From Candidatus Eiseniibacteriota bacterium (lineage in GTDB: Bacteria > Eisenbacteria > RBG-16-71-46 > JABDJR01): a DNA stretch of 64,000 bases. The DNA is taken from assembly GCA_963783375.1 (NCBI GenBank), contig CAWANH010000028.1, forward strand, positions 320,001 to 384,000. The letters are read 5' to 3'. Made by a program: the position numbers and the translations under genes. The notes under the pieces were generated by a model. That model was not told the DNA's origin. It searched no databases and worked only from the letters and a program-made list of their open reading frames with translations. This document shows positions 1-64,000 of this stretch, one piece after another. Each line of letters begins with the position of its first letter. The first letter of the stretch is position 1.

Positions 1-130
1 GCCCACGGAGCACCGCCTGGGCGTCCATGATCATGCGGTCCCGGAACCCGGGGTCGCTGAACCCGCGCATCGTCACCAGGAGGGTGACGGCGATCACCGC
101 CAGGTTGGCCACGGCTTGGAGTTGGATCAC
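1..130 (-). CDS. Partial gene running off the window edge; probable rhomboid-family intramembrane protease N-terminus
   Basis: Manual translation VIQLQAVANLAVIAVTLLVTMRGFSDPGFRDRMIMDAQAVLRG resembles rhomboid N-termini. The catalytic motifs would lie outside the window. Confidence 0.45.
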   Translation of the reverse strand, partial: MIQLQAVANLAVIAVTLLVTMRGFSDPGFRDRMIMDAQAVLRG

Positions 131-285
131 GCTCAATCCAGGCTGGAGAACACGCGGGGGCCCCGCGCGCGATGGGATGGCCGGCCGGGTCCGGTGACGC
201 ACCGGCCGGGCGGCGGGAACCGCTCCGGGTAGCTTACCCCAGGCGTCCCCGTTCCGGGTACCCGGAGGAGGGGCCGGGACCGGAG

Positions 286-1764
286 CTACATCCCCGCGGC
301 GGCGGTCCCCATGAAGGTGCGCATCCCGGCCACTGCGTTGTGGACGGTGTCGTAGAGCGGCCCCGGGTAGACCCCCAGGAAGAGGATACCCACCACGGCC
401 AGACCCAGGGCCAAAGCGATGGCCGCGTTGGCCGGGATCAGGAAGGGGGCCTCGGAGGCGGCGGGCCGCATGTACATGAGGACCACCACCCGCAGGTAGT
501 AGTACACGGACACCAGCGACGCCATCACGCCGATCACCGCCAGCCAGACGTGGCCCTGCTGGATCGCCGCCCCGAAGATATAGAACTTCCCGATGAAGCC
601 CGCGGTGGGGGGAATCCCGGCCAGGGAGAACATGAACACCGCCATGGCCAGCCCCAGCCAGGGGCGCGACCAACCGAGGCCGGCGAAGTTCTCGATGGCG
701 GTGCCGCCGTCGTCCTCGCCCTTCGCCAGCGCCACCACCCCGAAGGAGCCGAGGGTGGTGAGGGAGTAGACCACGAGGTAGAAGAGGACGCCGACCCCTC
801 CCAGATCCGCCCCCGCCACCAGGGCCACCAGGACGTAGCCGGCGTGGGCGATGGCCGAGTAGGCCAGGAGACGCTTCATGTCCTTCTGGACCAGGGCCAG
901 GATGTTCCCGATCACCATGGTGAGGACGGCCAGCCACCAGACCAGCGCCGTCCAATCCGGCCGGGCCGCGTCGAATCCGAATCCCAGAATGCGCAGGAGC
1001 GCGACGAAGACCGCCACCTTGGGGCCGGCGGCCATGAAGGCGGTGACCGCGGTGGGCGCGCCCTCGTACACATCGGGGGTCCACATGTGGAAGGGGACCG
1101 CCGAGACCTTGAAACCAAGTCCCACCAGGATGAGGCCGATCCCGGCGATGAGGAGCGGGTTCCCCGCCACTCCCGTCGTCTTGAGCGCGGCGGCGATCTC
1201 GACCAGGTGGGTGCTCCCGGTGGCGCCGTAGGTGAGCGCGATCCCGTAAAGGAGGAAGGCGCTGGCGAAGGCCCCCAGGAGCAGGTACTTCACGCTGGCC
1301 TCGTTGCTCCGGGCCGCGTGCCAGCGGAAGGAGGCCAGGATGTACTGGGAGATGGAGGCCACTTCCAGGCCGATGAAGATGGTGACGAGGTCGAGCCCGG
1401 ACGCCATGGCCATCATGCCCGCGGTGGCGAAGAGAATGAGCGCGAAGTACTCGCCGCTCTCCACCTCCCACCGCCCCGCGTAGCCCGCGGTGATGAGGAG
1501 GGTCATGAAGGCGGAGAAGGCCAGGAGCGCCAGGGTGATCCGGCTGATGCCGTCCACCGCCACCGAGCCGGAGAACGCCGGGGCGCCGGTCTTCATGGTC
1601 GCCGCGGCGACCATGGCCGCGAGCGCGCCCAGGGCGCAGAGGGCCAGGATCCCTCCCCCGGCGCGCCCCCGCCGGCCGGCGGTCAGGAGCAGGGCCAGGG
1701 AACCGACCACGGCCAGGATCACTTCGGGGAGGATGGCCATCCAGTTGACGGATACCGCGGGCAT
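286..1764 (-). CDS. nuoN: NADH-quinone oxidoreductase subunit N
   Basis: GFKVSAVPFHMWTPDVYEGAP, KRLLAYSAIAHAGY and SLAGIPPTAGFIGK motifs; last gene of the nuo operon. Confidence 0.96.
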   Translation of the reverse strand: MPAVSVNWMAILPEVILAVVGSLALLLTAGRRGRAGGGILALCALGALAAMVAAATMKTGAPAFSGSVAVDGISRITLALLAFSAFMTLLITAGYAGRWEVESGEYFALILFATAGMMAMASGLDLVTIFIGLEVASISQYILASFRWHAARSNEASVKYLLLGAFASAFLLYGIALTYGATGSTHLVEIAAALKTTGVAGNPLLIAGIGLILVGLGFKVSAVPFHMWTPDVYEGAPTAVTAFMAAGPKVAVFVALLRILGFGFDAARPDWTALVWWLAVLTMVIGNILALVQKDMKRLLAYSAIAHAGYVLVALVAGADLGGVGVLFYLVVYSLTTLGSFGVVALAKGEDDGGTAIENFAGLGWSRPWLGLAMAVFMFSLAGIPPTAGFIGKFYIFGAAIQQGHVWLAVIGVMASLVSVYYYLRVVVLMYMRPAASEAPFLIPANAAIALALGLAVVGILFLGVYPGPLYDTVHNAVAGMRTFMGTAAAGM

Positions 1765-3464
1765 CACTCTGTCCCCCCCCCGGCGTCGGTTCGGCTCGGC
1801 GCCGGATCCGCGCTCTCGCCCGCCCGCGCCGAGGCTTCGGCGCCGGCCGGCAACTGGTCCTCAAGGGCGGCGGCGGCGCCCTCCCCCATCCGGACCGATC
1901 CCCCCTCGGCGAGCACCCGGGCCCGGGCCGGAGCCTGGGGGGTGCCGACGTTGAACCATCCCGGGTGCGCGGTCTGGGCCGAGGTCTCCGCGGAGTTCCC
2001 GGTCTGGTCGAGCACGTGGAGCACCGAGGCGCTCATGGTGTCCAGGAAGGGTTTGGGATAGATCCCGATCCAGAAGATCAGGACCAGAAGCGGCAACAGG
2101 GTCGCGAACTCGCGCCCGTTCATGTCCTTGAGCTTCTCGTTCTCCGCGTGGGTCACCTTGCCGAACATGACCCGCTGGAACATCCAGAGCATGTAGACCG
2201 CGGCCAGGATGACCCCACTGGCCGCGATCACCCCGTAGACCTTGCTGTGGGCGAACGCTCCCAGGAGGATCAGGAACTCGCCCACGAAGCCGTTGGTCCC
2301 GGGGAGCCCCACCGAGGCCAGGGTCACGATCATGAAACAGGCGGCGAAGAGCGGCATGACCGCGGTGAGGCCGCCGAACTGCTCGATGAGCCGGGTGTGG
2401 CGCCGCTCGTAGATGATCCCCACCAGAAGGAAGAGCGCGCCGGTGGAGAGCCCGTGGTTCACCATCTGGAGGAGCCCGCCCTGAAGCCCCTGCACGTTGA
2501 GCGCGAAGATCCCCAGCATCACGAAGCCCAGATGGCTCACCGAGCTGTAGGCCACCAGCTTCTTGAGATCCGGCTGGACCATGGCCACCAGGGCCCCGTA
2601 GATGATCCCGATCACCGCCAGGGCCATGATCCAGGGAACCGCGGCCTGGGTGGCGTGCGGAAAGAGCGGCAAGCAGAAGCGGATGTAGCCGTAGGTCCCC
2701 ATCTTGAGCAGGACGCCGGCCAGAATGACCGAGCCCGCGGTGGGGGCCTCCACGTGGGCGTCGGGGAGCCAGGTGTGGAACGGAAACAGGGGCACCTTGA
2801 TGGCGAAGGCCAGGGCGTAGGCCGAGAAGAGCAGAAGCTCCTGGATGCGGCTCAGATGGGTGCCGTAGAGCTCCAGGAGATTGAAGGTCAGGACTCCGGT
2901 CTCCGCCTTGTGGGCCAGGGCCAGGAAGATGATGGCCACCAGCATCAACAGGCTACCGAACATCGTGTAGAGGAAGAACTTCACCGCGGCGTAGATCCGC
3001 CGCTGGCCGCCCCACACCCCGATCAGGAAGTACATGGGGATGAGCATGGCCTCCCAGAACACGTAGAAGAAGAAGAGGTCCAGGGCCACGAACACCCCCA
3101 GCATCCCGGTCTCCAGGACGAGGAGGAAGGCGTAGTAGCTCCGGGTCTTCTCGGTGATCGCGCTGAACGAGGCCAGGATGGCGATCGTGCTCAGGAGGGT
3201 GGTCAGGAGCACCAGGAGGAGGCTGATCCCGTCCACCCCCAGGTGATAGCTGATCCCGAACTGAGGGATCCAGCGGGCGATCTCCACGAACTGGAAGTCG
3301 TGCTGCGTCCGGTCGAACCCGAACCAGAGGGTGAGGGAGACCAGGAAGTTGGCCAGCGCGAAGAGGAGCGCGGTCATCCGCTGGGCCTTGGCCGGCATGG
3401 GCACGAGCCAGAGGAAGAGCGCCCCCAGAAGCGGCAGGAAGACGATGATGGATAGGATGGGCAT
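1764..3464 (-). CDS. nuoM: NADH-quinone oxidoreductase subunit M, with a C-terminal low-complexity extension
   Basis: FAIKVPLFPFHTWLPDAHVEAPTAGSVILAGVLLKMG; ATG at 3464 overlaps the nuoL stop (TGATG). Confidence 0.96.
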   Translation of the reverse strand: MPILSIIVFLPLLGALFLWLVPMPAKAQRMTALLFALANFLVSLTLWFGFDRTQHDFQFVEIARWIPQFGISYHLGVDGISLLLVLLTTLLSTIAILASFSAITEKTRSYYAFLLVLETGMLGVFVALDLFFFYVFWEAMLIPMYFLIGVWGGQRRIYAAVKFFLYTMFGSLLMLVAIIFLALAHKAETGVLTFNLLELYGTHLSRIQELLLFSAYALAFAIKVPLFPFHTWLPDAHVEAPTAGSVILAGVLLKMGTYGYIRFCLPLFPHATQAAVPWIMALAVIGIIYGALVAMVQPDLKKLVAYSSVSHLGFVMLGIFALNVQGLQGGLLQMVNHGLSTGALFLLVGIIYERRHTRLIEQFGGLTAVMPLFAACFMIVTLASVGLPGTNGFVGEFLILLGAFAHSKVYGVIAASGVILAAVYMLWMFQRVMFGKVTHAENEKLKDMNGREFATLLPLLVLIFWIGIYPKPFLDTMSASVLHVLDQTGNSAETSAQTAHPGWFNVGTPQAPARARVLAEGGSVRMGEGAAAALEDQLPAGAEASARAGESADPAPSRTDAGGGTE

Positions 3465-5443
3465 CAGCGGCCTCCCCCGAAGAGCACGTAGCTCATGATG
3501 AGGATGGCCCCCACCATGATGGCGGCCGCGTAGTTCCCGGTGAGCCCGGTCTGGATGGGCCGGAGGAATCCGCCGATCCCGCGCATCGCCTTCCCCGACC
3601 CGTTCACCAGGCCGTCGATGATCTCGACGTCGAAGATCTTCCACAGGAACCGGCTGATCGCCACCAGGGGCGTCACCACCGCCGCGTGGTAGATCTCGTC
3701 CACGTAGAACTTGTTCAGGAGAACCCGGTACATGCCGGCGAAGCGCGCCCCCATGGCCTTGGCCCGCTCCGGCTTGACCACGTAGTTCTGCCAGCCCCAC
3801 CACACCCCGATCACCGCGATGGCCACCGAGACCGCGAGCAGCACCAGCTCCAGCCCCATGCCGTGACCCGCGGCCTCGGCCGCGTGCCCGGCCGCCTCGG
3901 CGCCGTGGCCCGCCGCCGCTTCACCCGAAGCGGCGTGCGCCCCCACCACCGGTCCCAGCCAGCGGTGCATGACGTTCAGCTTCAGGGCGAAGGGGAGGCC
4001 GAGAAAGCCCCCCACGGTGGAGAGAACGGCCAGGAGCACCAGGGGAACGGTCATCACCGAGGGCGATTCCTTGGCGTTCTCGTGGATGTGGCGGTCGCGG
4101 GGCTTTCCGTAGAAGGTCATGGCCACCGCGCGGGTGATGTAGAACGCGGTCAACAGCGCCGCCGCCGCGCCCAGCACCCAGAGCACCTTCCCCAGGGGCC
4201 CCAGGAGCCCCGAGGTGAAGGTGTTGTAGAGGATCTCGTCCTTGGAGAAGAACCCGGCGAATATCGGCACGCCGGCCAGGGCCAGGGACCCGATCACGAA
4301 GGTGGTGCGGGTGACGGGCATCTTGGAGCCGAGCCCGCCCATCTTCCGCATGTCCTGCTCGTGGTGGCAGGCCTCGATCACGGATCCCGAGCCGAGGAAG
4401 AGGAGCGCCTTGAAGAAGGCGTGAGTCATGAGGTGGAAGATGGCGGCCACGAAGGCCCCCGCCCCCACCGCCATGAACATGTAGCCGAGCTGGGACACCG
4501 TGGAGTAAGCCAGGACGCGCTTGATGTCGTTCTGGACCAACCCGATCGAGGCGGCAAAGATCGCGGTGAGCGCGCCGACCACCCCGACCACCGCCAGCGC
4601 GGCGGGGGCCAGCATGAAGAGGCTCGAGGCCCGGACGAAGAGGTACACCCCCGCGGTCACCATGGTGGCGGCGTGGATCAGGGCCGAAACCGGGGTGGGG
4701 CCTTCCATGGCGTCGGGGAGCCAGACATAGAGGGGAAGCTGGGCCGACTTCCCGGTGGCGCCCAGGAAGAAGAGGAGCGCGATGACGGTGGGGAGCGCGG
4801 CCCCCACCGCGAAGACCTCGGGGGCCCGCTGGAAGACCTCGGTGAAGGTCAACGAGCCCAGGTTCCAGTACAGGAGGAACATCCCGATCAGCACCCCGAA
4901 GTCGCCGATCCGGTTCACGATGAAGGCCTTCTTGCCGGCGTTGGCGGCGGAGTCCTTGGTGTACCAGAAGCCGATCAGGAGATAGGAGCAGAGGCCCACC
5001 CCCTCCCAGCCCACGAAGAGCAGGAGGAAGTTGTCCGCCAGAACCAGGGTCAGCATGGCGAACATGAAGAGGTTCAGGTAGGTGAAGTAGCGCTTGTACC
5101 CCGGGTCGTGAGCCATGTAGCCGATGCTGTAGACGTGGATGAGGAAGCCCACCCCGGCCACCACCAGGGCCATGACCGCGGAGAGCTGGTCCCACTGGAA
5201 GGCCACGTCGACCCGGAAGGATCCGACGGCGATCCACGGGAAGAGGCTCTTCACCACCAGCCGCTCCCCCTCGGGAAGAGCGCGAAGCCCGAAGAAGGCC
5301 CCGGCGGCCAACAGGAAGGCCGCCCCCACCGTGGCGCAGGCCAGGTAGCCGGCCAGCTTGCGGGGCATCCACTTGAGCCCCAGGCCGTTCACCAGGAAGC
5401 CCGCCAGGGGCAACAAAGGAATGAGCCAGAATGCGTTCAACAC
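3464..5443 (-). CDS. nuoL: NADH-quinone oxidoreductase subunit L
   Basis: GKSAQLPLYVWLPDAMEGPTPVSALIHAATMVTAG and AIFHLMTHAFFKALLF. Confidence 0.97.
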   Translation of the reverse strand: MLNAFWLIPLLPLAGFLVNGLGLKWMPRKLAGYLACATVGAAFLLAAGAFFGLRALPEGERLVVKSLFPWIAVGSFRVDVAFQWDQLSAVMALVVAGVGFLIHVYSIGYMAHDPGYKRYFTYLNLFMFAMLTLVLADNFLLLFVGWEGVGLCSYLLIGFWYTKDSAANAGKKAFIVNRIGDFGVLIGMFLLYWNLGSLTFTEVFQRAPEVFAVGAALPTVIALLFFLGATGKSAQLPLYVWLPDAMEGPTPVSALIHAATMVTAGVYLFVRASSLFMLAPAALAVVGVVGALTAIFAASIGLVQNDIKRVLAYSTVSQLGYMFMAVGAGAFVAAIFHLMTHAFFKALLFLGSGSVIEACHHEQDMRKMGGLGSKMPVTRTTFVIGSLALAGVPIFAGFFSKDEILYNTFTSGLLGPLGKVLWVLGAAAALLTAFYITRAVAMTFYGKPRDRHIHENAKESPSVMTVPLVLLAVLSTVGGFLGLPFALKLNVMHRWLGPVVGAHAASGEAAAGHGAEAAGHAAEAAGHGMGLELVLLAVSVAIAVIGVWWGWQNYVVKPERAKAMGARFAGMYRVLLNKFYVDEIYHAAVVTPLVAISRFLWKIFDVEIIDGLVNGSGKAMRGIGGFLRPIQTGLTGNYAAAIMVGAILIMSYVLFGGGR

Positions 5444-5447
5444 CGCC

Positions 5448-5753
5448 CTACCCCTTCAGCAAGCTGACGTTGTTGATGTCCACCGTTCCCTTTTTGCGGA
5501 AGAGATCGATGATGATGGCCAGCCCGACCGAGACTTCGGCCGCCGCCACCGCCAGAACGAAGAAGACCAGCACCTGGCCGTCCATGGAACCCAGGGACCG
5601 CCCGAAGGCGACCAGGGAGATATTGGCCGCGTTGAGCATCAACTCGATGCACATGAAGATGACCAGGAGGTTCCGGCGGAAGAGCACCCCCATCACCCCG
5701 ATGGAGAAGAGCAGCCCGGCCAGGACCTGGAAGTAGCTCAACGGGACCGCCAT
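5448..5753 (-). CDS. nuoK: NADH-quinone oxidoreductase subunit K
   Basis: RRNLLVIFMCIELMLNAAN and AAAEVSVGLA. Confidence 0.96.
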   Translation of the reverse strand: MAVPLSYFQVLAGLLFSIGVMGVLFRRNLLVIFMCIELMLNAANISLVAFGRSLGSMDGQVLVFFVLAVAAAEVSVGLAIIIDLFRKKGTVDINNVSLLKG

Positions 5754-6298
5754 CACGAACCCTCCCCCGTTCCCACGTGTCCCTCGAGACCCCGTCCGTG
5801 ACGGCGGGTGATCGCCACCGCGCCCACGATCGCCACCAGGAGGAGGATCGAGGCCACCTCGAAGGGGAAAATGAACTTCTTGTAGAGCGTCAAGCCGACG
5901 TTCTGAACGCTGCCCATGTCCGCGCCGGCCGCCCCGTGGGTTCCGGTCAGGATCATGGTGACGGCCAGGAAGGCGGTCTCGGCGACCATCAGCCCGGCCA
6001 GGACCGCGGCCCCGATCCGCTTCCAGCCCGAGGGGATCCCCGCCCCCTCGCCCGACTCCTCGTACGACACGCTGAGAAGCATGATCACGAAGACGAAGAG
6101 CACCATGATCGCCCCGGCGTAGACGATGATCTGGAGCATGGCCAGAAACGGAGCCGAGAGCATGAGATAGAGCACGGCGGTGACGGCGAACACCCCCACC
6201 AGGCTCAGCGCGCTGTAGATGGCGCTCCGCTGGAGCACCACTGCCAGGGCGCCCGCGACCGCGAGAACGGCGAGCAGTATGAATGCGGCAATGGCCAC
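5753..6298 (-). CDS. nuoJ: NADH-quinone oxidoreductase subunit J
   Basis: LQIIVYAGAIMVLFVFVIMLL and PFEVASILLLVAIVGAV; GTG start inferred. Confidence 0.93.
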   Translation of the reverse strand: MAIAAFILLAVLAVAGALAVVLQRSAIYSALSLVGVFAVTAVLYLMLSAPFLAMLQIIVYAGAIMVLFVFVIMLLSVSYEESGEGAGIPSGWKRIGAAVLAGLMVAETAFLAVTMILTGTHGAAGADMGSVQNVGLTLYKKFIFPFEVASILLLVAIVGAVAITRRHGRGLEGHVGTGEGS

Positions 6299-6402
6299 GT
6301 CGTTACCCCACCCGGCGGCCGGACGTCGCCGTCCGCCGCCTATTCCTCGGACCGGCCCCCCTCCCCCTCGCCCCATCGGGCGAAACCGGGGACGCGGCCG
6401 GT

Positions 6403-7401
6403 CTACCCTTTGAGAGCCAGAACCAGCGCCGTGGCGAAGATGTTGAGCAACGCCAACGGAAGCATGACCTTCCAGCCGAAACGCATGAGCTGATCGAAGC
6501 GGAAGCGGGGAAGGGTTCCCCGGGTCCACATCATGAAGAAGATGAGGATCCCCATCTTGGCCGCGAACCAGACCGGGGCCGTCCAGGCCGGAGCGGGCCA
6601 GGGCACGATCCAGCCCCCCAGGAAGAGCAGTGTGGCCATGGCGGTCACCGTGATCAGGTTCGCGTACTCGCCCAGGAAGTACATGGCGAAGCGCATGCCG
6701 CTGTACTCGGTGTGGTAGCCGGCCACCAGCTCCGGCTCCGCCTCGGGAAGGTCGAAGGGGATGCGGTTGATCTCCGCCATCGATCCGATCACGAACAGGA
6801 TGAACCCCACGGGCTGGTAGACCACCAGAGGCAGGTGCCGCTGGGCGTTCACGATGTCCACCAGGCTGAACGATCCGGTCAGCATCACCACCGAGACCAC
6901 CACCAGGCCCAGGGTGAGCTCGTAGGAGATCATCTGGGCCGAGGAGCGAAGCCCGCCCATCAGGGCGTACTTGTTGTTGGAGGACCAGCCGCCCAGGAAG
7001 ATCCCGTACACCCCGATGCTGGACAGGGCCAGAACGAAGAGAAGGGCCACGTTGATGTCGGTGATGTGGAGCGGCACCTCGCGCCCGAAAAGATGGATGG
7101 AATCCCCGAAGGGGATCACCGCGAAGGTGAGAAGCGCGGGAACCAGGGAGAAGATGGGGGCGAGCAGGAAGAGCAGCCGGTCCGCCGCCTCCGGGATCAC
7201 CGTCTCCTTGGTCATGAGCTTCAGGGCGTCGGCCGCGGGCTGGAAGACGCCCTGGGGCCCCACCCGGTTGGGACCGACGCGGGACTGCATGTGGGCCAGC
7301 ACCCGGCGCTCGATCAACACCATGTAGGCCACGGCGGTCAACACCACGAGGAAGACCACCACCGCCTTGACGACCACCTCAACCCACCAGTCGATCGTCA
7401 C
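6403..7401 (-). CDS. nuoH: NADH-quinone oxidoreductase subunit H
   Basis: ERRVLAHMQSRVGPNRVGP and AEINRIPFDLPEAEPELVAGYHTEYSG; start overlaps the nuoF stop. Confidence 0.97.
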   Translation of the reverse strand: MTIDWWVEVVVKAVVVFLVVLTAVAYMVLIERRVLAHMQSRVGPNRVGPQGVFQPAADALKLMTKETVIPEAADRLLFLLAPIFSLVPALLTFAVIPFGDSIHLFGREVPLHITDINVALLFVLALSSIGVYGIFLGGWSSNNKYALMGGLRSSAQMISYELTLGLVVVSVVMLTGSFSLVDIVNAQRHLPLVVYQPVGFILFVIGSMAEINRIPFDLPEAEPELVAGYHTEYSGMRFAMYFLGEYANLITVTAMATLLFLGGWIVPWPAPAWTAPVWFAAKMGILIFFMMWTRGTLPRFRFDQLMRFGWKVMLPLALLNIFATALVLALKG

Positions 7402-8696
7402 CACGCCACCTCACAGAGCTGCGCCCCGTGGGGGCACCCGCTTTCCACGTGCGCCTCGTACTCGGCGCGGAACTTCCTGACGCTGCTGATCACCGGCCCC
7501 ACCGCCCCGTCGGCCAGGGCGCAGATGGTGCGGCCGCCCCCCATCTCGCTGGCGATATCCAGGAGGAGGTCGATCTCCTCCGGCTTGGCCCCTCCGTGCT
7601 CGAACCGGTGGAGGATCCGTTCGGTCCAGTGGGTCCCTTCCCGGCACGGCGTGCACTGCCCGCAGGATTCGTGGGCGAAGAACTGGGTGAGGACCAGGGC
7701 CACATGAACCAGGCAGGTGGAATCATCCATGACCACCACCGCGGTCGACCCCATGGCCGAGCCGGCCTTGGCGATGGAGTCGTAGTCCAGGGGGACGTCG
7801 ATCTCGTCCGCGGTGAGGATCGGGGTCGAAGCCCCGCCGGGGATGACCGCCTTCAGGGCCCGGCCGTTCAGCATCCCCCCGCAATGGTCGAAGATGAGCT
7901 CCCGCAGGGTCGTCTTTCCCATCTCCAGCTCGTAGGTCCCCGGCCGGGCCACGTGGCCGCTCACCGCGAAGATGCGGGGGCCGCTGGAATTGGGAGCGCC
8001 GGTCTCCGCGAACCACTTGCCGCCCTTCAGGATGATGGCGGGGACCGAGGCGAGGGTCTCCACGTTGTTGATCACGGTGGGGCCTCCGTAGAGCCCGACC
8101 ACCGCCGGGAAGGGGGGCTTGAGCCTCGGGTGGCCGCGCTTCCCTTCCAGGGAGTCCAGCAGCCCGGTTTCCTCCCCGCAGATGTAGGCCCCGGCCCCGG
8201 CATAGACCGCGAGGTCGCAGTCGTACCCGCTCCCCAGGATGTTCTTCCCCAGGTAGCCGGCCTCGTAGGCCTCGTGGACCGCCTCCGAGACCCGGCGGAT
8301 GGGGAGTCCGTACTCCCCGCGAATATAGATGTAGGCCTGGCGGCTGCGGATCGCGTAGGCGGCGAGGACGCACCCCTCGATCAGCAGGTGCGGATCGCGC
8401 TCCAGGATGACCCGGTCCTTGAAGGTGCCCGGCTCCGACTCGTCGGCGTTGCACACAACGTACTTGGGCTTGTCGATGTTCTGGGGAACGAAACCCCATT
8501 TCATGCCCGCGGGGAATCCGGCGCCACCCCGTCCACGGAGACCGGAGTCCTTGACCACCTGGATGACCTCGTCGGGCTTCATCCCGGCCACGACCTTGCG
8601 GAGCGCCTGATAGGCCCCGTTCTCCTCGGCCACCTTCAGGGTGAAGGAGCGGGGCTTGTCCGCGTTCGCGGTGGTGACCTGCATGAACCCGCCCAT
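7398..8696 (-). CDS. nuoF: NADH-quinone oxidoreductase subunit F
   Basis: GRGGAGFPAGMKW, NADESEPGTFKDR, GAGAYICGEET and N3 ligands ESCGQCTPCREG...ICAL. Confidence 0.97.
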   Translation of the reverse strand: MGGFMQVTTANADKPRSFTLKVAEENGAYQALRKVVAGMKPDEVIQVVKDSGLRGRGGAGFPAGMKWGFVPQNIDKPKYVVCNADESEPGTFKDRVILERDPHLLIEGCVLAAYAIRSRQAYIYIRGEYGLPIRRVSEAVHEAYEAGYLGKNILGSGYDCDLAVYAGAGAYICGEETGLLDSLEGKRGHPRLKPPFPAVVGLYGGPTVINNVETLASVPAIILKGGKWFAETGAPNSSGPRIFAVSGHVARPGTYELEMGKTTLRELIFDHCGGMLNGRALKAVIPGGASTPILTADEIDVPLDYDSIAKAGSAMGSTAVVVMDDSTCLVHVALVLTQFFAHESCGQCTPCREGTHWTERILHRFEHGGAKPEEIDLLLDIASEMGGGRTICALADGAVGPVISSVRKFRAEYEAHVESGCPHGAQLCEVAW

Positions 8697-9373
8697 CACT
8701 TCCCCTCCTCGCTCTCATCGGTGGAGGCGGGCACCGCCGGGTCCCCGGGACCCTTCCCGTTCCCCCCGGGGGCGGGAGGCACGGCCAGGAACCGGGTGAT
8801 CGCCTCGCTGGCGGTGGGCACGGAGCGGCCGTCGCTTCCCCGCTCCCACTTCGCCCCATCCTTCTCGTAGTACCCGGCGGGGGCCACCGGGGGCTCCTGG
8901 TCCTTGGCCAGGGCATCCAGAATCCCATCCACCTGCTCGCGGGTCAGGTTCTCATAGAAATACGGCCCGATCTGCATCATGGGGGCGTAGCCGCAGGCCC
9001 CCAGGCACTCGGCCTCGAGGAGGGTGAACTTCCCGTCGGGGGTGGTCTCCCCGGCCTTGATCCCCAGCCGGTCCTCGATGTGGGCCAACATCTTCAGGGA
9101 GCCCCGAAGGGCGCAGGAGAGGTTCCGGCAGACCTCGAGCTTGTAGCGGCCGACCGGCTCCCGGTCGAACATGGTGTAGAAGCCGACCACCTCGGTGGTG
9201 GTGTTGCGCGGGAGCTCCAGGAGATCCGCGACCTCGATCAGGGTGTCGTCGTCGAGACACCCGCGATCGGCCTGGGCGTAGTGCAGGGCCGGCATGACCG
9301 CGGAGCGACGCTGGGGGAACCGGTCCCTGAGCTCGCGAATCCTGGCCTGGGTCGCCGCCGAAAGCTTTGCCAT
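8696..9373 (-). CDS. nuoE: NADH-quinone oxidoreductase subunit E
   Basis: 2Fe-2S ligands VCRNLSC...ECLGAC; ATG at 9373 with GAGGAAG upstream. Confidence 0.95.
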   Translation of the reverse strand: MAKLSAATQARIRELRDRFPQRRSAVMPALHYAQADRGCLDDDTLIEVADLLELPRNTTTEVVGFYTMFDREPVGRYKLEVCRNLSCALRGSLKMLAHIEDRLGIKAGETTPDGKFTLLEAECLGACGYAPMMQIGPYFYENLTREQVDGILDALAKDQEPPVAPAGYYEKDGAKWERGSDGRSVPTASEAITRFLAVPPAPGGNGKGPGDPAVPASTDESEEGK

Positions 9374-9476
9374 GTCGTCTCTTCCTCGAGGCCGGGGACC
9401 GCCCCGGCCTTCCCCCACCACCCGTCGGGCATGGCGCGGGATCCGATCGGGACCGCCCGTCCGGCGGCGCCGGTCG

Positions 9477-10106
9477 TCAGTCCTTGAGCGTGTCGATGCC
9501 GACCGGGAAACCGGTCAGCGGGAAATCCTTGCGCAGCGGGTGATGCTCGTAGTCGTCGGGCATAAGGATGCGGCGCAGGTCGGGGTGTCCGCGGAACCGG
9601 ATCCCCATGAGGTCGTAGACCTCGCGTTCAGCGTAGTCGGCCCCGGTCCAGATCCCCACCACCGAGTCGATCTCCGGCGCCTCGCCGGGGAGGGGGCACT
9701 TCACCCGGAAGCGCACCGCCTTGTCCAGGTTGAGGAGGTGGTACACCACCATGAACCGGGGCTCCGCGGGGTAGAGGTCGACCGAGGTGACGTCGTGGCA
9801 CATGCGGTAGTTCCAGGTGTCCCGCAGGAACTTCATGATCTCGAGGATCCGCTCGGGCTTCACGACCACGGTCCACTCGTCCCGGAAGACGATGATCTGG
9901 AGGAACTCCGGTCCGAACGCCTCGCGGATCGCCAAGGCGGTGCGCTCGGCGAAGGGAAGCTCGGCGTCGGTGGACACGTGGGGCGCGCCCGATTCCGGCA
10001 CGGGCTCGGCGCCGGGGACGGGCCCCACCCCGTAGGCCTCGAGCCCGGCCGGGGTCCCGTCCTTCATCCAACGCTTTCCTTGTGGATCCCTTGACTCAGG
10101 CTTCAC
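9477..10106 (-). CDS. nuoC: NADH-quinone oxidoreductase subunit C (stand-alone, not a CD fusion)
   Basis: EREVYDLMGIRFRGHPDLRRILMP...HPLRKDFP; AGGAG before the GTG start; 209 aa. Confidence 0.95.
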   Translation of the reverse strand: MKPESRDPQGKRWMKDGTPAGLEAYGVGPVPGAEPVPESGAPHVSTDAELPFAERTALAIREAFGPEFLQIIVFRDEWTVVVKPERILEIMKFLRDTWNYRMCHDVTSVDLYPAEPRFMVVYHLLNLDKAVRFRVKCPLPGEAPEIDSVVGIWTGADYAEREVYDLMGIRFRGHPDLRRILMPDDYEHHPLRKDFPLTGFPVGIDTLKD

Positions 10107-10494
10107 GGCGGGTCTCCTGCATCAGCTGGCCACGGCCCCGGTTCCAGTCCAGGGCGCCCATCCGCCAGACGTAGATGTACCCGACCAGGAGGAAACCCAG
10201 GAAGACCAGCATCTCCAGGAAGAAGAAAAGAGCCTGGGTCCTGAAGATCACCGCCCATGGAAAGAGAAAGACGGTCTCCAGATCGAAAACGATGAACAGC
10301 ATGGCCACCACGTAGAACCGGACGCTGAATCGCTCCCGGGCGTCCCCCACCGGAGGCATTCCACACTCGTAGGGACTGTCCTTGGACGCGTCGGGCTTGG
10401 TGGGGGCCAGAAGCCACGCGATGATGAGGGCCACGGCGGCGAACCCCCCGGCAATCACCATCATGATGAGGATGGGAATGTAGGCTTGTAGCAT
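10096..10494 (-). CDS. nuoA: NADH-quinone oxidoreductase subunit A
   Basis: KDSPYECG and FYVVAMLFIVFDLETVFLFPWA. Confidence 0.96.
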   Translation of the reverse strand: MLQAYIPILIMMVIAGGFAAVALIIAWLLAPTKPDASKDSPYECGMPPVGDARERFSVRFYVVAMLFIVFDLETVFLFPWAVIFRTQALFFFLEMLVFLGFLLVGYIYVWRMGALDWNRGRGQLMQETRREA

Positions 10495-10565
10495 GGCGCG
10501 GTCCTTGGAGACACCCCCCGCCCGATGGGTCCCGGGGCGCGGGTAACTCGCTGTGACAGACTCGC

Positions 10566-10583
10566 TTGTGAAACTTTGCACAA
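10566..10583. promoter_or_regulatory. Rex (NADH/NAD+ sensor) operator-like site upstream of the nuo operon
   Basis: TTGTGAA-ACTT-TGCACAA has one mismatch to the Rex consensus TTGTGAA-N4-TTCACAA; the palindrome extends to tcgcTTGTG...CACAAgcga. Confidence 0.75.
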
Positions 10584-10844
10584 GCGATGGAGGAGTCTAG
10601 GTCCATGACTTGGGAGTGTCAATCGGATTCTGGTTATCCATGTTCGCAATAACGGACGGGGCGCCCGCTGAAGACCGGATTCGCTTGGTTTTGTAAGGGT
10701 GTCCGACACTCGAGACAGCACCGCAATTGTGCGACTCAATCGATTTATTGTTTACAAACATGGCCTGAAATGCCATACTCCCGCAAGTATTCCGACACCA
10801 CGAGCGAGTCGCCCGCTTCCGGCATTGCATCTCAGGGAGGCCCC

Positions 10845-11459
10845 ATGCTTCGCACCATTGCTGCCAGTATCCTCGTGATCGTCTGCGCGCCGGCCCTGGC
10901 CACGCCGTCCTCCGCGTCGGATCTGATCCTACGCGCACGTTGCGCCGATCCCGCCGACTACACCGAGTCGGGCACGTGGATCGACTCCGACGCCAGCGCC
11001 ATGATCTCCGGCGGGCCGGGCTGCACCGTGGGATCCCGCTCTACGACCCAATCCGGCGCCTACGCCGAGTTCTCGCCTCACACGAACGAGCCGGGCGAGT
11101 ACATGGTCTACGTGTGCTGGGGAGCCTTCAACAAGACCGCGGGGACCAACAAGGGCCCCAACGCCGACAACGTCACCTTCTCCATCACCGACGAGAACGG
11201 CAGCCGGAGCGTGGTTCTGAACCAGCGCGGCGAGCACGGTTGCTCCAACCACAACGAAGACCAGTGGATTCAGATCGGGATCGGGACCTTCAAGCCGGAC
11301 GGCTCGGCCACGGTGCGGATGACCAACACCGCCACCGGCCAGTGCCATAACGGCGCCAACAAGCGCTATGCGAACATGGACGCGGTGGAACTGGTGTTCC
11401 TGACCCCGCTTCCCACCGAGCCCACCTCCTGGAGCCTCTTGAAGCAGCTCTATCGCTAG
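10845..11459 (+). CDS. Secreted protein with a golvesin/Xly CBD-like domain and a C-terminal SWxxLKxxY tail
   Basis: GGGAGG RBS; signal peptide MLRTIAASILVIVCAPALA; pattern GEYMVYVCW...VVLNQR...WIQIG..F...TVRMTN...DAVELV; ends PTEPTSWSLLKQLYR. Confidence 0.75.
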   Translation: MLRTIAASILVIVCAPALATPSSASDLILRARCADPADYTESGTWIDSDASAMISGGPGCTVGSRSTTQSGAYAEFSPHTNEPGEYMVYVCWGAFNKTAGTNKGPNADNVTFSITDENGSRSVVLNQRGEHGCSNHNEDQWIQIGIGTFKPDGSATVRMTNTATGQCHNGANKRYANMDAVELVFLTPLPTEPTSWSLLKQLYR

Positions 11460-11604
11460 TTCTCCCCCAGGAGACCCGGCCCAACCACGGTCGACCGAGA
11501 GGACCCCACCATCCGCGGGGGCCGGCCCCGATCCGGTGGCCGTTCCCCCACGCAGGTTCCTTCCCCGGGGGAGCGTCCCCGACCACCCCCCGCTCGGCTT
11601 CCCC

Positions 11605-12216
11605 CTACTTCCCAGGACCCCGGAAGGCGTCGAGATCTTCGGGGCGGTTCACGTTCCCGAGCCTCCACCCGGCGGCCCCACCCTCCACCGTTCCCCCGGT
11701 CTTCACCGTCCGGACCGAGGCCGCATCGAGGACGGCCATGAGGGCGGGGGCCGGACAGAGCCCCTCGATGTCCGCGGCCAGGGACCGGTGGTAGAGGCCG
11801 GGAAGAGGGTGACGGCGGCCCCCGGCCTCCTCGAAGCAGAACGCGCGGGGGCCTCCGCCGGCGGGAGGCGACCCGGCCCGTTCCAGAAGCGCCCGGAGGA
11901 GGGAGGCGTCCACCCCCGGCATGTCGGCGCCGAGCACCAGGGCCCAGGGCCGGGCCGAGGCGGCGAGCGCCGCCCGGAGCCCCCCGGCGGGGCCGCACCC
12001 CGCGTTCTCGGCCAACACGAAGGCCAGGGCATGGTCCCGGTAGGGAACGGGGTCGCGGGCCACCACGCGGGGGTTCAGGCCGAGGCCTCGGAGGGCGCGA
12101 AGGGCATGGGCGAGCAGGGGCCGCCCCCGATACGTCGCGAGCGCCTTGTTCGAGCCGAAGCGGGTGGAACCGCCTCCGGCCAGAACGAACCCCTCCAGCC
12201 ATTCCGAGATCATCAT
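11605..12216 (-). CDS. mobA: Molybdenum cofactor guanylyltransferase
   Basis: VLAGGGSTRFGSNKAL, GPAGGL, GADMP, HPLPGLY and NVNRPEDL. Confidence 0.88.
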   Translation of the reverse strand: MMISEWLEGFVLAGGGSTRFGSNKALATYRGRPLLAHALRALRGLGLNPRVVARDPVPYRDHALAFVLAENAGCGPAGGLRAALAASARPWALVLGADMPGVDASLLRALLERAGSPPAGGGPRAFCFEEAGGRRHPLPGLYHRSLAADIEGLCPAPALMAVLDAASVRTVKTGGTVEGGAAGWRLGNVNRPEDLDAFRGPGK

Positions 12217-12386
12217 GCTTCTCCCCGGGTGCGGGACGCCGTGCTCCCGCCGCCGCCGGCGGAGACCGGCCGCCGGGGCGCCCCGATGCGGCCGAGACCG
12301 CTGCCCGGCGGACTGGTAGACTACCAGCCCGTTGAATCACCGGGCCGCTCACGGGTGGTCCTGGCCCCGGGTGAGGAGGGTAGGCC

Positions 12387-14153
12387 GTGGCCGACGAGGA
12401 CCGCAAATCGGGAGAGCAGCCGTCACTCCCCTGGCGCATCCGACGGTCGTTGCAGCTCAGCCCGGGCCGGCTCCGGCGGCTGGATCGTTGGGCGGAGATC
12501 TCGGCCCTGGCGCTCCTGATCGCGCTGATCCTTCGACAGGGATACCAGCTCCACGCGCTGGCCCACACGCCGGTGGCCCTGGGGATGGGAAGCCTCCTTC
12601 TCCTCCTGGTGGGCGCGCGGGTGATCCTCGACGCCGTCGCCTCGGTCCGGGCCTCCCACCTCCTGAAGATTCACGGGCCGGACCTCGCCATCTTCGCCCT
12701 GCTTCTCCTCCCCCGGGTCGGAATCCGGGCCGTCGCGTTCCTCCTGGCCCTCAGGGTGCTGTTCCGGGCGGGTTCGCGCATGCTCACCTCCCCCGCGGGC
12801 CGGAACCTGGTGGTGGGAGTCCAGCGGCACCCGGCGCGCATCATCGCCTACACCTTCCTGGCCCTCATCGCGGGGGGGACGCTGTTCCTGACCTTTCCCG
12901 GGGCCAGCGCGGGTCCGGGCAACGCGCCGGTCCTGACCGCGCTCTTCACCTCGACCTCGGCGGTGTGCGTGACCGGGCTCATCGTGGTGGACACCCCCTC
13001 CTATTGGTCCTCGTTCGGGCAGTGGGTGATCCTGGTCCTCATGCAGGTGGGGGGACTGGGGATCATGACCTTGAGCGCCTCCGCCGCCCTCGCCCTGGGA
13101 CGGGCCCTGGGCGCGGGCTCCCGGGGCTTCCTGGAGGAGGTCCTGGAGGAAACCGCCAAGCGGGACGTCACGCGCCTCCTCCAGTTCATCGTGGGCTTCA
13201 CCATCGCCACCGAGGCGGCGGGAACGGTGATTCTCGGGCTCTACTGGAGCCGCGTCATGCCCTCGTCCGAGGCCTGGTTCAACGCGGTCTTTCACGCGGT
13301 ATCGGCCTTCTGCAACGCCGGCTTCTCCACCTTCTCCACCAGCCTCGAGCGATGGGTCGGAGACCCGGTGGTGAACATCGTGATCGCGCTCCTCATCATC
13401 GTGGGGGGAATCGGGTTCACGGTGGCGGGAAGCCTCTGGGGACTCTTCCGGCGGCCGCTCCACCCGGTGCTCTGGTGGCGCCACGAGCAGACCCACACCC
13501 GTCTCGTTCTCACCACCACCGCGGTCCTGATCGCGGTCGGGACCATGGCCTTCTTCTACTTCGACTACGAGGCCTCCCTGGCCGGACTCCCGATCGGAAA
13601 GAAGCTCCTGGGCGCCTTCTTCCAATCGGTGACCGCGCGCACCGCCGGCTTCGACACCGTCCCCATGAGTGCGGTGGCCCCGGTCACCGCCTCGGTGCTG
13701 ATGGTGCTGATGTTCATCGGCGGGTCCCCGGGCGGAACCGCGGGAGGGATCAAGACCACCACCATCGCCATCCTGGCCCTCACCTTCCGGAGTCTGAGCC
13801 GGGGGCGCCGGGACGTGGAGGTGTTCTCGCGACGGGTGCCCGACGAGACCCTGCTGAAGGCCATCGCGGTCACCCTCCTCGGCGGGGCGCTCCTGGCGGT
13901 GTGCTTCATGCTGCTCCTGGTGGTCCAGCCGGGGCAGAACTACCTGGACGTGATGTTCGAGGCGGTCTCCGCCTTCGGCACCGTCGGGCTCTCCCGGGGG
14001 GTGACCTCGGCGTTGACACCCCCGGGGAGGCTCCTCATCATCCTCCTCATGTTCGTGGGGCGTACCGGCCCCCTGACCCTCGCCTTCGCGGTGGGGAAGA
14101 GCGCGACGCGCACCTATTACCGCTACCCCGAGTCCAGGATCCTGGTGGGGTAG
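12387..14153 (+). CDS. ktrB: Trk/Ktr potassium uptake membrane subunit with extra N-terminal helices
   Basis: Pore loops TSAVCVTGL, SAFCNAGF, TARTAGF and SAFGTVGLS; FIGGSPGGTAGGIKTTT. Confidence 0.92.
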   Translation: MADEDRKSGEQPSLPWRIRRSLQLSPGRLRRLDRWAEISALALLIALILRQGYQLHALAHTPVALGMGSLLLLLVGARVILDAVASVRASHLLKIHGPDLAIFALLLLPRVGIRAVAFLLALRVLFRAGSRMLTSPAGRNLVVGVQRHPARIIAYTFLALIAGGTLFLTFPGASAGPGNAPVLTALFTSTSAVCVTGLIVVDTPSYWSSFGQWVILVLMQVGGLGIMTLSASAALALGRALGAGSRGFLEEVLEETAKRDVTRLLQFIVGFTIATEAAGTVILGLYWSRVMPSSEAWFNAVFHAVSAFCNAGFSTFSTSLERWVGDPVVNIVIALLIIVGGIGFTVAGSLWGLFRRPLHPVLWWRHEQTHTRLVLTTTAVLIAVGTMAFFYFDYEASLAGLPIGKKLLGAFFQSVTARTAGFDTVPMSAVAPVTASVLMVLMFIGGSPGGTAGGIKTTTIAILALTFRSLSRGRRDVEVFSRRVPDETLLKAIAVTLLGGALLAVCFMLLLVVQPGQNYLDVMFEAVSAFGTVGLSRGVTSALTPPGRLLIILLMFVGRTGPLTLAFAVGKSATRTYYRYPESRILVG

Positions 14154-14247
14154 GAGAAGGGCGGCTCGAGCCGGCGTTTCGGGCGCGATCGGACGACCCC
14201 GGTACAGGTCGGTCGCGGCGCCCCGGCCGGACGTTCGCCTCACCGTC

Positions 14248-14943
14248 ATGGAACGATACGTCGTCATCGGATTGGGAGCGTTCGGCGGGCCGGTGGCCCG
14301 GCGCCTGGCCGAACGGGGCCAGGACGTGCTGGCCATCGACCGCAACGGACGGTTCGTGGACGAGATCAAGGACGATGTGGCCCGCGCGGTGGTGGCCGAC
14401 GCCACCGACCGGGACACCCTGGAAGCCCTGGGAGTGACCGAGTTCACCACCGGGGTGGTGGCCATCGGCGAGCATCGCGAGGCCAACATCCTGGTTTCGG
14501 CCCTCCTCCGCGAGCTGGGGATCCCCCGCATCGTGGCCCGCGCCACGAGCCCGCTCCACGCGCGCATTCTCACCGCGGTGGGGGTGCACAAGGTGGTCTC
14601 CCCCGAAGAGGACTACGGGGTGCAGCTGGCCGACAACCTGGTCTCGACCTTCGCGCTCGAGCGGTTTCCCCTGGCCGAGGGGATCCTGGTGGCCGAGGTC
14701 GCCACCCATCCCAACATGCGGGGAAAGACCCTCCGGGAGCTGAATCTCCGGGAGCGGTTCGGGGTGAACGTGGTGGCCATCCAGCACAAGCGCAAGTCGG
14801 TGGACGACGAGGGGCACATCCACGAGGTGGTGGACGTGGCCAGCTTCCCCGAGCCCGACCAGGCGCTGGACGAAGGCGACGTGCTGGTGGTGATCGGTTC
14901 CGAAGAAGCTCTGGACGCCCTCGGGCGGGAGTTCACCCAGTAG
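14248..14943 (+). CDS. ktrA: Trk/Ktr regulatory RCK subunit
   Basis: VIGLGAFG Rossmann motif and a C-terminal RCK_C domain (GKTLRELNLRERFGVNVVAI); adjacent to ktrB. Confidence 0.92.
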   Translation: MERYVVIGLGAFGGPVARRLAERGQDVLAIDRNGRFVDEIKDDVARAVVADATDRDTLEALGVTEFTTGVVAIGEHREANILVSALLRELGIPRIVARATSPLHARILTAVGVHKVVSPEEDYGVQLADNLVSTFALERFPLAEGILVAEVATHPNMRGKTLRELNLRERFGVNVVAIQHKRKSVDDEGHIHEVVDVASFPEPDQALDEGDVLVVIGSEEALDALGREFTQ

Positions 14944-14946
14944 GCC

Positions 14947-16320
14947 ATGTCGCGACGCCCGGGAACGCTCTGGCAGGACCGCGTGCTCCAGCGGCGACGG
15001 ATGTTCACCATCCGGGCCAAGCTGATGTGGACGCTCACCATCCTGGTCGTCCTGTCCCTGGTGCCGGTGGCCGGGTCGCTGCTCGCGATCCACCGCGCCC
15101 GAACCGAGATCGCCGGGATCCTCCGCACCGCCATCGATCCCTCCCTGCTGGTGGATGACGTCCAGTTGGCGATGGCCCAGTCCCGCCTGGCCCGCTTCGA
15201 CTACCTCTTCACCGGCGAGTCCATCCGGGGTCAGGACGCGGTGGCGGCGGCTTCGTTCGTCCGTTTCCTGATCGAAGGCGGGAGGAACCTCTGGCCGTAT
15301 TCCCCACGGGAGATGGAGGATCTTCAGAAGCTGGCCGCCCGTTACGAGACGGCCACCCGGGACCTGGTGGCCGAGGTCCCCGGCCCTCCCCCACGCCTGA
15401 AGCTCACCACGCCCCGGGACGCCGAGGCCGCGCGCCAACGGTTCCTGGTCCTGCGCGACGAGGCGGCCAAGGCCCCCACCGTCGCCGAACGCGAGCGCGT
15501 CCTTCGCCGGGCCCGCCAGGCCCTGTTGGACCTGGACGACGCGGTGACTTTCGAGCTCACCGGAAACGCGCGGGCCGATTCCCTGCTCCAGTCGGTCACC
15601 GTGGCCGAGAACGACCTGGAGAATCTCTTCCACGGGGTCTACGCCGAGGCCACCCGGAACCTCACCGCCGAGCGGCTCCAGGTCACCAAGGACCTATCCC
15701 TGGCCGTGCGCGATCTCTTCGCCATCATCGTGATCGCGCTCATCCTGGCCTTCGTGGTGGCGCTCACCGCCCCGCGCTGGATTCTCCGCCCCATCCGGAG
15801 GCTGACCGGCCTCATCCACTACGCCCGAACCGGCGCGATCGCCCACGACACCGGGCTCCCGGTCAGCAACGACGAGGTCGGCCGTCTCACCGTGTTCCTG
15901 GAGGAGCACCTCCGGCAGGACAAGGACGTGGAGACCGTGCGCCGCCAGATGCACCGGTCGTCGGTGCTCCGGCTCGAGGCGCTGCTGGAGTCCCAGGGGC
16001 TCCTGGCCGCGGGGGTGGCTCCGGGGGGACAGGTGGCGTTCATGGGGCGGCGGCTCAGGGAGGCGCTGGGGATCGGCGCCGAGACCTCGATGGCCTTCCC
16101 CCTGGAGCAGGTCTGGCCCGACGAGGCCCTCCAGACCGCGGTGCGCGATCTGCGCCACCTGAAGGAGTCCGAAGCGGAAGTGACGCTGACCGCGGAGCCG
16201 TTCGCCGGACGGCGGGCCACGTTGCTCCGCGCCCGGAGCGGCGACCCCGCCAACGCCGAGGTCATCGTGCTGGTGCCGCGGGAAGCGGCGGCGGGCCGGG
16301 CCGAGGGCCGCGCCGGCTAG
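14947..16320 (+). CDS. Two-TM membrane protein with a HAMP domain and no kinase or other output domain
   Basis: TM1, about 220-aa helical extracytoplasmic region, TM2, HAMP-like ILRPIRRLT...NDEVGRL and a PAS-like tail. Confidence 0.7.
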   Translation: MSRRPGTLWQDRVLQRRRMFTIRAKLMWTLTILVVLSLVPVAGSLLAIHRARTEIAGILRTAIDPSLLVDDVQLAMAQSRLARFDYLFTGESIRGQDAVAAASFVRFLIEGGRNLWPYSPREMEDLQKLAARYETATRDLVAEVPGPPPRLKLTTPRDAEAARQRFLVLRDEAAKAPTVAERERVLRRARQALLDLDDAVTFELTGNARADSLLQSVTVAENDLENLFHGVYAEATRNLTAERLQVTKDLSLAVRDLFAIIVIALILAFVVALTAPRWILRPIRRLTGLIHYARTGAIAHDTGLPVSNDEVGRLTVFLEEHLRQDKDVETVRRQMHRSSVLRLEALLESQGLLAAGVAPGGQVAFMGRRLREALGIGAETSMAFPLEQVWPDEALQTAVRDLRHLKESEAEVTLTAEPFAGRRATLLRARSGDPANAEVIVLVPREAAAGRAEGRAG

Positions 16321-16712
16321 TCCTTTACCCGCCGCCAGATCTCCCGGATGTGGAACTTCCGCCCGCCGGCCTCGAAATCGCCGCTGTGGTACCAGCGGTC
16401 CCCATCGAGCCGGTAGGAGAACACCAGGGATTGCCCGACCAGGGAGGCCATCGAGTGGTACTCGACGATCTCGATGTACTTCCCGTCCTCGACCCGGTAG
16501 GTCCCGCCGCCCGCCCAGACCGAGCCGCCGGGCGTGGGGCCGCCGAACGCGAAGTGATCCGCGTCCAGGATCTTGGTGGACGGGGACGCCGGCTTTTCGC
16601 CGCCGTTGTCAATGAGCACCCAGGTGCCCTGAAGCGCCTTCGAGGACCCACCGCACCCGGCTACCGGGAGCATCAGGACAAAGAGAAACAACAAAAGCGC
16701 GGAACGTCTCAT
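16317..16712 (-). CDS. Lipoprotein, lipocalin-like beta-barrel (DUF4488-like)
   Basis: Lipobox VAGC; LQGTWVL...GGGTYRV...YIEIVEY...EIWRRV. Confidence 0.65.
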   Translation of the reverse strand: MRRSALLLFLFVLMLPVAGCGGSSKALQGTWVLIDNGGEKPASPSTKILDADHFAFGGPTPGGSVWAGGGTYRVEDGKYIEIVEYHSMASLVGQSLVFSYRLDGDRWYHSGDFEAGGRKFHIREIWRRVKD

Positions 16713-16753
16713 CTGAATCCTCCGTCGATGGCGAGCACCCGTTCCGAACCGGC

Positions 16754-17212
16754 TCACGCGTAGGCCGAAGCGGTCCGCCGACGAGCGAACCGGGCTCCCA
16801 ACAGCGCTCCGAACGCGCCGATGAAGGGGTTCAAGAGGGTCAGCCATTGGGGGGTCTGGGCCTTCGTCATCGCCTGCATGTTCCCCACGTCGCCGGTGCG
16901 CGGCCCGACCGCCGGCGGCTCACCGAGCACGCCGGGAAGGGCCATGGCGATCCCCAGCACCAGGATCAGGACGGCCAGGACGAGGGGGGCGGCATCGCTT
17001 CGGGCCACGGCCGCGCATACCCACCCCCCCACGATCGCCGCGACCAGACTGACCAGGACCATGACCACCATCCAGAGCGGGCTAACGTCGTAGCTCCCGG
17101 GGAGAAACGAGCGCTCCGCCCCCATGGCCAGGTATGCCGCGGTGAATGCGACGAACACCCCCACGAACATGACCAAGTAGCCGAGTATCACCGCGCCGAT
17201 CGATCGCATCAT
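16754..17212 (-). CDS. Hypothetical membrane protein (about 4 TM)
   Basis: Hydrophobic ORF preceded by the RBS AAGGGGAGG. Confidence 0.7.
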   Translation of the reverse strand: MMRSIGAVILGYLVMFVGVFVAFTAAYLAMGAERSFLPGSYDVSPLWMVVMVLVSLVAAIVGGWVCAAVARSDAAPLVLAVLILVLGIAMALPGVLGEPPAVGPRTGDVGNMQAMTKAQTPQWLTLLNPFIGAFGALLGARFARRRTASAYA

Positions 17213-17427
17213 GCCGGACACCTCCCCTTTCGGAACCGGAGACAGCACTCTCTCACACCCCCCCCCACGGACGTCAACGAAATGGAATCATACACGATCC
17301 GGCGGGCGGCGGCAGGCGCGGGATTCACCCGGGCGGGACGAACGGCGTCGCGCGGTCACGCGTCCCGAGGGAGGAGCCGGGGAATTCACCGGGGCAGCCG
17401 GCCCGACCGCCGCGGCGCGTGGAGGAT

Positions 17428-18663
17428 CTACCGCCGCGTCTTCACCGACCGGGAGAGGATCTCCCGAAGCTCCGCCCCCACCCGGGCGGGGTCGGTGACC
17501 GGCGGAGAGCGGAAGGAGTCGAACCGGATGAAGAGCGCGGGGGACGGAGTCGCCGGAAGGGAAAGAGCGTGGATCCGGCTCGCGTCGGCGGAAGGGTCGA
17601 GGCCGAGCAGCACCTTTCGCGGTTCGAAGATGAAGAAGGCGGCCTGGCGGAGTGCGGTCGCGGCGGGATCGCGCGACGGACCCATCACCACCATCCGCAC
17701 CGGGGGCGTGTCCATGGCCAGAGCGGCCAGGGCCGCGGCCGGGGCGGCGACCGGGGACGCGAGGGCATCGTCCAGAACCGACTGGAGCGCCCGCCTCCCC
17801 CGTCCGGTGAGGAGCGGATCGCCGGTCAACTCCCCCATCCGCCATAGGGCCAGGGCCGCGCGCGCGTTCAGGAGCGGCTCCACCGAGGCGGGACGGTCCA
17901 CCCGGTCGGTGGCGGGAACCCGAAAGCGGGTGGTCTTTTCGTCCCAGAACCGGCGGATGAGTCCCCGGGCGAGTCCTGCCGCGTCCGCGCGCAACGACTC
18001 GGAGCCCGAGGCCTCGACGGCCGCCCCGCACAGCCGGACGGCCTCGGTGTAGTCCGAAAGCGAGGCCTCACTGGCCGCTCCCCCTCCGGGGAGCAGGGAC
18101 AGGCCGCCCGCCTCCCGCCGGGTGCGCGCCTCGAGGAAGCTCCCGGCGGCCCGGTACGCATTCGCCAGGGCCGCGGTGTCGCCGAGCGCCTGGGCTCGAA
18201 GGAAGAGGTCCTGAACGAACCCGGCATAGGTGTCGGTGGTGGCCCGCCCCGCCATCCGCATCAGCTCCTGCCGCGCCTCGAAGAGGTCCTCCCCTTCGGC
18301 CAGGGTCGGTCCTCCGGCCCGGGCAATGCGATAGAACTCCTGGGGTGAAGCCAGGCTCGGGTTCTCATCCCGCATCCGGCGGGCCAGGGCGAGCGCCCGA
18401 TCGAGGTCCGCCGGCTTCCGGCCCTCCGCGTAGACCCGGAGAAGGAGCTCCACCGCCTCGGGAGTCGGGGGGTACTCGGGCTGGGATCGCAGTGCGGCCA
18501 CCACCCCGGCGGCCGCCCTCTCGAGTCGATCGACCCGGGGAGGAACCAGGTCGGGATCGGGCCGGGGAGAGGCGCCGGCCGCCGTCCCCCCGATCAGCGC
18601 CAGAAAGACCAAGGCCGGAGCGAGGTATCTCGCTCCGGCCCCGGGCCCTCGACTCACTTCCAA
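17428..18663 (-). CDS. Exported alpha/alpha-toroid protein resembling the YyaL C-terminal region
   Basis: Signal peptide; LSDY...A..L...FWDEK..RF and NARAALALWRMGELTGD patterns; follows tlpA after 9 bp. Confidence 0.55.
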   Translation of the reverse strand: MEVSRGPGAGARYLAPALVFLALIGGTAAGASPRPDPDLVPPRVDRLERAAAGVVAALRSQPEYPPTPEAVELLLRVYAEGRKPADLDRALALARRMRDENPSLASPQEFYRIARAGGPTLAEGEDLFEARQELMRMAGRATTDTYAGFVQDLFLRAQALGDTAALANAYRAAGSFLEARTRREAGGLSLLPGGGAASEASLSDYTEAVRLCGAAVEASGSESLRADAAGLARGLIRRFWDEKTTRFRVPATDRVDRPASVEPLLNARAALALWRMGELTGDPLLTGRGRRALQSVLDDALASPVAAPAAALAALAMDTPPVRMVVMGPSRDPAATALRQAAFFIFEPRKVLLGLDPSADASRIHALSLPATPSPALFIRFDSFRSPPVTDPARVGAELREILSRSVKTRR

Positions 18664-18672
18664 CCCGCTCCG

Positions 18673-19461
18673 CTAGCTGGTGAGGCCCAGCAGAGCGCGA
18701 ATGTCCTTCTCGTAGACCTGCTTCGGGACGAGCCCGACGTACTTCTTGTAGATCTTGCCGTCCTGGCTGATCACGAACGCGGTGGGAATGCCCCGGATAC
18801 CGCCGAAGTCCTGGGTGATCTGGAGGTTCCCCATCACGATCGGATAAGCGATCTGCTGCTGGCTGACGAAGGGACGAACCACCGCCGGTCCCTGCTGGTC
18901 CAGGGAGATCCCGACCACGGCCAGTCCCTGATCCTTGTATTCCGCATAGAGGTCCTTCAGGTGCGGAATGCTCATGCGGCAGGGGCCACACCAGGTGGCC
19001 CAGAAGTCGAGGAGCACCACCTGTCCCCTGAAGTCGGCCAGGGCGACCTGGTTCCCCTCCAGGTCGGGGAGCTGCCAGCCCGGCGCGTCCTGGAGCTGGC
19101 TCGTGTCCACGGCGGGCTTGGTGTGCTTGCCGGTCGCCCCCGCGCGCTGGCGGGCCTCCGCCTCGGCCATCTCCTGATCCGCCGATGCGGTCTTGATCGG
19201 GGGGGTTGCGGTTTCCGCCGCCGGCTTTGCGCTCGCCGGGCTTTCCTGGAGGGCGACTTCCTGGCCCTGTTCCTTGGGAGACTGGGCCCCGGCCGTGGCG
19301 GCCGGACCCGGTGCGGGAGAGGTCTGGATCTCGGTCTCGGCCACGGCGGCGCCGTCATCCGACCCGGCGGATTTCACCGCCCGCCCGTTGCCGCCCCCGT
19401 CGTTCGCGCACCCGGCGGCGCCGAGGACGAGGATCGCGGTCAGGAAAAGCTTTTGAAACAT
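18673..19461 (-). CDS. TlpA/ResA-family thiol-disulfide oxidoreductase lipoprotein
   Basis: Lipobox AAGC; LLDFWATWCGPC; GIPT cis-Pro loop. Confidence 0.92.
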   Translation of the reverse strand: MFQKLFLTAILVLGAAGCANDGGGNGRAVKSAGSDDGAAVAETEIQTSPAPGPAATAGAQSPKEQGQEVALQESPASAKPAAETATPPIKTASADQEMAEAEARQRAGATGKHTKPAVDTSQLQDAPGWQLPDLEGNQVALADFRGQVVLLDFWATWCGPCRMSIPHLKDLYAEYKDQGLAVVGISLDQQGPAVVRPFVSQQQIAYPIVMGNLQITQDFGGIRGIPTAFVISQDGKIYKKYVGLVPKQVYEKDIRALLGLTS

Positions 19462-19557
19462 CGTTCCTCCGTTGTCTTGGGACCCTGGCCTGGACCGGGG
19501 GCCCGATCCCAGATCATACCATTTGTGTCGACTTTTTCGGCCGCGGCGGGGGTCATC

Positions 19558-21480
19558 CTACCGGGGTGTCCCCCTGGCTTCGTTGACCGCCCGCAGAACC
19601 TCATCGGCGGTGTAGAAATCGCTCTTGAACACTTCCCGCCCGTCGGGGGCGTAGACCACGAGAAGCGGGATGGTGAGCCGCCCCACCTCCTTGAGCTTGG
19701 CTTTACCCGGTGGGTTGTTGCCGGTGATGTCCACCTTGATCGGGACCACGTCCCCGTCCGAGAACAGGGACGTCACCTTGGAGCCGTTCAACACCCCGTG
19801 CTCCAGGCTCTTGCAGTTCAGGCACCACTCGGCGGTGAAATCCATCACCACCACCTTGCCGTCCCGGATGGCCCGGTCGAACCGCTCGGGGGTGTAGTGG
19901 ACCCACGGAATCGGCCCCTCGTTGGTGAGACGGGCCGCTCCGAAGGCGGAGCCGGCCAGGAGCAGCACCCCCAGCCCCGCGAACCCGATGCGTTTCGCCG
20001 GCCCCGAAGCGATCCGGATCGTGCGAACCGCGAGCCACCCCCCCGCCGCGGCCACGAAGAGCATGACCGCCCACCAGTAGAGACGGCTGGGCGGATCGGG
20101 AGGCGTGTTGAGGATCGCGCTCAAACCCACCCCGACAAAGTAAGCCGCGGCCGCCAGCATGAGGAGCCCCATCACCTGCTTGATGAGCTCGCTGGCCGGC
20201 CCGCTCCGGGGCATCCGCTTCACCAGGGCGGGGGAGGCCGAGAGCGCGAGGTAGGGCAAGGCCATCCCGGCTCCGATGGCGGCGAAAGTGACGAGGGTGG
20301 TCCCGGCGCTCTGGGTCGCCGCCCACGCCGCCGCCGCCCCCATGAAGGGGGCGGTGCAGGGCGTGGAGAGAACCGCGGTCATGATCCCGAAGCCGAAGGA
20401 TCCGTGGAGGCTCTCCTGGCCGGGGTTCATGGCGTAGACGAAGTTCGGTAGCCGGATCACGAACACGCCGGTCATGGCCACGGCCATGAAGGCGATGACC
20501 AGCCCGACCCCGATGGTGAACGCCGGGTACTGGAAGAGCTGGTTGGTGGCGGTGAAGGAGCTCGCCGCGGCGATCAGTCCCCCCAGCCCCAGCCAGAATC
20601 CCACCACCCCCAGAGACATGGCGACGCCCAGGGTGAGCATGCGGCCACGGCTCCCGGCCACGTTGGACAGGCTGATGATCTTGATGGGGATGACCGGCAG
20701 GACGCAGGGGGTGAAGTTCAGGAGCATCCCCCCCACCAGGGCCACCACCAGGAGCAGCAGGAACCCCAGGCCCGAGCCCGCATTGACCGAGAAGCTCCAC
20801 CCGAACAGATCGAACTTCACCGGACCCCCGCCGCCGCCGGAAGGCGCGTCGGTGAACCCGGCGAAGAGCGCCTGGTTGGCCGGCTGCACGGGAACATCGT
20901 CCCCGGCCACGAAGAGGGTGTCGTCGAAGGTCTCGGTGCGGGGCGGGAGGCATACGGTGGCGTCGCAGGCCTGGTACTCGACTTCGAGGCTCACGTGGAG
21001 GGGTCCGGGGCGCGCGCTTTCCGCCACCTTCATCGGCAGGTAGAAGACCTGCCGCCCGCTGAAGGCGTGGAGATCCCCGTCGGCGTACTCCACGTGCACC
21101 GGCTCCGGCTCGGGGAATCGCACCGTCTCCAGGCCCAAGGCGTCGGAGGCGCCGGTGATCCGGACGCTGGTGGGCCACGGCGCAAAGTCTCCCACCGGCA
21201 CGACCTGGGCCGCGTCGGGATTGATGTGATAGCCGGGTTCCATGTCCACCACGATGGCCAGGACCGGGCGGTCTCCGGCCGCCGCGCCGTCGACCGACCA
21301 CGCGGTCCAGACGTGGACCGGCGGAGCCGAGGAGATCCCGCCCCCACCCAGGAGTGAATCGTCCTGGGGAAGAATCGCGAACGCGGCGGGGACCGCGCCG
21401 AGGAGAGCCAGAATCACCACCACAAGGGCCACGCGCCCCATGCCCGCGCGGGTCCGCTTTCTCTCTGCCCTGGATTCCAT
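19558..21480 (-). CDS. dsbD: DsbD-family protein-disulfide reductase (alpha, beta and gamma domains)
   Basis: YQACDATVCLPP; NFTPCVLPVIP and STPCTAP; DFTAEWCLNC. Start uncertain (21480 or 21441). Confidence 0.9.
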   Translation of the reverse strand: MESRAERKRTRAGMGRVALVVVILALLGAVPAAFAILPQDDSLLGGGGISSAPPVHVWTAWSVDGAAAGDRPVLAIVVDMEPGYHINPDAAQVVPVGDFAPWPTSVRITGASDALGLETVRFPEPEPVHVEYADGDLHAFSGRQVFYLPMKVAESARPGPLHVSLEVEYQACDATVCLPPRTETFDDTLFVAGDDVPVQPANQALFAGFTDAPSGGGGGPVKFDLFGWSFSVNAGSGLGFLLLLVVALVGGMLLNFTPCVLPVIPIKIISLSNVAGSRGRMLTLGVAMSLGVVGFWLGLGGLIAAASSFTATNQLFQYPAFTIGVGLVIAFMAVAMTGVFVIRLPNFVYAMNPGQESLHGSFGFGIMTAVLSTPCTAPFMGAAAAWAATQSAGTTLVTFAAIGAGMALPYLALSASPALVKRMPRSGPASELIKQVMGLLMLAAAAYFVGVGLSAILNTPPDPPSRLYWWAVMLFVAAAGGWLAVRTIRIASGPAKRIGFAGLGVLLLAGSAFGAARLTNEGPIPWVHYTPERFDRAIRDGKVVVMDFTAEWCLNCKSLEHGVLNGSKVTSLFSDGDVVPIKVDITGNNPPGKAKLKEVGRLTIPLLVVYAPDGREVFKSDFYTADEVLRAVNEARGTPR

Positions 21481-21805
21481 GGCTGCGGTGTTCGCCCTTC
21501 CTGGTGGAGTGTCCGGTGGATGACGCGACGGCCGGCCGCCTCGACTCCCGGCGCTCCCTGGGGAGACGCACGGCCCGGAAAAAGGTGACAGGCGGCCCGG
21601 TCGCGGCCGGAAATCGGGCGGCCATCCCGGGGGGGCCGCTCCGCGGCCCATCCCCGGCCGCCCTTCGCGTGAACCCGATCCGGAGGAGACCGGTTCCTGG
21701 ACGGGCTGATATCTTATACTCCGAACCGGGTCCCGGATTCCGGTAAGTTCGCTCAATCAGGCTGGAGTCAATACGTTAGCCGAGCGGAAAGGGCGGTTTG
21801 ACCCC

Positions 21806-22324
21806 ATGAAGAAGCTCTCGCACCTGGATCCCAAGGGCCGGGCCCGCATGGTGGACGTGGGCCCCAAGCCGGTCACCGCCCGCCGCGCGGTGGCCTCGGG
21901 CCTGGTGGCCATGAACGCGGAGACGATCGCCCTGATCACCGAGGGCCGGCTCCCCAAGGGAGACGCCCTCGCGGTGGCTCGGATCGCCGGGATCCAGGGC
22001 GCCAAGCAGACCGCCGCCCTCATCCCCCTCTGCCACCCCCTCCCCCTCGACCAGGTCCGGGTGGAGGCGCGCCCCGAGCCCCGGGGGCTCCGGCTCTTTG
22101 CCGAAGCCCGGACCCAGGCCCGGACCGGGGTCGAGATGGAGGCCTTGACCGCGGTGGCGGTGGCCGGGCTGGCGCTCATCGACATGGTGAAGGGGGTGGA
22201 CCGGGGGACGACCCTGAACGAGGTGCGGCTCGAGCTCAAGGAGGGGGGAAAGAGCGGCCGGTGGTCGCGCGAGGGGTACGAGGACGTGTTCGCCGAGGCC
22301 TCGAACGGGGAAGCCGGCCGATGA
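21806..22324 (+). CDS. moaC: Cyclic pyranopterin monophosphate synthase
   Basis: LSHLD...[28 protein letters not shown] and GGKSG. Confidence 0.96.
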
Positions 22325-22863
22325 GCGTGCCCGAGCCGCCCTCCCCCATCCGCGCCGTCGTGCTCACCGTCTCCGACCGCGTGGCCGCGGGAAGCCACCG
22401 GGACGAGAGCGGCCCCGAGGCCGAGCGGATCCTCCAATCCTGGGGCGCGGACGTCGTCGAGCGCGCGGCGCTCCCCGACGAAGCGGACCGGGTGGCCGAC
22501 GCCCTCCGCCGGCTCGCCGATCGGGACGGGGTGGAGCTGGTGATCACCACCGGAGGCACCGGCTTCGCCCCCCGGGACGTGACTCCGGAGGCCACCCGAT
22601 CGGTGATCGAGCGCGAGGCGCCCGGGCTGTCCGAGCTCCTCCGGCGGGAAACCGCGGCGAACACCCCCTTCGCCGCCCTGAGCCGCGGGGTGGCGGGGAT
22701 CCGCGGGGCGACCCTGATCGTGAACCTGCCCGGCAGCCCCAGGGCGGTGGCCGAGTGCCTGGAGGCGCTGAAGCCGGTGCTCCCCCACGCGCTCCGGCTC
22801 CTTCGGGGGGAGAAGGCCGGCCACCCGGGGTGGCCCGGCGCGGTCGGACCCGCCGATTCCTGA
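22321..22863 (+). CDS. mog: Molybdopterin adenylyltransferase (MogA/MoaB family)
   Basis: [30 protein letters not shown] and NLPGSP; ATGA overlap with moaC. Confidence 0.92.
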
Positions 22864-22908
22864 GCCCTTCCGGGCCCGGCAGCCGGTAGAGACACGGGGA
22901 GGAAGTTC

Positions 22909-24174
22909 ATGAGCCGACATCTGGACTGGAAGGAAGCGCGGGCGCGGGTGGTGGACGGGTTGAGCCCGCTCCCCCCGGTGGCGGTCCCCACCGCCAACTC
23001 CCGTGGGTTGGCCCTGGCCATCGCCGTCCTCGCTCCCGAGTCGATGCCCCCCTTCGACAACTCGGGGATGGACGGCTTCGCGGTGCGGGGGGAAGACGTC
23101 GCCGAGGCCTCGGAGTCCGTTCCACGGCGGTTGGAGGTGCTGGGGAGCCTGCCCGCCGGATCCGCGGAGCGATTCCGGGTGGGGCCCGGCCAGGCGGTTC
23201 GCATCATGACCGGCGCGCCCATCCCCGAGGGGGCCGACGCGGTGGTGCCGGTGGAGGCCACCAACTTCTGGGACGAGGCGGCGGAGCGGGGCCGCCTCCC
23301 CTCCGGCCCCGACGAGGCGAAGGCGGTGCGGGTGCGCGCCCCGATTCCTCCCGGCGGAAACGTGCGCCGCGCCGGGAAGAGCGTGCGGAGGGGAGAGACG
23401 TTTCTCGAGCCGGGACAGCGGCTGGGAGGGCCGGAGATGGCGCTCCTTCTCTCGGTAGGGGTGCGCGAGGTCCGGGTCCATCCCCGTCCGGTGGTGGGGG
23501 TGCTCTCCACCGGCGACGAGCTGGTATCCCCCGAGGCCGATCCCGGACCGGGGCAGATCCGCGACTCGAACCGGGTGGGCATTCTCGGCGCGCTCGCCGA
23601 TCACGGCTTCCCCACCGTGGATCTGGGGCTGGTCGGGGACGACGAGGAGGCGCTCACCCGGGCGATCCTCGAGGGCGCGGAGCGCGTGGACTTTCTCCTC
23701 ACCACCGGCGGGGTGAGCGTGGGCGACTACGACCTCACCCGGCGGGTCCTGGACCGCGTGGGCGACGTCGAGGCCTACCGGGTGGCGGTGAAGCCGGGAA
23801 AGCCCCAGCTCTTCGGCCGGGTGGGGCCGACCCCGGTGTTCGGCCTCCCCGGAAATCCGGTCTCCTCCCTGGTGGTGCTCGATCAGTTCGTGCTGCCGGG
23901 GCTCAGGAAGCTGGCCGGGAGGGCGGATCTCTACCGCCCGTTCTTCATCGCCCGCCTCGCCGAGACGGTGAAGCGGCGCCCGGGGCGGACCGAATTCCTG
24001 CGGGTCCGCCTGGAGGCCGAAAACGGGGAATGGATCGCGGGCAGCACGGGACCCCAGGGTTCAGGTATCCTCACCTCGATGACCCGGGCCAACGGCTACG
24101 CGCTGCTTCCCCCCGAGGCGGAGACGCTCCCCGCCGGGACCCAGGTCCTCTGTCAGCTCATGTCCCGGGACTAG
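22909..24174 (+). CDS. moeA: Molybdopterin molybdotransferase
   Basis: PPFDNSGMDGFAV, IMTGAPIP, STGDEL, GGVSVGDYD, KPGKP and GLPGNPVS. Confidence 0.96.
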   Translation: MSRHLDWKEARARVVDGLSPLPPVAVPTANSRGLALAIAVLAPESMPPFDNSGMDGFAVRGEDVAEASESVPRRLEVLGSLPAGSAERFRVGPGQAVRIMTGAPIPEGADAVVPVEATNFWDEAAERGRLPSGPDEAKAVRVRAPIPPGGNVRRAGKSVRRGETFLEPGQRLGGPEMALLLSVGVREVRVHPRPVVGVLSTGDELVSPEADPGPGQIRDSNRVGILGALADHGFPTVDLGLVGDDEEALTRAILEGAERVDFLLTTGGVSVGDYDLTRRVLDRVGDVEAYRVAVKPGKPQLFGRVGPTPVFGLPGNPVSSLVVLDQFVLPGLRKLAGRADLYRPFFIARLAETVKRRPGRTEFLRVRLEAENGEWIAGSTGPQGSGILTSMTRANGYALLPPEAETLPAGTQVLCQLMSRD

Positions 24175-24237
24175 CGGGATCTGGGGAACCCCCCCCTTCG
24201 ACCGGCTGACCGCGCCCTTTTCGTGGCAAAGGGAGAC

Positions 24238-26763
24238 ATGACGGTGAAGATCACACGACCGGCGACCCTGGCCTCGTCCCTGATTCTCCTGCTCCTGGGA
24301 GGTGCGGGGTCGCCTCCCAACACCCTGTCCCCCTACGTGCGGATGGCGGTACGGAACCTGGCCGAGATCCAGGCCGCGCGCCCCGGCGCCGCCACCGCCC
24401 TCTCCCCGCTCTTCCGCGCGGCGGTGGTGAACCCCCCGGCTCCCGGGGCGGTCGCTCCCGCGACCCCGGGGGCGCAAACGGAGTTCCGATTGCTGGTCAC
24501 CACCGACCGGGCCTCGGAGCTGCGCGGCGGCGGGATTCACCGTGGGCACGGTGGCCGGGGACGTGGCCACCGTCACCGCCCCCCTATCCCGGATCGACGA
24601 GCTGGGGAAGTTACCCGGGGTCCGCCGGGTGGAGCTGGGGCTCCCGCTGAAGCCGCTCCTGAATCTGAGCGCGGCGGAGATCCGCGCGGTCGAGGCCCAT
24701 GGGAGCGCCAAGCCTCCCTATCCGGTCGGGGGAGCCACCGGAAAGGGCGCGGTGATCGGGATCATCGACACCGGGATCGACCTCACCCACCCCGACTTCA
24801 AGAACGACGACGGAACCACCCGGGTGAAGGCGCTGTGGGACCAGAACGACTCCGGCGGTCCCCGGCCCGACGGATACAACTACGGGACGGAGTGGTCCGA
24901 GGCGGCGATCAACGCCGGTCCCACCCGGGAAAGGGACGACGTGGGCCACGGCACCCACGTGGCGGGCATCGCGGCGGGGAACGGTCGCGCCTCCAACAAC
25001 GTGGCCACCCGGTACACCTACGTGGGAATCGCCCCGGAGGCGGACATCCTGGTGGTCAACAGCCGCTTCGACACCCCCTCGGTGGTGGATGCCGCCAACT
25101 GGATCTTCAACCGCGCCGCCGCCATGGGGGAACCCGCGGTGGTCAACCTCTCCCTGGGAGCCCAGTACGGAGGTCATGACGGAACCTACGATCTGGACCG
25201 CGCCCTGGCCGCGCTCTCGGGTCCGGGGAGGATCGTGGTGGCCGCGGCCGGGAACGAGGGAGGAACCGGCATCCATGCCAAGGCCGTGATCCCGGCGGGC
25301 GGTACCGTCCAGGTCCCCTTCTCGATCGGGAACTACACGCCCGGTCCCGTCGCGAACGACGATCAGGTCTACACCGAGGCCTGGTTCCCCACCGCCAACC
25401 TGACCTTCAAGATGACCAGCCCGAGGAACCATTCGGTGGGGCCGGTGGGGCCCAACAGCGAAGCCGGACTGAACACCGAGGACGGACTCGTCTACGTCCA
25501 GAACGGGACCTCGTCCGAGGCGCCGACCCGCTACTGCTACCTGGACATCCGGGATCAGTCGGCGACGAGTCCCCCCGCGCCGGAATCTGGACGGTGGAGG
25601 TCAGGAACAACGGCGTATCGGCGGTCACGGTGGACTTCTGGATCCCCTACACCACGCTGGACTTCTCCGCCGGGCAGACCGCGGCCTGGACCACCTATGT
25701 CGAGAACACCACCCTGGTCGGCTCCCCGGCCAGCTCGGACTCGGTGATCGCGGTGGGCGCTTACGTCACCAAGACCCAGTGGGCGTCCGCGGACGGCCAC
25801 ACCTACGAGTACACTTCCGCGCCCGCTCTGGGGAGCGCTCCGTCCTGGAGCAGCCCCGGCCCGAGGCGGGACGGGGTATTGAAACCCGAGATCGCCGCCC
25901 CGGGCATGGGCATCGTCTCCGCCCGCTCCGCCACCGCAGTGGGGGAGTTCTCCGAACCGGTGCTCATCGCCACCGACGGGTTGCACGTGATCAGCCAGGG
26001 GACGAGCCAGGCCTCGCCCCATGTGGCCGGGGTCATCGCCCTGATCCTCCAGAAGCACCCGGCCGATGCCCGGCGCGAGATCCTGGGCCGGCTCGAGCAC
26101 TCCGCCCGCGCCGATGCCCTGACCGGGACCGTGCCCAACACGCTCTACGGTTACGGCAAGCTGGACGCCAAGAACGCCCTGGACGCTCCGGTGCCGGTGG
26201 AGCTGGCCGCCCTGGAGGCGACGTGGTCCGGCGGTTTTCCGGTCATCCGCTGGACCCTGGCCGAGGCGGATCCGAACGCCCGCTTCGTGGTGAAGCGGGG
26301 GTCGGGGGAACTCGGGCCCTTCAAGGCGGTGAGCGAGCCCGACCAGATCACCACCGAAGGTGAATCGACGTTCAGCTGGACCGATCCCGAGCCGGTTGCG
26401 GCCGAGTCATGGTATCTGGTGGAGGCCAGAGGGAGCGCCGGAACAGCCGATACCTACGGTCCGATACGGGTCACACCCCTGTCCGCGCGCACCGTTCTCT
26501 GGCAGAATGCCCCGAACCCCTTCGGGAGTTCCACCACGCTGGCGTTCGCCCTGGAGCGGGCCCAGACCGCCACGCTGGAAATTCTCGACCTGAACGGGAG
26601 GCGGGTGGCCGTGGCCGCTTCGGGCTTCCTCGCTCAGGGGCGCCACGAGATGACCTGGAACGGAAACGACTCCAACCACCGGCCGGTGGCCGCGGGCATC
26701 TACTTCTACCGGCTGATCACCGAGGATGCGACGTACACCCGCCGGATGGTGCTGATGCACTGA
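24238..26763 (+). CDS. Secreted S8 subtilisin-like serine protease with a C-terminal FlgD-Ig domain; two frameshifts (about 24530 and 25583)
   Basis: Catalytic motifs IDTGID, HGTHVAGIAAG, AAGNEG and GTSQASPHVAG; pieces lie in three ORFs; PVEL linker; QNAPNPF...WNG...GIYFYRL. Confidence 0.88.
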
Positions 26764-26805
26764 ATAACGGCCCACCTGAGGTCGGGATAAGGACCACAAA
26801 CGGCT

Positions 26806-28341
26806 TTGAACGCCTCGACTCCGACCTGGGTCATCGCTTTTCTCGGGATGTACTTCGCGATCGCCCTGGTTCTGTTCCTCTACGGGATGCACGCCTATCT
26901 CATGGCCTGGCTCTACCGCCGCTCCATGCGGGACGCTCCGGCGCCCCCCGAGTGCGGGAGCCTTCCCACGGTCACGGTCCAGCTCCCCATCTATAACGAA
27001 CGCTACGTGGTGGAGCGTTTGCTCGACGCGGTGGCGGCGATGGATTATCCCCGGGAGAAACTCCAGGTCCAGGTCCTCGACGACTCCACCGACGACACGG
27101 TGGAGCGGGTCGAGGAGCTGGTCCGGATCTGGAAGGAGCAGGGCCTTGACGTCGTCCATCGGCACCGATCGGTGCGGACGGGGTACAAGGGCGGGGCGCT
27201 CCGCGAGGGCCTGGCCGAGGCCAAGGGTGAGCTGGTGGCGGTGTTCGACGCCGATTTCGTTCCCCCGCCGGATTTCCTGGCCGCGTGCGTCCCCTGGTTC
27301 GGCGATCCCGGCCTGGGCATGGTCCAGACCCGCTGGACCCACCTGAACGAAGCCTATTCGATTCTCACCCGGGCCCAGGCCGTCGCCCTGGACGGCCACT
27401 TCCTGATCGAACACACGGTGCGGAACCGGAACGGGGCCTTCATCAACTTCAACGGCACCGGGGGGGTGTGGCGGAAGCAGGCGATCCTCGACGCCGGCAA
27501 CTGGCAGGACGACACGCTGACCGAGGACCTCGATCTGTCCTACCGGGCCCAGCTCGCCGGATGGCGGTTCCTGTTCCTTCCCGAGGTGCTGTGTCCGGCC
27601 GAGCTTCCCGCCGAGGTGAACGGGCTCAAGGGACAGCAGTTCCGTTGGGCCAAGGGTTCGGTGCAGAGCGCGCGAAAGCTCCTGGGCAGGATCATGCGCG
27701 CGCCCCTCCCCCGCTTCACCCGCTTCCAGGCCTTCATCCATCTCACCAGCCACTTCGTCTATCCCCTGCTCCTCCTCCTGGGGCTCTCCGGGCTCCCCGC
27801 GCTCATGATTCTCGACCGGCACCCCGAGACCGGGTGGGCGTTCAAGTGGGCGACGGTGCTGGTGATCGCCTCCTTCGGCCATCCCTGGCTCTATTTCGTG
27901 GCCGAGCGCGCGCGGGGAAAATCCTGGGGAGAGAGCCTGGCCATGCTGCCGGTGGTGGTGGCCGGGAACATGGGGATCGCCATCAACAACACCCGAGCCC
28001 TGGTCGAGGCCCTGATCGGCCGGCCGAGCGCATTCAACCGCACCCCCAAGTACGCGCTCCGCACGCGTTCCGATCACTGGCGCGGCAAGCGCTACCGGGT
28101 GGCGGCGACCGCCTGGCCCTGGGTGGAACTCTCCCTGTCCGCCTACGCGACGGCCGTGGTGATCTACGCCCTGGCTCACGGGCATTACCTGGCGGTGCCG
28201 TTCCTCCTTCTATACGTGTTCGGCGCGGGCTACATCGGGGGGATATCCATCCTGAACGGCTGGCGGACCGGGTTGGAGGCGCGCCGCGCCCGCCGTTTCC
28301 ACCCCTTGACCGGGGCCGCGGCTCCGGGGAGTACACGATGA
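26806..28341 (+). CDS. Cellulose-synthase-like (CesA/Csl) GT2 glycosyltransferase
   Basis: QLPIYNE, LDDSTD, KGGAL, FDADF, TEDLD and QQFRW (QxxRW) plus C-terminal TM helices. Confidence 0.92.
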   Translation: MNASTPTWVIAFLGMYFAIALVLFLYGMHAYLMAWLYRRSMRDAPAPPECGSLPTVTVQLPIYNERYVVERLLDAVAAMDYPREKLQVQVLDDSTDDTVERVEELVRIWKEQGLDVVHRHRSVRTGYKGGALREGLAEAKGELVAVFDADFVPPPDFLAACVPWFGDPGLGMVQTRWTHLNEAYSILTRAQAVALDGHFLIEHTVRNRNGAFINFNGTGGVWRKQAILDAGNWQDDTLTEDLDLSYRAQLAGWRFLFLPEVLCPAELPAEVNGLKGQQFRWAKGSVQSARKLLGRIMRAPLPRFTRFQAFIHLTSHFVYPLLLLLGLSGLPALMILDRHPETGWAFKWATVLVIASFGHPWLYFVAERARGKSWGESLAMLPVVVAGNMGIAINNTRALVEALIGRPSAFNRTPKYALRTRSDHWRGKRYRVAATAWPWVELSLSAYATAVVIYALAHGHYLAVPFLLLYVFGAGYIGGISILNGWRTGLEARRARRFHPLTGAAAPGSTR

Positions 28342-28829
28342 AACTCGATGGACAGGAACTTCACCTGATCGTGAATCACGTGCCGGTGATCGGCGCGCTC
28401 TGGGTCCTTCTCCTCGGGCTCGCCGCCTGGCTCAAGCCGACCCCGGTCCTCACCCGGACCGCGCTCCTCTTCACCGTGCTCCTGGGCATCTCCGTCGTAC
28501 CGGCGTTTCTCACCGGCGACGGGGCGGAGGAGGTCGTGGAGCACCTTCCCGGGGTCTCCGAACCGGCCATCGGCCGGCACGAGGAGATGGCGGACAAGGC
28601 CCTGTGGACCACGGTCGCCGCCGGGGTGATCGCCCTGATCACCCTGGGGCTCCGCAGGCGACAGCCACCGACGCGGCGCGCCATCCTTCCCACCCTCATC
28701 GTGCTCGCGGTGGCGGCGGGGATCCTCGCCTGGACCGCCCATCTCGGCGGGATGATCCATCGACCCGAGCTCCGCCAGGCCGCCGGCGCCGTCTCTCCCG
28801 AGGCCGGAGAGCCGGACGGAGGGAGCTAA
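28338..28829 (+). CDS. DUF2231-like membrane protein (putative heme-binding)
   Basis: HLIVNHVP...TG..AEE...HEE.A...TAHLGG.I; ATGA overlap with the GT2 gene. Confidence 0.7.
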   Translation: MKLDGQELHLIVNHVPVIGALWVLLLGLAAWLKPTPVLTRTALLFTVLLGISVVPAFLTGDGAEEVVEHLPGVSEPAIGRHEEMADKALWTTVAAGVIALITLGLRRRQPPTRRAILPTLIVLAVAAGILAWTAHLGGMIHRPELRQAAGAVSPEAGEPDGGS

Positions 28830-28831
28830 CG

Positions 28832-29224
28832 ATGCCCGATCCGGCCCATCCGATCATCGTCCTTCACGCCCGGAACGAGTTCGAAGCCCAGATGGCTCGG
28901 GACGTCCTGGAGTCGGCGATGATCCCCGTGCTTCACCTTCCGAGCCTGTCCACCGGGATCTTCGGCGTGCCGCAGACCACGCGGATCGCCGTTCCCGAGG
29001 ACTATGTGGACGATGCGATCGAGGCCCTGGGTGAGGCGGGCCTGAGCCCGAAGGTGGAGGACACGCCCCGGGGACTCGCCGCCTTCCGGGATACCGTCCA
29101 CGATCAGTTTCCACTGGGCCGGGGACCGGCCTCCCCGCGGGAGAGCGTGCTCAGCCGGGTGATCATCGCGGTGGCGGTGGCGGTGCTGGCGATCGCGGTC
29201 TACGCCGCCCTGCGCAGTCGGTAA
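28832..29224 (+). CDS. DUF2007-like putative signal-transducing protein with a C-terminal TM helix
   Basis: NEFEAQMARDVLESAMIP...IAVPEDYVDDAIEAL. Confidence 0.65.
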   Translation: MPDPAHPIIVLHARNEFEAQMARDVLESAMIPVLHLPSLSTGIFGVPQTTRIAVPEDYVDDAIEALGEAGLSPKVEDTPRGLAAFRDTVHDQFPLGRGPASPRESVLSRVIIAVAVAVLAIAVYAALRSR

Positions 29225-29362
29225 CCTTAGTAATTACAGCTAGTTAAGACCCAGTGGATTTTTCTTGCCGGATTTGTCTACAGCTGTAGTAGTATCCGGG
29301 TGCGGGCCGCTCGGCCCGTCCCCTCGTCCGAAAACACCTGCCGATCCGAGCAGGAGGACAAC

Positions 29363-31057
29363 ATGCGATCCACCATCCATATCAAGCTGGTCGTGGGAGC
29401 CGTCCTGGCCGTGGCCGGGCTCCTCGTCGCTTACCCCTATCTTCGCGGCGAGCTCTTCCCCCCGTCCGCCGAAGCCTCGGACCGGGACCCGGCATGGCTG
29501 GGGGTGAACCTCCAGAACCTGACCCCCAGCCTGCGCGACGCGATCCACGTCGATCGCCGGGTTCGGGGAGCGCTGGTGACCAGCGTGACCGCGGACAGCC
29601 CGGCTGACCGGGCCGGCCTCCGCAGCGAGGACGTGATCACCGAGCTCGACGGACACCGGGTGGAATCGGTGAACGACGTGGTCTCGGCGGTGCGCGCGCT
29701 GGGGCCCGGAGAGAAGGCTCTGGTGGTGGTGAACCGGAACGGCTCGAGTCGCGGCCTCTCCGTCGAACTCGCCGGCCGGGGCGAACGGTGGATGGAATCG
29801 GGGGAAGCACCGCGCGGCTCGGACCGCGAGGTTCGCCGCTACTTCTCCGGCGACGACGCCAAGGGCCGGGACTGGAAGAAGCCGCGGGTCTACTTCGAAC
29901 GCGCCCCGCGCGCGGATGAGCCTGACTCCGGGGACCGCGAGGACGAAGACGCGCCGGAAGCCCCGTCCCACCGCTGGCATGCGCGGGGGGACGACGAGTA
30001 CGGGGAGGCCCCCGAGATCGTCTGGCACGACAAGGACGGGGGGGACCACGTTCTACGGTTCCGCGCCAAGGACGGGGGACACCGGGTGATCGTTCTCGGT
30101 GACGACGATGACGACGCCGTGAGCGTCCCCAAGGCCGACCGGGACCGCCGGGTGATCATCCTGGGGGACGACGATGACGACGCGCCGGAGGCCCCGCGGG
30201 CCCCCCGGGCCCCGCGAGCCGAAGGCCCGCCCCGGCCCCGGGTCCACGTGTTCCGCGGCGAGGGCGAACGGAGCGAGCGGGGTTTCCTGGGGGTCAGCAC
30301 CCTGGCGCTGAGCGATCAGCTGGCCGACTACTTCAAGGCCCCCCGGGATCGCGGGGTCCTGGTGACCGGGGTGGAGCACGACTCTCCCGCCGACCGGGCG
30401 GGGATCGAGGCGGGCGACGTCATCCTGTCGGTGGAGGACGACCCGATATCCGACCCCGGTGAGCTTCGCCGGGCGATCCGCGATCGCCGCCCCGAGGCCA
30501 CGGTGGAGATCGGGATCATCCGCCGGGGCGAGCGGCGCACGCTGCGGGCGACCCTCGACGAGGCCCCGGATTTCGGCTCCCTCGACCGGGAGGGGACCGG
30601 ACCCGGACGGTTCCGGGTGGAGATCCCCCGCATCCACCTCGAAGGACTCCGGAACCTGGGGATCCCGGAGCTGGAGAACTTCGAGCTGCCGGACATCGAC
30701 ATCCCCGACATCGAGATCGATGGGAGCGACTTCAATCAAGAGGACCTGGACGAGCTGCGCGACCAGCTGCGGGAGCAGGGCCACCAGCTCCGGGACCAGC
30801 TCCGGAAGATGGGGCGGGACATCGGCCGGGAGATGCGCGAGGACCACTCCACGCTTCAGGAACGGCGGGAAGCCCACCGGGCGGCCATGCGCGAGGCCAT
30901 GCGGGCGGCCGAAGGGGCGCTGCAGGACGCCGGGGAGACCCGCCACCGGGCGCTGGAACTCTCCCGTGAGGCCATGGAGCGCGCCCGCGAGGCCGCCCGC
31001 GAGGCCAAGGATGCCGATCGTCGAGCCCGGAGCCGCGGTTCCGCCGGGACCATCTGA
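29363..31057 (+). CDS. Membrane-anchored or exported protein with two PDZ domains and a C-terminal coiled coil
   Basis: AGGAGG RBS; WLGV...SPADRAGL..DVI and GFLGV...SPADRAGIEAGDVI; no protease domain. Confidence 0.85.
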   Translation: MRSTIHIKLVVGAVLAVAGLLVAYPYLRGELFPPSAEASDRDPAWLGVNLQNLTPSLRDAIHVDRRVRGALVTSVTADSPADRAGLRSEDVITELDGHRVESVNDVVSAVRALGPGEKALVVVNRNGSSRGLSVELAGRGERWMESGEAPRGSDREVRRYFSGDDAKGRDWKKPRVYFERAPRADEPDSGDREDEDAPEAPSHRWHARGDDEYGEAPEIVWHDKDGGDHVLRFRAKDGGHRVIVLGDDDDDAVSVPKADRDRRVIILGDDDDDAPEAPRAPRAPRAEGPPRPRVHVFRGEGERSERGFLGVSTLALSDQLADYFKAPRDRGVLVTGVEHDSPADRAGIEAGDVILSVEDDPISDPGELRRAIRDRRPEATVEIGIIRRGERRTLRATLDEAPDFGSLDREGTGPGRFRVEIPRIHLEGLRNLGIPELENFELPDIDIPDIEIDGSDFNQEDLDELRDQLREQGHQLRDQLRKMGRDIGREMREDHSTLQERREAHRAAMREAMRAAEGALQDAGETRHRALELSREAMERAREAAREAKDADRRARSRGSAGTI

Positions 31058-31111
31058 GCCGTCGATCCTCCGGAATTCACGGAACGGTCTCCGGAGACGA
31101 TGACGTTGGAG

Positions 31112-31141
31112 GAACGGAGAGACCACGTGGTCTCTCCGTTC
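31112..31141. terminator. Perfect 30-bp palindrome between convergent genes; probable bidirectional terminator
   Basis: GAACGGAGAGACCAC/GTGGTCTCTCCGTTC; no clear U-tract. Confidence 0.55.
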
Positions 31142-31157
31142 TCCGTTCCGGACGGTT

Positions 31158-31745
31158 CTACTCGTACCGCGACTTCAGGAGCCCCCAGCTGGTCGATTCC
31201 ACCGGGGTCTGGGGACAGACGCCGGGATCGGAGCTCACCCGGGTGCCGGTGGTGGCGACGTTGACGCACTGATCGGGGATCCCGTCGCAAGCCCCGGTGA
31301 AGACGAAGCTGTAGTTCCCGCTGGCGGTGTAGCTGCCGCTCCCGATCGTGCCGGAGTACTCCTGGTGATAGGTGACGGAGCAGGAGTCGCTCTCCGGGTA
31401 GGTGCCGTCGCACACCAGGCTGAAGCTGTCGGAAGTGAACTGGGTGGTGCAACTAACCGGGAAGTCCGCGGTCGAATCGGGCTCGATGCTGGTATCCGCG
31501 CACAGGGTGTCGTTCACGGTTTCATCGAAGATGAGCAGGTTGGTCGTGCAATCGCGCAAGGTGGTGTGAATGGTCCAGATGCCGATCCAGTTGGACGGCA
31601 CGGCGTCGTTGGCGCTCAGGATGTCGAGGACCGGGATCCGCGGCGCCTCGATCTTCCCCGCGGCCAGGGCGGGCCTCGGGAGGATGGACGATCCCAGGGT
31701 CAGGGTGATGATCAGTGCGGCAGGTAGGAAGTAGCGAGTTCTCAC
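31158..31745 (-). CDS. Secreted Cys-containing beta-rich protein with a C-terminal SWxxLKxxY tail
   Basis: Signal peptide ending PALA; eight Cys; ends PVESTSWGLLKSRYE; start inferred. Confidence 0.75.
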   Translation of the reverse strand: MRTRYFLPAALIITLTLGSSILPRPALAAGKIEAPRIPVLDILSANDAVPSNWIGIWTIHTTLRDCTTNLLIFDETVNDTLCADTSIEPDSTADFPVSCTTQFTSDSFSLVCDGTYPESDSCSVTYHQEYSGTIGSGSYTASGNYSFVFTGACDGIPDQCVNVATTGTRVSSDPGVCPQTPVESTSWGLLKSRYE

Positions 31746-31966
31746 GTTGGCGTTTACGGCGCGGGGCCGTCTCCTTTCAGGAAGTTGGAGATTCTTGTCC
31801 GGGTGAGGCCCGGGCATCGACCGTCTCCCCGATTGGGCCGGGAACGGACGCACCCTCCCCACCCGCAAACACGACATCGACCGTAGCATTTCGGCCGGCT
31901 CAAATCGATAACGAATTCACGGGAGACATTACCCTGGTGCGGCGGACGCCGGGAGCCGCCGGCGGA

Positions 31967-33412
31967 TCAGCGGGGGGCGGAGGGCGCCGGGTCTCCGTGG
32001 CCCGGCGCGGACCGGTAGGCGTGGCGACGGGTCTCCAGGAAGGCCACCAGATCCGCCACCTCCTCCTTGGACAACGTCCCGGCGAAGGCGGGCATGTTGT
32101 ACCCCCCGTTCAGGATCCGGATGCGCATCTGGTCCGAGCTCAGGCGGTCGGCCACGGTGGTGAGATCGGGTCCCCGCCGGCCTCCGTAGCCGCCCACCCG
32201 GTGGCAGTAGATGCAGGCCTTGTCGTTGAACAGCGCGCCGCCCCGGGCCACCGGGCCCTCGGACGCGCCGATCACCGCCGCCGGGAGGGGTTCGGCGTTG
32301 AAGTTCGGGGACCAGTTCGCGCGCTCCCCGGCGATCCACAGGACGCCGATCATCATCACCGTCATGAGCACGATCCCCATCGCCCACGGGCGGCGGAGCG
32401 GCGCCCGCTCCCCCTTGTTGAAGAGGAATGGGAGGAGGAGAAGCACGACACCCACCAGGAGCGGCCCCAGGATGATCACGTAGTTCTCGGATCCGTGGGG
32501 GAGGAGCGCGAGAACGGCGAAATACCAGAGGAGGTACCAGTCGGGCCGGGGCTGCGCGTTGATGTCGGCGGGATTGGGGGGCTTCCCCAGCTCGGGCGGA
32601 CCGAACACGTAGGCCAGGACCACGATCCCCACCACCACCGCCAGGCCGAAGGCGATGTCGCGCCAGGCCGCGTCGGGCCAGAAGGGCACCCCTTCGCGGT
32701 GGAGCATGTTCCGGTACCAGGCGCGGTAGGTCCCGGGATCCACCGGGCGCCCGGCCTTGGGCGGCTCGGAGATCCCGTTCCGGATCACCATGTACAGATG
32801 GAGCCCCAGGGTGGCAAAGATCATGGCCGGGAACAGAAAGACGTGCATGGCGAAGAACCGGCTGAGGGTCGCTCCCCCCACCGTATCCCCGCCGATCAGG
32901 AACCGGGCCAGCCAGTCCCCCACCACCGGGGTCCGCCCGGCCTGCTCCGCCCCCACCACCACCGACCACACCGCGTTCTGGTCCCAGCGCAGAAGCTGAC
33001 CGGTGAAACCCATGGCCAGGGTGAAGGCCAACAACCCCACGCCGGTGATCCAGCTCATCTCCCGGGGATACTTGTAGGCGGCGGTGAGATAGGTGCGGAT
33101 GAGGTGGATCCCGAGGAAGAGCACCATGGCCGAGGCGCCCCAGTAGTGCATGCCCCGGATCAGGCGGCCGAGGGTGGCCTGGTGGGTGATGTACTGGAGG
33201 CTCTGGTAGGCGTTCCCGGCCGAGGCCACGTACATGCCGGAGAGGGCCACCCCGGTGGCGATCTGGACCAGGAAGGCGACCAGGGTGGCGCTCCCGAACA
33301 CGTACCACCACTTGGCCCCGGGAGGGACGGGGTGGTCCAGCAGGGGGCGCACCGCCTCCGAGGTCCCGGTGCGGTCGTCGAACCATCGCCAGAGCGTCTT
33401 GAGCAGGTTCAT
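31967..33412 (-). CDS. qcrB: Cytochrome b of a bc complex fused to a C-terminal cytochrome c
   Basis: IRGMHYWGAS...GIHL, SRFFAMHV, PDWY (PEWY equivalent) and CIYCH...NMP. Confidence 0.9.
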   Translation of the reverse strand: MNLLKTLWRWFDDRTGTSEAVRPLLDHPVPPGAKWWYVFGSATLVAFLVQIATGVALSGMYVASAGNAYQSLQYITHQATLGRLIRGMHYWGASAMVLFLGIHLIRTYLTAAYKYPREMSWITGVGLLAFTLAMGFTGQLLRWDQNAVWSVVVGAEQAGRTPVVGDWLARFLIGGDTVGGATLSRFFAMHVFLFPAMIFATLGLHLYMVIRNGISEPPKAGRPVDPGTYRAWYRNMLHREGVPFWPDAAWRDIAFGLAVVVGIVVLAYVFGPPELGKPPNPADINAQPRPDWYLLWYFAVLALLPHGSENYVIILGPLLVGVVLLLLPFLFNKGERAPLRRPWAMGIVLMTVMMIGVLWIAGERANWSPNFNAEPLPAAVIGASEGPVARGGALFNDKACIYCHRVGGYGGRRGPDLTTVADRLSSDQMRIRILNGGYNMPAFAGTLSKEEVADLVAFLETRRHAYRSAPGHGDPAPSAPR

Positions 33413-33461
33413 CGGTCGGGTTTCCTCCGGTTTCCGGCCGGGGACGGGCACGTACGGCGGC

Positions 33462-33980
33462 TCACGTGATCGGGATGGCGCTGGTCTCGATCTCCACCCG
33501 GTCGTTGCGGATGCGCACGGGATAGCGCGACAGCGGTCTCGGCGGCGGTCCCGCGGCCACCCGCCCGTCGTCGTAGTAGACCCCCCCGTGGCACGGGCAC
33601 ATGAAGAGGTCCGCTTTCTCCACCCACCGGACGGGACAGCCGAGATGGGTGCAGTTGAGGGAGTAGGCGATGAACTCCTCCCGGCCGTGCCGGCGGAGCC
33701 AGGCCCCGGTCTTGGCGGTCACCCCCGACCACGGGAGCGAGGACGCGTCCTCGATGGAGACCTCCACCGTCTCCCCCACCTCGAACGCGTCCACCGCCCC
33801 CACGTCCCGCCAGCGGCGCGGCCGGGACCGGAAGAAGGGGGCCAGCATGTAGCCGGCGACGGGGATCGCGGCCACCGCCGCGGCGAGCCCGCCCAGAATC
33901 ACCCCCACGCGGGCGAAGAACCTCCGCCGGTTCAGATTCTCGTGGAGCGGCCCGCGCGGCTCCTCAGCTCCGGTGCTCAT
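33462..33980 (-). CDS. qcrA: Rieske iron-sulfur subunit
   Basis: Tat motif NRRRFF; CTHLGC and CPCHGG. Confidence 0.93.
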   Translation of the reverse strand: MSTGAEEPRGPLHENLNRRRFFARVGVILGGLAAAVAAIPVAGYMLAPFFRSRPRRWRDVGAVDAFEVGETVEVSIEDASSLPWSGVTAKTGAWLRRHGREEFIAYSLNCTHLGCPVRWVEKADLFMCPCHGGVYYDDGRVAAGPPPRPLSRYPVRIRNDRVEIETSAIPIT

Positions 33981-34203
33981 GTCTCAGCTCTCCGATCCAG
34001 CCGGCCACCGCGGCCAGGAAGAGGACGGCCCCCACGCCGGTGATGATGAGGCTGGTGATGAATCCCCACAGCACGAGGATCGATCCCAGGGCAAAGACGG
34101 CCGGCCACCAGGTCGGGCGCGGCAGGGTCTCCGGCTGGGGTACGGTCCAGCCGTCGTCTGGAGCCCCGGAGTCCGGCGTTCCGAGGCCGTGATGGTCGTC
34201 CAT
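33964..34203 (-). CDS. Small membrane subunit, cytochrome c oxidase subunit IV/CtaF-like
   Basis: LPRPTWWP plus two TM helices ending GWIGEL; position within the operon. Confidence 0.65.
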   Translation of the reverse strand: MDDHHGLGTPDSGAPDDGWTVPQPETLPRPTWWPAVFALGSILVLWGFITSLIITGVGAVLFLAAVAGWIGELRHEHRS

Positions 34204-34207
34204 GGTC

Positions 34208-35053
34208 TTATCCTTCCTGTCGGACGGTCCCGGTGGCTTCGGCGGAGCCGGCCCCGGCCGGCCCGGCCCCCTCGGGCTCGCGGTACCACCGGGCCAGGGC
34301 GCTCACGATAGCCCAGAGGAACACGAACCCGCCCAGCACCCACATGAAGAGGCCCCCCAGCTCGAGATCCGACTTGGGATCGATCCCCCACCCGTCCCGG
34401 ATCAGGGCCAGCGCCCCCAGCTCGTCCTCGGGGTGCTGATAGGCCGGGTAATAGCCGAGCGGGGCGAACGTGAGAAGCACCCCCAACACGGTGTTGGCCA
34501 GACCGCCGGCGAAGAGATAGAACACCGCGCCGGGCCCGGTGAGCCGCCGCAGGGGATCCGGGGCCAGCGCCGGCCACCAGAAGATCGTCCCGGTGATGAC
34601 GAAGGTCAGGTGCTCCGCGATGTGGACCGCCTCGTTGGCCAGGGTGAGGTTGTAGAGAACGGGCAGGTGCCAGATCCAGAGCGTTCCGATCCCGAGGAAC
34701 CACGCGACGACCGGGCGACCCAGGAGCCCCTCGGCCCGCCGGACGGCCGGACGCGCCAGCAGGCGGGAGGTCCAGCCGGAGGGGAGACCCAGGAGCCAGA
34801 GCGGCGGGGCGGCGAAGCAGAGGAGGAGGTGCTGAAGCATGTGGGCGCTGAAGAGGTAGTCATCCCCCAGGGGGTCCAGGGGCGAGGTCAGAGCGACGAA
34901 CAGCACCACCGTTCCCAGGGTGAAGAAGACGGTGTGGCGCGCCGTGCGCGGGCGGACCAGCGCGAGGAAGGCGGCGAGGAGGAGAACGCATCCCGCCGCC
35001 ACCGAGGGATGGAGTTCCCAGCCCCGGAAGAAGAGGAGTTCGCGCGCGGTCAC
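34208..35053 (-). CDS. ctaG: caa3-type cytochrome c oxidase assembly factor
   Basis: YLFSAHMLQHLLL, WIWHLP, HIAEH and GGLFMW. Confidence 0.9.
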   Translation of the reverse strand: MTARELLFFRGWELHPSVAAGCVLLLAAFLALVRPRTARHTVFFTLGTVVLFVALTSPLDPLGDDYLFSAHMLQHLLLCFAAPPLWLLGLPSGWTSRLLARPAVRRAEGLLGRPVVAWFLGIGTLWIWHLPVLYNLTLANEAVHIAEHLTFVITGTIFWWPALAPDPLRRLTGPGAVFYLFAGGLANTVLGVLLTFAPLGYYPAYQHPEDELGALALIRDGWGIDPKSDLELGGLFMWVLGGFVFLWAIVSALARWYREPEGAGPAGAGSAEATGTVRQEG

Positions 35054-35604
35054 AATGTCCCCCAGAGATACACGACGGCGAAGATGAACACCCACACCGC
35101 GTCCACGAAGTGCCAGTAGACGGAGACCGCTCCCAGGGCGCCGTCCCACGGGCGGTCGTCCTTTCCGGCCCAGGTGAGGCCCAGGACGAGGGCGATGAGG
35201 ACGAGCCCCACCAGGACGTGGAGACCGTGGAACCCGGTGAGGGTGAAGAACGTGGTGCCGAAGAGATCGCGGCTGATGGTCACGTTCTCCCGGGCGAGGT
35301 GGAGGTACTCCGTTCCCTGTCCCACCAGGAACACGGCCCCGAAGGCCAGGGTGGCCAGGAGCCAGAAGAATCCCTCGCCGCGGTTCCGCTTCCGGAGGCT
35401 CGTTCCCGCCCGGTGCATGGTGGCGCTGCTCGCGAACAGGAACACCGAGAAGATCCCGGTCCTCACCGGATCGAGGACGGCGGCCGCGCCGGGTCCGTTT
35501 CCGCGGGTCGCGTGGTAGGTGACGTAGGCGAAGACGAGGAGGCCGAAGAACACCGCCTCCGAGGCCACGAACAGGATCACCCCCAGCTTGTTCTTCTCGG
35601 CCAC
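35050..35604 (-). CDS. ctaE: Cytochrome c oxidase subunit III
   Basis: ASEAVFF, FFTLTGFHGLHV and YWHFVDAVW. Confidence 0.94.
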   Translation of the reverse strand: MAEKNKLGVILFVASEAVFFGLLVFAYVTYHATRGNGPGAAAVLDPVRTGIFSVFLFASSATMHRAGTSLRKRNRGEGFFWLLATLAFGAVFLVGQGTEYLHLARENVTISRDLFGTTFFTLTGFHGLHVLVGLVLIALVLGLTWAGKDDRPWDGALGAVSVYWHFVDAVWVFIFAVVYLWGTL

Positions 35605-35608
35605 CGCC

Positions 35609-37241
35609 TCAGTCCTCCTTCTTCCCGCCGGAGTGGGCCAGGTCCCAGAGCGGCCGGCGGCCCCGGACCGGGGGCACGCGGTCGAAGTTGTGCTCGGGGG
35701 GCGGAGAGGTCGTTGCCCACTCCAGGCTCCAACCCTCCCAGGGATTGTCGCCGGCGGGCTCGCCTCGGCGGGCGCTCACCACGAGGTTGACGAGCATCAC
35801 CAGAACCGATCCCCCCAGAATGAACGCCCCCACCGTGGAGATCAGGTTCAGGATTCCCAGGTGGGGAAGGTCGGGATAGGTGAACACCCGGCGGGGCATC
35901 CCCAGGAGCCCGGCCAGGTGCTGGACGAAGAAGGTGGTGTTGAAACCGATCACGGTCAGCCAGAAGTGGACCTTTCCCCACTTCTCGTTCAGCCGGCGGC
36001 CGCTCATCTTGGGGAACCAGTAATAGACGCCGGCCATGAGGGCAAAGGCCGTCCCCCCGAACAGCACGTAGTGGAAGTGGGCCACCACGAAGTAGGTGTC
36101 GGTCAGCGCCCAGTCGATGGGGACCGCGGCGAACATCACCCCGCTGATCCCCCCCACCGTGAACTCGATCAGGAACGCGACCGCGAAGAGCATGGCGGTG
36201 GTGAACCGGATCGCCCCGCCCCACATGGTGGCGATCCAGTTGAAGATCTTGACCCCGGTGGGGATGGCGATGAGCATGCTCCCCACCGCGAAGACGTAGT
36301 AGATCGGAAACCCCAGCCCCACCGCGAACATGTGATGCACCCACACCCCGAAACTCAGGAAGCCGATGGCCACGGTGGAAATCGCCAGGAACTCGTAGCC
36401 GAAGATGGGTTTTCGTGAGAAGACGGGAATGACCTCGGAGATGATCCCGAACGCCGGGAGCACCATGATGTAGACCTCGGGGTGGCCGAAGATCCAGAAG
36501 TAGTGTTGCCAGAGGAGCGCCGAGCCTCCGGCGGTGACGTCGAAGAAGTGGGCCTGGAGAAGGCGGTCGATGAGAAGCATGACCAGGGCCGCATTGAGGG
36601 CGGGGAGGGCCAGGATGATGAGGAAGGAGTTCACCAGCACCATCCACACGAAGAGCGGAAGGCGGCGGACGGTCATACCGGGAACCCGGAGCGTCCAGAT
36701 GGTCACGATGAGGTTGATCCCCGAGGCCACCGTTCCCACCCCCACCCCGAGAAGCCCCAACCCCCAGTAGTCCAGCCCGGTCCCGAACGCGTAGGGCCTC
36801 TCGCTCAGCGGGGTGTAGCTGAACCACCCCGCATCGGGGGCGCCCCCGGCCAGGAAGCTGAAGTAGAGGAAGATTCCCCCGAAGAGAAGGATCCAGTAGC
36901 TCAGGGCGTTCAGCCGCGGGAAAGGCCATGTCCCGGGCCCCGATCATCAGGGGGACGAAGTAGGTGGCGAACCCCAGGAGGGCGGGCACCACCACCAGGA
37001 AGATCATGGTGGTGCCGTGCATGGTGAAGATCTGGTTGTAGGCCTCGGGAGAGAGGAAGTGCTCTCCGGGCCGCGCGAGCTGGATGCGGATGAGGAGGGC
37101 TTCGACCCCTCCGACCAGGAAGAAGAAGAGCGCCGTTCCCAGGTAGAGGATGCCGATCTGCTTGTGGTCGATGGAGGCGACCCAGCTCAGGAGGCCGGTG
37201 GGCCGCGAGTCCGCGGTGGCCGCGGCGGCGGACGCGCTCAT
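35609..37241 (-). CDS. ctaD: Cytochrome c oxidase subunit I (A1 type); +1 frameshift at about 36922
   Basis: DHKQIG, TMHGTTMIF, DMAFP/RLN junction with one extra base, GHPEVY, WVHH and HFH. Confidence 0.93.
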
Positions 37242-37287
37242 GACCGGACCTCCCCGGACGTTCCCGCCGGGGGAATCGCGCTCCACC

Positions 37288-38220
37288 TCATCGGAGATCC
37301 TCCAGGTAGGCGACCAGGGATTGGACGTCGGAATCGGAAAGGTGCAGGTTCGGCATGTGGCTTGCGGGCTTGATGGAGTCCGGGTCCCCGATCCACTGGG
37401 CCAGGTGGGGACGGGTATTGGTCGTCGCCCCCGAGGCCAGGGTGGCCCGGGAGGCCAGGTGGGTCAGGTCCGGACCCACGTCGCCGGCGGCCGGCGTTCC
37501 CCGCACCGCGTGGCAGGTCGAGCAGGTGCGCTCCTGGAAGAGGCGGGCGCCCCGGACCGCGTCGGCGGAGTCGGGGGCGGCCCCGGGTTCGCTCTCGTGC
37601 CGCAACCAGGCCTCGAACTCGTCCGGCGGCTGAACCACGACCCGGATCAGCATCCACGCGTGCCCCGCCCCACAGAACTCGTTGCAGCTTCCCCGGTAGA
37701 CCCCGGGGCCGTCCACCTGGAGCCAGAGGTAGGTGGGATGCCCCGGGGTGGCGTCGATCTTTCGCGCCAGCCGAGGCACCCAGAAGTCGTGGATCACGTC
37801 GGCGGAGGTGATGCGGGCCAGGAGGTGCCGTCCGGCCGGGATGTGGATCTCGTTGGCGGTGACCGCGTCGGTCCCGGGGTAGCGCACCTCCCACCACCAC
37901 TGGTGCGCGGTGATCGTGAGGTCGGGTTTGCGGTCGCCGGCCGCGGGGTAGACCGCGTGCATGGTCCGGACGGAGAAGAAGAGCACCACGGCCAGGATCC
38001 CTACCGGAACCGCGGTCCACAGGATCTCCAGCCGCAGGTTCCCCTCGACCTGCGAGCCCTCCTCGCGGCCGGGGCGGCGGCGGTGCTTGATGGCGATGTA
38101 GGTGATGAAGCCGGCCACCACGACCAGGATGACCGCGGCGAGGACCAGAACCAGGATGAAAAGGTCCGCAATGGACCGCGCCTGGGCGGTGGCCGGGTTG
38201 AGCGGACTTTCCAGGGGCAA
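37288..38220 (-). CDS. ctaC: Cytochrome c oxidase subunit II with fused cytochrome c (caa3 type)
   Basis: CuA ligands DVIH...CNEFCGAGHAWM; heme c site CSTCH...HMP; GGAGG RBS. Confidence 0.94.
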   Translation of the reverse strand: MPLESPLNPATAQARSIADLFILVLVLAAVILVVVAGFITYIAIKHRRRPGREEGSQVEGNLRLEILWTAVPVGILAVVLFFSVRTMHAVYPAAGDRKPDLTITAHQWWWEVRYPGTDAVTANEIHIPAGRHLLARITSADVIHDFWVPRLARKIDATPGHPTYLWLQVDGPGVYRGSCNEFCGAGHAWMLIRVVVQPPDEFEAWLRHESEPGAAPDSADAVRGARLFQERTCSTCHAVRGTPAAGDVGPDLTHLASRATLASGATTNTRPHLAQWIGDPDSIKPASHMPNLHLSDSDVQSLVAYLEDLR

Positions 38221-38235
38221 TTGCTAACCTCCGCC

Positions 38236-38250
38236 TGATTGATTCAATCA
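38236..38250. promoter_or_regulatory. Palindromic operator-like site upstream of the oxidase/bc operon
   Basis: TGATTGA-T-TCAATCA next to the RBS; a minus-strand TTGACG (-35-like) lies at 38274-38279. Confidence 0.45.
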
Positions 38251-38589
38251 CCTAAGCACTTCACACAATGCGGCGTCAAATCGGGGGAACCCGGCGGGCG
38301 CCTTCGAGAGCTACCGGGAGAGAGGCAGGGGGTATTCCGCACGGCGTCGTCCGGTCAGTGGGCGGTTCGGGATCGGGGGCCCTCGGGGGTCCCGGGACCG
38401 GGGAGGAAGCCGGGTCGAGCCGGCGCGCCCGGCGAGGGCCGGCTCGTGTGGTAGCATGTCCGCCGCCATGACTCCGGGATCCACATTCGCCCCTCACACG
38501 AGCCCCGCTTCGACGACTTCTATTCTGGACCGCACGCTCTCGCTCCATTGCCCTGCCCGGTTCACGGGGAGGGCCGCCGTAGGGCCGGA

Positions 38590-39141
38590 GTGAGCTCGGG
38601 GCCGCGGCGGGAGCCTGAGCTCGACTGGGCGACCGTGCAGGCATCCCTGCGCCGCCAGCTCGCCCGGCGGGCGGGAACCGGCGACCGGGAGTACCTTGAC
38701 GATCTGGTCCAGGAGGCGTCCATCCGGCTCCTCCGGGCGGTACGCCGGGGTCCGGTCGACCACGTGGAGGGTCTGGCCGTCACCATCGCCTATCGGACCT
38801 GGATCGACTTCATCCGGCGGCGGATGCGTTGCCGCAAGCTCTTCTCCGCCGGGGCGAAGACCGAAGCGGCGGTGGGCCCGGAGGCGTTCACCTGGGGCGA
38901 CCCGGCGGAGCGGTTGCGGTTCGTGGTTCTGGAACTCTTCGATCGCGAAGGTTCGACCGGATGCCTCGAACTGGCCCGGGCCTATTTCGCCGAGATGGAC
39001 TGGAAGTCGGTAGCCGCCTCGCTGGACCGGAGCCACGACGCGATCCGGAAAGCCTGGTCGCGGTGCGTGGACACGGTCCGCCGGATGGTGATGGAGGATC
39101 GGGCCCTCTCCCGACTGCTCGATCCGGGGGAGAGCACGTGA
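38590..39141 (+). CDS. Divergent ECF-type RNA polymerase sigma factor
   Basis: Region-2-like DDLVQEASIRLL...IAYRTWIDFIRR; region-4 HTH-like MDWKSVAASLDRSHDAIRKAWSRC; overlaps the anti-sigma start. Confidence 0.75.
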   Translation: MSSGPRREPELDWATVQASLRRQLARRAGTGDREYLDDLVQEASIRLLRAVRRGPVDHVEGLAVTIAYRTWIDFIRRRMRCRKLFSAGAKTEAAVGPEAFTWGDPAERLRFVVLELFDREGSTGCLELARAYFAEMDWKSVAASLDRSHDAIRKAWSRCVDTVRRMVMEDRALSRLLDPGEST

Positions 39142-39920
39142 TGGATCGGTTGGGCGAACACGCACGATTCCGGAGCCGGATGGCACTCGAGGAGGCCGGT
39201 CTCCTGACCGAGGCCCAGTCGGAGGCGTTCCGGGCCCATGCGGCCGGTTGCGCGTCCTGCCGTGAGATATGGGATGCCTATTCCGCGGAACCGGAGGTGC
39301 CCGCCGGAGAGACAACCGGCCACGTGCCCGCCGCCCTCCTCGCCCGCTGGGACGCCGGGGTGGACCTTCCGTCCCTCGAACGGGACCTCGTCGAGCACCA
39401 CCTGGCGTCCTGCGAAACCTGCCGCGAGGACCTGGCCCTCGTCCGGTCCCGGGCTCCCGAGTCCACCGGATACGTCCTGAAACCGGATCCGCGTTCCAGG
39501 CGTCGCGCCTGGCTCCAGGGGGCCGCGGTAGGAGCCCTCCTGGCTGCAGCCGGCATGGCCATCGTCCTTCGCCCCGGCCCCCCCCCTGAGGAGTCGGAGA
39601 CCATCCCCTGGGTCGTCCCCGGGACCACCCGGGGCGCGGTGGCCGCAGTGACCGTGCCCCCCGGGACCCGGCGCCTGTTGCTCGCGATCCCGGTGCCGGA
39701 ACCCGCCTCGACCGGATCCCTGCGCGTGGTGGTGACCGGACCCGGGGACAAGCGGCTGATCGATGCCTCGATCGACCCTGAGCGGATCGTCGACGCCACC
39801 CTCATGCTGATCCTGGCCTCTCCGGGATCCCTGGAGGCCGGAACCTATACCAGCACCGTGACCCCCGCCCGCGGGGAGCCCGTGCAGACCAGCTTCCGCC
39901 TCCGTATCTCCGGCTCCTAG
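39141..39920 (+). CDS. Anti-sigma factor with two zf-HC2 motifs, one TM helix and an extracytoplasmic beta domain
   Basis: HAAGCASC and HLASCETC; TM segment AWLQGAAVGALLAAAGMAIVL. Confidence 0.8.
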   Translation: MDRLGEHARFRSRMALEEAGLLTEAQSEAFRAHAAGCASCREIWDAYSAEPEVPAGETTGHVPAALLARWDAGVDLPSLERDLVEHHLASCETCREDLALVRSRAPESTGYVLKPDPRSRRRAWLQGAAVGALLAAAGMAIVLRPGPPPEESETIPWVVPGTTRGAVAAVTVPPGTRRLLLAIPVPEPASTGSLRVVVTGPGDKRLIDASIDPERIVDATLMLILASPGSLEAGTYTSTVTPARGEPVQTSFRLRISGS

Positions 39921-40037
39921 CCCGCCGTCACACCGTCCCGCGTCCGTCGACCCTCCCTCCAACCAGTGTCGCACTCATTCATCTCGATCCGGGCCGCGTG
40001 GTGACGTGGGGAAGAGGTGAGCCCACGGGAGGTCATC

Positions 40038-43000
40038 ATGTTCTTGTCCCGCAATAACTTACGGTTCCCCGGACTGCTCGGACTCGGCGCCTTGGCCCTG
40101 CTGGCGGCGGCGGCGACCTGGATCCTCCCCGCAGGAGCCCAGGAGACCTCGCTCACCCTCGACTTCTCCTCGACCTCATTTCTCGATCCGGGAAGCACGA
40201 CCGCGGATTGGGACACGGTCTCGGGAACGCTCCACCTTCCCGCCTTCACCGCCCACGAGCTGGGGTCGGTGTCCGGGGCGAACCTGGGACGCGTCGCCCT
40301 GGCCGGAGATGACGTCTACATGTCCTCCGGAACCCTGGGGCTGTCGGTGGTCGACGTGTCGAATCCGGCCGCTCCGTCCCTGATCTATGCCGAGGGAGGC
40401 GGGCATCTCGTGAACGACGTCGACGTCTACGGGGATCTCCTGTTCGCCGCGGGACGGACCGAAGGGCTCCACCTCTACGACGTCACCAACCCCGCCGCCC
40501 CCACCTACCTGGGGGCCAATAGCTCCTACAACGACATGCGGGGAGTGGCCGCGCGCGGGGCCCTGCTCTATCTGGCCGACGGGGTGAACGGGGTCCACAT
40601 TCTCAACCTGGCCGGCACGCTCTTCGAGATCGGCACCCTCGACACCCCCGGGGTCGCCAGGGACGTCGACGCGGCGGGAAACGTGGCCGTGGTGGCCGAC
40701 GATACCTACCTCCGCGTCATCGACGTCACCGATCCGTCCTCGCCGGTGGAAATCTCCAGCTTCGCCGCGACGGAGGCCTCCTCGGTGCAGCTGGACTATC
40801 CCCTGGTCTATCTCGGCACCCTGACCGGGATGGTGATCCTCGACATCTCCGACCCGGCGAACCCGGTCCAGGTCGGGAGCTTTCCGGCCCCGGACCTGGT
40901 CTCGATCTCCGTCGACCGCGACTACGCCGCGGTCACCACCCTCGGGGAACTCTACCTGGTCGACGTCCGCGATCCGGCCCTGCCGGCGCAGCAATGGATG
41001 CAGCCGTCCGGGGACGAGAGCGGCGCCGCGGTGATCAAGGCGGGGCGCATCTACTGGGCGGACGGCGACACCTTCCGGCTGGTGGAATCCGCCCTCCCCC
41101 TCTCGATGCAGTACACCCGCTCTCCGGGAATCACCCGCAACTGCTTCGGGGCGGCGGTGGAGGGCAACGTCCTTTACCTCTACCAGGACCGGGATGGATT
41201 CGAGTCCGTGGTGACGTACGACGTCACCGACGCCATGAACCCCGTGGAATCGGGATACCTCCACCTCGACCTTGGACTCGGCAGCTACGGAAGCGATCTT
41301 GCGGTAAGTGGCGGTTTCGTGTACCTGGCCGATCGGGACGGCATCAAGGTCATCGATGCGCGGGACCCGACGGCGCCGGTGCTGGTAAACACCGTTCTGG
41401 GTACCGAGGACTTCTACCGGATCCAGACCCAGGGAAGCTACCTGGTGGGGGCGACCTCGACCGATATCCATGTCCTCGCCCTCTACGATCCGGCAAATCC
41501 CTCCTACGGATACACGACCGGCTTCGGCGCCCACTCGATCCGTCTCCAGGGCTCCTATCTCTACTATACTTCGGGAACCACTTTCGGAGTCTACGATCTC
41601 ATCACCACGAGTCCCGTGGGATCCCTGTCCCTCCCCTCGTCGGCCGATATCCTGGCCGTCGACGGGAACCAGGTCTACGTGACCTCCGGCAGCAGCATCT
41701 ACGCCATAAGCGTGGCGAGTCCAGCGAGTCCGGTGCTACTCAACGCGGGTACGCCGCCGATCTATGTGCCGCGCACCGGCGTCGTCGTCGGGGATCGGCT
41801 CGCCGTCCTGGACGACTGGCACGTTGCCCTGTTCGACATTTCGGATCCGACGCTCCTCACGGAGGTGGATCGGATCGACCTTCCCAGTTTCTCCCCGTAC
41901 GTTCCCCTGGGCAAGACGTTGGTTCGGGTGGGTGACTTTCTCCATGCCGGCCGCAGCCACACCGCCCCGGGTGGAAGCCACACCGAGGATCTGTACGACA
42001 TCCTACCCGTCATGAGCCATCGGGTCGACTACACCCGGAACGAGGCGAGGACGGTCAGCCTCGCGGCGGGCCACGAGGGAGCCGCGGCATGGCGGATCCT
42101 TCCCGCCGCCCGCACCGATTCGGTCTCCATGTACCTGGGCGATGTCAGCGGTGACACCGGCATCTGGCCACTGTCCGCCGTCGGAAGCGTCGCCGGCATG
42201 ACTTTGTACCCCGCATCCTCGCTGGTCGACCCGGTGGTGGACGAGGTCACCTTCGAATGGGCCTATGAAGAGCCCGCGATCACCTCCATCGCCGACACGC
42301 CCAACGACCAGGGGAAGCAGGTCCGGCTCTCCTGGATGAAGAGCGCCAACGATCTGTATTCGGCCCCGGATCCGGTCACCGAGTACTCCGTGTTCCGGCG
42401 GATCGAGGTGGGCTACGCCCCCGGGATGCTGTCCACCGCCTCACCGCCGGGAACCTGGGACTTCGTCGCCTCGGTGCCGGCGGACGGGCTCGGCACCGAC
42501 GGTCACTACTCGGTGATCGTTCCCACCCTGGCCGACTCCACCCAGAGCGCCGGAATGCACTGGACCACCTATTTCGTGCGGGGTCGGACGGCGACCCGGG
42601 GAACGGTATACGAATCGCCCCCGACAGCGGCTACTCGGTCGACAACCTGGCCCCCTCGGTGCCGGCAGGGCTCCTGGCCTCCTCCGCCGGGGGCGGGTTC
42701 GATCTGTCCTGGGATCCCGACCCCGAGCCGGATGTGCGGTACTACAACGTCTACCGGGGCGCATCCGAGGGGTTCGTGGCCGACGATCTCTCAAGGATCG
42801 GGGCCACCGCGGGCAACAGCTTCAGCGACCCGGCTCCCGGCGGGGAGACGTACGACCAGGTGGCGGCGGTCGACTTCAGCGGAAACGAGGGCCTCCCCGC
42901 GACCACCCACGGCGCCGTCGGGGTGGGCCGTCCGCAGATCACCAGCCGCTTCCACCTCTATCCGGCGAGCCCCAACCCGTTCCGGGCGGATTCGCGGATC

Positions 43001-43225
43001 GACTACGAGGTTCCCCCGGGCGGGAGCGACCTCTCCCTGGCCGTATACGACGTCCAGGGGCGCCGGGTGCGCACCCTTCAGGACGGCTGGCGCCCGGAAG
43101 GGATCGCCGAACTCCACTGGGACGGCCGGGACGACGGCGGCCGCCCGGTGCCCGCCGGGGTCTACTTCGTGAAGCTCGTCGCCCCCGGTTTCGACGCGGT
43201 TTCCCGCCTGGTCCGGGTGCGCTGA
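40038..43225 (+). CDS. Secreted LVIVD-repeat (beta-propeller) protein with a C-terminal FlgD-Ig domain; frameshift at about 42620
   Basis: Signal peptide; repeats GLSVVDVSNPAAP, LRVIDVTDPSSP and MVILDISDPANP; C-terminal ASPNPF...YDVQGRRVR...WDGRD..G..V.AGVYF. Confidence 0.85.
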
Positions 43226-43276
43226 GCCCGGACCGAGCGCATCGAGCAGGGGGTCTGCCCGGATCCTCCGGCTCGG

Positions 43277-43308
43277 CCCCCGGCCACCCCGCGTGGCCGG
43301 GGGTTTTT
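43277..43308 (+). terminator. Rho-independent terminator
   Basis: 11-bp stem CCCCCGGCCAC/GTGGCCGGGGG, 5-nt loop, then TTTTT. Confidence 0.8.
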
Positions 43309-43380
43309 CCATTTCCGGTGATGTTTGGTAACCTCCCCTCCTATCGATTTCCCGATTCTCCGAGGTCACGCATGTATGGT

Positions 43381-46300
43381 ATGCACCCCATTCGGATACT
43401 CCCGCTCGCCCTGGCCCTGATCGCCCTTCCGGTTCCGGTCTGCCTGGCCCAGACCCCGCCCGCCGCGGATTCCACCCGGGCGTCCGGGTACCCGGCCACG
43501 CCTTCCAAGGTCAAGGAGGTCATGGACCTGACCGACGGAAAGCACTTCGCCGAAGCGGAGTCCCTGGGCTGGGCCCTGGTGCAGGACTACGAGGTGAACA
43601 AGGGGCCGGAGTCCTACGAGGTGGCTCGCGCCCTGGAGGCCTACCTCGAATCGATCGCACGGCAACGAAAGGTCGACGACCGGGCGATCGGGCTCGCCGA
43701 TCGGGCCATCCGGATCACCCGCGGCGCCTTTGGCCCGGAACACCCGGAGGTCGCCCGGGCTCTTGGAGTGAAATCCAGCCTGCTGAGCCACTCGGGAGAT
43801 CTCGAGGGAGCGATCGAGCTGCGGCAGCAGGAGCTGGCGCTCCTCCGGAAGGACCCGGGTCCCGACAAGGGGATTCTCGCCTCCGCCGCCTCCAACGCCG
43901 CGGTCTACTACGCGATGCTGGCCCGGTACGAGGAAGCAACCCCGTACTTTCTCGAGGCGCTCGATGCCTATCGGGACGCGTACGGCGAGGAATACCTCGA
44001 TACGGCGGGGGCGATCTACAATTTGGGGAATCTCTACAACATACGCGGCGAAGACGACGAAGCGCAGAAGTACTATCTAGAGGCGCTCGGCATCTACGAG
44101 AAGATCGTGGAGGCCGATCATCCCCGGATCCAGATGACCCTGACCGCCCTGGGAGACATCGAAAGCCGCCGGGGCGACTACATGGCGGCCCGCGAGTACC
44201 ATCGCAGATGCCTGGAACTCGCCGAGCAACGGGAAGGTCCGGAAAGCCTCGGCCTGATCCTGGAATCCGCGGTCTCGGGAACGTGGAAACCTACCTCGGA
44301 AACAGCGAACGGGCCCTGGAGTTGCACCTGCGAGCATTGCGCATCTCGGAGGCGCATCGGAGCCCCGGAGACTACGATCTCTGGGCTGAACTCTTCGACG
44401 TCGGGTACGACTACTGGTCCCTGGGGCGGTACGAGGAAGCCCGGCCTACCTGGCCCGGGCGGTCGCGGTGGTGAGCGCCCGGGCACCGGATCATGACGAA
44501 CTGGTGGCTCCTCTGACCGCCCTGGGCAAGGTGGAGCGGGCCGAGGGTCATCTCAAGGCGGCCGCGGACACCCTGACCCGGGCTCTGGCCATCGCCGTGG
44601 CGACGAAGGGCCCTACCAACGATCTGACCGGCGATGTGCACATCGAGCTGTCGGCCGTGTACGAGGAGAGGGGCGATTACGAGTCGGCGGCGCGGCACGC
44701 CGAGGGGGTGATCGCGGCCTACGAGTCCGGATGGAGGGACCGTCAGGGCTACGCCCGGGCTCTCCTGCAGCGATCCCGGATCCGGCTCAAGAGGGGGATC
44801 TCTCCGGAGCCTTTGCCGATGCGCGGAAGGGGGAAGCCCTGGCGCTGGAACAGTTCCGGGCGACCTACCGGAGCCTGGCGGAGATGGAGGCGCTCCGGTT
44901 CTCGGCCTTCCGGGGGAACGGCATTCCGCTTATGATCTCCGCGCTGGGCATGGAGGAGGCCCCGCCGGAGACCACGATCGCCCAGGCCTGGGATGCCGTG
45001 ATCCGGTCCCGCGGCATCCTCCTGGAGGAGATCGCGGCCCGCCGCCGTCTGATCCGGGATCTGGACGACCCCGATCTGGAGATCCTGGCCCGGGCCGCGC
45101 TGGAGGCGAGATCCCGCCTGGCCAATCTCTATCTGAGGGGTCCCGAGAACGAGGACCAGGCGCGGTTCCGGGAACGGCTCGAGGCCGCGGCCCGCGGCAA
45201 GGAAGAGGCCGAGGCGGCGCTGGCCGAGGCCAGCGCATCCTTCCGCGAGGAAACCCGGCCCGGGGGACTCGACGCGGTCCGTGACCGCATTCCGGATGAC
45301 GCGGCGCTCGTTGCCTACGTCCGGTATCCACGAGGCAGCAGGATGCAGGATGCGGTTCCGACCTACGCCGTTTTCGGAATCTCCGGGCCTTCGGGAGATC
45401 CCTGGTACGTGGATCTGGGTCCGGCGGCGGCGATCGATGTGCGCGTGCGGGAATGGCGGGAGGCGGTCGCGGCGAGCGGCATTCCCGCTGGGCCGCTGAC
45501 CCGGGAGGCGGAGGCGTGGGTGCGCTCAGACGGCGCCGCCCTGCGGGAAGCCGTGTGGATCCATCGCCGGCCACCTGGCCTGTGCCCGGCGCGTGCCGTG
45601 GTCCCGACGGGACTCTCGCCTGGTCAACCCGGCCGCGCCCCGGACCCATCGGGAGGGTACCTAGTGGAGTTGGACCCGCTCTCCATCAGCTTCCGTCGGA
45701 GCGGTCGCTGCTCCGCGAGGCGCCGGCACCTTCCGGGAAACCGACCCTGCTCGCCCTCGGAGGACCGTGTTCGACCTGGAGGTCGTCCCGCGACCCGGCC
45801 GCGGACCTGGTCGCCGCCGGGAGGCCCAACATTCCCAGCGGGGAGCCGTCTCGACTGCGACGGTACCTGGAGCTGGAGTTCGAGCGTCTTCCCGAGGCCG
45901 AGAAGGAATCCCGGGATGTGGCAAAGCTGTGGAGGGGTGGGAACCGGGGAGCCGCCGACGTCCTGACCGGGGCCGAGGCCACCGAGTCCGCCTTCAAGGC
46001 GGCGGCGCCGCGGCACTCCGTCCTCCATCTGGCCACGCACGGCTACTTCCTGGATCCGGATTGTGCCCGGACCGCCAGCGATGCGCCGGCCGGGGGAGAG
46101 CGCTGGGGCACCGCGGCCGGGGATCCCCTGCTCCTCTCCGGGCTGGCCCTGGCTGGCGCGAACCGGCACACCTCGGCGACCGGAGGTGATGACGGGATCC
46201 TGAGCGCCGAGGAGATCGTGACCTCGACCTCCGGGGCGTGATCTGGGCTGTGCTTTCCGCCTGCGACACCGGCCGCGGAGCCTGGGTGCCCGGCGAGGGG

Positions 46301-46550
46301 GTCTCCGGACTCGAGCGGGCCTTCCAGACGCTGGTGCCCGGACGGTGATCATGAGCCTGTGGCCGGTCGACGACCGCACTACCCGGGAGTGGATGGAGAC
46401 GCTCTATCGCGCCTGCTGGCAGAACGGCCTGGAAACCGCCGAAGCGGTGCGCGAGGTGGCCGCTCCCTGCTCCGGGAACGGCGCGAACGGAACGCCAGCA
46501 CTTCGCCGATGGGCTGGGGAGCCTGCATCGCCACCGGGGACTGGCGTTAG
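43381..46550 (+). CDS. Exported TPR-repeat CHAT-domain (caspase-like) protease; multiple frameshifts (sequencing errors or pseudogene)
   Basis: Signal peptide; TPR repeats (GPEHPEVA, YNLGNLY); catalytic HLATHG (His at 46038) and LSACDTG (Cys at 46262); MSLWPVDD; WGACIATGDWR stop. Confidence 0.85.
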
Positions 46551-46672
46551 CGGCCTGCTCCACGAGACATCGGGGCCGTGAACGACCACCATACAAAGGC
46601 GCGGCGAGGTGGAGAACGCGAGGACGATGTGCGGCCGCCGCGCCCCCCTCTACCGGAACGCCGGACCCCCCT

Positions 46673-49600
46673 CTAGCCCGTCTGCCGCGAGACGGCGCAC
46701 GGGCTGAATGCCGAGAGAGCTGGGCTGATGAGGGGCGGTGAGCGTGTAACCGCGACCCGGGTGAACGGGCTCTCGCCGTCCACCACCAGGCGCACCAGGT
46801 AGATGCCGCTGGCGAGGGCGCGGCAGGTATGGTCCTTGCCGTCCCAGGCGATCTCCTGGCGTCCGGCATCGCGGTTGTCGCCGGTGAGAGTGCGAACCCT
46901 GCGTCCGCGGACGTCGAAGACGTCCAGGGTCACCGGGCCCCGGTTCTTGTGATCGAAGGCGATCACCGTCCGGGAGGTGAACGGGTTGGGGTAGGCGGCC
47001 ATCGGGGGCGCGGTGACCCCCGGGGTCACGGGCACGCCGGTGACCTCGGTGAAGATGAGGTTGTAGTCGGCCGACAGGGCGAGGGAAGGCTCCTGGGCCT
47101 TCCACACCGCGATGCAGTAGAGGCCCGCGGTGGGGATCTCGATGGCGACCTGCTCGTCCTCCCCGGCCACCTCGATCCAGGCCGCTCCGTCGGGGAGGGC
47201 ATGGATGCGGCTCATCACCCCCGTGTTGGGCGGGTGGATGGAGAGCCCGAGGTCCGCCGCGGACAGGTTCTCCAGGTGGATGATGTAGTACCCGGCGTCC
47301 AGATCGACCTCGTGCAGGTTGAGCATCTCGTTGGCCGCCAGGTTGAAGGTTCCATAGGAGCCCGACGGGTTGCTCGCCAGGTAGGTGGAGGACACCACCT
47401 CGGCGGTGAAGTCCTGGGTTCGGTACCCGCCGCTCACCCCCACGTCAAAGGGCCCGGGATTCCAGTAGGTGAAATCGATCAGATTGAAGTCGATCTCCCC
47501 CGTGCCGAAATCGGACGTGGTGAGGGCCTCGCCGAACGAGAGATCCACGTCGTCGAGGATCCCGTGGAGCCGAAGCGTGACGTCGGTGGAATCGCCCGGC
47601 ATGACGGCCACGCCGCCCCAGTAGCCGTCCGCCCCGCCGGGATCGAACGCGGGGGTCCGGTAGCCGTCGGCGTTGGACCAGATCACGGTGGGGTCGCTCA
47701 GTCAGATGCTCCCAGCTCCCCAGCGGATCCCCGGGTACGGGAAGCGCGGTGGTCGGCCCCATGGCCAGGGTCTGGGGAGTCCAGGCCCACTGCCGGGCGG
47801 TATCGTTGTTGGTCTCGGAGATCTCCACGACGTCGTCGGGCCAGTCGATCCGCATGGCGGCGGTGTGCCGGCCGCCCCGCACGTAGAACGGACCGATGTC
47901 GTTGCCGTAGATCGAGCCGTAGGCGGGAAGGTCTCCCCCGAGGAGAGCGGGTAGACGTTCACCCCGTCCAGGTCGAGATCGATGGCGAACGACCCGGTGG
48001 CCGTCGTGGGGCTGGCGTTGTAGATGATCGCGTTGTAGTAGCTGGACGACGTCCATCCGGGAAGGCTGGTGGGATCGGGAACGCTGGACGGCGTCCCGTC
48101 GGCCGCCGGCCGGACCACCAGCGGTCCGTCCCATCCGGCCAGGGCGCCGGGCACCAGGTCGGGCGGGGTGCGGTCGATGAGGATCTTGTAGCCGTGGGGA
48201 TCGGCCGGGCCGTCCTTGGGATCGCGGTAGACGATCAGGCAGGAATAGGTCTCGTGGCTCTCGTTGACGTCGAGGCGGGCGATTCCCTCGCGGTTGCTCA
48301 CCGCGGTGGCGGTGTAGTCGTCCATGCCTCCGGTGGTGAAGGGGACATCGAGCCAGGAGATGTGGAAGGTGGCATCGGAGGAGGTCGTGTCCTGGACCAC
48401 GAAGCTGACCGCCCCCGTGTCCGCCCCGGCGATGAACACCTCGTGCAGGCTCATCCACTCGTTGGCGCCCAGGGTGAAGGTCGAGGGCACCCCGTAGGTC
48501 TCCAGCGTGCTCGTGACGTGGCGAACCTCGTAGCCGGCCTGGGCCGGGGTATCGGTGGCCTGGACGATGCCCACGTCCCAGGTGGCGTCTCCGGTCAGGT
48601 TCCGGTTGGCGATCACCGCGTCCAGGCAGTCGGCGGGGCGAGTGGAGGACGCCGCGGTCACCGCGAATCCGTTCCCCGGACCGGTGGAGGACGTATGGAG
48701 CCGGGCGTCGTAGTCCGCGTCATGGGAGTTGGCGACCAGGGTCACCGCGTTCCACCACTGGGCCCCGCTCGCCGTGGCCTGCATGCGGACCCCGTCGCAG
48801 TTGAACCAGGAGGTGGCGATGGATCCGTCGAAGCCCCCCATGCGGGCGGGCGGGGCCGCCCGGTAGGTGGACCCGAGGACGGGCAGCACGTAGGGCGACC
48901 AGATCCACTGGGTGGCCCAGTAGTTGTCGTTCTCGTTGGATTCCGCCACCAGGCCGGTGAAATCGTTGAAGGCGCCGAAGGTGTGGCGGCCCCCGCGCAC
49001 GGTGATCGGCCCCAGGTTCAGGGCTTCGTAGGTCGCCCCCACCCCGAGGGAGGGGATGGACGCCGCGTGGTCGACCGGGTTCAGGGGGTTGTAGAAGCCG
49101 ATACCGTCGGCCTGGACCCAGAGCCCGGTGGAGGGAGCGATGGCTCCCCCCGTGTTTCCTACCGAGGCGTTCCACCAGGTGGCCGCCGCGTCCCCGGTGA
49201 GGCTCGCGGGGAACGGGACGTTGCCGCTCGCGGCATCCGCCGCGGCGCGGGGGACGACGCGGTACGCCCAGCCCGTCTGCAGCACGTGGGTCAGGTTGGC
49301 CGGCCCCGGGGGGGCGATGATGATCGGCCCCAGGGTGTCGTAGCTGCCGTCCCAGTTGCCCGCCGCGTCGCCGGACCGGATGGTGATGTAGTAGGTCCCC
49401 GCGGGAAGGATCGGGGTGGTGTAGGAGCCCGCGTCCCATACCTCGGGAGTGTTGTCCGGAAGCGCGGCGGAGGCGCCCCAGCGGATGGAGAACTGCGAGG
49501 CGGTCTCGCAGTCGTCCGCGGGTCGGGTCCAGGTCAGATCCACCGTGTTGTCGGTGGAAGCCACGCCCACCGTGTGGCTGGGAGAAGCAAGGTCGGTCAC

Positions 49601-50734
49601 CGTGGACGGCGGCGTGCTGTCGATGATGTACCCGTTGTTGAGGGCGGTGTGGGAAAGTTCCGAGCAGAGTTCCGGATACGTGGCCCGGAACACGTCGAAA
49701 AACTCGCCCGGGGTGGACATGGTGTTGCCGGCGAAGAGCCCCAGGATGGGATCCGGCCCCATGCTCAGGTCGTCCCAACCGGGGCCGCCGAAGATCGTGC
49801 CGTGCTCGTTGGTGGCGTCGGAGATGTCCCGGAGTACCGCCGCGAACATCCCGGGGGTGTTCCAGGCCGAAAACGAGTATCCGGGACAGGCCTGAAGGTT
49901 CTCGATGTCCTCTTCGTAGAGGGGAGTGTAGCCGTATCGCGAGGGGAACTCCCCGACGATCTGGTCGGCTGCCCAGGCCGCGAAGCCGATGTACCAGGCG
50001 ATGACATCGCTCTCGGGACACCACAGGCAGTAGCCGCCCCGCGCACTGTATTCCCCCACTTGGGTAGACGCCTCGTCGCAGACCCCGTTGTTCCCATCCA
50101 CGGACCACGTTGTTGCATAGGCATTGATCCATTCCTCGGCCAGGATCCGGGCGATGACGCGCTCGTTCCAGGTGTCCGCCAAGGCGAGGTACTTGCCCCA
50201 GACGGGAGAGTACGCGGAGTACCCCGCGCTCCGAGCCCAGCCCCAGTCGCCGTAGTAGGTGGGCAGGGGGTAGCCGTGCTCTTCGAACCATCGCCGGGTC
50301 CGGCTCGCGACGGTCAAGATATGGAGGTACTGGCTGGCATTGAAGTCGGTGGGATGAAACGTTCCGTAGTCAATCGTGCCTCCGGCAAAGTTGGGGGTGA
50401 TCCCGGTCTGGATACCAAGGGGCGAGGGGCCTACCTTGAGCCGGATGTCGGGATCCGGGTCGCAGAAGAAATCCGGGGAGTACACGACGGTGAAGTCGAA
50501 GTAGCCGTTCTCGTCGGTGACATCGCCTCCCTGGTACGAGAAGGGGCAGAGATCGACGCCGTAGGCCTCCTCCCAGATACCGACAGAGATACCGTCGGCA
50601 CCCACCAGTTCCCCCCGGGGGTTTTCGTAGACCACCCGCCCCACGGCGTGGATGGTGGTGTCGGCCGCGGCCGGCCGGGCGCCGAGCAGACCGACGGCCA
50701 CGAGAAGGAGGACCGATCCGAGTGCGCGTTTCAT
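46673..50734 (-). CDS. Large secreted multidomain protein: degenerate metallopeptidase-like N-terminus, two CARDB-like modules and FlgD-Ig; frameshifts at about 47950 and 47700
   Basis: GGAGG RBS; signal peptide; duplicated VRGGRHT...E(S/I)xExxN...QWxWxP; AYPNPF...FDVRGRRVR...WDGKD...SGIYLVRL. The natural end may be near 46742. Confidence 0.8.
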
Positions 50735-50743
50735 GACGACCTC

Positions 50744-51223
50744 CTAGCGCTGCCGCTCGGGGCGGGGACGGTTCCCGGGGGCCAGGACCTTGGGGCCGGC
50801 CTCCACCCGCGCCAGCGTCTCCTCGAGCTGGGCCACGGCCTCGCGGTTGTTCTCCTGACGGGCCCAGCGGAGCTGGATCTCGAGCAGCCCCGCCTCGGTC
50901 CCGGACTTGAGGTCGTGGATCTCGCGCATGAGGCGCATGGCCTCGGCGTTGTCGGTGGCGGCGCGGTACCGGGCGGTCAGTTCCTTTACCTGCTGGTCCC
51001 GTCCCTCGAGGAAATCCCGGATCTCCAGGAGCCGCGGGGACAACTCCTCCCGCGGAACGGCCATCAACCCCGGATGAACCGGGGCCGGCTCGTCGACGGC
51101 CTGGGGAACCAGGCCGGGCGCGGCCGGGTTCTGGGCGGCCGTGGCCCCGAGAGCAAGAGCGCCAAGGAGCAACGGGATCAGAACGAAGCGGGACGGGTGC
51201 GTGCGGATGGGGTTCGGGGCCAT
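50744..51223 (-). CDS. Small exported helical (coiled-coil) protein
   Basis: GAGGAGG RBS; signal peptide; ends 9 bp before the large secreted gene starts. Confidence 0.7.
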   Translation of the reverse strand: MAPNPIRTHPSRFVLIPLLLGALALGATAAQNPAAPGLVPQAVDEPAPVHPGLMAVPREELSPRLLEIRDFLEGRDQQVKELTARYRAATDNAEAMRLMREIHDLKSGTEAGLLEIQLRWARQENNREAVAQLEETLARVEAGPKVLAPGNRPRPERQR

Positions 51224-51530
51224 GACACCTCCTCGTGGATTGGGCCTTCGAGGGGTAGGGTCGATTCGGAGGTGGGAATGTGACGTCCCCAGGCCCCGTC
51301 GCAGCACCGGGCCGAGCCGCGACATCCCGGAAGCGATCCAAGTTATTCATTATCAACCAGCTCGCCGGACGCTGACTTCGCACCCAGTTGCCTGATCGCC
51401 GGCGGAGGCGTATCACGGACAGCCGGCGGCCGGACCGAATCCCCGAAGTCCACCTCGGCCATGCCGCCGAACGGTATGAAGTGTGAGGTCCGCCCGTATG
51501 CGACGGGTATTCCGCGACGGGCGGAATCGG

Positions 51531-52744
51531 TCAGTGGGCGGTTCGGGATCGGGGGCCCTTGGGGGTCTCGGGACCGGGGCTCTCCGCGTCCTCGGCGCCG
51601 TCCGCCACGGTCTCCCAGAACCGGAGGCTCTCCTGGAGGAAACGCACGCCGGCGGTCGTGGAACCCACCGCGGCGGAACCGGCCTTCCCGGCCAGGCCGA
51701 AGATCTTCTCGAACAGCCCGGTGCCGAAACCCGCCACCCCGCGGGCCGCCCGCGACGTTCCCCGGGCCGCGCCGCCCAGCACGAGCTTCCGGGTCATGGT
51801 GGCCACGCGGTTGGCTCCCTGGCCGACCACCCCGCTCAGGAGCGTCGCCGCCTCGAGGGACGCGCTCCGCGCCACCGCCCGGCGGTCGCCTTCCAGGCGC
51901 ACCCCGCAGTACCGGCGCGCCAGCGCGCCGATCCGAAGGGTGAGGAACGCGTTGGCCGAGCCGTCGAGAAGGCTGGTCACCAGGAGGGACACCAGCGGGT
52001 CGGCTCCGGCCACCGGGATGAAGCCGGTGATGCCGGCGGTGACCGGCGCCCCCAGAACCGCCAGCACCTCGCTGTCCTGGATCTCTCCGGCCACGAACGC
52101 CGAGGCCCCGACGTTGGCATAGAGCGCCCAGAGTTCCCGGGGACGCGGGCGCTGGTAGTAGACCTCGGCCACCTCCTTCACCATGCGAAGCTGGGCGGAG
52201 ATGACGATGACCGAGTCGAGCCGTCCGCTCTGGGAGACCGCGGTGGCGGTGAAGACGGCGGCGGCGTGGCGGGCGACCACGTCCCGGGCCCGGCGGTCCA
52301 GGTGAGCCAGGGTCTTTTCGACCTCGGTCTCGAGAGGGCTCTTCGCCCGCGGTCCGTTCGGCTCGACCGGGGCCGGCACGCGGGCGGAATCCTTGTCCTC
52401 GAGCGCGGCCTCGAGACCGGCGAAACCGGGATAGCCGAGGCGGACCAGGGAATTCCCGGCCAGGCGGCGGGCGTAGCGCCGGACGAACTTCTCCCAGTCC
52501 GCGCCGTCGGGGTGCTGCGGGCGGACCAGGGCCCCGGGAAGCCGGAGGAGTCCTGGGCCACGGGGTAGATCACGAGCAGGGTGAGACCCGCCCCCAGGAG
52601 CACCAGCACCGCCGCCCCCAGGAGGGGATGGACGCCCGCGGCCTCGCGGTACACCACCAGCCCCGAGCCCACCATCCCCACCACGGCCAGGATGGCCAGG
52701 CCGGTGAGGGCGGGAAGGACGATGTTCCTGAGGGTGCGGATCAT
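51531..52744 (-). CDS. DUF697 (YcjF-like) membrane protein; frameshift at about 52552
   Basis: VFTATAVSQSGRLD...EVYYQRP and DGSANAFLTLRIG. Confidence 0.75.
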
Positions 52745-52890
52745 GGGGGAAGCATAGCGCACCGGAGGGTGGGCGCCGCCGGCCGGGGGGCGGGCGCTTG
52801 GGCGGGCCGGCGCAACCGGCGACGGCCGGCGCCCGGAGGCGGAGACTCTTGAGCCGTTGTCCCGCCCCGCGCGCGGCCGATCCTCCCGGC

Positions 52891-53505
52891 TCAGCCCTCG
52901 AACGCCTCCGGCGGCACCGTCCGGTAGGCGAAGGGGCCCCGGCCCCGGTCGTAGGCCACCGCGATCACCAGCCTGGCCAGCGCCTCGATCTCCTCCGCCC
53001 GGGCCAGCCCTCCCGCGTCCACCGGCTCGAACCCGGCGTCGGTGATGAGTTTCGCGGCGGTTCGTTTGGCCCCCTCGTCGTCACCGCAGAAGAAGAGGCT
53101 GGCCCGGCCGGGAGCCCTGGCCGCCGGTTCGAAGAGCTGGGAGAAGATGGTGTTGAACGCCTTCACCACGTGGGCCCCTCCGGCCTTGGCGGCGATCGTC
53201 TCCGCCCCCGAGCGCGGGAGATCCACGCCGAGATGGTTGGTGGCGTCGATCAGCACCTTCCCGGTGAGGTCCCCCATCTGCTTCAGGGCCTCGTCCACCG
53301 TGCTCCAGGGCGGGGAGAAGAGCACGGCGTCCGCGTCCCGGCAGGCCGCGGCCGGCTCCGCCGAACGCGCCCCGATCTCCTTCGCCTTCGCCTCGAGCCG
53401 GTCCGGATGCCGGCTGAAGCAGAGCGTCACCTCGTGACCCTTCCCCACCCATACCCTGGCCAGGCTCCCCCCGACCCGGCCCGATCCGACGACGGCGATC
53501 TTCAT
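52891..53505 (-). CDS. NADPH-dependent F420 reductase family oxidoreductase
   Basis: MKIAVVGSGRVG, IDATN, VVKAFNTI, CGDD and GFEPVDAG. Confidence 0.85.
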   Translation of the reverse strand: MKIAVVGSGRVGGSLARVWVGKGHEVTLCFSRHPDRLEAKAKEIGARSAEPAAACRDADAVLFSPPWSTVDEALKQMGDLTGKVLIDATNHLGVDLPRSGAETIAAKAGGAHVVKAFNTIFSQLFEPAARAPGRASLFFCGDDEGAKRTAAKLITDAGFEPVDAGGLARAEEIEALARLVIAVAYDRGRGPFAYRTVPPEAFEG

Positions 53506-54878
53506 GACGATTCCTTTCGATGCGATTGCCACTCCCACCAGGCCTGGACGGGAAGGAGGGCGAGAACCGGCACCACTTCCAGGCCCTTCATGAGCATACT
53601 TTCCCGCCAGGGTCCGCCGGCCCGGAAAAGCGGGAGCGGGGCGTAGGCCAGGAACACGGTGATCGTCCAGAGCCACCAGGCGGGCTGGCGGCAGAGCACC
53701 GCGGCGGGAAGGAGCCAGAGCACGTACCAGGGGTGGGCGACCGGCGAGACCAGGAGGAGCGCCCCCACCGTCCAGGCGTAGACCGACGGCAGGGGGCGGC
53801 GGAGCGCGATCGTGGTCAGCCAGACAACCCCGACGATGATCGCCCCCCAGAGCTTGGCCTGGCGGAGCGAGGGCTCGAGGGCGCCCGACTCGCGGAAGAG
53901 AAACGTGAACAGGAAGTCGTTGGCCCGCCACTTGGCCGCGAACACTCCGAGGCTCCCCAGCGCATCCACCCCGTGAAGCTGAAACGGCAGGTAGAGCGCG
54001 GCCACGATAACCGGCAGGAAGGCCCATCGCCACCTGAGCCGCGGGAGCAACGCGGGCAGCGCCACCCAGGGCAGGAACTTCACCAGCCCGGCCAGGGTGA
54101 GCGCGACCCCGCTCGCCGTCCAGCGCCGGGCCGCCCACGCGGCCAGGGCCGCGGCCACCAGGCAGAGACCCACCGAATCGGCGTGCCCGCTCCCCGCGAA
54201 CTCCACCACCACCAGCGGATGCCAGAGGTAGAGCGCGGCCCATGTCCGGGGCCGGCCGGTCGCGGCCAGCGCGCGCACCAGGAACCAACCGGTCCCCAGG
54301 TCGAAGAGCGTCGCCGCCACCTTCCAGGCGGTCACGGAATGGGAGATCGCGGTCACCGCGGCGAAGAGGAGCTGGAGGAGCGGCGGGTAGATGGTGGGGA
54401 TGTTCGAGTACGGGAGGCGCGCCCACAGGGCGTCGCGAAGCGCGGCCAGCTCGGGCGCGTTGGGCGCGTAGCGGTAGGGGTTGATCCCGTGAAGCAGGAC
54501 GTGCCCGTCCCAGAGGTAGCGGTAGAGATCGTCGCTCAGGGTCGGGGGGGTGGTGAGGACCAGCAGCCGGAACACGACCGCCCCCGCCCAGATGAGCGCC
54601 ATCAGGCGCCGTTCCGAGGCCTCGGCGGGCGGGCCGGAGGGCGCGGGCGAAGCGGACGCGAGCGGGACGGGTTCGGGGGGAACGCCGCGGCCGGGTCGAA
54701 GGGAGGCGTGCGGGCCGAACGCGGGGCGCGCCACCCCCCAGGCCGCGGCCAGATAGGCCACCATGAGGAGCGCGTACACCGAAGCGAAGCGAGTGAACTC
54801 GAGGCCCCAGTCGGGTATGGTGAGGGCCGTTCCGTAGAGGAGAACCATGGCCAGACCCGAGGGCAGAAGCCACCACAT
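53502..54878 (-). CDS. GT-C fold glycosyltransferase (GT87/DUF2029-like)
   Basis: LSDDLYRYLWDG, NPY..AP, PTIYPP, EFAGSGHAD and HPWY; start uncertain (54878 or 54848). Confidence 0.85.
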   Translation of the reverse strand: MWWLLPSGLAMVLLYGTALTIPDWGLEFTRFASVYALLMVAYLAAAWGVARPAFGPHASLRPGRGVPPEPVPLASASPAPSGPPAEASERRLMALIWAGAVVFRLLVLTTPPTLSDDLYRYLWDGHVLLHGINPYRYAPNAPELAALRDALWARLPYSNIPTIYPPLLQLLFAAVTAISHSVTAWKVAATLFDLGTGWFLVRALAATGRPRTWAALYLWHPLVVVEFAGSGHADSVGLCLVAAALAAWAARRWTASGVALTLAGLVKFLPWVALPALLPRLRWRWAFLPVIVAALYLPFQLHGVDALGSLGVFAAKWRANDFLFTFLFRESGALEPSLRQAKLWGAIIVGVVWLTTIALRRPLPSVYAWTVGALLLVSPVAHPWYVLWLLPAAVLCRQPAWWLWTITVFLAYAPLPLFRAGGPWRESMLMKGLEVVPVLALLPVQAWWEWQSHRKESS

Positions 54879-54888
54879 CCGGAGAACC

Positions 54889-56425
<1,537 letters not shown>

Positions 56426-56429
<4 letters not shown>

Positions 56430-57325
56430 GCGGGGCCGGTGGACCGGGGGCGGGCGGGTCAGGGGGAGCGGGCTCGGACTCCGGCGGACCCTTCCGCCCG
56501 GGAGCCGGCGGGCCGGAACCCACCGGCACGGCGCGGGATCCGTCCGGGTCGACCGGCCCGGCGACGGAAGGCGCGCGGCCGGCCGGCCCGGCGTTCGGCA
56601 TGTTCGCCAAGCCGCCCCGGCCCGGCGAGGTCAAGACGCGGCTCGTGCCGCCGTTGTCGCCGGAGGGGGCGGCCAGGCTCTACGCGGCGATGCTGGCCGA
56701 CACCGCCGTGGCGCTGGCCGGGGCGGGGGTGGCGTGGGGGGTCGTCTCCACCGACGTCGCAGCCCAGCGGGCGGCGTGGCCCGCGAATGCGCCCGAGCCG
56801 CAGTTCTGGTTGACGCAAACCGGCGCGGATCTCGGGGAGCGTATGTCCAACGCGATGGCGGAACTGATCGGCCGGGGGTATCCCGGTGCGGTGCTGGTGG
56901 GAAGCGACCATCCCGCGGTCGACGCCGAAACCTACCGGCAGGCCGCGGCGCTTCTCGGGTCACCGGCGAGAGGCGGCGTCGCCGCGGAGAAGGGCGCGGC
57001 GGCGGTCTTCGGCCTCGGCCCCGGCGAGGAACTGAACGTCGTGCTCGGACCGACCCACGACGGCGGGTACTACCTGATCGGGCTGACCCGGCCCAACCCC
57101 TCTCTCTTCGGCGGGATCGAGTGGAGCACGCCCAAGGTGCTGGAAGACACGCTGGAGCGTCTGATCGTGATGCGGCTCCAGGCGGCGATGCTCGGGGCCT
57201 GTTGGGACGTGGACCGCCCGGAAGACCTGGAGCGCCTGCGTTCATGGCTGGAGGCCAACGCGGACCGGCCCGAGCCGCCGTGCCATTTCACCCGGGAGGT
57301 GATGGGGTCGCTGCGTCGGGTTTGA
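56426..57325 (+). CDS. TIGR04282/DUF2064 family (CofC-like fold) transferase
   Basis: [42 protein letters not shown] and DVDRPEDL; GTGA overlap with the pyk stop. Confidence 0.88.
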
Positions 57326-57420
57326 GTTCCATCCCGCAGCCCGAGTGCCGGCGGCGCGCCCGGGGGAACACGGCCGGCGCGAGAGCCTGACCCCGACGCG
57401 CACGGGCCTGACCTCGGCGC

Positions 57421-58520
57421 GCGGGTCTTTATTGCGAACATGGCTTCCCCGGGGAAGCACGCCGGAGCTTTATTGCGAACCTGGTGTACCCGGGTGCAAG
57501 TCGGAGGGTCAAGAGGCGAATACCCGGGTACCCACCGCCGGCGCGCGGGCCTTTATTGCGAACATTGCTTCCCCGGGGAAGCACGCCGGAGCTTTATCGC
57601 GAACCTGGTGTACCCGGGTGCAACCCAGCGGTTCGCCATGGACCCGGGACCCCGGCGCGCACCAGGCCTTATTGCGAACATTGCTTCCCCGGGGAAGCAC
57701 GCCGGAGCTTTATTGCGAACCTGGTGTACCCGGGTGCAACCCAGGGGGTGGAGAGGCGAATACCCGGGTACCCGCCGCCGGCGCGCGGGTCTTTATTGCG
57801 AACATTGCTTCCCCGGGGAAGCACGCCGGAGCTTTATTGCGAACCTGGTGTACCCGGGTGCAACCCAGCGGTTCGCCATGGACCCGGGACCCCGGCGCGC
57901 ACCAGGCCTTATTGCGAACATTGCTTCCCCGGGGAAGCACGCCGGAGCTTTATCGCGAACCTGGTGTACCCGGGTGCAACCCAGGGGGTGGAGAGGCGAA
58001 TACCCGGGTACCCGCCGCCGGCGTGCAGGCCTTTATTGCGAACATTGCTTCCCCGGGGAAGCACGCCGGAGCTTTATTGCGAACCTGGTGTACCCGGGTG
58101 CAACCCAGCGGTTCGCCATGGACCCGGGACCCTAGCGCGTGCGGGGGGTCGCCCCGGAATTCACCCGGGTGTGCGCGCGGTTGGGTGCGCGGGGCCGAGC
58201 CCGAAGTCTGCCCGGAGCTGCCAACGCCACCGCGAGCCTTTTTGTTGCGAACCCTTCATTGCGAACATTGCTTCCCCGGGGAAGCACGGCCGGAGCTTTA
58301 TCGCGAACCTGGTGTACCCGGGTGCAACCCAGGGGGTGGAGAGGCGAATACCCGGGTACCCACCGCCGGCACGCGGGTCTTTATTGCGAACATTGCTTCC
58401 CCGGGGAAGCACGCCGGAGCTTTATCGCGAACCTGGTGTACCCGGGTGCAACCCGGCGGATCGCCATGGGCCCGGGACCCCGGCCCGCGCGGGGGGTCGC
58501 CCCGGAATTCACCCGGGTGT
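57421..58520. repeat. Hierarchical tandem array of 240-bp units made of 124- and 116-bp subunits; 8 copies of a 75-bp palindromic core
   Basis: Core CTTTATTGCGAACATTGCTTCCCCGGGGAAGCACGCCGGAGCTTTATYGCGAACCTGGTGTACCCGGGTGCAA; palindrome starts at 57442, 57566, 57682, 57806, 57922, 58046, 58269 and 58394. Confidence 0.95.
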
Positions 58521-58619
58521 TCGCGCGATTGTGGGTGCGGGACCGGCCCCGAACTTCACCCGGGACCCCGGCATGGCACCGCGAAGGAACCCACGCAATG
58601 CGGCAACCGGACGAGCTCT

Positions 58620-58758
58620 GGCCGGCCTTCACCCCCGCCGCCGACTTCACCCGGACTCCAGGCCATCGGGCCGGCCTTCACCCCCGCCGCCGACTTCACC
58701 CGGACTCCAGGCCAGCGGGCCGGCCTTCACCCCCGCCGCCGACTTCACCCGGACTCCA
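58620..58758. repeat. 49-bp tandem repeat, about 3 copies
   Basis: GCCGGCCTTCACCCCCGCCGCCGACTTCACCCGGACTCCA at 58621, 58670 and 58719. Confidence 0.9.
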
Positions 58759-59129
58759 CCACGGGCCGGCGGAACCCCCACCTCGACTTCACCCGGACCC
58801 CGGGCCGGCGGCCCGATTCCTGGCGCCACCACGGCCCCGGGAAACGCCGCCGCCGCCCCTCGACGCCCGCCCCCCCCGGCTACCCCGTTCTCCCACGCCC
58901 AACACCCGGCCCCTCAGTCCCCACCCCCGACCCCCCGGGCCCCTGGTCGCGCCCCCCCCCACGCCCCCGCCTGCCCCCGCCGGTCTCAAAAGAGCCTCAA
59001 TCTCTTGCGCCATAATATTTTATCCGCACTCACCCCGGCGGACCGTGTTGCCCCCAACCCCTCCGAGCCGGTATGATCTTCTGTCTTCGCGTCGGCCGCC
59101 ACCCTCGGCCCTCGGAACCCAATATCATC

Positions 59130-60512
59130 ATGAAACCCACCATCCTCCCGCGCGCCGAACACACCATCTCCCGCAAGCTCATCGACCCCGATGCGTTGAA
59201 GGTGATGTACCGGCTCCTGAACGCCGGTCACCGGGCCTACCTGGTGGGAGGGGGGGTGCGCGATCTGCTCCTCGGGCGGACCCCCAAGGACTACGACGTG
59301 GGCACCGACGCCCACCCCCACCAGATCCGGAAGCTCTTCCGGAACTGCCGCCTGGTCGGCCGGCGCTTCCGCCTCGCCCACATCCATTTCGGCGACAAGA
59401 TCATCGAGGTCTCGACCTTCCGCCGGCGGGCCGAATTCGACGAGAGCGAGAACGGCGACCGCCTCATCCGCTCCGACAACACCTTCGGCACCCCGGAGGA
59501 GGACGCGGTCCGGCGGGACTTCACCATCAACGGGCTCTTCTACGACCTGGAGACCTTCTCGGTCCTGGACTACGTGGGGGGGATCGACGATCTGAACCGG
59601 CGGATCATCCGCAGCATCGGCGACTCCAACGAGCGCATCCCCGAGGATCCCGTCCGCATCCTCCGCGCCATCAAGTTCGGCGCCCGGCTGGGTTTCGACA
59701 TCGATCCCGAGCTCTGGGCGGCCATGATCCGCTTCGCCGCCGACATCCACAAGTGCGCCAAGGCCAGGGTGCTGGAGGAGATCTACCGGCTGCTCCGGGG
59801 CGGCGCCGCCGGGGCCTCGTTCCAGCTCATCGAGGAGTCCGGGCTCATGCAGGAGCTCCTCCCCGAGGTCCACGAATACCTCCAGGACCAGAGCGAGGGG
59901 AGGCGCGACCGGAACCGCCTGTTCTGGCAGTACCTGAACATCCTGGACGAACTCAAGAAGGACGAGGTGGAGCTCTCCAACGCGCTCCTCCTGGGATCGA
60001 TCGCCGTCCACCTCACCGGGGTCGCGGTGGGGCAGGCGGACGACGTCCAACCCGGAGACCTCAACAAGCGCGTGGACGAGCTCAGCCACGAGTGGGTCTC
60101 GCGGCTCGGGGTAGCCCGCCGCGACCGGGAGCGCATGGCCCACATGCTCCGATCCCAGCCCCGCTTCACCCGCCCGCGGGGCCGCCGCTTCCGGCCCCGG
60201 AGCTTCGTGACCAAGCACTACTACCCCGACGCCGAGGCGCTGTTCGCCCTGGGAGTGCGAGCCACCGGGAAGGAACTCGACACCCTGTCCCGCTGGCAGG
60301 CGGTGCGGGAAGAGGCCGGCGGGGTGATCGAGGAAGCGACCCCCGAGTCGGGAGAACGCTCCCGGCGCCACCGCCGCCGGAGACGCCCCTCGAGCGCCGC
60401 CGCCGCCCCCGCCGAGGCCCCGGCAAACGAATCGAAGAGCGAGGGAGAGAAGAAGTCGAGCCGGAACCGCCGCCGCCGTCGACGCCGCCATCGCCGCCCC
60501 GCCACGTCCTAG
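59130..60512 (+). CDS. pcnB: Poly(A) polymerase I
   Basis: VGGGVRDLL, DYD, PAP-specific LVGRRFRLAHIHF, RRDFTIN, EDPVR and an Arg-rich tail. Confidence 0.92.
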   Translation: MKPTILPRAEHTISRKLIDPDALKVMYRLLNAGHRAYLVGGGVRDLLLGRTPKDYDVGTDAHPHQIRKLFRNCRLVGRRFRLAHIHFGDKIIEVSTFRRRAEFDESENGDRLIRSDNTFGTPEEDAVRRDFTINGLFYDLETFSVLDYVGGIDDLNRRIIRSIGDSNERIPEDPVRILRAIKFGARLGFDIDPELWAAMIRFAADIHKCAKARVLEEIYRLLRGGAAGASFQLIEESGLMQELLPEVHEYLQDQSEGRRDRNRLFWQYLNILDELKKDEVELSNALLLGSIAVHLTGVAVGQADDVQPGDLNKRVDELSHEWVSRLGVARRDRERMAHMLRSQPRFTRPRGRRFRPRSFVTKHYYPDAEALFALGVRATGKELDTLSRWQAVREEAGGVIEEATPESGERSRRHRRRRRPSSAAAAPAEAPANESKSEGEKKSSRNRRRRRRRHRRPATS

Positions 60513-60517
60513 GCCGC

Positions 60518-60632
60518 CCCACGACCCGCCGCGACTATCCCATGACCGAGCCCGACTACCCCACGACCCGCCGCGACCATCCCATGGCCGAGCCCGACTA
60601 CCCCATGACCGAGCCCGACTACCCCACGGCCG
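60518..60632. repeat. 21-bp tandem repeat (5+ copies, two variants) between convergent genes
   Basis: CCCACGACCCGCCGCGACYAT and CCCATGRCCGAGCCCGACTAC at 60518, 60539, 60560, 60581 and 60602. Confidence 0.88.
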
Positions 60633-62100
60633 ACAGCGTCTGGTCGATCAGCCCCGGCGGAAACACGCCGCCGGCCTCGAGCGCCGCGCGGTGATGAGCC
60701 AGGGCGGAAGCGGTCTGGGCCGCGCTCCTGGGGACCGCGGGCGCGGAACCCTTCCGGGCGGCCTCGGACCCGGATGCGGTGCGCTTCAATAGATCATCCA
60801 GGTCCTCGGTCTCACGCCCCAAAACCAGGGCCTGGGCGATCCCGGCCAGGAGAAGATGCGGGTGGGCGGAGCCGTCGGGAAGGCGGAACTCGATGGTCGG
60901 GGGAGCGACCGGCCGGCCGCCGTCGGTGAACGCGGTGATGGGGAGCCGGATCAGGGCCTGGCGGTCGAAGCGCCCCCAGACCACGGCGCTCGGCGCCTCC
61001 TTCCCCTGCCGGAGCCGGAGAAAGGAGCCCTTCCCCCGGTTCCCGAAGGCCATGAGCGCTCCCCCCATCTGGGCCAACCCGGCGATCAGCCACTGGGCGG
61101 AAGGGGCCAGGGAGCCGTCCGCGGCCACGCCCCCCGCGTGATCGCCGTTCACCACCGGGGACATGTGGAAGTGCAGCCCGTTCCCCGGATGACCTTCCTT
61201 CACGATCGGGTCGAAGGAACAGCGGTAGCCGTGGCGCCGGGCCAGGTTCTGGATCACCCAGCGGGTGAGGACCAGGGCGTCCGCCGCCCGCGGCAACGGC
61301 GCCAGTCCCAGCTCGATCTCGTGCTGTTCCCAGACCGTGCCGTCCTGCTCGCGACCGTCGATCACCCCGACCTCGCTGTGGCCGTACTTGACCGGCACCC
61401 CGATCTCGCCCAGGGCGACCAGGGCCTCCCGGCGGAGGGCTTCGCCGAACACGAAGGGCGCGGTGGCATGGTAGCCGCGGTCCTCGGGCCGGGCCGCGGT
61501 GTCCCCCGCCCCCACGTCCGCGCCCAGGAAGTACTCCACCTCGCCCAGGGCCCAGAGATCCACCCCGCACTCGGCCAGGACCCGTGCGTGGGCCTTGCGC
61601 ACCACGGTGTCCGGCGACTCGGGGAGCGGCTCCCCGTCCCGCCCGACGTGGCCGGAGAGGACGGCCAGGGTGGGAACCGGCGCGAAGGGATCGACGAACG
61701 CGGTCTGAAGCCGGGGGCGGAGCATGATGTCCGAAGCCCCGCTCTTGAGTCCGGCGAAGAGGCTCGATCCGTCGGCGCGTTCGCCTCCGGTCAGGATGTC
61801 CGTCAGATGGGCCTCGCCGGCCGGGACGAAGTCCAGGGTCTTGAGCCACCCGTCGCCCCCCACGTGCATCAGGCTCACCAGGCGGATTTCGTTCTCCTGG
61901 ACGAAGCGCACCAGGTCGTCGACCGTCCACTCGGTGCGCGGCTTGCCGAGCGCCCGTTCCAGGCGGCCGGCGGGAAGGTAACCCGAGGCCGGCCGGGACA
62001 CGGTTCCGCCGGCGGACGTCCTGAGGGCGTCCGCGTCGGGCTGAACCGCCACCGGGGTTTCTTCGTGCACGGTCTTTCCGGTCGGATCGAGAGTCTTCAT
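60619..62100 (-). CDS. Glutamine synthetase family protein
   Basis: DGSSLF, GEVEYF, HSEVG, QHEIE, GNGLHFH, RL..GKEAP, ALIRLP and IEFRLPD. Confidence 0.85.
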   Translation of the reverse strand: MKTLDPTGKTVHEETPVAVQPDADALRTSAGGTVSRPASGYLPAGRLERALGKPRTEWTVDDLVRFVQENEIRLVSLMHVGGDGWLKTLDFVPAGEAHLTDILTGGERADGSSLFAGLKSGASDIMLRPRLQTAFVDPFAPVPTLAVLSGHVGRDGEPLPESPDTVVRKAHARVLAECGVDLWALGEVEYFLGADVGAGDTAARPEDRGYHATAPFVFGEALRREALVALGEIGVPVKYGHSEVGVIDGREQDGTVWEQHEIELGLAPLPRAADALVLTRWVIQNLARRHGYRCSFDPIVKEGHPGNGLHFHMSPVVNGDHAGGVAADGSLAPSAQWLIAGLAQMGGALMAFGNRGKGSFLRLRQGKEAPSAVVWGRFDRQALIRLPITAFTDGGRPVAPPTIEFRLPDGSAHPHLLLAGIAQALVLGRETEDLDDLLKRTASGSEAARKGSAPAVPRSAAQTASALAHHRAALEAGGVFPPGLIDQTLSAVG

Positions 62101-62391
62101 CCCGCACCCCTTTCGAGCCGCCCCCCACGGGGCGACCCACCCGCCAACGGGCGGCGCCGGGCATTTCCGGCCGCGCCGACGCCGCGTCGATTCTGACAAC
62201 TCCCGCCGGGAATCGGGGGATACACATTACCGAAACCCGATATTGACCGAAATGGACGATTTCAAGCGGCGAACGCCTCCCGAGCCGCTCCCCAGAGGCC
62301 GGAGAGCCGGCCGGCGGAACCCCGTTCGACGGGGTTGCCGGTCTGGTAGGCTTCTCCGAGCACGTCGAACGGGGGAAGCGGGGATATCCGG

Positions 62392-63216
62392 ATGACCACG
62401 AGCAAGCGGCGGCCGCGCCCGGTGGCGGTGCCGCCGGAGTTCTTCAGGCAACTGGCGGAGCTGGCCGCGGAGCGAACCCCGCTGGTCCTGGTGACCGTGT
62501 CCGAGGCCTCGGGGAGCGCGCCGGGAAAGGCCGGGGCCAAGATGATCGTGACCGCCGGCGCCACCCACGGCACCGTCGGCGGCGGCCGGGTGGAGAAGGC
62601 GGCCATCGCCCGCGCCCGCGAGCTTCTGGGCGGGTTCAGCGAGCCCGAGATCCAGCGGGTCAACGTGGTGCAGGACCTGGGTATGTCCTGCGGGGGGAGC
62701 ATGAGCCTCATGTACGAAACGGTCACGCCGGCGCCTCGGCTGGTGATCTTCGGCGCCGGTCACATCTCCCAGCCCCTGGCCGCGGTGGCCGCGGTGGCCG
62801 GATTCGACGTCACCGTCTGCGATGAGCGCGCCGACTGGCTCACCGAGGAGCGCTTTCCCGACGCCCGGGAGCGGATCCTGGCCGGGTGGGACGACGTGGT
62901 GGACCGGGCGAAGCTCGACGGGCAGACCTTCGTGGCCTCGGTCTCCCCCGGCCACGCCTTCGACAAGGAGATCGTGAAGCGGGTGGCGGCCGGGGCGCCC
63001 CGGCCGCGCTACGTGGGGGTGATCGGGAGCCGGCGTAAGGCGGCGATCCTGAAGAAGGAGCTGGTCGCGGAAGGCATCGACCCCGCCTTCGTGGAGGCGC
63101 TTCACATTCCGATGGGATTCAACATCGGGGCGGTGGAACCGCGGGAGATCGCGGTTTCGGTGGTGGCGGAGCTGGTGGCCGAGCTTCGCGGGATGAATCG
63201 GGCGGAGGGCTGGTAG
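62392..63216 (+). CDS. xdhC: XdhC/CoxI family molybdoenzyme maturation factor
   Basis: GSAPGKAGAKM, GTVGGG, MSCGG, FGAGH, YVGVIGSRRK and PREIAVS. Confidence 0.9.
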   Translation: MTTSKRRPRPVAVPPEFFRQLAELAAERTPLVLVTVSEASGSAPGKAGAKMIVTAGATHGTVGGGRVEKAAIARARELLGGFSEPEIQRVNVVQDLGMSCGGSMSLMYETVTPAPRLVIFGAGHISQPLAAVAAVAGFDVTVCDERADWLTEERFPDARERILAGWDDVVDRAKLDGQTFVASVSPGHAFDKEIVKRVAAGAPRPRYVGVIGSRRKAAILKKELVAEGIDPAFVEALHIPMGFNIGAVEPREIAVSVVAELVAELRGMNRAEGW

Positions 63217-63298
63217 CCGTGCCCGCGGCGTTCACCGGGGCGCGCATGGATGCGCGCGCGCGCCGCCGGCGTCATCGCGCGGCGGGAGGACGGTAGCC

Positions 63299-63967
63299 GT
63301 GCCCGCCTTCCACGAGAGCGCCGGGGGGGTCTCCCCGGGGACCCGCACCCGGGGGCTCCCGTTCCGGGTCCGCGCCGGAGGCTCGGTGGGCGCGGTGATC
63401 CTCGCCGCCGGCCTCGGCCGAAGGATGGGCGGCCGCCCCAAGGCCCTCCTGGACCTGGACGGAACCACGTTCCTCGAGCGGGTGGCCGCCGCGTGCCGCG
63501 AGGGGGGATGCGGCGCCCTGTGGGCGGTGACCAACCCCGAGGTTCCCGGGATCGACGACCTGGCCGGGACCCTGGGACTTCGCACCGTGCCCAACCCCGA
63601 CTGGTCCCGCGGCATGTTCTCCAGCGTGGTGGAGGGGTTGCGCGAGGCCCTGGCCGACCGGCCGCGCTCCGACGGATTCCTGATCTTTCCGGTCGACCAT
63701 CCGAGAGTCCGGGGCGAGACGGTGGCCCGGCTCCTGGAATCCTTCCGGGTGCGCCCGGCGGGATCGTGGGTGCGGCCCGGTTTCGGGGGGCGGGGCGGCC
63801 ACCCGGTGGTGGTGGATGCGGCCTCGGCCGAGGCGCTCACCGCGATGAACCCGGAGATGGCGCTCCGGGACGCCATGGAGACGATCGGACTCGCCCCGTT
63901 CACGGTGCCGGTGGACGACCCCGGCGTGCTTCGGAACGTGAACACCCCGGAGGATCTGGAGAGCTAG
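63299..63967 (+). CDS. mocA: MocA-like molybdenum cofactor cytidylyltransferase
   Basis: VILAAGLGRRMGGRPKALL, NPDWSRGMFSS, PVDHP, GGHP and NVNTPED; follows xdhC; start uncertain. Confidence 0.75.
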   Translation: MPAFHESAGGVSPGTRTRGLPFRVRAGGSVGAVILAAGLGRRMGGRPKALLDLDGTTFLERVAAACREGGCGALWAVTNPEVPGIDDLAGTLGLRTVPNPDWSRGMFSSVVEGLREALADRPRSDGFLIFPVDHPRVRGETVARLLESFRVRPAGSWVRPGFGGRGGHPVVVDAASAEALTAMNPEMALRDAMETIGLAPFTVPVDDPGVLRNVNTPEDLES

Positions 63968-64000
63968 CCGCCCCGGCGAAAACCGCTATCCAGACATTCT

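Follow-up and report, generated by a model that had tools for sequence, protein, structure and literature searches.

A short C-terminal tail on unrelated exported proteins of Eisenbacteria and related phyla, very probably a sorting or attachment signal

The nearest described system to the tail reported here is the type A CTD of type IX secretion (T9SS; TIGR04183, PF18962), which in Eisenbacteria takes the FlgD_ig-type form (PF13860). The shortest CTDs described, those of Prevotella intermedia, are 40-55 aa long and still hold three strands and motifs B, D and E; cleavage in P. intermedia takes place at PT/GI, and a hydrophobic residue is conserved at +2 (PMC11969387). In other papers, cleavage by PorU is described as independent of sequence (PMC4804311), different types of CTD are shown to have their own specialised shuttles (PMC12618676), and partial single-cell genomes of Poribacteria are reported to carry CTDs with no Por structural genes (Kamke et al., PMC3909097). 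Like the T9SS CTD, our tail (hereafter the tag) goes with a Sec signal, lies at the C-terminus of unrelated passengers and has no TM helix; its linker T/P-[GAP]-V follows the same domains in the same position and resembles a cleavage site in sequence, the tag ends in a basic-hydrophobic-basic run, and SprA, PorV and PorU-like genes are found in the genome. Unlike the CTD, it is only about 16 residues long, is predicted to be a single helix without beta-sandwich or motifs B/D/E, sits on passengers one third the size and is matched by no family model, and the motor genes were not found. Like PEP-CTERM and PEPxxWA-CTERM (TIGR02595, NF035944, PF09721), the tag is present in many copies per genome, sits on small passengers, some with the same domains, and has a VP..EPxxW look, whereas it lacks a TM helix and an Arg cluster and does not co-occur with exosortase. 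General criteria for tripartite C-terminal sorting signals (LPXTG, GlyGly-CTERM, MYXO-CTERM) are given in a preprint (bioRxiv 10.1101/2023.06.07.544157). The tag is like these signals in being C-terminal and multi-copy with near-invariant residues, signal peptides and unrelated passengers, and unlike them in having no defining hydrophobic segment and only candidates for its processing or transport protein.

The window, that is, the whole 64-kb stretch of DNA that was analysed, contains two tagged genes. The first (10845..11459, + strand) encodes a protein of 204 aa with a signal-peptide-like start, a beta-sandwich passenger in which Pfam recognises Golvesin_C, and the C-terminal end PTEPTSWSLLKQLYR-stop. 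Its tag (11406..11459, +) is composed of the front motif P-L-P-T-E, a predicted short helix S-W-S-L-L-K-Q-L-Y-R and the stop codon, and is kept in two relatives; AlphaFold2 placed an isolated helix on this tail (residues 170-178 of the model) with low confidence (pLDDT <50). The second (31158..31745, -) encodes 195 aa from the likelier start, with a signal-peptide-like start and a cysteine-rich passenger of no known family that has no match in Pfam, and ends in PVESTSWGLLKSRYE-stop, where the tag (31158..31211, -) consists of Q-T-P-V-E, S-W-G-L-L-K-S-R-Y-E and the stop. A sequence-only reading of this DNA had claimed that the two tails are alike and flush with the stop on otherwise unrelated passengers, and this holds: 9 of 15 positions are identical, both tails end at the stop, and the passengers give no meaningful alignment (local score 42). 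Its statement that both proteins lack FlgD_ig and a TM anchor agrees with the Pfam check, and the Sec signal peptides that it assigned are signal-peptide-like as judged from a hydropathy heuristic and visual inspection rather than SignalP. For comparison, a protein with the long FlgD_ig/T9SS-type CTD, the alternative tail of about 100 proteins in the genome, is encoded at 25594..26763 (+). Both tagged genes adjoin respiratory operons recognised by eye, a nuo (complex I) operon at 286-10581 (-) and a cytochrome c oxidase/cytochrome b cluster at 31967-38220 (-). Further along, at 39180-46241 (+), a sigma/anti-sigma pair is followed by CTD-like and CHAT-like ORFs that seem to be broken into several frames; frameshifts are frequent in this assembly and affect sprA and several tagged genes as well.

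To describe the tail in the source genome (4.73 Mb, 97% complete), a position profile was built around its Trp. We found that 69 stop-to-stop ORFs end in the tail with scores of 31-57 bits, while no terminal match in this genome falls between 6 and 30 bits and only three internal matches exceed 18 bits. The bare core [ST]W[GSA]x[ILV][KR] is the end of 68 of the 3663 genes called with our own codon model, against 0.52 expected from the internal rate. The matches are not chance. The consensus is [VT]P[VT]ExxTW[GS]x[ILV]KxxY(x)-stop, of about 16 residues, and 66 of the 69 tails are distinct. Every tail has the Trp and, at +4, a Lys, with Thr or Ser immediately ahead of the Trp and Gly or Ser at +1; Tyr occupies +7 in 59/66 and Pro -6 in 57/66. 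The tails run on for 7-16 residues past the Trp and are polar.

Among the 69 tagged frames are 63 called genes, which fall into 37 BLAST groups of unrelated passengers, so that the motif is not limited to two proteins or one family. The enrichment on signal-peptide proteins that the sequence-only reading anticipated was borne out: 55/63 tagged genes have signal-peptide-like starts, compared with 739/2663 other genes without a later TM helix (by a hydropathy rule, not SignalP), or 52/63 against 565/2827 with a stricter rule, and the heuristic gives 66/73 for tagged proteins of other genomes. Pfam names few passengers on 56 tagged proteins (lamin-tail, cupredoxin, X25, beta-helix, Big_5, phosphoesterase), and an NCBIfam choice-of-anchor E, V, W or X domain is above the cut-off in 5/54. 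The proteins are small (median 230 aa, versus 718 aa for CTD proteins). The tag is also found on lipoproteins. In four genomes of family f1 it terminates an anti-sigma factor predicted to be an inner-membrane protein, these being the genomes of the family in which the factor was found; it was not found on the anti-sigma homologues of 11 other genomes. The gene for this factor lies with its ECF sigma factor at L351:2952-4740 (G000 C28:1952951-1954739), beside a TonB/ExbBD cluster, and the tag on the anti-sigma factor of this pair is confined to that family. In another protein (L019:1-672, -; G000 C28:1279421-1280092) the tag core comes directly after the signal peptide and is followed by a C-terminal Gly/Ala/Cys-rich region, which by eye has the look of a bacteriocin-type precursor. 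The occurrence on an inner-membrane anti-sigma factor and straight behind a signal peptide shows that the helix acts as a recognition module able to move between proteins, and warns against regarding it as a pure translocation signal. One may speculate that the tagged anti-sigma factor could be a sensor of the tag pathway.

The distribution was surveyed with a tail profile, which as a control recovers the 69 sites of the source genome. It matches 95 of 101 Eisenbacteria genomes with 1-76 tags each, the high counts being lower bounds. The six genomes without a match all belong to one family (f5), and a looser threshold revealed true tags in 19/20 genomes of this family, with a front T-G/A/D/S/P-V instead of P-V-E. 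The idea of a universal tagged core protein was rejected: three passenger families are kept in f5, and no shared machinery lies near them. In a second phylum, that of genome G105, the tag is present in 41/41 genomes, and in a third, that of G103, no tag was detected in 60/61, G103 itself giving one match on a small contig. Up to about 70 tagged proteins per genome thus occur in two phyla, far more than the two proteins of the earlier reading. An exact DNA pattern run over species genomes gave matches, among those listed, in records titled Eisenbacteria, Krumholzibacteria and Latescibacterota; 90/91 of the listed tags are terminal, and 61/91 end exactly 8 residues after the Trp. Single matches in MAGs titled Gemmatimonadota and Legionella were set aside as probable binning noise, since they lie on small contigs with one match per genome. 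A longer-spaced form, in which xxKL[AT]TTWGx[ILV]K comes after the front, yielded 111 different matches in metagenome contigs that may come from Poribacteria; 110/111 of them end 4-15 residues after the Trp, and none runs on into a CTD. The distribution given in the earlier reading stands for Eisenbacteria and Krumholzibacteriota and extends to records titled Latescibacterota, whereas its Poribacteria form was matched only in metagenome contigs.

The same domains can carry different tails. Among the 150 best homologues of a tagged choice-of-anchor V protein, the tag was found in 37 and a CTD in 38 by HMM and PEP-CTERM in one by pattern, and 74 end otherwise, including dockerin-like ends and missed CTD-like ends recognised by eye; this set over-samples tagged forms, because the query itself carried the tag. 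The valine of the tag front lies 16-19 residues past the domain-end anchor (the last strand of the choice-of-anchor V domain) in 30/30 tagged forms, and a similar front motif occurs at 16-19 in 12/19 forms with a directly attached CTD, for which chance predicts about 5.5%, the kin among them not being independent. The tag front is thus in register with the CTD linker, so that the tagged form has a linker and a helix where the other has a linker and a beta-sandwich. The source genome itself has a tagged and a CTD-bearing protein that are 52% identical over a domain of 225 aa and part exactly at the tail. Moreover, [TV][GA]V[EGPD] stands just before the CTD in 42/127 CTD ORFs of this genome compared with 2.6% of random windows, and the tag's own front in family f5 reads T-G/A/D/S/P-V-x. 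As for gene neighbourhood, 8/58 tagged genes adjoin a CTD gene, as do 46/542 other exported-looking genes, which is no clear enrichment. The tail is a terminal, multi-copy, lineage-wide module that is interchangeable with CTD and PEP-CTERM behind the same domain. On this ground the earlier claim of a protein-sorting signal is well supported, and we hold it very probable that the tail directs sorting or attachment and is recognised by a protein.

The exchange with PEP-CTERM raises the question of whether the tail is a PEP-CTERM derivative processed by exosortase. In favour of this, VP-x-EPxTW resembles PEPxxWA, a 39% identical relative of a tagged 170-aa protein ends in PEPxxWA-CTERM at the same point, and exosortase is present in the source genome. 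On the other hand, the tag has no TM helix, and exosortase was not found in tag-rich, near-complete genomes such as G006 (59 tags), G001 (35), G048 (46), G082 (69) and G096 (72), nor in any of four family-f7 genomes; we regard the derivation as extremely improbable. Exosortase was ruled out as processor of the tag: its presence follows true PEP-CTERM proteins. A complete-looking PEP-CTERM/exosortase A exopolysaccharide locus is located at G000 C29:319454-345000, with only about four PEP-CTERM proteins to be served by it.

Candidates for the cognate transport or processing machinery are the T9SS outer-membrane module and a barrel with its lipoprotein. The best explanation, put forward in outline by the earlier reading and in our view about as likely as not, is that the tail is a minimal, helix-only substitute for the T9SS CTD served by SprA/PorV/PorU-like machinery, a link that we infer. 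In such a pathway, the tagged protein would first be exported by Sec, and the short helix [ST]-W-G-x-[ILV]-K-x-x-Y would be recognised by an outer-membrane receptor, probably a PorV-family paralogue working with SprA, and the protein would be moved to the cell surface. A PorU-like C25 sortase would then cleave the front linker x-[PAG]-V-[ED], much as Bacteroidota CTDs are cleaved at T/GI, and link the passenger to a glycolipid of the surface. The tag front resembles the PT/GI cut site of P. intermedia cargo (PMC11969387), and by analogy the specialised shuttles for CTD types (PMC12618676) make a tag-specific PorV paralogue plausible. The source genome has SprA (split in the assembly), four PorV matches in Pfam, six C25 domains and 103 FlgD_ig-type CTD matches, and its PorU-like gene, at 401.5 bits against the NCBIfam equivalog cut-off of 420, adjoins a PorV-family gene. 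SprA is present in 28/30 and PorU-linked PorV in 60/61 Eisenbacteria genomes; in the second phylum the SprA_N search at E 1e-10 finds at least 28/41, a lower bound because it missed G105, in which a longer model finds SprA. No tag-rich genome without SprA was established. The T9SS-like outer-membrane module of L042 (G000 C29:136728-153237) and L001/L002 comprises porU-like and porV genes, an M6-like CTD protein and further barrels, with sprA elsewhere, and several PorV paralogues adjoin CTD proteins.

Several observations count against the T9SS-like substitute. PorU is present in 5/5 genomes tested of the third phylum, where 60/61 genomes are without tags, and the genomes that bear both tag and SprA are all kin. 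The profiling against SprA, PorV and PorU suggested by the earlier reading thus confirmed co-occurrence in Eisenbacteria and was not discriminating, as a PorU-bearing, tag-less phylum exists. Most tags of the source genome have Pro where the known cut sites have a small residue, and tags are also seen on lipoproteins, at the end of the anti-sigma factor predicted to lie in the inner membrane and in one case straight after a signal peptide. The tag has none of the structural elements known to be required for passage through the T9SS, namely beta-strands that bear motifs B, D and E. The sequence-independent cleavage ascribed to PorU, the Poribacteria reported with CTDs but no Por structural genes, and the lack of a clear enrichment of tagged genes next to CTD genes likewise speak against the substitute. 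GldM and GldN models had no match in five genomes, in a search with no positive control. A complex prediction with the PorU-linked PorV (29-row alignment) and a 30-residue tagged tail (104 rows) scored 0.01 and was counted neither way.

The second candidate is a plug-less outer-membrane barrel of 671 aa with about 28 predicted strands (G000 C28:943210-945225, behind rsmA) and an NTF2-like lipoprotein of 213 aa encoded behind it (G000 C28:945228-945869). The pair (L350:2211-4870; G000 C28:943210-945869) lies behind tatD-rsmA and is conserved. The tag could be the ligand of this separate, undescribed outer-membrane system, in which the lipoprotein would bind the barrel by its C-terminal TWGxLR helix, and a copy of this helix would allow small tagged proteins to attach to the barrel or go through it; we consider this possible but unlikely. 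Slightly more doubtful is the extended form, an undescribed export or display system with the TWGxLR helix as template of the tag, moving small folded domains in parallel to a T9SS-like route for large CTD cargo. The lipoprotein family consensus ends in WxD...TWGxLR (strict match 19/44, looser 35/44). The lipoprotein is found in 14/15 and 15/15 genomes of the two tag-bearing phyla and 0/15 of the tag-less, PorU-bearing phylum; a deeper profile gained the missing fifteenth genome and still found 0/4 tag-less genomes. In each of the two tag-bearing phyla its gene follows immediately on that of the barrel, in conserved synteny. Three fully tagged lipoprotein paralogues come next in the pair's operon in the source genome, and tag-ending ORFs accompany the pair at L402, L404, L410 and L412. 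In the model of the barrel (pLDDT 87.8) there are 28 long strands and no plug, its structural matches are only generic (best listed TM 0.46, MtrB), and no Pfam or NCBIfam family or close PDB match names the barrel or the lipoprotein. The small size of tagged proteins given above was also counted for the barrel.

On the other side, the pair profiles were seeded from the tag-bearing phyla, and so the absence of the lipoprotein from the third phylum may reflect distance. A single-sequence barrel search fades with distance (13/15, 4/15 and 0/15 genomes) and has no bearing on absence. Atlas look-alikes of the lipoprotein (0.97) are most frequent in Bacteroidota, Rhodothermota and Ignavibacteriota, which means that the family reaches beyond the phyla surveyed for tags; it may have given rise to the tag helix without being a receptor. 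The lipoprotein helix has Arg where the tag has its invariant Lys, shows the P-V-E front in 0/44, is degenerate in the source genome and may merely pack on its own fold. Moreover, the CTD-like front linker of the tag is left unexplained by the barrel and lipoprotein.

Alternatively, the tail may stay uncleaved and tether exported proteins as an amphipathic membrane- or LPS-binding helix, with no dedicated enzyme, perhaps in the manner of the membrane-targeting helices of MinD and PBP5, which are likewise short, cationic, amphipathic and terminal. The hydrophobic moment of the tail, which peaks at 100 degrees (0.55) and so has helical periodicity, its net charge of about +1.9, the invariant Ser/Thr N-cap, the predicted isolated helix and the occurrence of the tag in several positions and on membrane-bound proteins are consistent with such a role. 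However, the helix has only about 8 residues with 3-4 hydrophobics, +6 is often Arg or Gln, and no route over the outer membrane would be provided for domains that elsewhere bear surface signals. Membrane-targeting helices of this kind are family-specific in the known cases, unlike the tag, which is mobile, has invariant residues and ends dozens of unrelated exported proteins. The invariant Trp and Lys, the small +1 residue, the fixed distance to the stop (61/91) and the conserved front suggest recognition by a protein, and membrane tethering is in our view improbable.

Recognition by a protein may also take the form of non-covalent docking, dockerin-like in role, with the helix binding a surface scaffold or a CTD-bearing carrier in trans. 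Dockerin-like tails are indeed among the alternatives behind the choice-of-anchor V domain, as judged by eye. On the other hand, none of the 127 CTD ORFs of the source genome holds the tag or its core, 110/111 matches of the longer form end within 15 residues of the Trp with no CTD beyond, and no neighbour family recurs in more than three of 160 tag loci. These results leave docking with a rather small probability, a little below that of membrane tethering.

That the motif belongs to no characterised system, as the sequence-only reading supposed, is in accord with our searches: Pfam and NCBIfam name no such tail, and no CTD, on 56 tagged proteins or 54 isolated tails. A PDB sequence search with the tail profile gave 0 matches, and an Atlas search with a 25-residue tail gave no usable match. 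No description of the tail was found in the open-access literature (PMC and bioRxiv), though one may exist in subscription papers or database notes; a term search of PMC4454575 gave nothing relevant to it. The tail is no member of the T9SS CTD or PEP-CTERM families, but probably works like a T9SS CTD.

Finally, the tail adds a class of bacterial C-terminal sorting signal without a TM segment or folded domain. In widespread uncultured phyla it points to 1-70 proteins per genome, most of them hypothetical, as probably located at the surface. If T9SS-like machinery reads the tag, one short helix can stand in for the beta-sandwich that type IX secretion is held to require, and such a replacement would occur in a system whose motor was not found with GldM/GldN models in five genomes. 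If the barrel and lipoprotein pair reads it, a new protein translocator or display platform would be indicated.

What the first reader, a model, noticed from the sequence alone, without database searches (positions are those of the whole stretch)
38590..46550. ECF sigma, anti-sigma, secreted beta-propeller and exported TPR-CHAT protease: candidate caspase-like trans-envelope signalling system
Seen: four co-oriented genes. They encode a divergent ECF sigma overlapping a TM anti-sigma with an outside domain, a large FlgD-tagged LVIVD protein, and a signal-peptide TPR-CHAT protein with an intact His/Cys dyad (HLATHG, LSACDTG). Known: in type III-E CRISPR systems the TPR-CHAT protease Csx29 cleaves Csx30, which binds the sigma factor CASP-sigma, and many anti-sigmas are removed by site-1 proteolysis. 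Inference: a CRISPR-independent analogue in which ligand binding to the TPRs activates a periplasmic CHAT protease. That protease would cut the anti-sigma and release sigma to express the neighbouring secreted proteins.
Basis: partly seen in the sequence, partly recalled or inferred. Interest (0 to 1): 0.72.

Follow-up and report, generated by a model that had tools for sequence, protein, structure and literature searches.

The report
Exported caspase-like protease sigma switch
A gene-activating sigma factor, its membrane-bound inhibitor and a separately exported caspase-like protease sit together here and in many related bacteria, and the protease likely switches on nearby secreted-protein genes by cutting the inhibitor at a conserved Arg-Gly site, a step that is predicted, not shown.

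Summary
The four genes are real. The frameshifts (about 19 missing bases in the protease gene, one in the LVIVD gene) are very likely assembly errors, because short-read contigs of close strains carry the extra bases. Among 56 homologous sigma loci, 55 have the anti-sigma next door. 22 of the 29 loci with at least 6 kb of flank on each side also have a TPR-CHAT gene, usually with a signal peptide. A promoter motif GTCAC-N16-CGAC, learned from the homologues, has only three strong intergenic hits in the genome. All three lie here: before the sigma, before the LVIVD gene and before the 51223 operon, but not before CHAT. The anti-sigma's outer linker carries a conserved Arg-Gly motif, a candidate cut site. 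Against: the complex prediction gave no answer, the separase Arg-binding Asp is absent, and both preset motif tests missed significance. The LVIVD gene is variable cargo. The closest known system is Myxococcus DdvS/DdvA, where the protease is fused to the anti-sigma; Craspase is more distant. I found no paper on this split form, but this scan noted the same kind of system, including the Arg-Gly idea, on other DNA. New variant; cleavage about 50% likely.

The parts
38493..38517 (+). Predicted ECF promoter P1 (CTCACA-N15-CGAC) before the sigma gene; autoregulation inferred
   Evidence: PWM 17.5 bits
38590..39141 (+). Divergent ECF-type sigma factor, 183 aa
   Evidence: PF04542 E 3.7e-9; TIGR02937 below cut-off; 50 homologues
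39141..39920 (+). Single-pass anti-sigma, 259 aa: two zf-HC2 units, TM helix (about 39507-39569), Pro-rich linker, Ig-like outer domain
   Evidence: PF13490 two stretches; family alignment; model of a homologue's outer part: low-confidence linker then beta-sandwich
39630..39635 (+). Arg164-Gly165 in the anti-sigma linker; candidate cleavage site (inferred)
   Evidence: R in 46 of 58 and G in 41 of 58 aligned outer parts
39927..39951 (+). Predicted ECF promoter P2 before the LVIVD gene
   Evidence: 19.0 bits
40038..43225 (+). Secreted LVIVD-repeat protein with C-terminal FlgD-Ig tag; one assembly break near 42615; variable cargo
   Evidence: PF08309, PF13860; inserted C in contigs of 3 of 4 runs; LVIVD in 1 of 29 well-flanked homologous loci
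43275..43310 (+). Intrinsic-terminator-like hairpin with T-run between LVIVD and CHAT
43372..46550 (+). Signal-peptide TPR-CHAT protease, about 1065 aa; His codon 46038-46040, Cys codon 46262-46264; frameshifted in this assembly
   Evidence: TPR_12, PF12770; read-through with X at breaks; breaks filled in close strains
46673..50734 (-). Large secreted protein (about 1350 aa, one break near 47700): N-terminal domain likely a metalloprotease-like fold lacking HExxH, CARDB, FlgD tag; cargo
   Evidence: 55% and 53% identical to one unbroken 1352-aa ORF in L021; CARDB/FlgD; atlas lead Mycolysin_M in 14% of members; no HExxH in 3 of 3 aligned
50744..51223 (-). Small secreted 159-aa protein, first gene after P3; cargo
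   Evidence: homologues in L019 and L021, each behind the same promoter motif
51260..51284 (-). Predicted ECF promoter P3 before the 51223 operon
   Evidence: 17.3 bits

Best explanation
This is a split DdvS/DdvA-like switch: a membrane anti-sigma likely holds the ECF sigma inactive, and the separately exported TPR-CHAT protease likely acts as the site-1 protease, cutting the anti-sigma's outer linker, most plausibly at Arg164-Gly165. An unknown envelope signal would first activate CHAT through its TPRs. The cut would remove the Ig-like cap so that RseP could finish the job. The freed sigma would then read GTCAC-N16-CGAC promoters and express itself, the anti-sigma, the LVIVD protein and the 51223 operon. 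Shown: gene anatomy, conserved linkage, conserved dyad, promoter motif and its placement, conserved Arg-Gly, RseP in the genome. Inferred: export, sigma sequestration, signal sensing, cleavage and its site, the RseP step.
For: Anti-sigma adjacent in 55 of 56 homologous sigma loci; CHAT present in 33 of 56, and in 22 of 29 loci with at least 6 kb on both sides. 35 of 59 CHAT loci lie within 7 kb of a sigma in five genomes (at most 5.1 expected); for one 6.45-Mb contig, 10 of 15 against a permutation maximum of 8 in 20000. In this genome 4 of 5 CHAT loci sit beside a sigma with an anti-sigma or kinase partner. His and Cys are invariant in 27 of 27 aligned linked CHATs. The fold matches Csx29, DdvA and separase. 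About 22 of 33 linked CHAT ORFs show an N-terminal hydrophobic signal-like segment (judged by eye). GTCA-N17-CGAC lies upstream of 43 of 79 sigma genes against 0.5 expected. Only 3 intergenic genome hits reach 16 bits, all in this locus. Arg in the linker in 46 of 58 anti-sigmas; in 77 further family members, Arg-Gly in the linker of 50 of the 75 with a called TM, against 10 of 75 in the Ig domain (these were found with a profile that contains the motif). In other anti-sigma families from five held-out genomes, strict xRG in 11 of 22 CHAT-linked against 1 of 22 unlinked (p 0.0015; secondary test). CHAT's own disordered loop has an aligned Arg in 22 of 26. RseP is present. In DdvA, removing TPR-CHAT exposes the remainder to RseP (PMC11506125, section 9).
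Against: No cleavage or binding was observed. Both preset motif tests missed significance: 9 of 19 against 5 of 23, p 0.11, and 15 of 22 against 8 of 22, p 0.07. The separase Asp that binds the P1 Arg (D2151, replaced by K670 in Csx29 according to PMC9729208) maps eight residues after the conserved Trp. That position is Asp in 0 of 26 of these CHATs (Arg 13, Ser 5), so Arg specificity has no known structural basis here. 7 of 29 well-flanked sigma/anti-sigma loci have no CHAT nearby, and some of these keep the Arg. Sigma and CHAT distances correlate weakly (Mantel r 0.13, p 0.09; anti-sigma with CHAT r 0.35), and related genomes are not independent. Even in DdvA, CHAT autoproteolysis was not detected and the H862A and C907A variants behaved like wild type under the conditions tested.
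Confidence: 0.5

Rival explanations
1. CHAT is a sensor or cap rather than the cutter. It binds the anti-sigma's Arg-Gly linker or Ig domain and shields or presents it, and a general protease makes the site-1 cut.
For: No CHAT self-cleavage was seen in DdvA, and the bulky TPR-CHAT blocks RseP there. The separase-type S1 Asp is missing. A conserved Arg-Gly could be a docking motif for the TPRs.
Against: The dyad is invariant in 27 of 27 linked CHATs, which argues for retained catalysis.
Confidence: 0.2
2. CHAT is an output or maturation protease of the regulon. It processes itself or the secreted cargo and clusters with the sigma because it is co-expressed.
For: In many homologous loci CHAT directly follows sigma and anti-sigma on the same strand and could be co-transcribed. 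CHAT has its own Arg-containing loop. The cargo proteins are secreted.
Against: In this window CHAT has no motif hit and lies behind a terminator-like hairpin. No intergenic motif hit of 14 bits or more in the homologous loci directly precedes a gene labelled CHAT. The cargo changes from locus to locus while the CHAT/anti-sigma pairing persists across different anti-sigma and kinase families.
Confidence: 0.22
3. CHAT here is a decayed pseudogene or a chance neighbour of an ordinary sigma/anti-sigma pair.
For: About 19 missing bases in 3.2 kb, against 0 in the sigma/anti-sigma pair and 1 in LVIVD. CHAT genes are common in this phylum (158 of 206 genomes). The contigs used are from close strains, not this strain's own reads.
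Against: All breaks inside the ORF are missing bases, mostly a C next to other C's. Near-identical contigs also carry the extra base at 44444 (X2, X3) and 42615 (X2). There are no premature stops. Neighbouring genes show similar breaks. The linkage is at least 7 times above chance.
Confidence: 0.05

Closest known systems
DdvS/DdvA of Myxococcus xanthus (PMC11506125, PMC6061681; PDB 8ROT)
   Same: ECF sigma; single-pass anti-sigma with a cytoplasmic zinc domain; extracytoplasmic TPR-CHAT with His/Cys dyad (best PDB sequence hit for the CHAT profile, E 6.6e-10); flexible linker as proposed cut site; RseP downstream.
   Different: Here CHAT is a separate signal-peptide protein, and the anti-sigma has two zf-HC2 units and only a small Ig-like outer domain. 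The predicted regulon is secreted proteins, not CBASS/CRISPR. The paper found fused DdvA-like proteins only in Myxococcota and one Comamonas.
Type III-E Craspase: Csx29, Csx30, CASP-sigma/RpoE (PMC10028731 search listing; PMC9729208 passages)
   Same: TPR-CHAT fold (top Foldseek hits); protease genetically tied to a sigma and its inhibitor.
   Different: Cytoplasmic and activated by Cas7-11-bound RNA. No RAMP gene in this genome; the protease here has a signal peptide and the inhibitor is a membrane zf-HC2 protein.
ECF54 (Casas-Pastor 2021, PMC7826278 supplement passages)
   Same: An ECF group with TPR-CHAT genes nearby (0.71 per ECF), suggested there to take part in regulation or response.
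   Different: Actinobacteria only, no anti-sigma, promoter GTATCAG/CTCC. The -35 element here resembles ECF41/103/250/288 (TGTCAC), but the -10 differs.
Site-1/site-2 regulated intramembrane proteolysis (DegS/RseP on RseA; recalled)
   Same: Proposed logic: an outer cut, then RseP, then sigma release.
   Different: The site-1 enzyme would be a clan CD cysteine protease, for which this role has not been shown in the papers I read.

Membership tests
DdvS/DdvA | ECF sigma next to a single-pass anti-sigma with a cytoplasmic zinc-binding domain | tested here: met
DdvS/DdvA | TPR-CHAT fused as the anti-sigma's periplasmic domain | tested here: not met
   anti-sigma is 259 aa and ends at 39920; CHAT is a separate gene with a signal peptide; family members are about 240-400 aa
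DdvS/DdvA | Extracytoplasmic CHAT with His/Cys dyad | tested here: met
   dyad invariant in 27 of 27; signal peptide judged from sequence only
DdvS/DdvA | Controls a CBASS/CRISPR defence island | tested here: not met
   the three promoter hits precede sigma and secreted proteins; no RAMP; CBASS genes were not searched genome-wide
DdvS/DdvA | RseP-dependent degradation after loss of the outer part | not testable with these tools
   an RseP gene is present; its action on this protein needs an experiment
Type III-E Craspase | Cas7-11/RAMP effector activates the protease | tested here: not met
   PF03787: 0 matches in the genome, 97% complete
Type III-E Craspase | Cytoplasmic TPR-CHAT with a soluble Csx30 substrate | tested here: not met
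   signal peptide on CHAT; partner is a TM zf-HC2 protein
ECF54 | Actinobacterial, no anti-sigma, GTATCAG/CTCC promoter | tested here: not met
   anti-sigma in 55 of 56 loci; motif GTCACA/CGAC; definition
CHAT/separase proteases (clan CD) | CHAT domain and fold with His-Cys dyad | tested here: met
   PF12770; model of homologue L019, pLDDT 85.9, hits Csx29, DdvA and separase
Separase-type Arg-specific proteases | Asp that binds the P1 Arg (D2151/D2070) | tested here: not met
   equivalent position (Trp+8, through K670 of Csx29) is Asp in 0 of 26; the mapping is by sequence alignment, not superposition
Site-1 protease of an anti-sigma | Signal-dependent cleavage of the anti-sigma's outer part | not testable with these tools
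   needs biochemistry or a reporter

The most novel reading that the evidence does not exclude
Exported caspase-like CHAT proteases are a widespread, undescribed class of dedicated site-1 proteases. They read a hydrophobic-Arg-Gly motif through a non-separase pocket, both in their own regulatory loop and in the linkers of several unrelated anti-sigma families. Some genomes in this phylum then run many parallel protease-gated sigma switches, each with a small local regulon of secreted proteins.
Probability: 0.35. Interest if true: 0.82.

Novelty: new variant of a known kind. Interest (0 to 1): 0.62.

Why it matters
Whether a CHAT protease can act as the site-1 enzyme for an anti-sigma is open even for DdvA, where no trigger is known and enzyme and substrate are one chain. 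The split form separates them. This locus also supplies a candidate cut site and a precise promoter for a reporter, so the idea can be tested with ordinary mutants. It would also give a function to the most common context of TPR-CHAT genes in a poorly studied phylum (158 of 206 genomes have CHAT; about 60% of CHAT loci sit by a sigma in five genomes tested).

Tried and rejected
(1) Complex prediction of the L019 CHAT (551 aa) with its anti-sigma outer part: no answer, score 0.10 against a mark of 0.32; it counts neither for nor against. (2) I first took the invariant Asp of SLWPVDD for separase's Arg-binding Asp. The K670 mapping puts that residue four positions further on, where Asp is absent, so I rejected this. 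(3) Co-variation of Arg-Gly with CHAT linkage inside the family is inconclusive: RG in 22 of 34 linked against 13 of 29 unlinked, and many of the unlinked contigs are short. (4) The preset motif tests were not significant. One search had a partner-calling fault, fixed. Controls there were picked as zf-HC2 hits far from CHAT rather than through sigma hits as planned, and one control row is duplicated. Rows left out: linked 7 without TM, 5 kinases, 2 long; controls 3 without TM, 2 without partner, 1 short tail. (5) FlgD-tagged cargo is only mildly enriched: 17 of 29 loci against a 37% background in this genome. (6) The plain pattern count in the window (2 hits, 1.1 expected) is not significant alone; the support comes from position and from the PWM scan. 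Spacer-shifted controls gave 3-15 total hits against 5 for the true spacer, so total hit number is no evidence; only the intergenic placement at this locus is. (7) The first scan for sigma relatives with a single sequence gave one real locus, and most metagenome contigs were too short to judge (only 2 of 29 well flanked). (8) The FlgD, LVIVD and TPR seeds were in the wrong frame; FlgD and LVIVD were redone. (9) The regex count of the CHAT loop was unreliable and was replaced by the aligned-column count. (10) No sigma-70 housekeeping promoter was found in the region.
Full report
Observation. Translation and Pfam scans confirm four + strand genes: a 183-aa sigma (Sigma70_r2, no region-4 match returned), a 259-aa anti-sigma with two zf-HC2 units and one hydrophobic helix, a LVIVD protein with a FlgD tail, and a TPR-CHAT protein with a signal-like N-terminus. 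The His and Cys motifs lie in different frames. The genome is 97% complete. One sigma homologue from a same-class genome is named Candidatus Eisenbacteria by NCBI, so the phylum is inferred to be Eisenbacteria.

Frameshifts. Short-read contigs from six public runs of close strains were laid on the region (6 of the 14 runs listed). They carry one extra base at 42615 (LVIVD) and at 14 places in CHAT, and 90 instead of 85 letters at 45596-45682. The break at 44258 is listed at that exact place in one run only. One 4.4-kb contig spans the LVIVD tail and the whole CHAT gene. With N at these sites the gene reads as 1065 aa without a stop. All breaks inside the ORF are missing bases, and the large gene downstream is unbroken in L021. 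Assembly error is far more likely than decay, although these are not the strain's own reads.

Linkage. A profile of 47 sigma sequences matched 39 of 206 genomes in the phylum, with 57 places including this one; 0 of 7 other genomes of the same family have it. All 56 other places were fetched. 55 have the anti-sigma directly downstream; the miss ends at a contig edge. 33 have a CHAT in the fetched stretch. Of 29 with at least 6 kb on both sides, 22 have CHAT (18 within 4 kb), 1 has LVIVD and 17 have some FlgD-tagged gene, against a 37% background in this genome. CHAT order and strand vary. More widely, 158 of 206 genomes have CHAT. In five genomes, 35 of 59 CHAT loci lie within 7 kb of a sigma, against at most 5.1 expected (I merged fragments and dropped the two weakest CHAT hits). 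In five more genomes, 36 of 49 CHAT regions contained a sigma, one of them more than 7 kb away. In this genome 4 of 5 CHAT loci have a sigma with an anti-sigma or a Ser/Thr kinase beside them. Related genomes are not independent, but the partners belong to several families.

Promoter and regulon. Word counting upstream of 79 sigma genes found GTCA-N17-CGAC in 43, against 0.5 expected. A matrix was trained on 48 of 78 upstream regions, without the window but including one near-identical strain. On contigs of 20 kb or more it gave 6 genome hits of at least 16 bits. The 3 intergenic ones are at window 38490 (sigma), 39924 (LVIVD) and 51287 on the minus strand. None precedes CHAT, which follows a terminator-like hairpin. 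The minus-strand operon encodes a 159-aa secreted protein and a roughly 1350-aa secreted CARDB/FlgD protein. It recurs, with the motif, in L019 and L021, the two loci whose CHATs score highest against this one. In other loci the motif precedes varied, often signal-peptide-bearing genes. So the unit extends to 51284, and its cargo is exchangeable.

Candidate cut site. Outside the membrane the anti-sigma family is very divergent (19% mean column identity), yet it keeps an Arg in 46 of 58 sequences, followed by Gly in 41. In a model of the L019 homologue this lies in a low-confidence linker before an Ig-like sandwich. CHAT has an aligned Arg in 22 of 26 sequences in a loop with pLDDT under 50. 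Tests on other anti-sigma families were mixed. The preset rules gave 9 of 19 against 5 of 23 (p 0.11) and 15 of 22 against 8 of 22 (p 0.07). A stricter secondary rule gave 11 of 22 against 1 of 22 (p 0.0015). The separase Asp that binds a P1 Arg (PMC10317155 and PMC9729208, passages) is not conserved here. The Arg-Gly site is therefore a good lead, not a result.

Mechanism. The most likely reading (0.5) is site-1 cleavage of the anti-sigma by the exported CHAT, then RseP (present), then sigma release and expression of the local regulon. Rivals: CHAT as an output or maturation protease (0.22), as a non-cutting sensor or cap (0.2), or as a pseudogene or chance neighbour (0.05). The signal is unknown.

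Known systems. Searches of the held library were: CHAT domain + ECF sigma + anti-sigma (3 papers); TPR-CHAT + sigma factor + signal peptide (0); CHAT + sigma + gene neighborhood + caspase (2); CHAT with zf-HC2/DUF4384/DUF928 (1); CHAT protease/site-1/anti-sigma/periplasmic since 2022 (22 found, 20 listed); Eisenbacteria + sigma factor (3, unrelated). None of the listed papers describes a separate exported CHAT with a membrane anti-sigma; most subscription papers are not searched. PMC11506125 (abstract, introduction, sections 8 and 9, passages; supplements not read) describes fused DdvA, proposes CHAT autoproteolysis as the site-1 step and did not detect it. PMC6061681 (passages) first suggested it. 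The ECF classification supplement (PMC7826278, passages; the file is cut in storage, so later groups may be missing) notes CHAT genes only for ECF54. PMC10028731 and 10.1101/2024.10.24.620036 were seen as listings, and 10.1101/2023.06.23.546230 as passages. The locus fails the defining features of DdvA (fusion), Craspase (no RAMP) and ECF54, but likely works like DdvA.

Earlier notes of this scan. Eight unchecked notes on other genomes describe sigma/anti-sigma/CHAT trios, one of them with an Arg-Gly site. I had recorded the DdvA comparison and the Arg-Gly motif before reading them. They are not independent evidence.

Verdict. A real, conserved, CRISPR-independent module and a new variant of a known kind; interest 0.62.

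Noticed in passing
G000:C28:1441900-1447900: Second CHAT locus: TPR-CHAT, a radical-SAM-like ORF (label judged by eye from a CxxxCxxC motif), a very divergent sigma missed by PF04542, and a TM anti-sigma with VRG in its outer part.
   Followed up: partly
G000:C29:1518999-1524626: Sigma + membrane Ser/Thr kinase-like partner + signal-peptide TPR-CHAT. The same kinase-type trio recurs in several other genomes, so CHAT may also gate phosphorylation-activated sigmas.
   Followed up: partly
G000:C1:162300-167233 and G000:C28:1212504-1217119: CHAT divergent from a long sigma and a TPR anti-sigma (FRG motif); another CHAT without a sigma but preceded by a secreted TPR protein that carries LRG.
   Followed up: partly
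window 49505-50734 (-), L021, L019: The N-terminal domain of the large cargo protein resembles mycolysin-type metalloproteases (atlas lead) but lacks HExxH in all three homologues: a possible secreted pseudo-protease.
   Followed up: partly
L087: One homologous locus has nine intergenic copies of the promoter motif within about 15 kb, mostly before signal-peptide genes: a larger regulon.
   Followed up: no
window 57415-58139 and 58620-58806: Tandem arrays upstream of the ORF at 59073: period about 124/240 (5.8/3 copies, up to 96% match) and period 49 (3.9 copies).
   Followed up: no
window 35577-37286 (-): The cytochrome c oxidase subunit I-like gene appears split between two frames, consistent with the same assembly errors (judged by eye).
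   Followed up: no
P0077: An anti-sigma of this family with an extra N-terminal region that looks GAF-like (by eye), ahead of the zinc unit.
   Followed up: no
window 29300-31057 (+): Membrane-anchored protein with two PDZ domains and no protease domain match.
   Followed up: no

Follow-up and report, generated by a model that had tools for sequence, protein, structure and literature searches.

The window analysed is a stretch of 64,000 nucleotides, G000:C28:320001-384000, from the source genome (G000, 97% complete). A gene of the DUF2064 family (56600..57325, forward strand) is followed, ~100 bp past its stop codon, by a higher-order repeat array (57427..58570, forward strand). The next gene encodes a pcnB-like poly(A) polymerase (59130..60512, forward strand), a neighbour outside the palindrome-nuclease system described below, and its promoter-like site, TTGCCC-18-TATGAT (59048..59077, forward strand), lies downstream of the array. 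A lone degenerate site (57353..57370, no strand assigned) in the gap that separates the array from the DUF2064 stop codon was also present in the sister species, and a 49-bp tandem repeat of 3.9 copies with the half-site-like sequence ACTTCACCCGGA was detected by TRF at 58620..58806 (forward strand). Two other features were observed in the surroundings. The pyruvate kinase gene (54847-56429) is split over three reading frames and has a G-rich repeat at 55933-56039; the frame breaks are probably long-read errors, or possibly mark a broken gene. A 21/42-bp tandem repeat between pcnB and a glutamine synthetase-like gene (60517-60633) is unrelated to the array.

Analysis of the array showed eight cores of ~76 bp each, as assembled, starting at 57429, 57553, 57669, 57793, 57909, 58033, 58256 and 58381, with alternating linkers A and B, one interruption and a tail. 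Core-to-core spacing was 124, 116, 124, 116, 124, 223 and 125 bp. Each core consists of two monomers, 41-42 bp apart. The array holds 16 tagged monomers and 26 CCCGGG centres (57448 to 58559), and sites related to those of the array run on to 58570. In the type A monomer (for example 57551..57584, forward strand), the tag CTTTATTGCGAAC is followed by 2 nt and a perfect 18-bp palindrome with TGCTTC arms. The type B monomer (for example 57592..57625, forward strand) has the same tag and a hybrid palindrome, GGTGTA-CCCGGG-TGCAAC, whose arm types are also present at HNH nuclease genes of G000 (contigs C1, C22 and C3) and of the related genome G001. Linker A (for example 57745..57792, forward strand) carries GCGAATA immediately 5′ of a TACCCGGGTA site, and linker B (for example 57629..57668, forward strand) carries TTCGC and a degenerate CCCGGG site. 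An extended B linker (58109..58255, forward strand) breaks the period, and its first part is found again after core 8.

A first-pass annotation of the window had placed GCGAA boxes at 57434, 57475, 57516, 57558 and 57599, eight cores with alternating linkers, and an inverted box, TTCGC, in linker B. All of these were borne out, with the inverted box at 57632, 57872 and 58112; in the last linker B, ATCGC stands in its place. The annotation had also described an exact 240-bp period, which holds for length (TRF period 240 × 3.0, score 1317) but not for sequence, the units being 95-98% identical (230, 235 and 228 of 240 positions). Its monomers of ~41 bp do not extend throughout, as palindrome centres are in fact spaced 41/34/49 and 41/30/45, and TGTACCCGGGTGCA, listed as a palindrome, is an imperfect one. 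The possibility had been raised that the array was an assembly artefact. We consider the array to be real, because its units differ from one another, a sister-species contig (L026) has an identical array start at the matching position after the matching gene, and contigs from independent runs contain array parts, though none spans the whole array. In one such run (X1), 10 differences were found in 239 nt of the array piece, compared with 0 in the flanking gene pieces. In agreement with the annotation, the array is not a CRISPR, since linkers recur and cas1 was not found in G000 (control positive).

Nor is the array unique, with 22 further loci in G000 and its start shared by the sister species. 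The repeated element is a 34-bp monomer comprising an AT-rich GCGAAC tag, CTTTATYGCGAAC, two bases, and an 18-bp CCCGGG-centred palindrome. With a monomer matrix and a cut-off score of at least 18 (the reversed genome, used as a control, gave nothing above 12), 87 copies were identified at 23 loci, none of them inside called genes (own caller, ~3,715-3,716 genes). The pcnB-locus array, with 16 of the 87 copies, is the largest of the 23 clusters. Nine of the loci are in convergent gaps, compared with 89 of 1,311 gaps (p = 1 × 10−5). Monomers are oriented on a single strand in 20 of the 23 clusters and are nearly all head-to-tail; no replichore orientation bias of clusters was found. Other loci contain tandem arrays with periods of 41-42, 137, 156, 270 and 278 bp. 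CCCGGG itself has an observed/expected ratio of 0.93 genome-wide and is not over-represented, which argues against a HIP-like or methylation-driven bias. Self-comparison of the genome gave no prominent IS-sized multicopy repeat, and most small contigs duplicate parts of large ones. Likeness to LexA boxes and to integron attC sites was considered and dropped, as spacing or the generally known consensus did not fit.

The annotation had interpreted 41-42 bp as four helical turns of DNA and hence as phasing. Across the family, 29 distinct monomer spacings were found, with no 10.5-bp phase (R = 0.16, p ~0.46). The 41-42 bp spacing is the commonest (19 of 61 spacings, at five loci), and its recurrence probably reflects one copied dimer. 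The arms of the palindrome covary (4.3 of 6 pairs, against 3.1), and some ten sites combine two arm types as hybrids. Homology between loci stops at monomer edges, in what is a partly circular test. The array is likely to be one local expansion of the dispersed 18-bp palindrome family.

Several other features were observed at the clusters. Two clusters (L062:1361-2855 and L067:2072-3462) lie directly 3′ of Y-family DNA polymerase (IMS) genes, a placement seen post hoc that makes a link to damage-induced transcription possible. A second hairpin-rich element of ~150 bp (L074, ~3300-3460) was found in 10 of the 23 clusters and, outside them, at a further 9 loci, of which 4 are near a weaker site; it is probably a passenger module. 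In 11 of the 87 monomers, at 6 loci (for example L060, L069, L070 and L072), the tag forms one arm of a second palindrome of ~29 bp, similar to an AT-rich tract upstream of HNH promoters. At L073 (G000:C29:1086688-1087255), tandem repeats of a tRNA-Ser 3′ end (period ~108) adjoin the cluster, and similar repeats are found near other tRNA-Ser genes. A gene at L060:5059-6927, close to one of the clusters, matches the thiol-activated cytolysin family (PF01289) and a laminin G domain.

Of the 150 genes around clusters and related repeats, 99 were scanned against Pfam, and two proved to be HNH genes. By tblastn, five close HNH copies were identified at four loci in G000 (C28, C29, C3 and C1/C22), the C1 and C22 copies being counted once because they are 97% identical and both at contig ends. 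PF01844 (HNH) scored above cut-off in proteins P0001 (C29), P0002 (C3) and P0123 (C28). At two of the four HNH loci, a full monomer precedes the start codon, by 143 and 169 nt. A monomer lies within 250 nt upstream of the start of 8 of 3,716 genes, 2 of which are HNH genes (Fisher p = 2 × 10−5), a linkage that was spotted first and submitted to the Fisher test afterwards. Upstream of the C28 copy is an array of six monomers, and the 3′ tail of its coding sequence contains hybrid sites that rank 1 and 3 among 9,590 CCCGGG sites outside clusters. The other copies have GGTGTA-type sites upstream and internally, and the C3 copy also has them downstream. Internal sites of the G000 HNH genes are not the dominant TGCTTC palindrome, save for the hybrids in the C28 tail. 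From these sequence relationships, the type A monomer is likely to be a recognition site of the nuclease. The nuclease gene nearest to the pcnB-locus array is more than ~170 kb away. Two more distant HNH paralogues (G000:C29:17990-20584 and C28, ~883-885 kb) are longer, with open frames of 830-865 aa, gave two weak matches to the N-terminal domain, and have no clear palindromes.

In the predicted model of the nuclease, the N-terminal domain is helical and is joined by a disordered linker to a zinc ribbon, which is followed by an HNH domain. Searches of the PDB by sequence matched only the HNH part. The N-terminal domain alone was modelled with a pLDDT of 93.7. When its structure was compared with 48,161 chains, the top four were Spo0J, ParB and KorB (Z 6.3-7.7), including Spo0J (Z 7.7, rmsd 2.7, 90 residues aligned), the ParB DNA-binding domain (Z 7.7, rmsd 3.6, 100 aligned) and KorB (Z 6.5, rmsd 6.3). 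The top rows in Foldseek were all ParB/Noc/KorB, with weak E-values above 0.1, and hhalign gave no significant match to the one ParB sequence of the host (probability 0.1). Among 103 homologues, Pfam matched HNH in 103, DUF222 in 21 and HTH_ParB in 15, and the HNH residues are invariant or nearly so in all 103 proteins. DUF222 also came out top among Atlas clusters, where it was assigned to 42% and 21% of members with a score of 0.97; G000's own proteins gave no match to DUF222 (PF02720). The N-terminal domain is DUF222-like and is predicted to adopt a ParB/Noc/KorB DNA-binding fold, with modest scores (Z under 8).

Of 61 related genomes, two (G000 and G002) contain the tagged monomer. At the pcnB locus, the array is missing in G001, G003 and G006. 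A related array, of 97-bp dimers, lies between parS sites in G001. This region (L052, G001:C5:395600-396400), upstream of parA, contains two tandem arrays akin to the G000 repeats, and a 97-bp repeat beside the array is related to the ~150-bp hairpin-rich element. A pattern scan of genomes of all species returned nine loci in the sister species and, in Actinomadura, a single isolated match, while a scan of metagenomes returned one isolated match, apparently due to chance, and a scan of viral contigs none. Seven of the nine sister-species loci map beside corresponding G000 clusters. Two loci were observed to differ between the species (L068 and L067, compared against L024 and L023). At one, G000 has an extra segment of 3.4 kb, where the sister scaffold has an N gap. 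At the other, the cluster is inverted and has a different neighbour. In both cases the change in gene content or order falls exactly at the cluster.

The N-terminal domain is more widespread, with profile matches in 40 of the 61 genomes and up to 19 matches in each. To examine sites inside the genes, a fixed window of 300 nt upstream of the zinc-ribbon codons was used, in 52 gene copies whose two domains are spaced as expected; loci missing either match were left out, as were five distant genomes. An internal site with at least 8 of 9 pairs was found in 17 of the 52 genes, compared with 0.3 expected from G000 coding DNA. Because the genomes are related, p-values overstate the significance. The other 35 genes, including most of those in G001 and all four copies in G013, have no strong site in this 300-nt window. 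Fourteen loci have an internal site as well as a flanking one; here, arm agreement averaged 8.3 of 12 within a locus versus 4.4 across genomes, although agreement was poor at three of the 14. Arms differ by lineage, with both sides of the palindrome altered.

Six sites, four read off the genes of other lineages and two taken from the G000 repeats, were counted across the 61 genomes. Each peaks in its own genome or close kin. The G020 site occurs 17 times in G020, 10 times in G006 (once inside a G006 HNH gene) and at most twice elsewhere; the G034 site 20 times in G034 and once elsewhere; the G009 site 10 times in G009, 7 and 5 times in two others and at most three times in the rest, with some spill-over; and the G027/G038 site 5 and 2 times, and at most once elsewhere. 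Arm type A of the array was counted 33 times in G000, 3 times in G002 and 0 times in the other 59 genomes, and the GTKYA arm 24 times in G000, 22 in G001, 9 in G002 and 6 in G013. Twenty short stretches that contain a site were taken from G020, G034 and G001, and 19 of them gave no HNH match. One of the G034 stretches is a 51-bp tandem array. The orphan sites of G020 and G034 have only the palindrome in common, with no shared tag. The GCGAAC tag was seen in no genome but G000 and G002, apart from a partial occurrence in one G001 array, and HNH loci of other species did not show it.

Gene copies were compared for signs of mobility. Copies in G001 are 83-94% identical and some in G003 97-99%, with differing flanks. 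In seven G001 copies, the shared homology mostly extends from approximately −190 (the upstream site) to approximately +490 to +590 (the downstream sites). Homology ends near palindromes in G001, and not clearly so in G003 or G013. For 11 of 33 copies in relatives, the flanking genes are less than 500 bp apart in G000, which is empty there; no family palindrome was found by eye at these 11 empty sites. At one candidate footprint, C28:1281551 against L131 of G002, the flanks do not align, and no clean filled/empty pair was found among the compared loci. One HNH copy is orthologous in G000, G001 and G003, with arms that differ per species. This old copy indicates that not every copy moves. Near-identical copies at unrelated loci, together with empty orthologous sites, suggest that the nuclease gene behaves as a mobile element. 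As a separate observation, an IS110 transposase in G001 starts at the palindrome that lies downstream of an HNH gene (L092, G001:C2:177722-178141), which indicates that such palindromes attract other elements. L127 is a truncated start of the same IS110 element and has no Pfam match.

We consider it rather probable that the palindromes are recognition sites of the nuclease, multiplied by cut-and-repair and local duplication. The observations behind this reading are dispersal, intergenic location, linkage between site and gene, lineage-specific change of arms in step with the gene's own sites, positions of the gene that differ between species, and the predicted fold. Two HTH domains would bind the two half-sites on double-stranded DNA, and the tethered HNH domain would then nick or cut near the site. 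Repair by recombination between sites could copy the gene, or non-coding modules, to new places; the same repair may seed orphan sites, create hybrid sites and drive tandem duplication, after which ordinary unequal exchange would build the 240-bp level. At the pcnB locus, a monomer may have given rise to the 41-bp dimer core, then to a core with linker A or B, then to three copies of the 240-bp unit, and finally to a partial duplication. This reading would make the array a non-autonomous by-product, not a host organiser. Against a cutting enzyme, the host would have to survive a nuclease with ~90 chromosomal sites.

ParB domains bind their palindrome with two-fold symmetry, and the Noc site (NBS) is CCCGGG-centred, according to the accessible part of PMC7383237. 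In our own comparison with the NBS sequence given there, 10 of the 14 central bases of arm type A match. The nuclease would share with ParB-parS, Noc-NBS and KorB-operator pairs the predicted DNA-binding fold and the use of two domains per palindrome. It differs from ParB and Noc in having HNH in place of a CTPase domain and in its 18-bp site, and the host parS and parB are separate. The palindromes are likely to be binding sites of this predicted domain. The annotation had suggested a phased protein-binding array; the sites are probably protein-binding, for a predicted ParB/Noc-like binder, while the helical phase did not stand. Its iteron-, centromere- or organiser-like locus was not upheld: the host centromere, made up of parAB and three parS-like sites, is located at C28:767-770 kb, which is 390 kb away from the array (377 kb). 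ParB_N had a single match in G000, the single parB, and no second paralogue with a CTPase domain was found.

The protein may instead be a domesticated, non-cutting binder, acting as a self-repressor or as a Noc-like nucleoid factor, with arrays arising by slippage and unequal recombination and perhaps kept as loading sites. The position of sites 140-200 nt ahead of the promoter region of the gene itself would suit such a role, as would the retention of clusters at corresponding places in the sister species and the recurrence of 41-42 bp. Noc sites avoid the terminus, and the 0-1.08 Mb region of C29, which spans the skew-predicted terminus, contains 0 clusters (post hoc p ~0.009, in a genome that is in pieces). 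Contigs C1 and C3 have no cluster either. However, near-invariant HNH residues and the lack of a ParB CTPase domain argue against a binder alone, and array content is species-specific, varies between strains and is absent from this locus in three relatives. We regard this alternative as unlikely.

REP families have a HUH transposase as their mover, or none known, and are characterised by a 5′ tag, GTAG or CGTC, extragenic or convergent placement, and tandem clusters with flanking DNA, as described in the available sections of PMC3733652. As far as the accessible portions of PMC3733652 and PMC2817692 go, the present family shares with REP/BIME-RAYT systems short, tagged, dispersed extragenic palindromes in mosaic, lineage-specific clusters, enrichment between convergent genes, and a cognate nuclease gene that is itself flanked by sites. 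The 34-bp monomer is also within the REP size range (20-40 bp, extragenic, many copies), and the array is mosaic in the manner of BIMEs, as the annotation had offered as an alternative. It is conceivable that the palindromes are classical REPs, spread as single-stranded hairpins by a lost or undetected HUH transposase, with HNH genes merely inserting there, as some IS do; the IS110 element of G001 provides a parallel, and the 240-nt unit folds more stably than shuffled sequences (z = −3.2). Several findings make this quite improbable. A link to a RAYT gene, suggested earlier as a check, was not found: Y1_Tnp (PF01797) gave no match in G000 and five relatives (controls positive), nor among the 99 cluster-flanking proteins. 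IS110 was not found in G000 (control positive), and an IS91 Y2 transposase gave no match there, with a control that was likewise blank. The array tag is neither GTAG nor CGTC, the tags given in the part of PMC3733652 available, and the monomers are nearly all head-to-tail where REP/BIME units mostly alternate or are inverted. Among palindrome mismatches in 36 distinct sites, 16 were G-T, 12 A-C and 33 other, with no strand bias of G-T wobbles, as would be expected of double-stranded sites. The partner of a RAYT system is a Y1/HUH enzyme, whereas here it is a multicopy HTH-HNH protein with a site also inside its gene. Targeting would leave unexplained why coding-sequence sites have arms matched by lineage to the flanks, and the orphan sites of G020 and G034, which have no tag in common, do not fit a tagged REP. 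Spread was probably by cut-and-repair, and not by a known transposase.

A functional structured RNA or transcription element, whether serving pcnB as a leader or the pyruvate kinase-DUF2064 unit as a terminator or 3′ UTR stabiliser, is very improbable: the array does follow a co-oriented gene closely, convergent gaps are favoured, the unit folds well and a terminator-like hairpin occurs at 57410, but low folding energy is expected for any repeated palindrome, this hairpin is the only one (1 versus a shuffle mean of 2.4), an Rfam search of the array gave no match at E 1, arrays across the family run with co-directional flanking genes in 5 cases and opposite to them in 3, and the multi-hairpin leader of poly(A) polymerase proposed earlier conflicts with a pcnB promoter-like site downstream of the array, similar hexamers being present in G001 and G003, which both lack the array there.

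Returning to recognition sites spread by a nuclease, two further systems are comparable. Free-standing HNH homing endonucleases have a DNA-binding domain, a linker and an HNH domain in a modular arrangement and spread by cut-and-repair. The present protein shares this plan, and cut-and-repair is the route proposed here; it differs in that there is no intron or intein, in its many unrelated loci, and in a presumed site that is intact at both ends as well as inside. DUF222-HNH genes of the '13E12 repeat' (REP13E12) are likewise multicopy, stand-alone and linked to rearrangement, and in the accessible text of PMC13157036 they are associated with recombination hot spots and induction by DNA damage. 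In the DUF222-HNH literature, no link to a cognate palindrome, to dispersed arrays or to a ParB-type fold was found. Within the literature covered on HNH/DUF222/13E12 genes, ParB-like proteins and palindromic repeats, which included few subscription papers and no supplements, the system was not found described. CTPase-HNH fusions are mentioned among ParB fusions in the available part of 10.1101/2025.10.10.680097, with an architecture that differs from that of the nuclease here.

More tentatively, and with rather less than even confidence, we suggest that the gene may be a mobile element without a transposase, in which a ParB/Noc-type HTH coupled to HNH binds and cuts an 18-bp palindrome found at the borders of its own gene and within it, moves via host repair, seeds orphan sites, and builds REP/BIME-like arrays that rearrange their neighbours. 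The array alone is a species-level by-product, and the interest is in the system behind it. DUF222-HNH genes are common and have no assigned mechanism, and this locus ties extragenic palindromes to their kin. The lineage-specific sites amount to a natural set of variants in which changes of specificity in a ParB-type fold can be followed, and a nuclease with an 18-bp site could be a useful tool. If true, the proposal would mean that extragenic palindromes have a second engine, independent of the first, and it would supply the large DUF222-HNH family with a mechanism.
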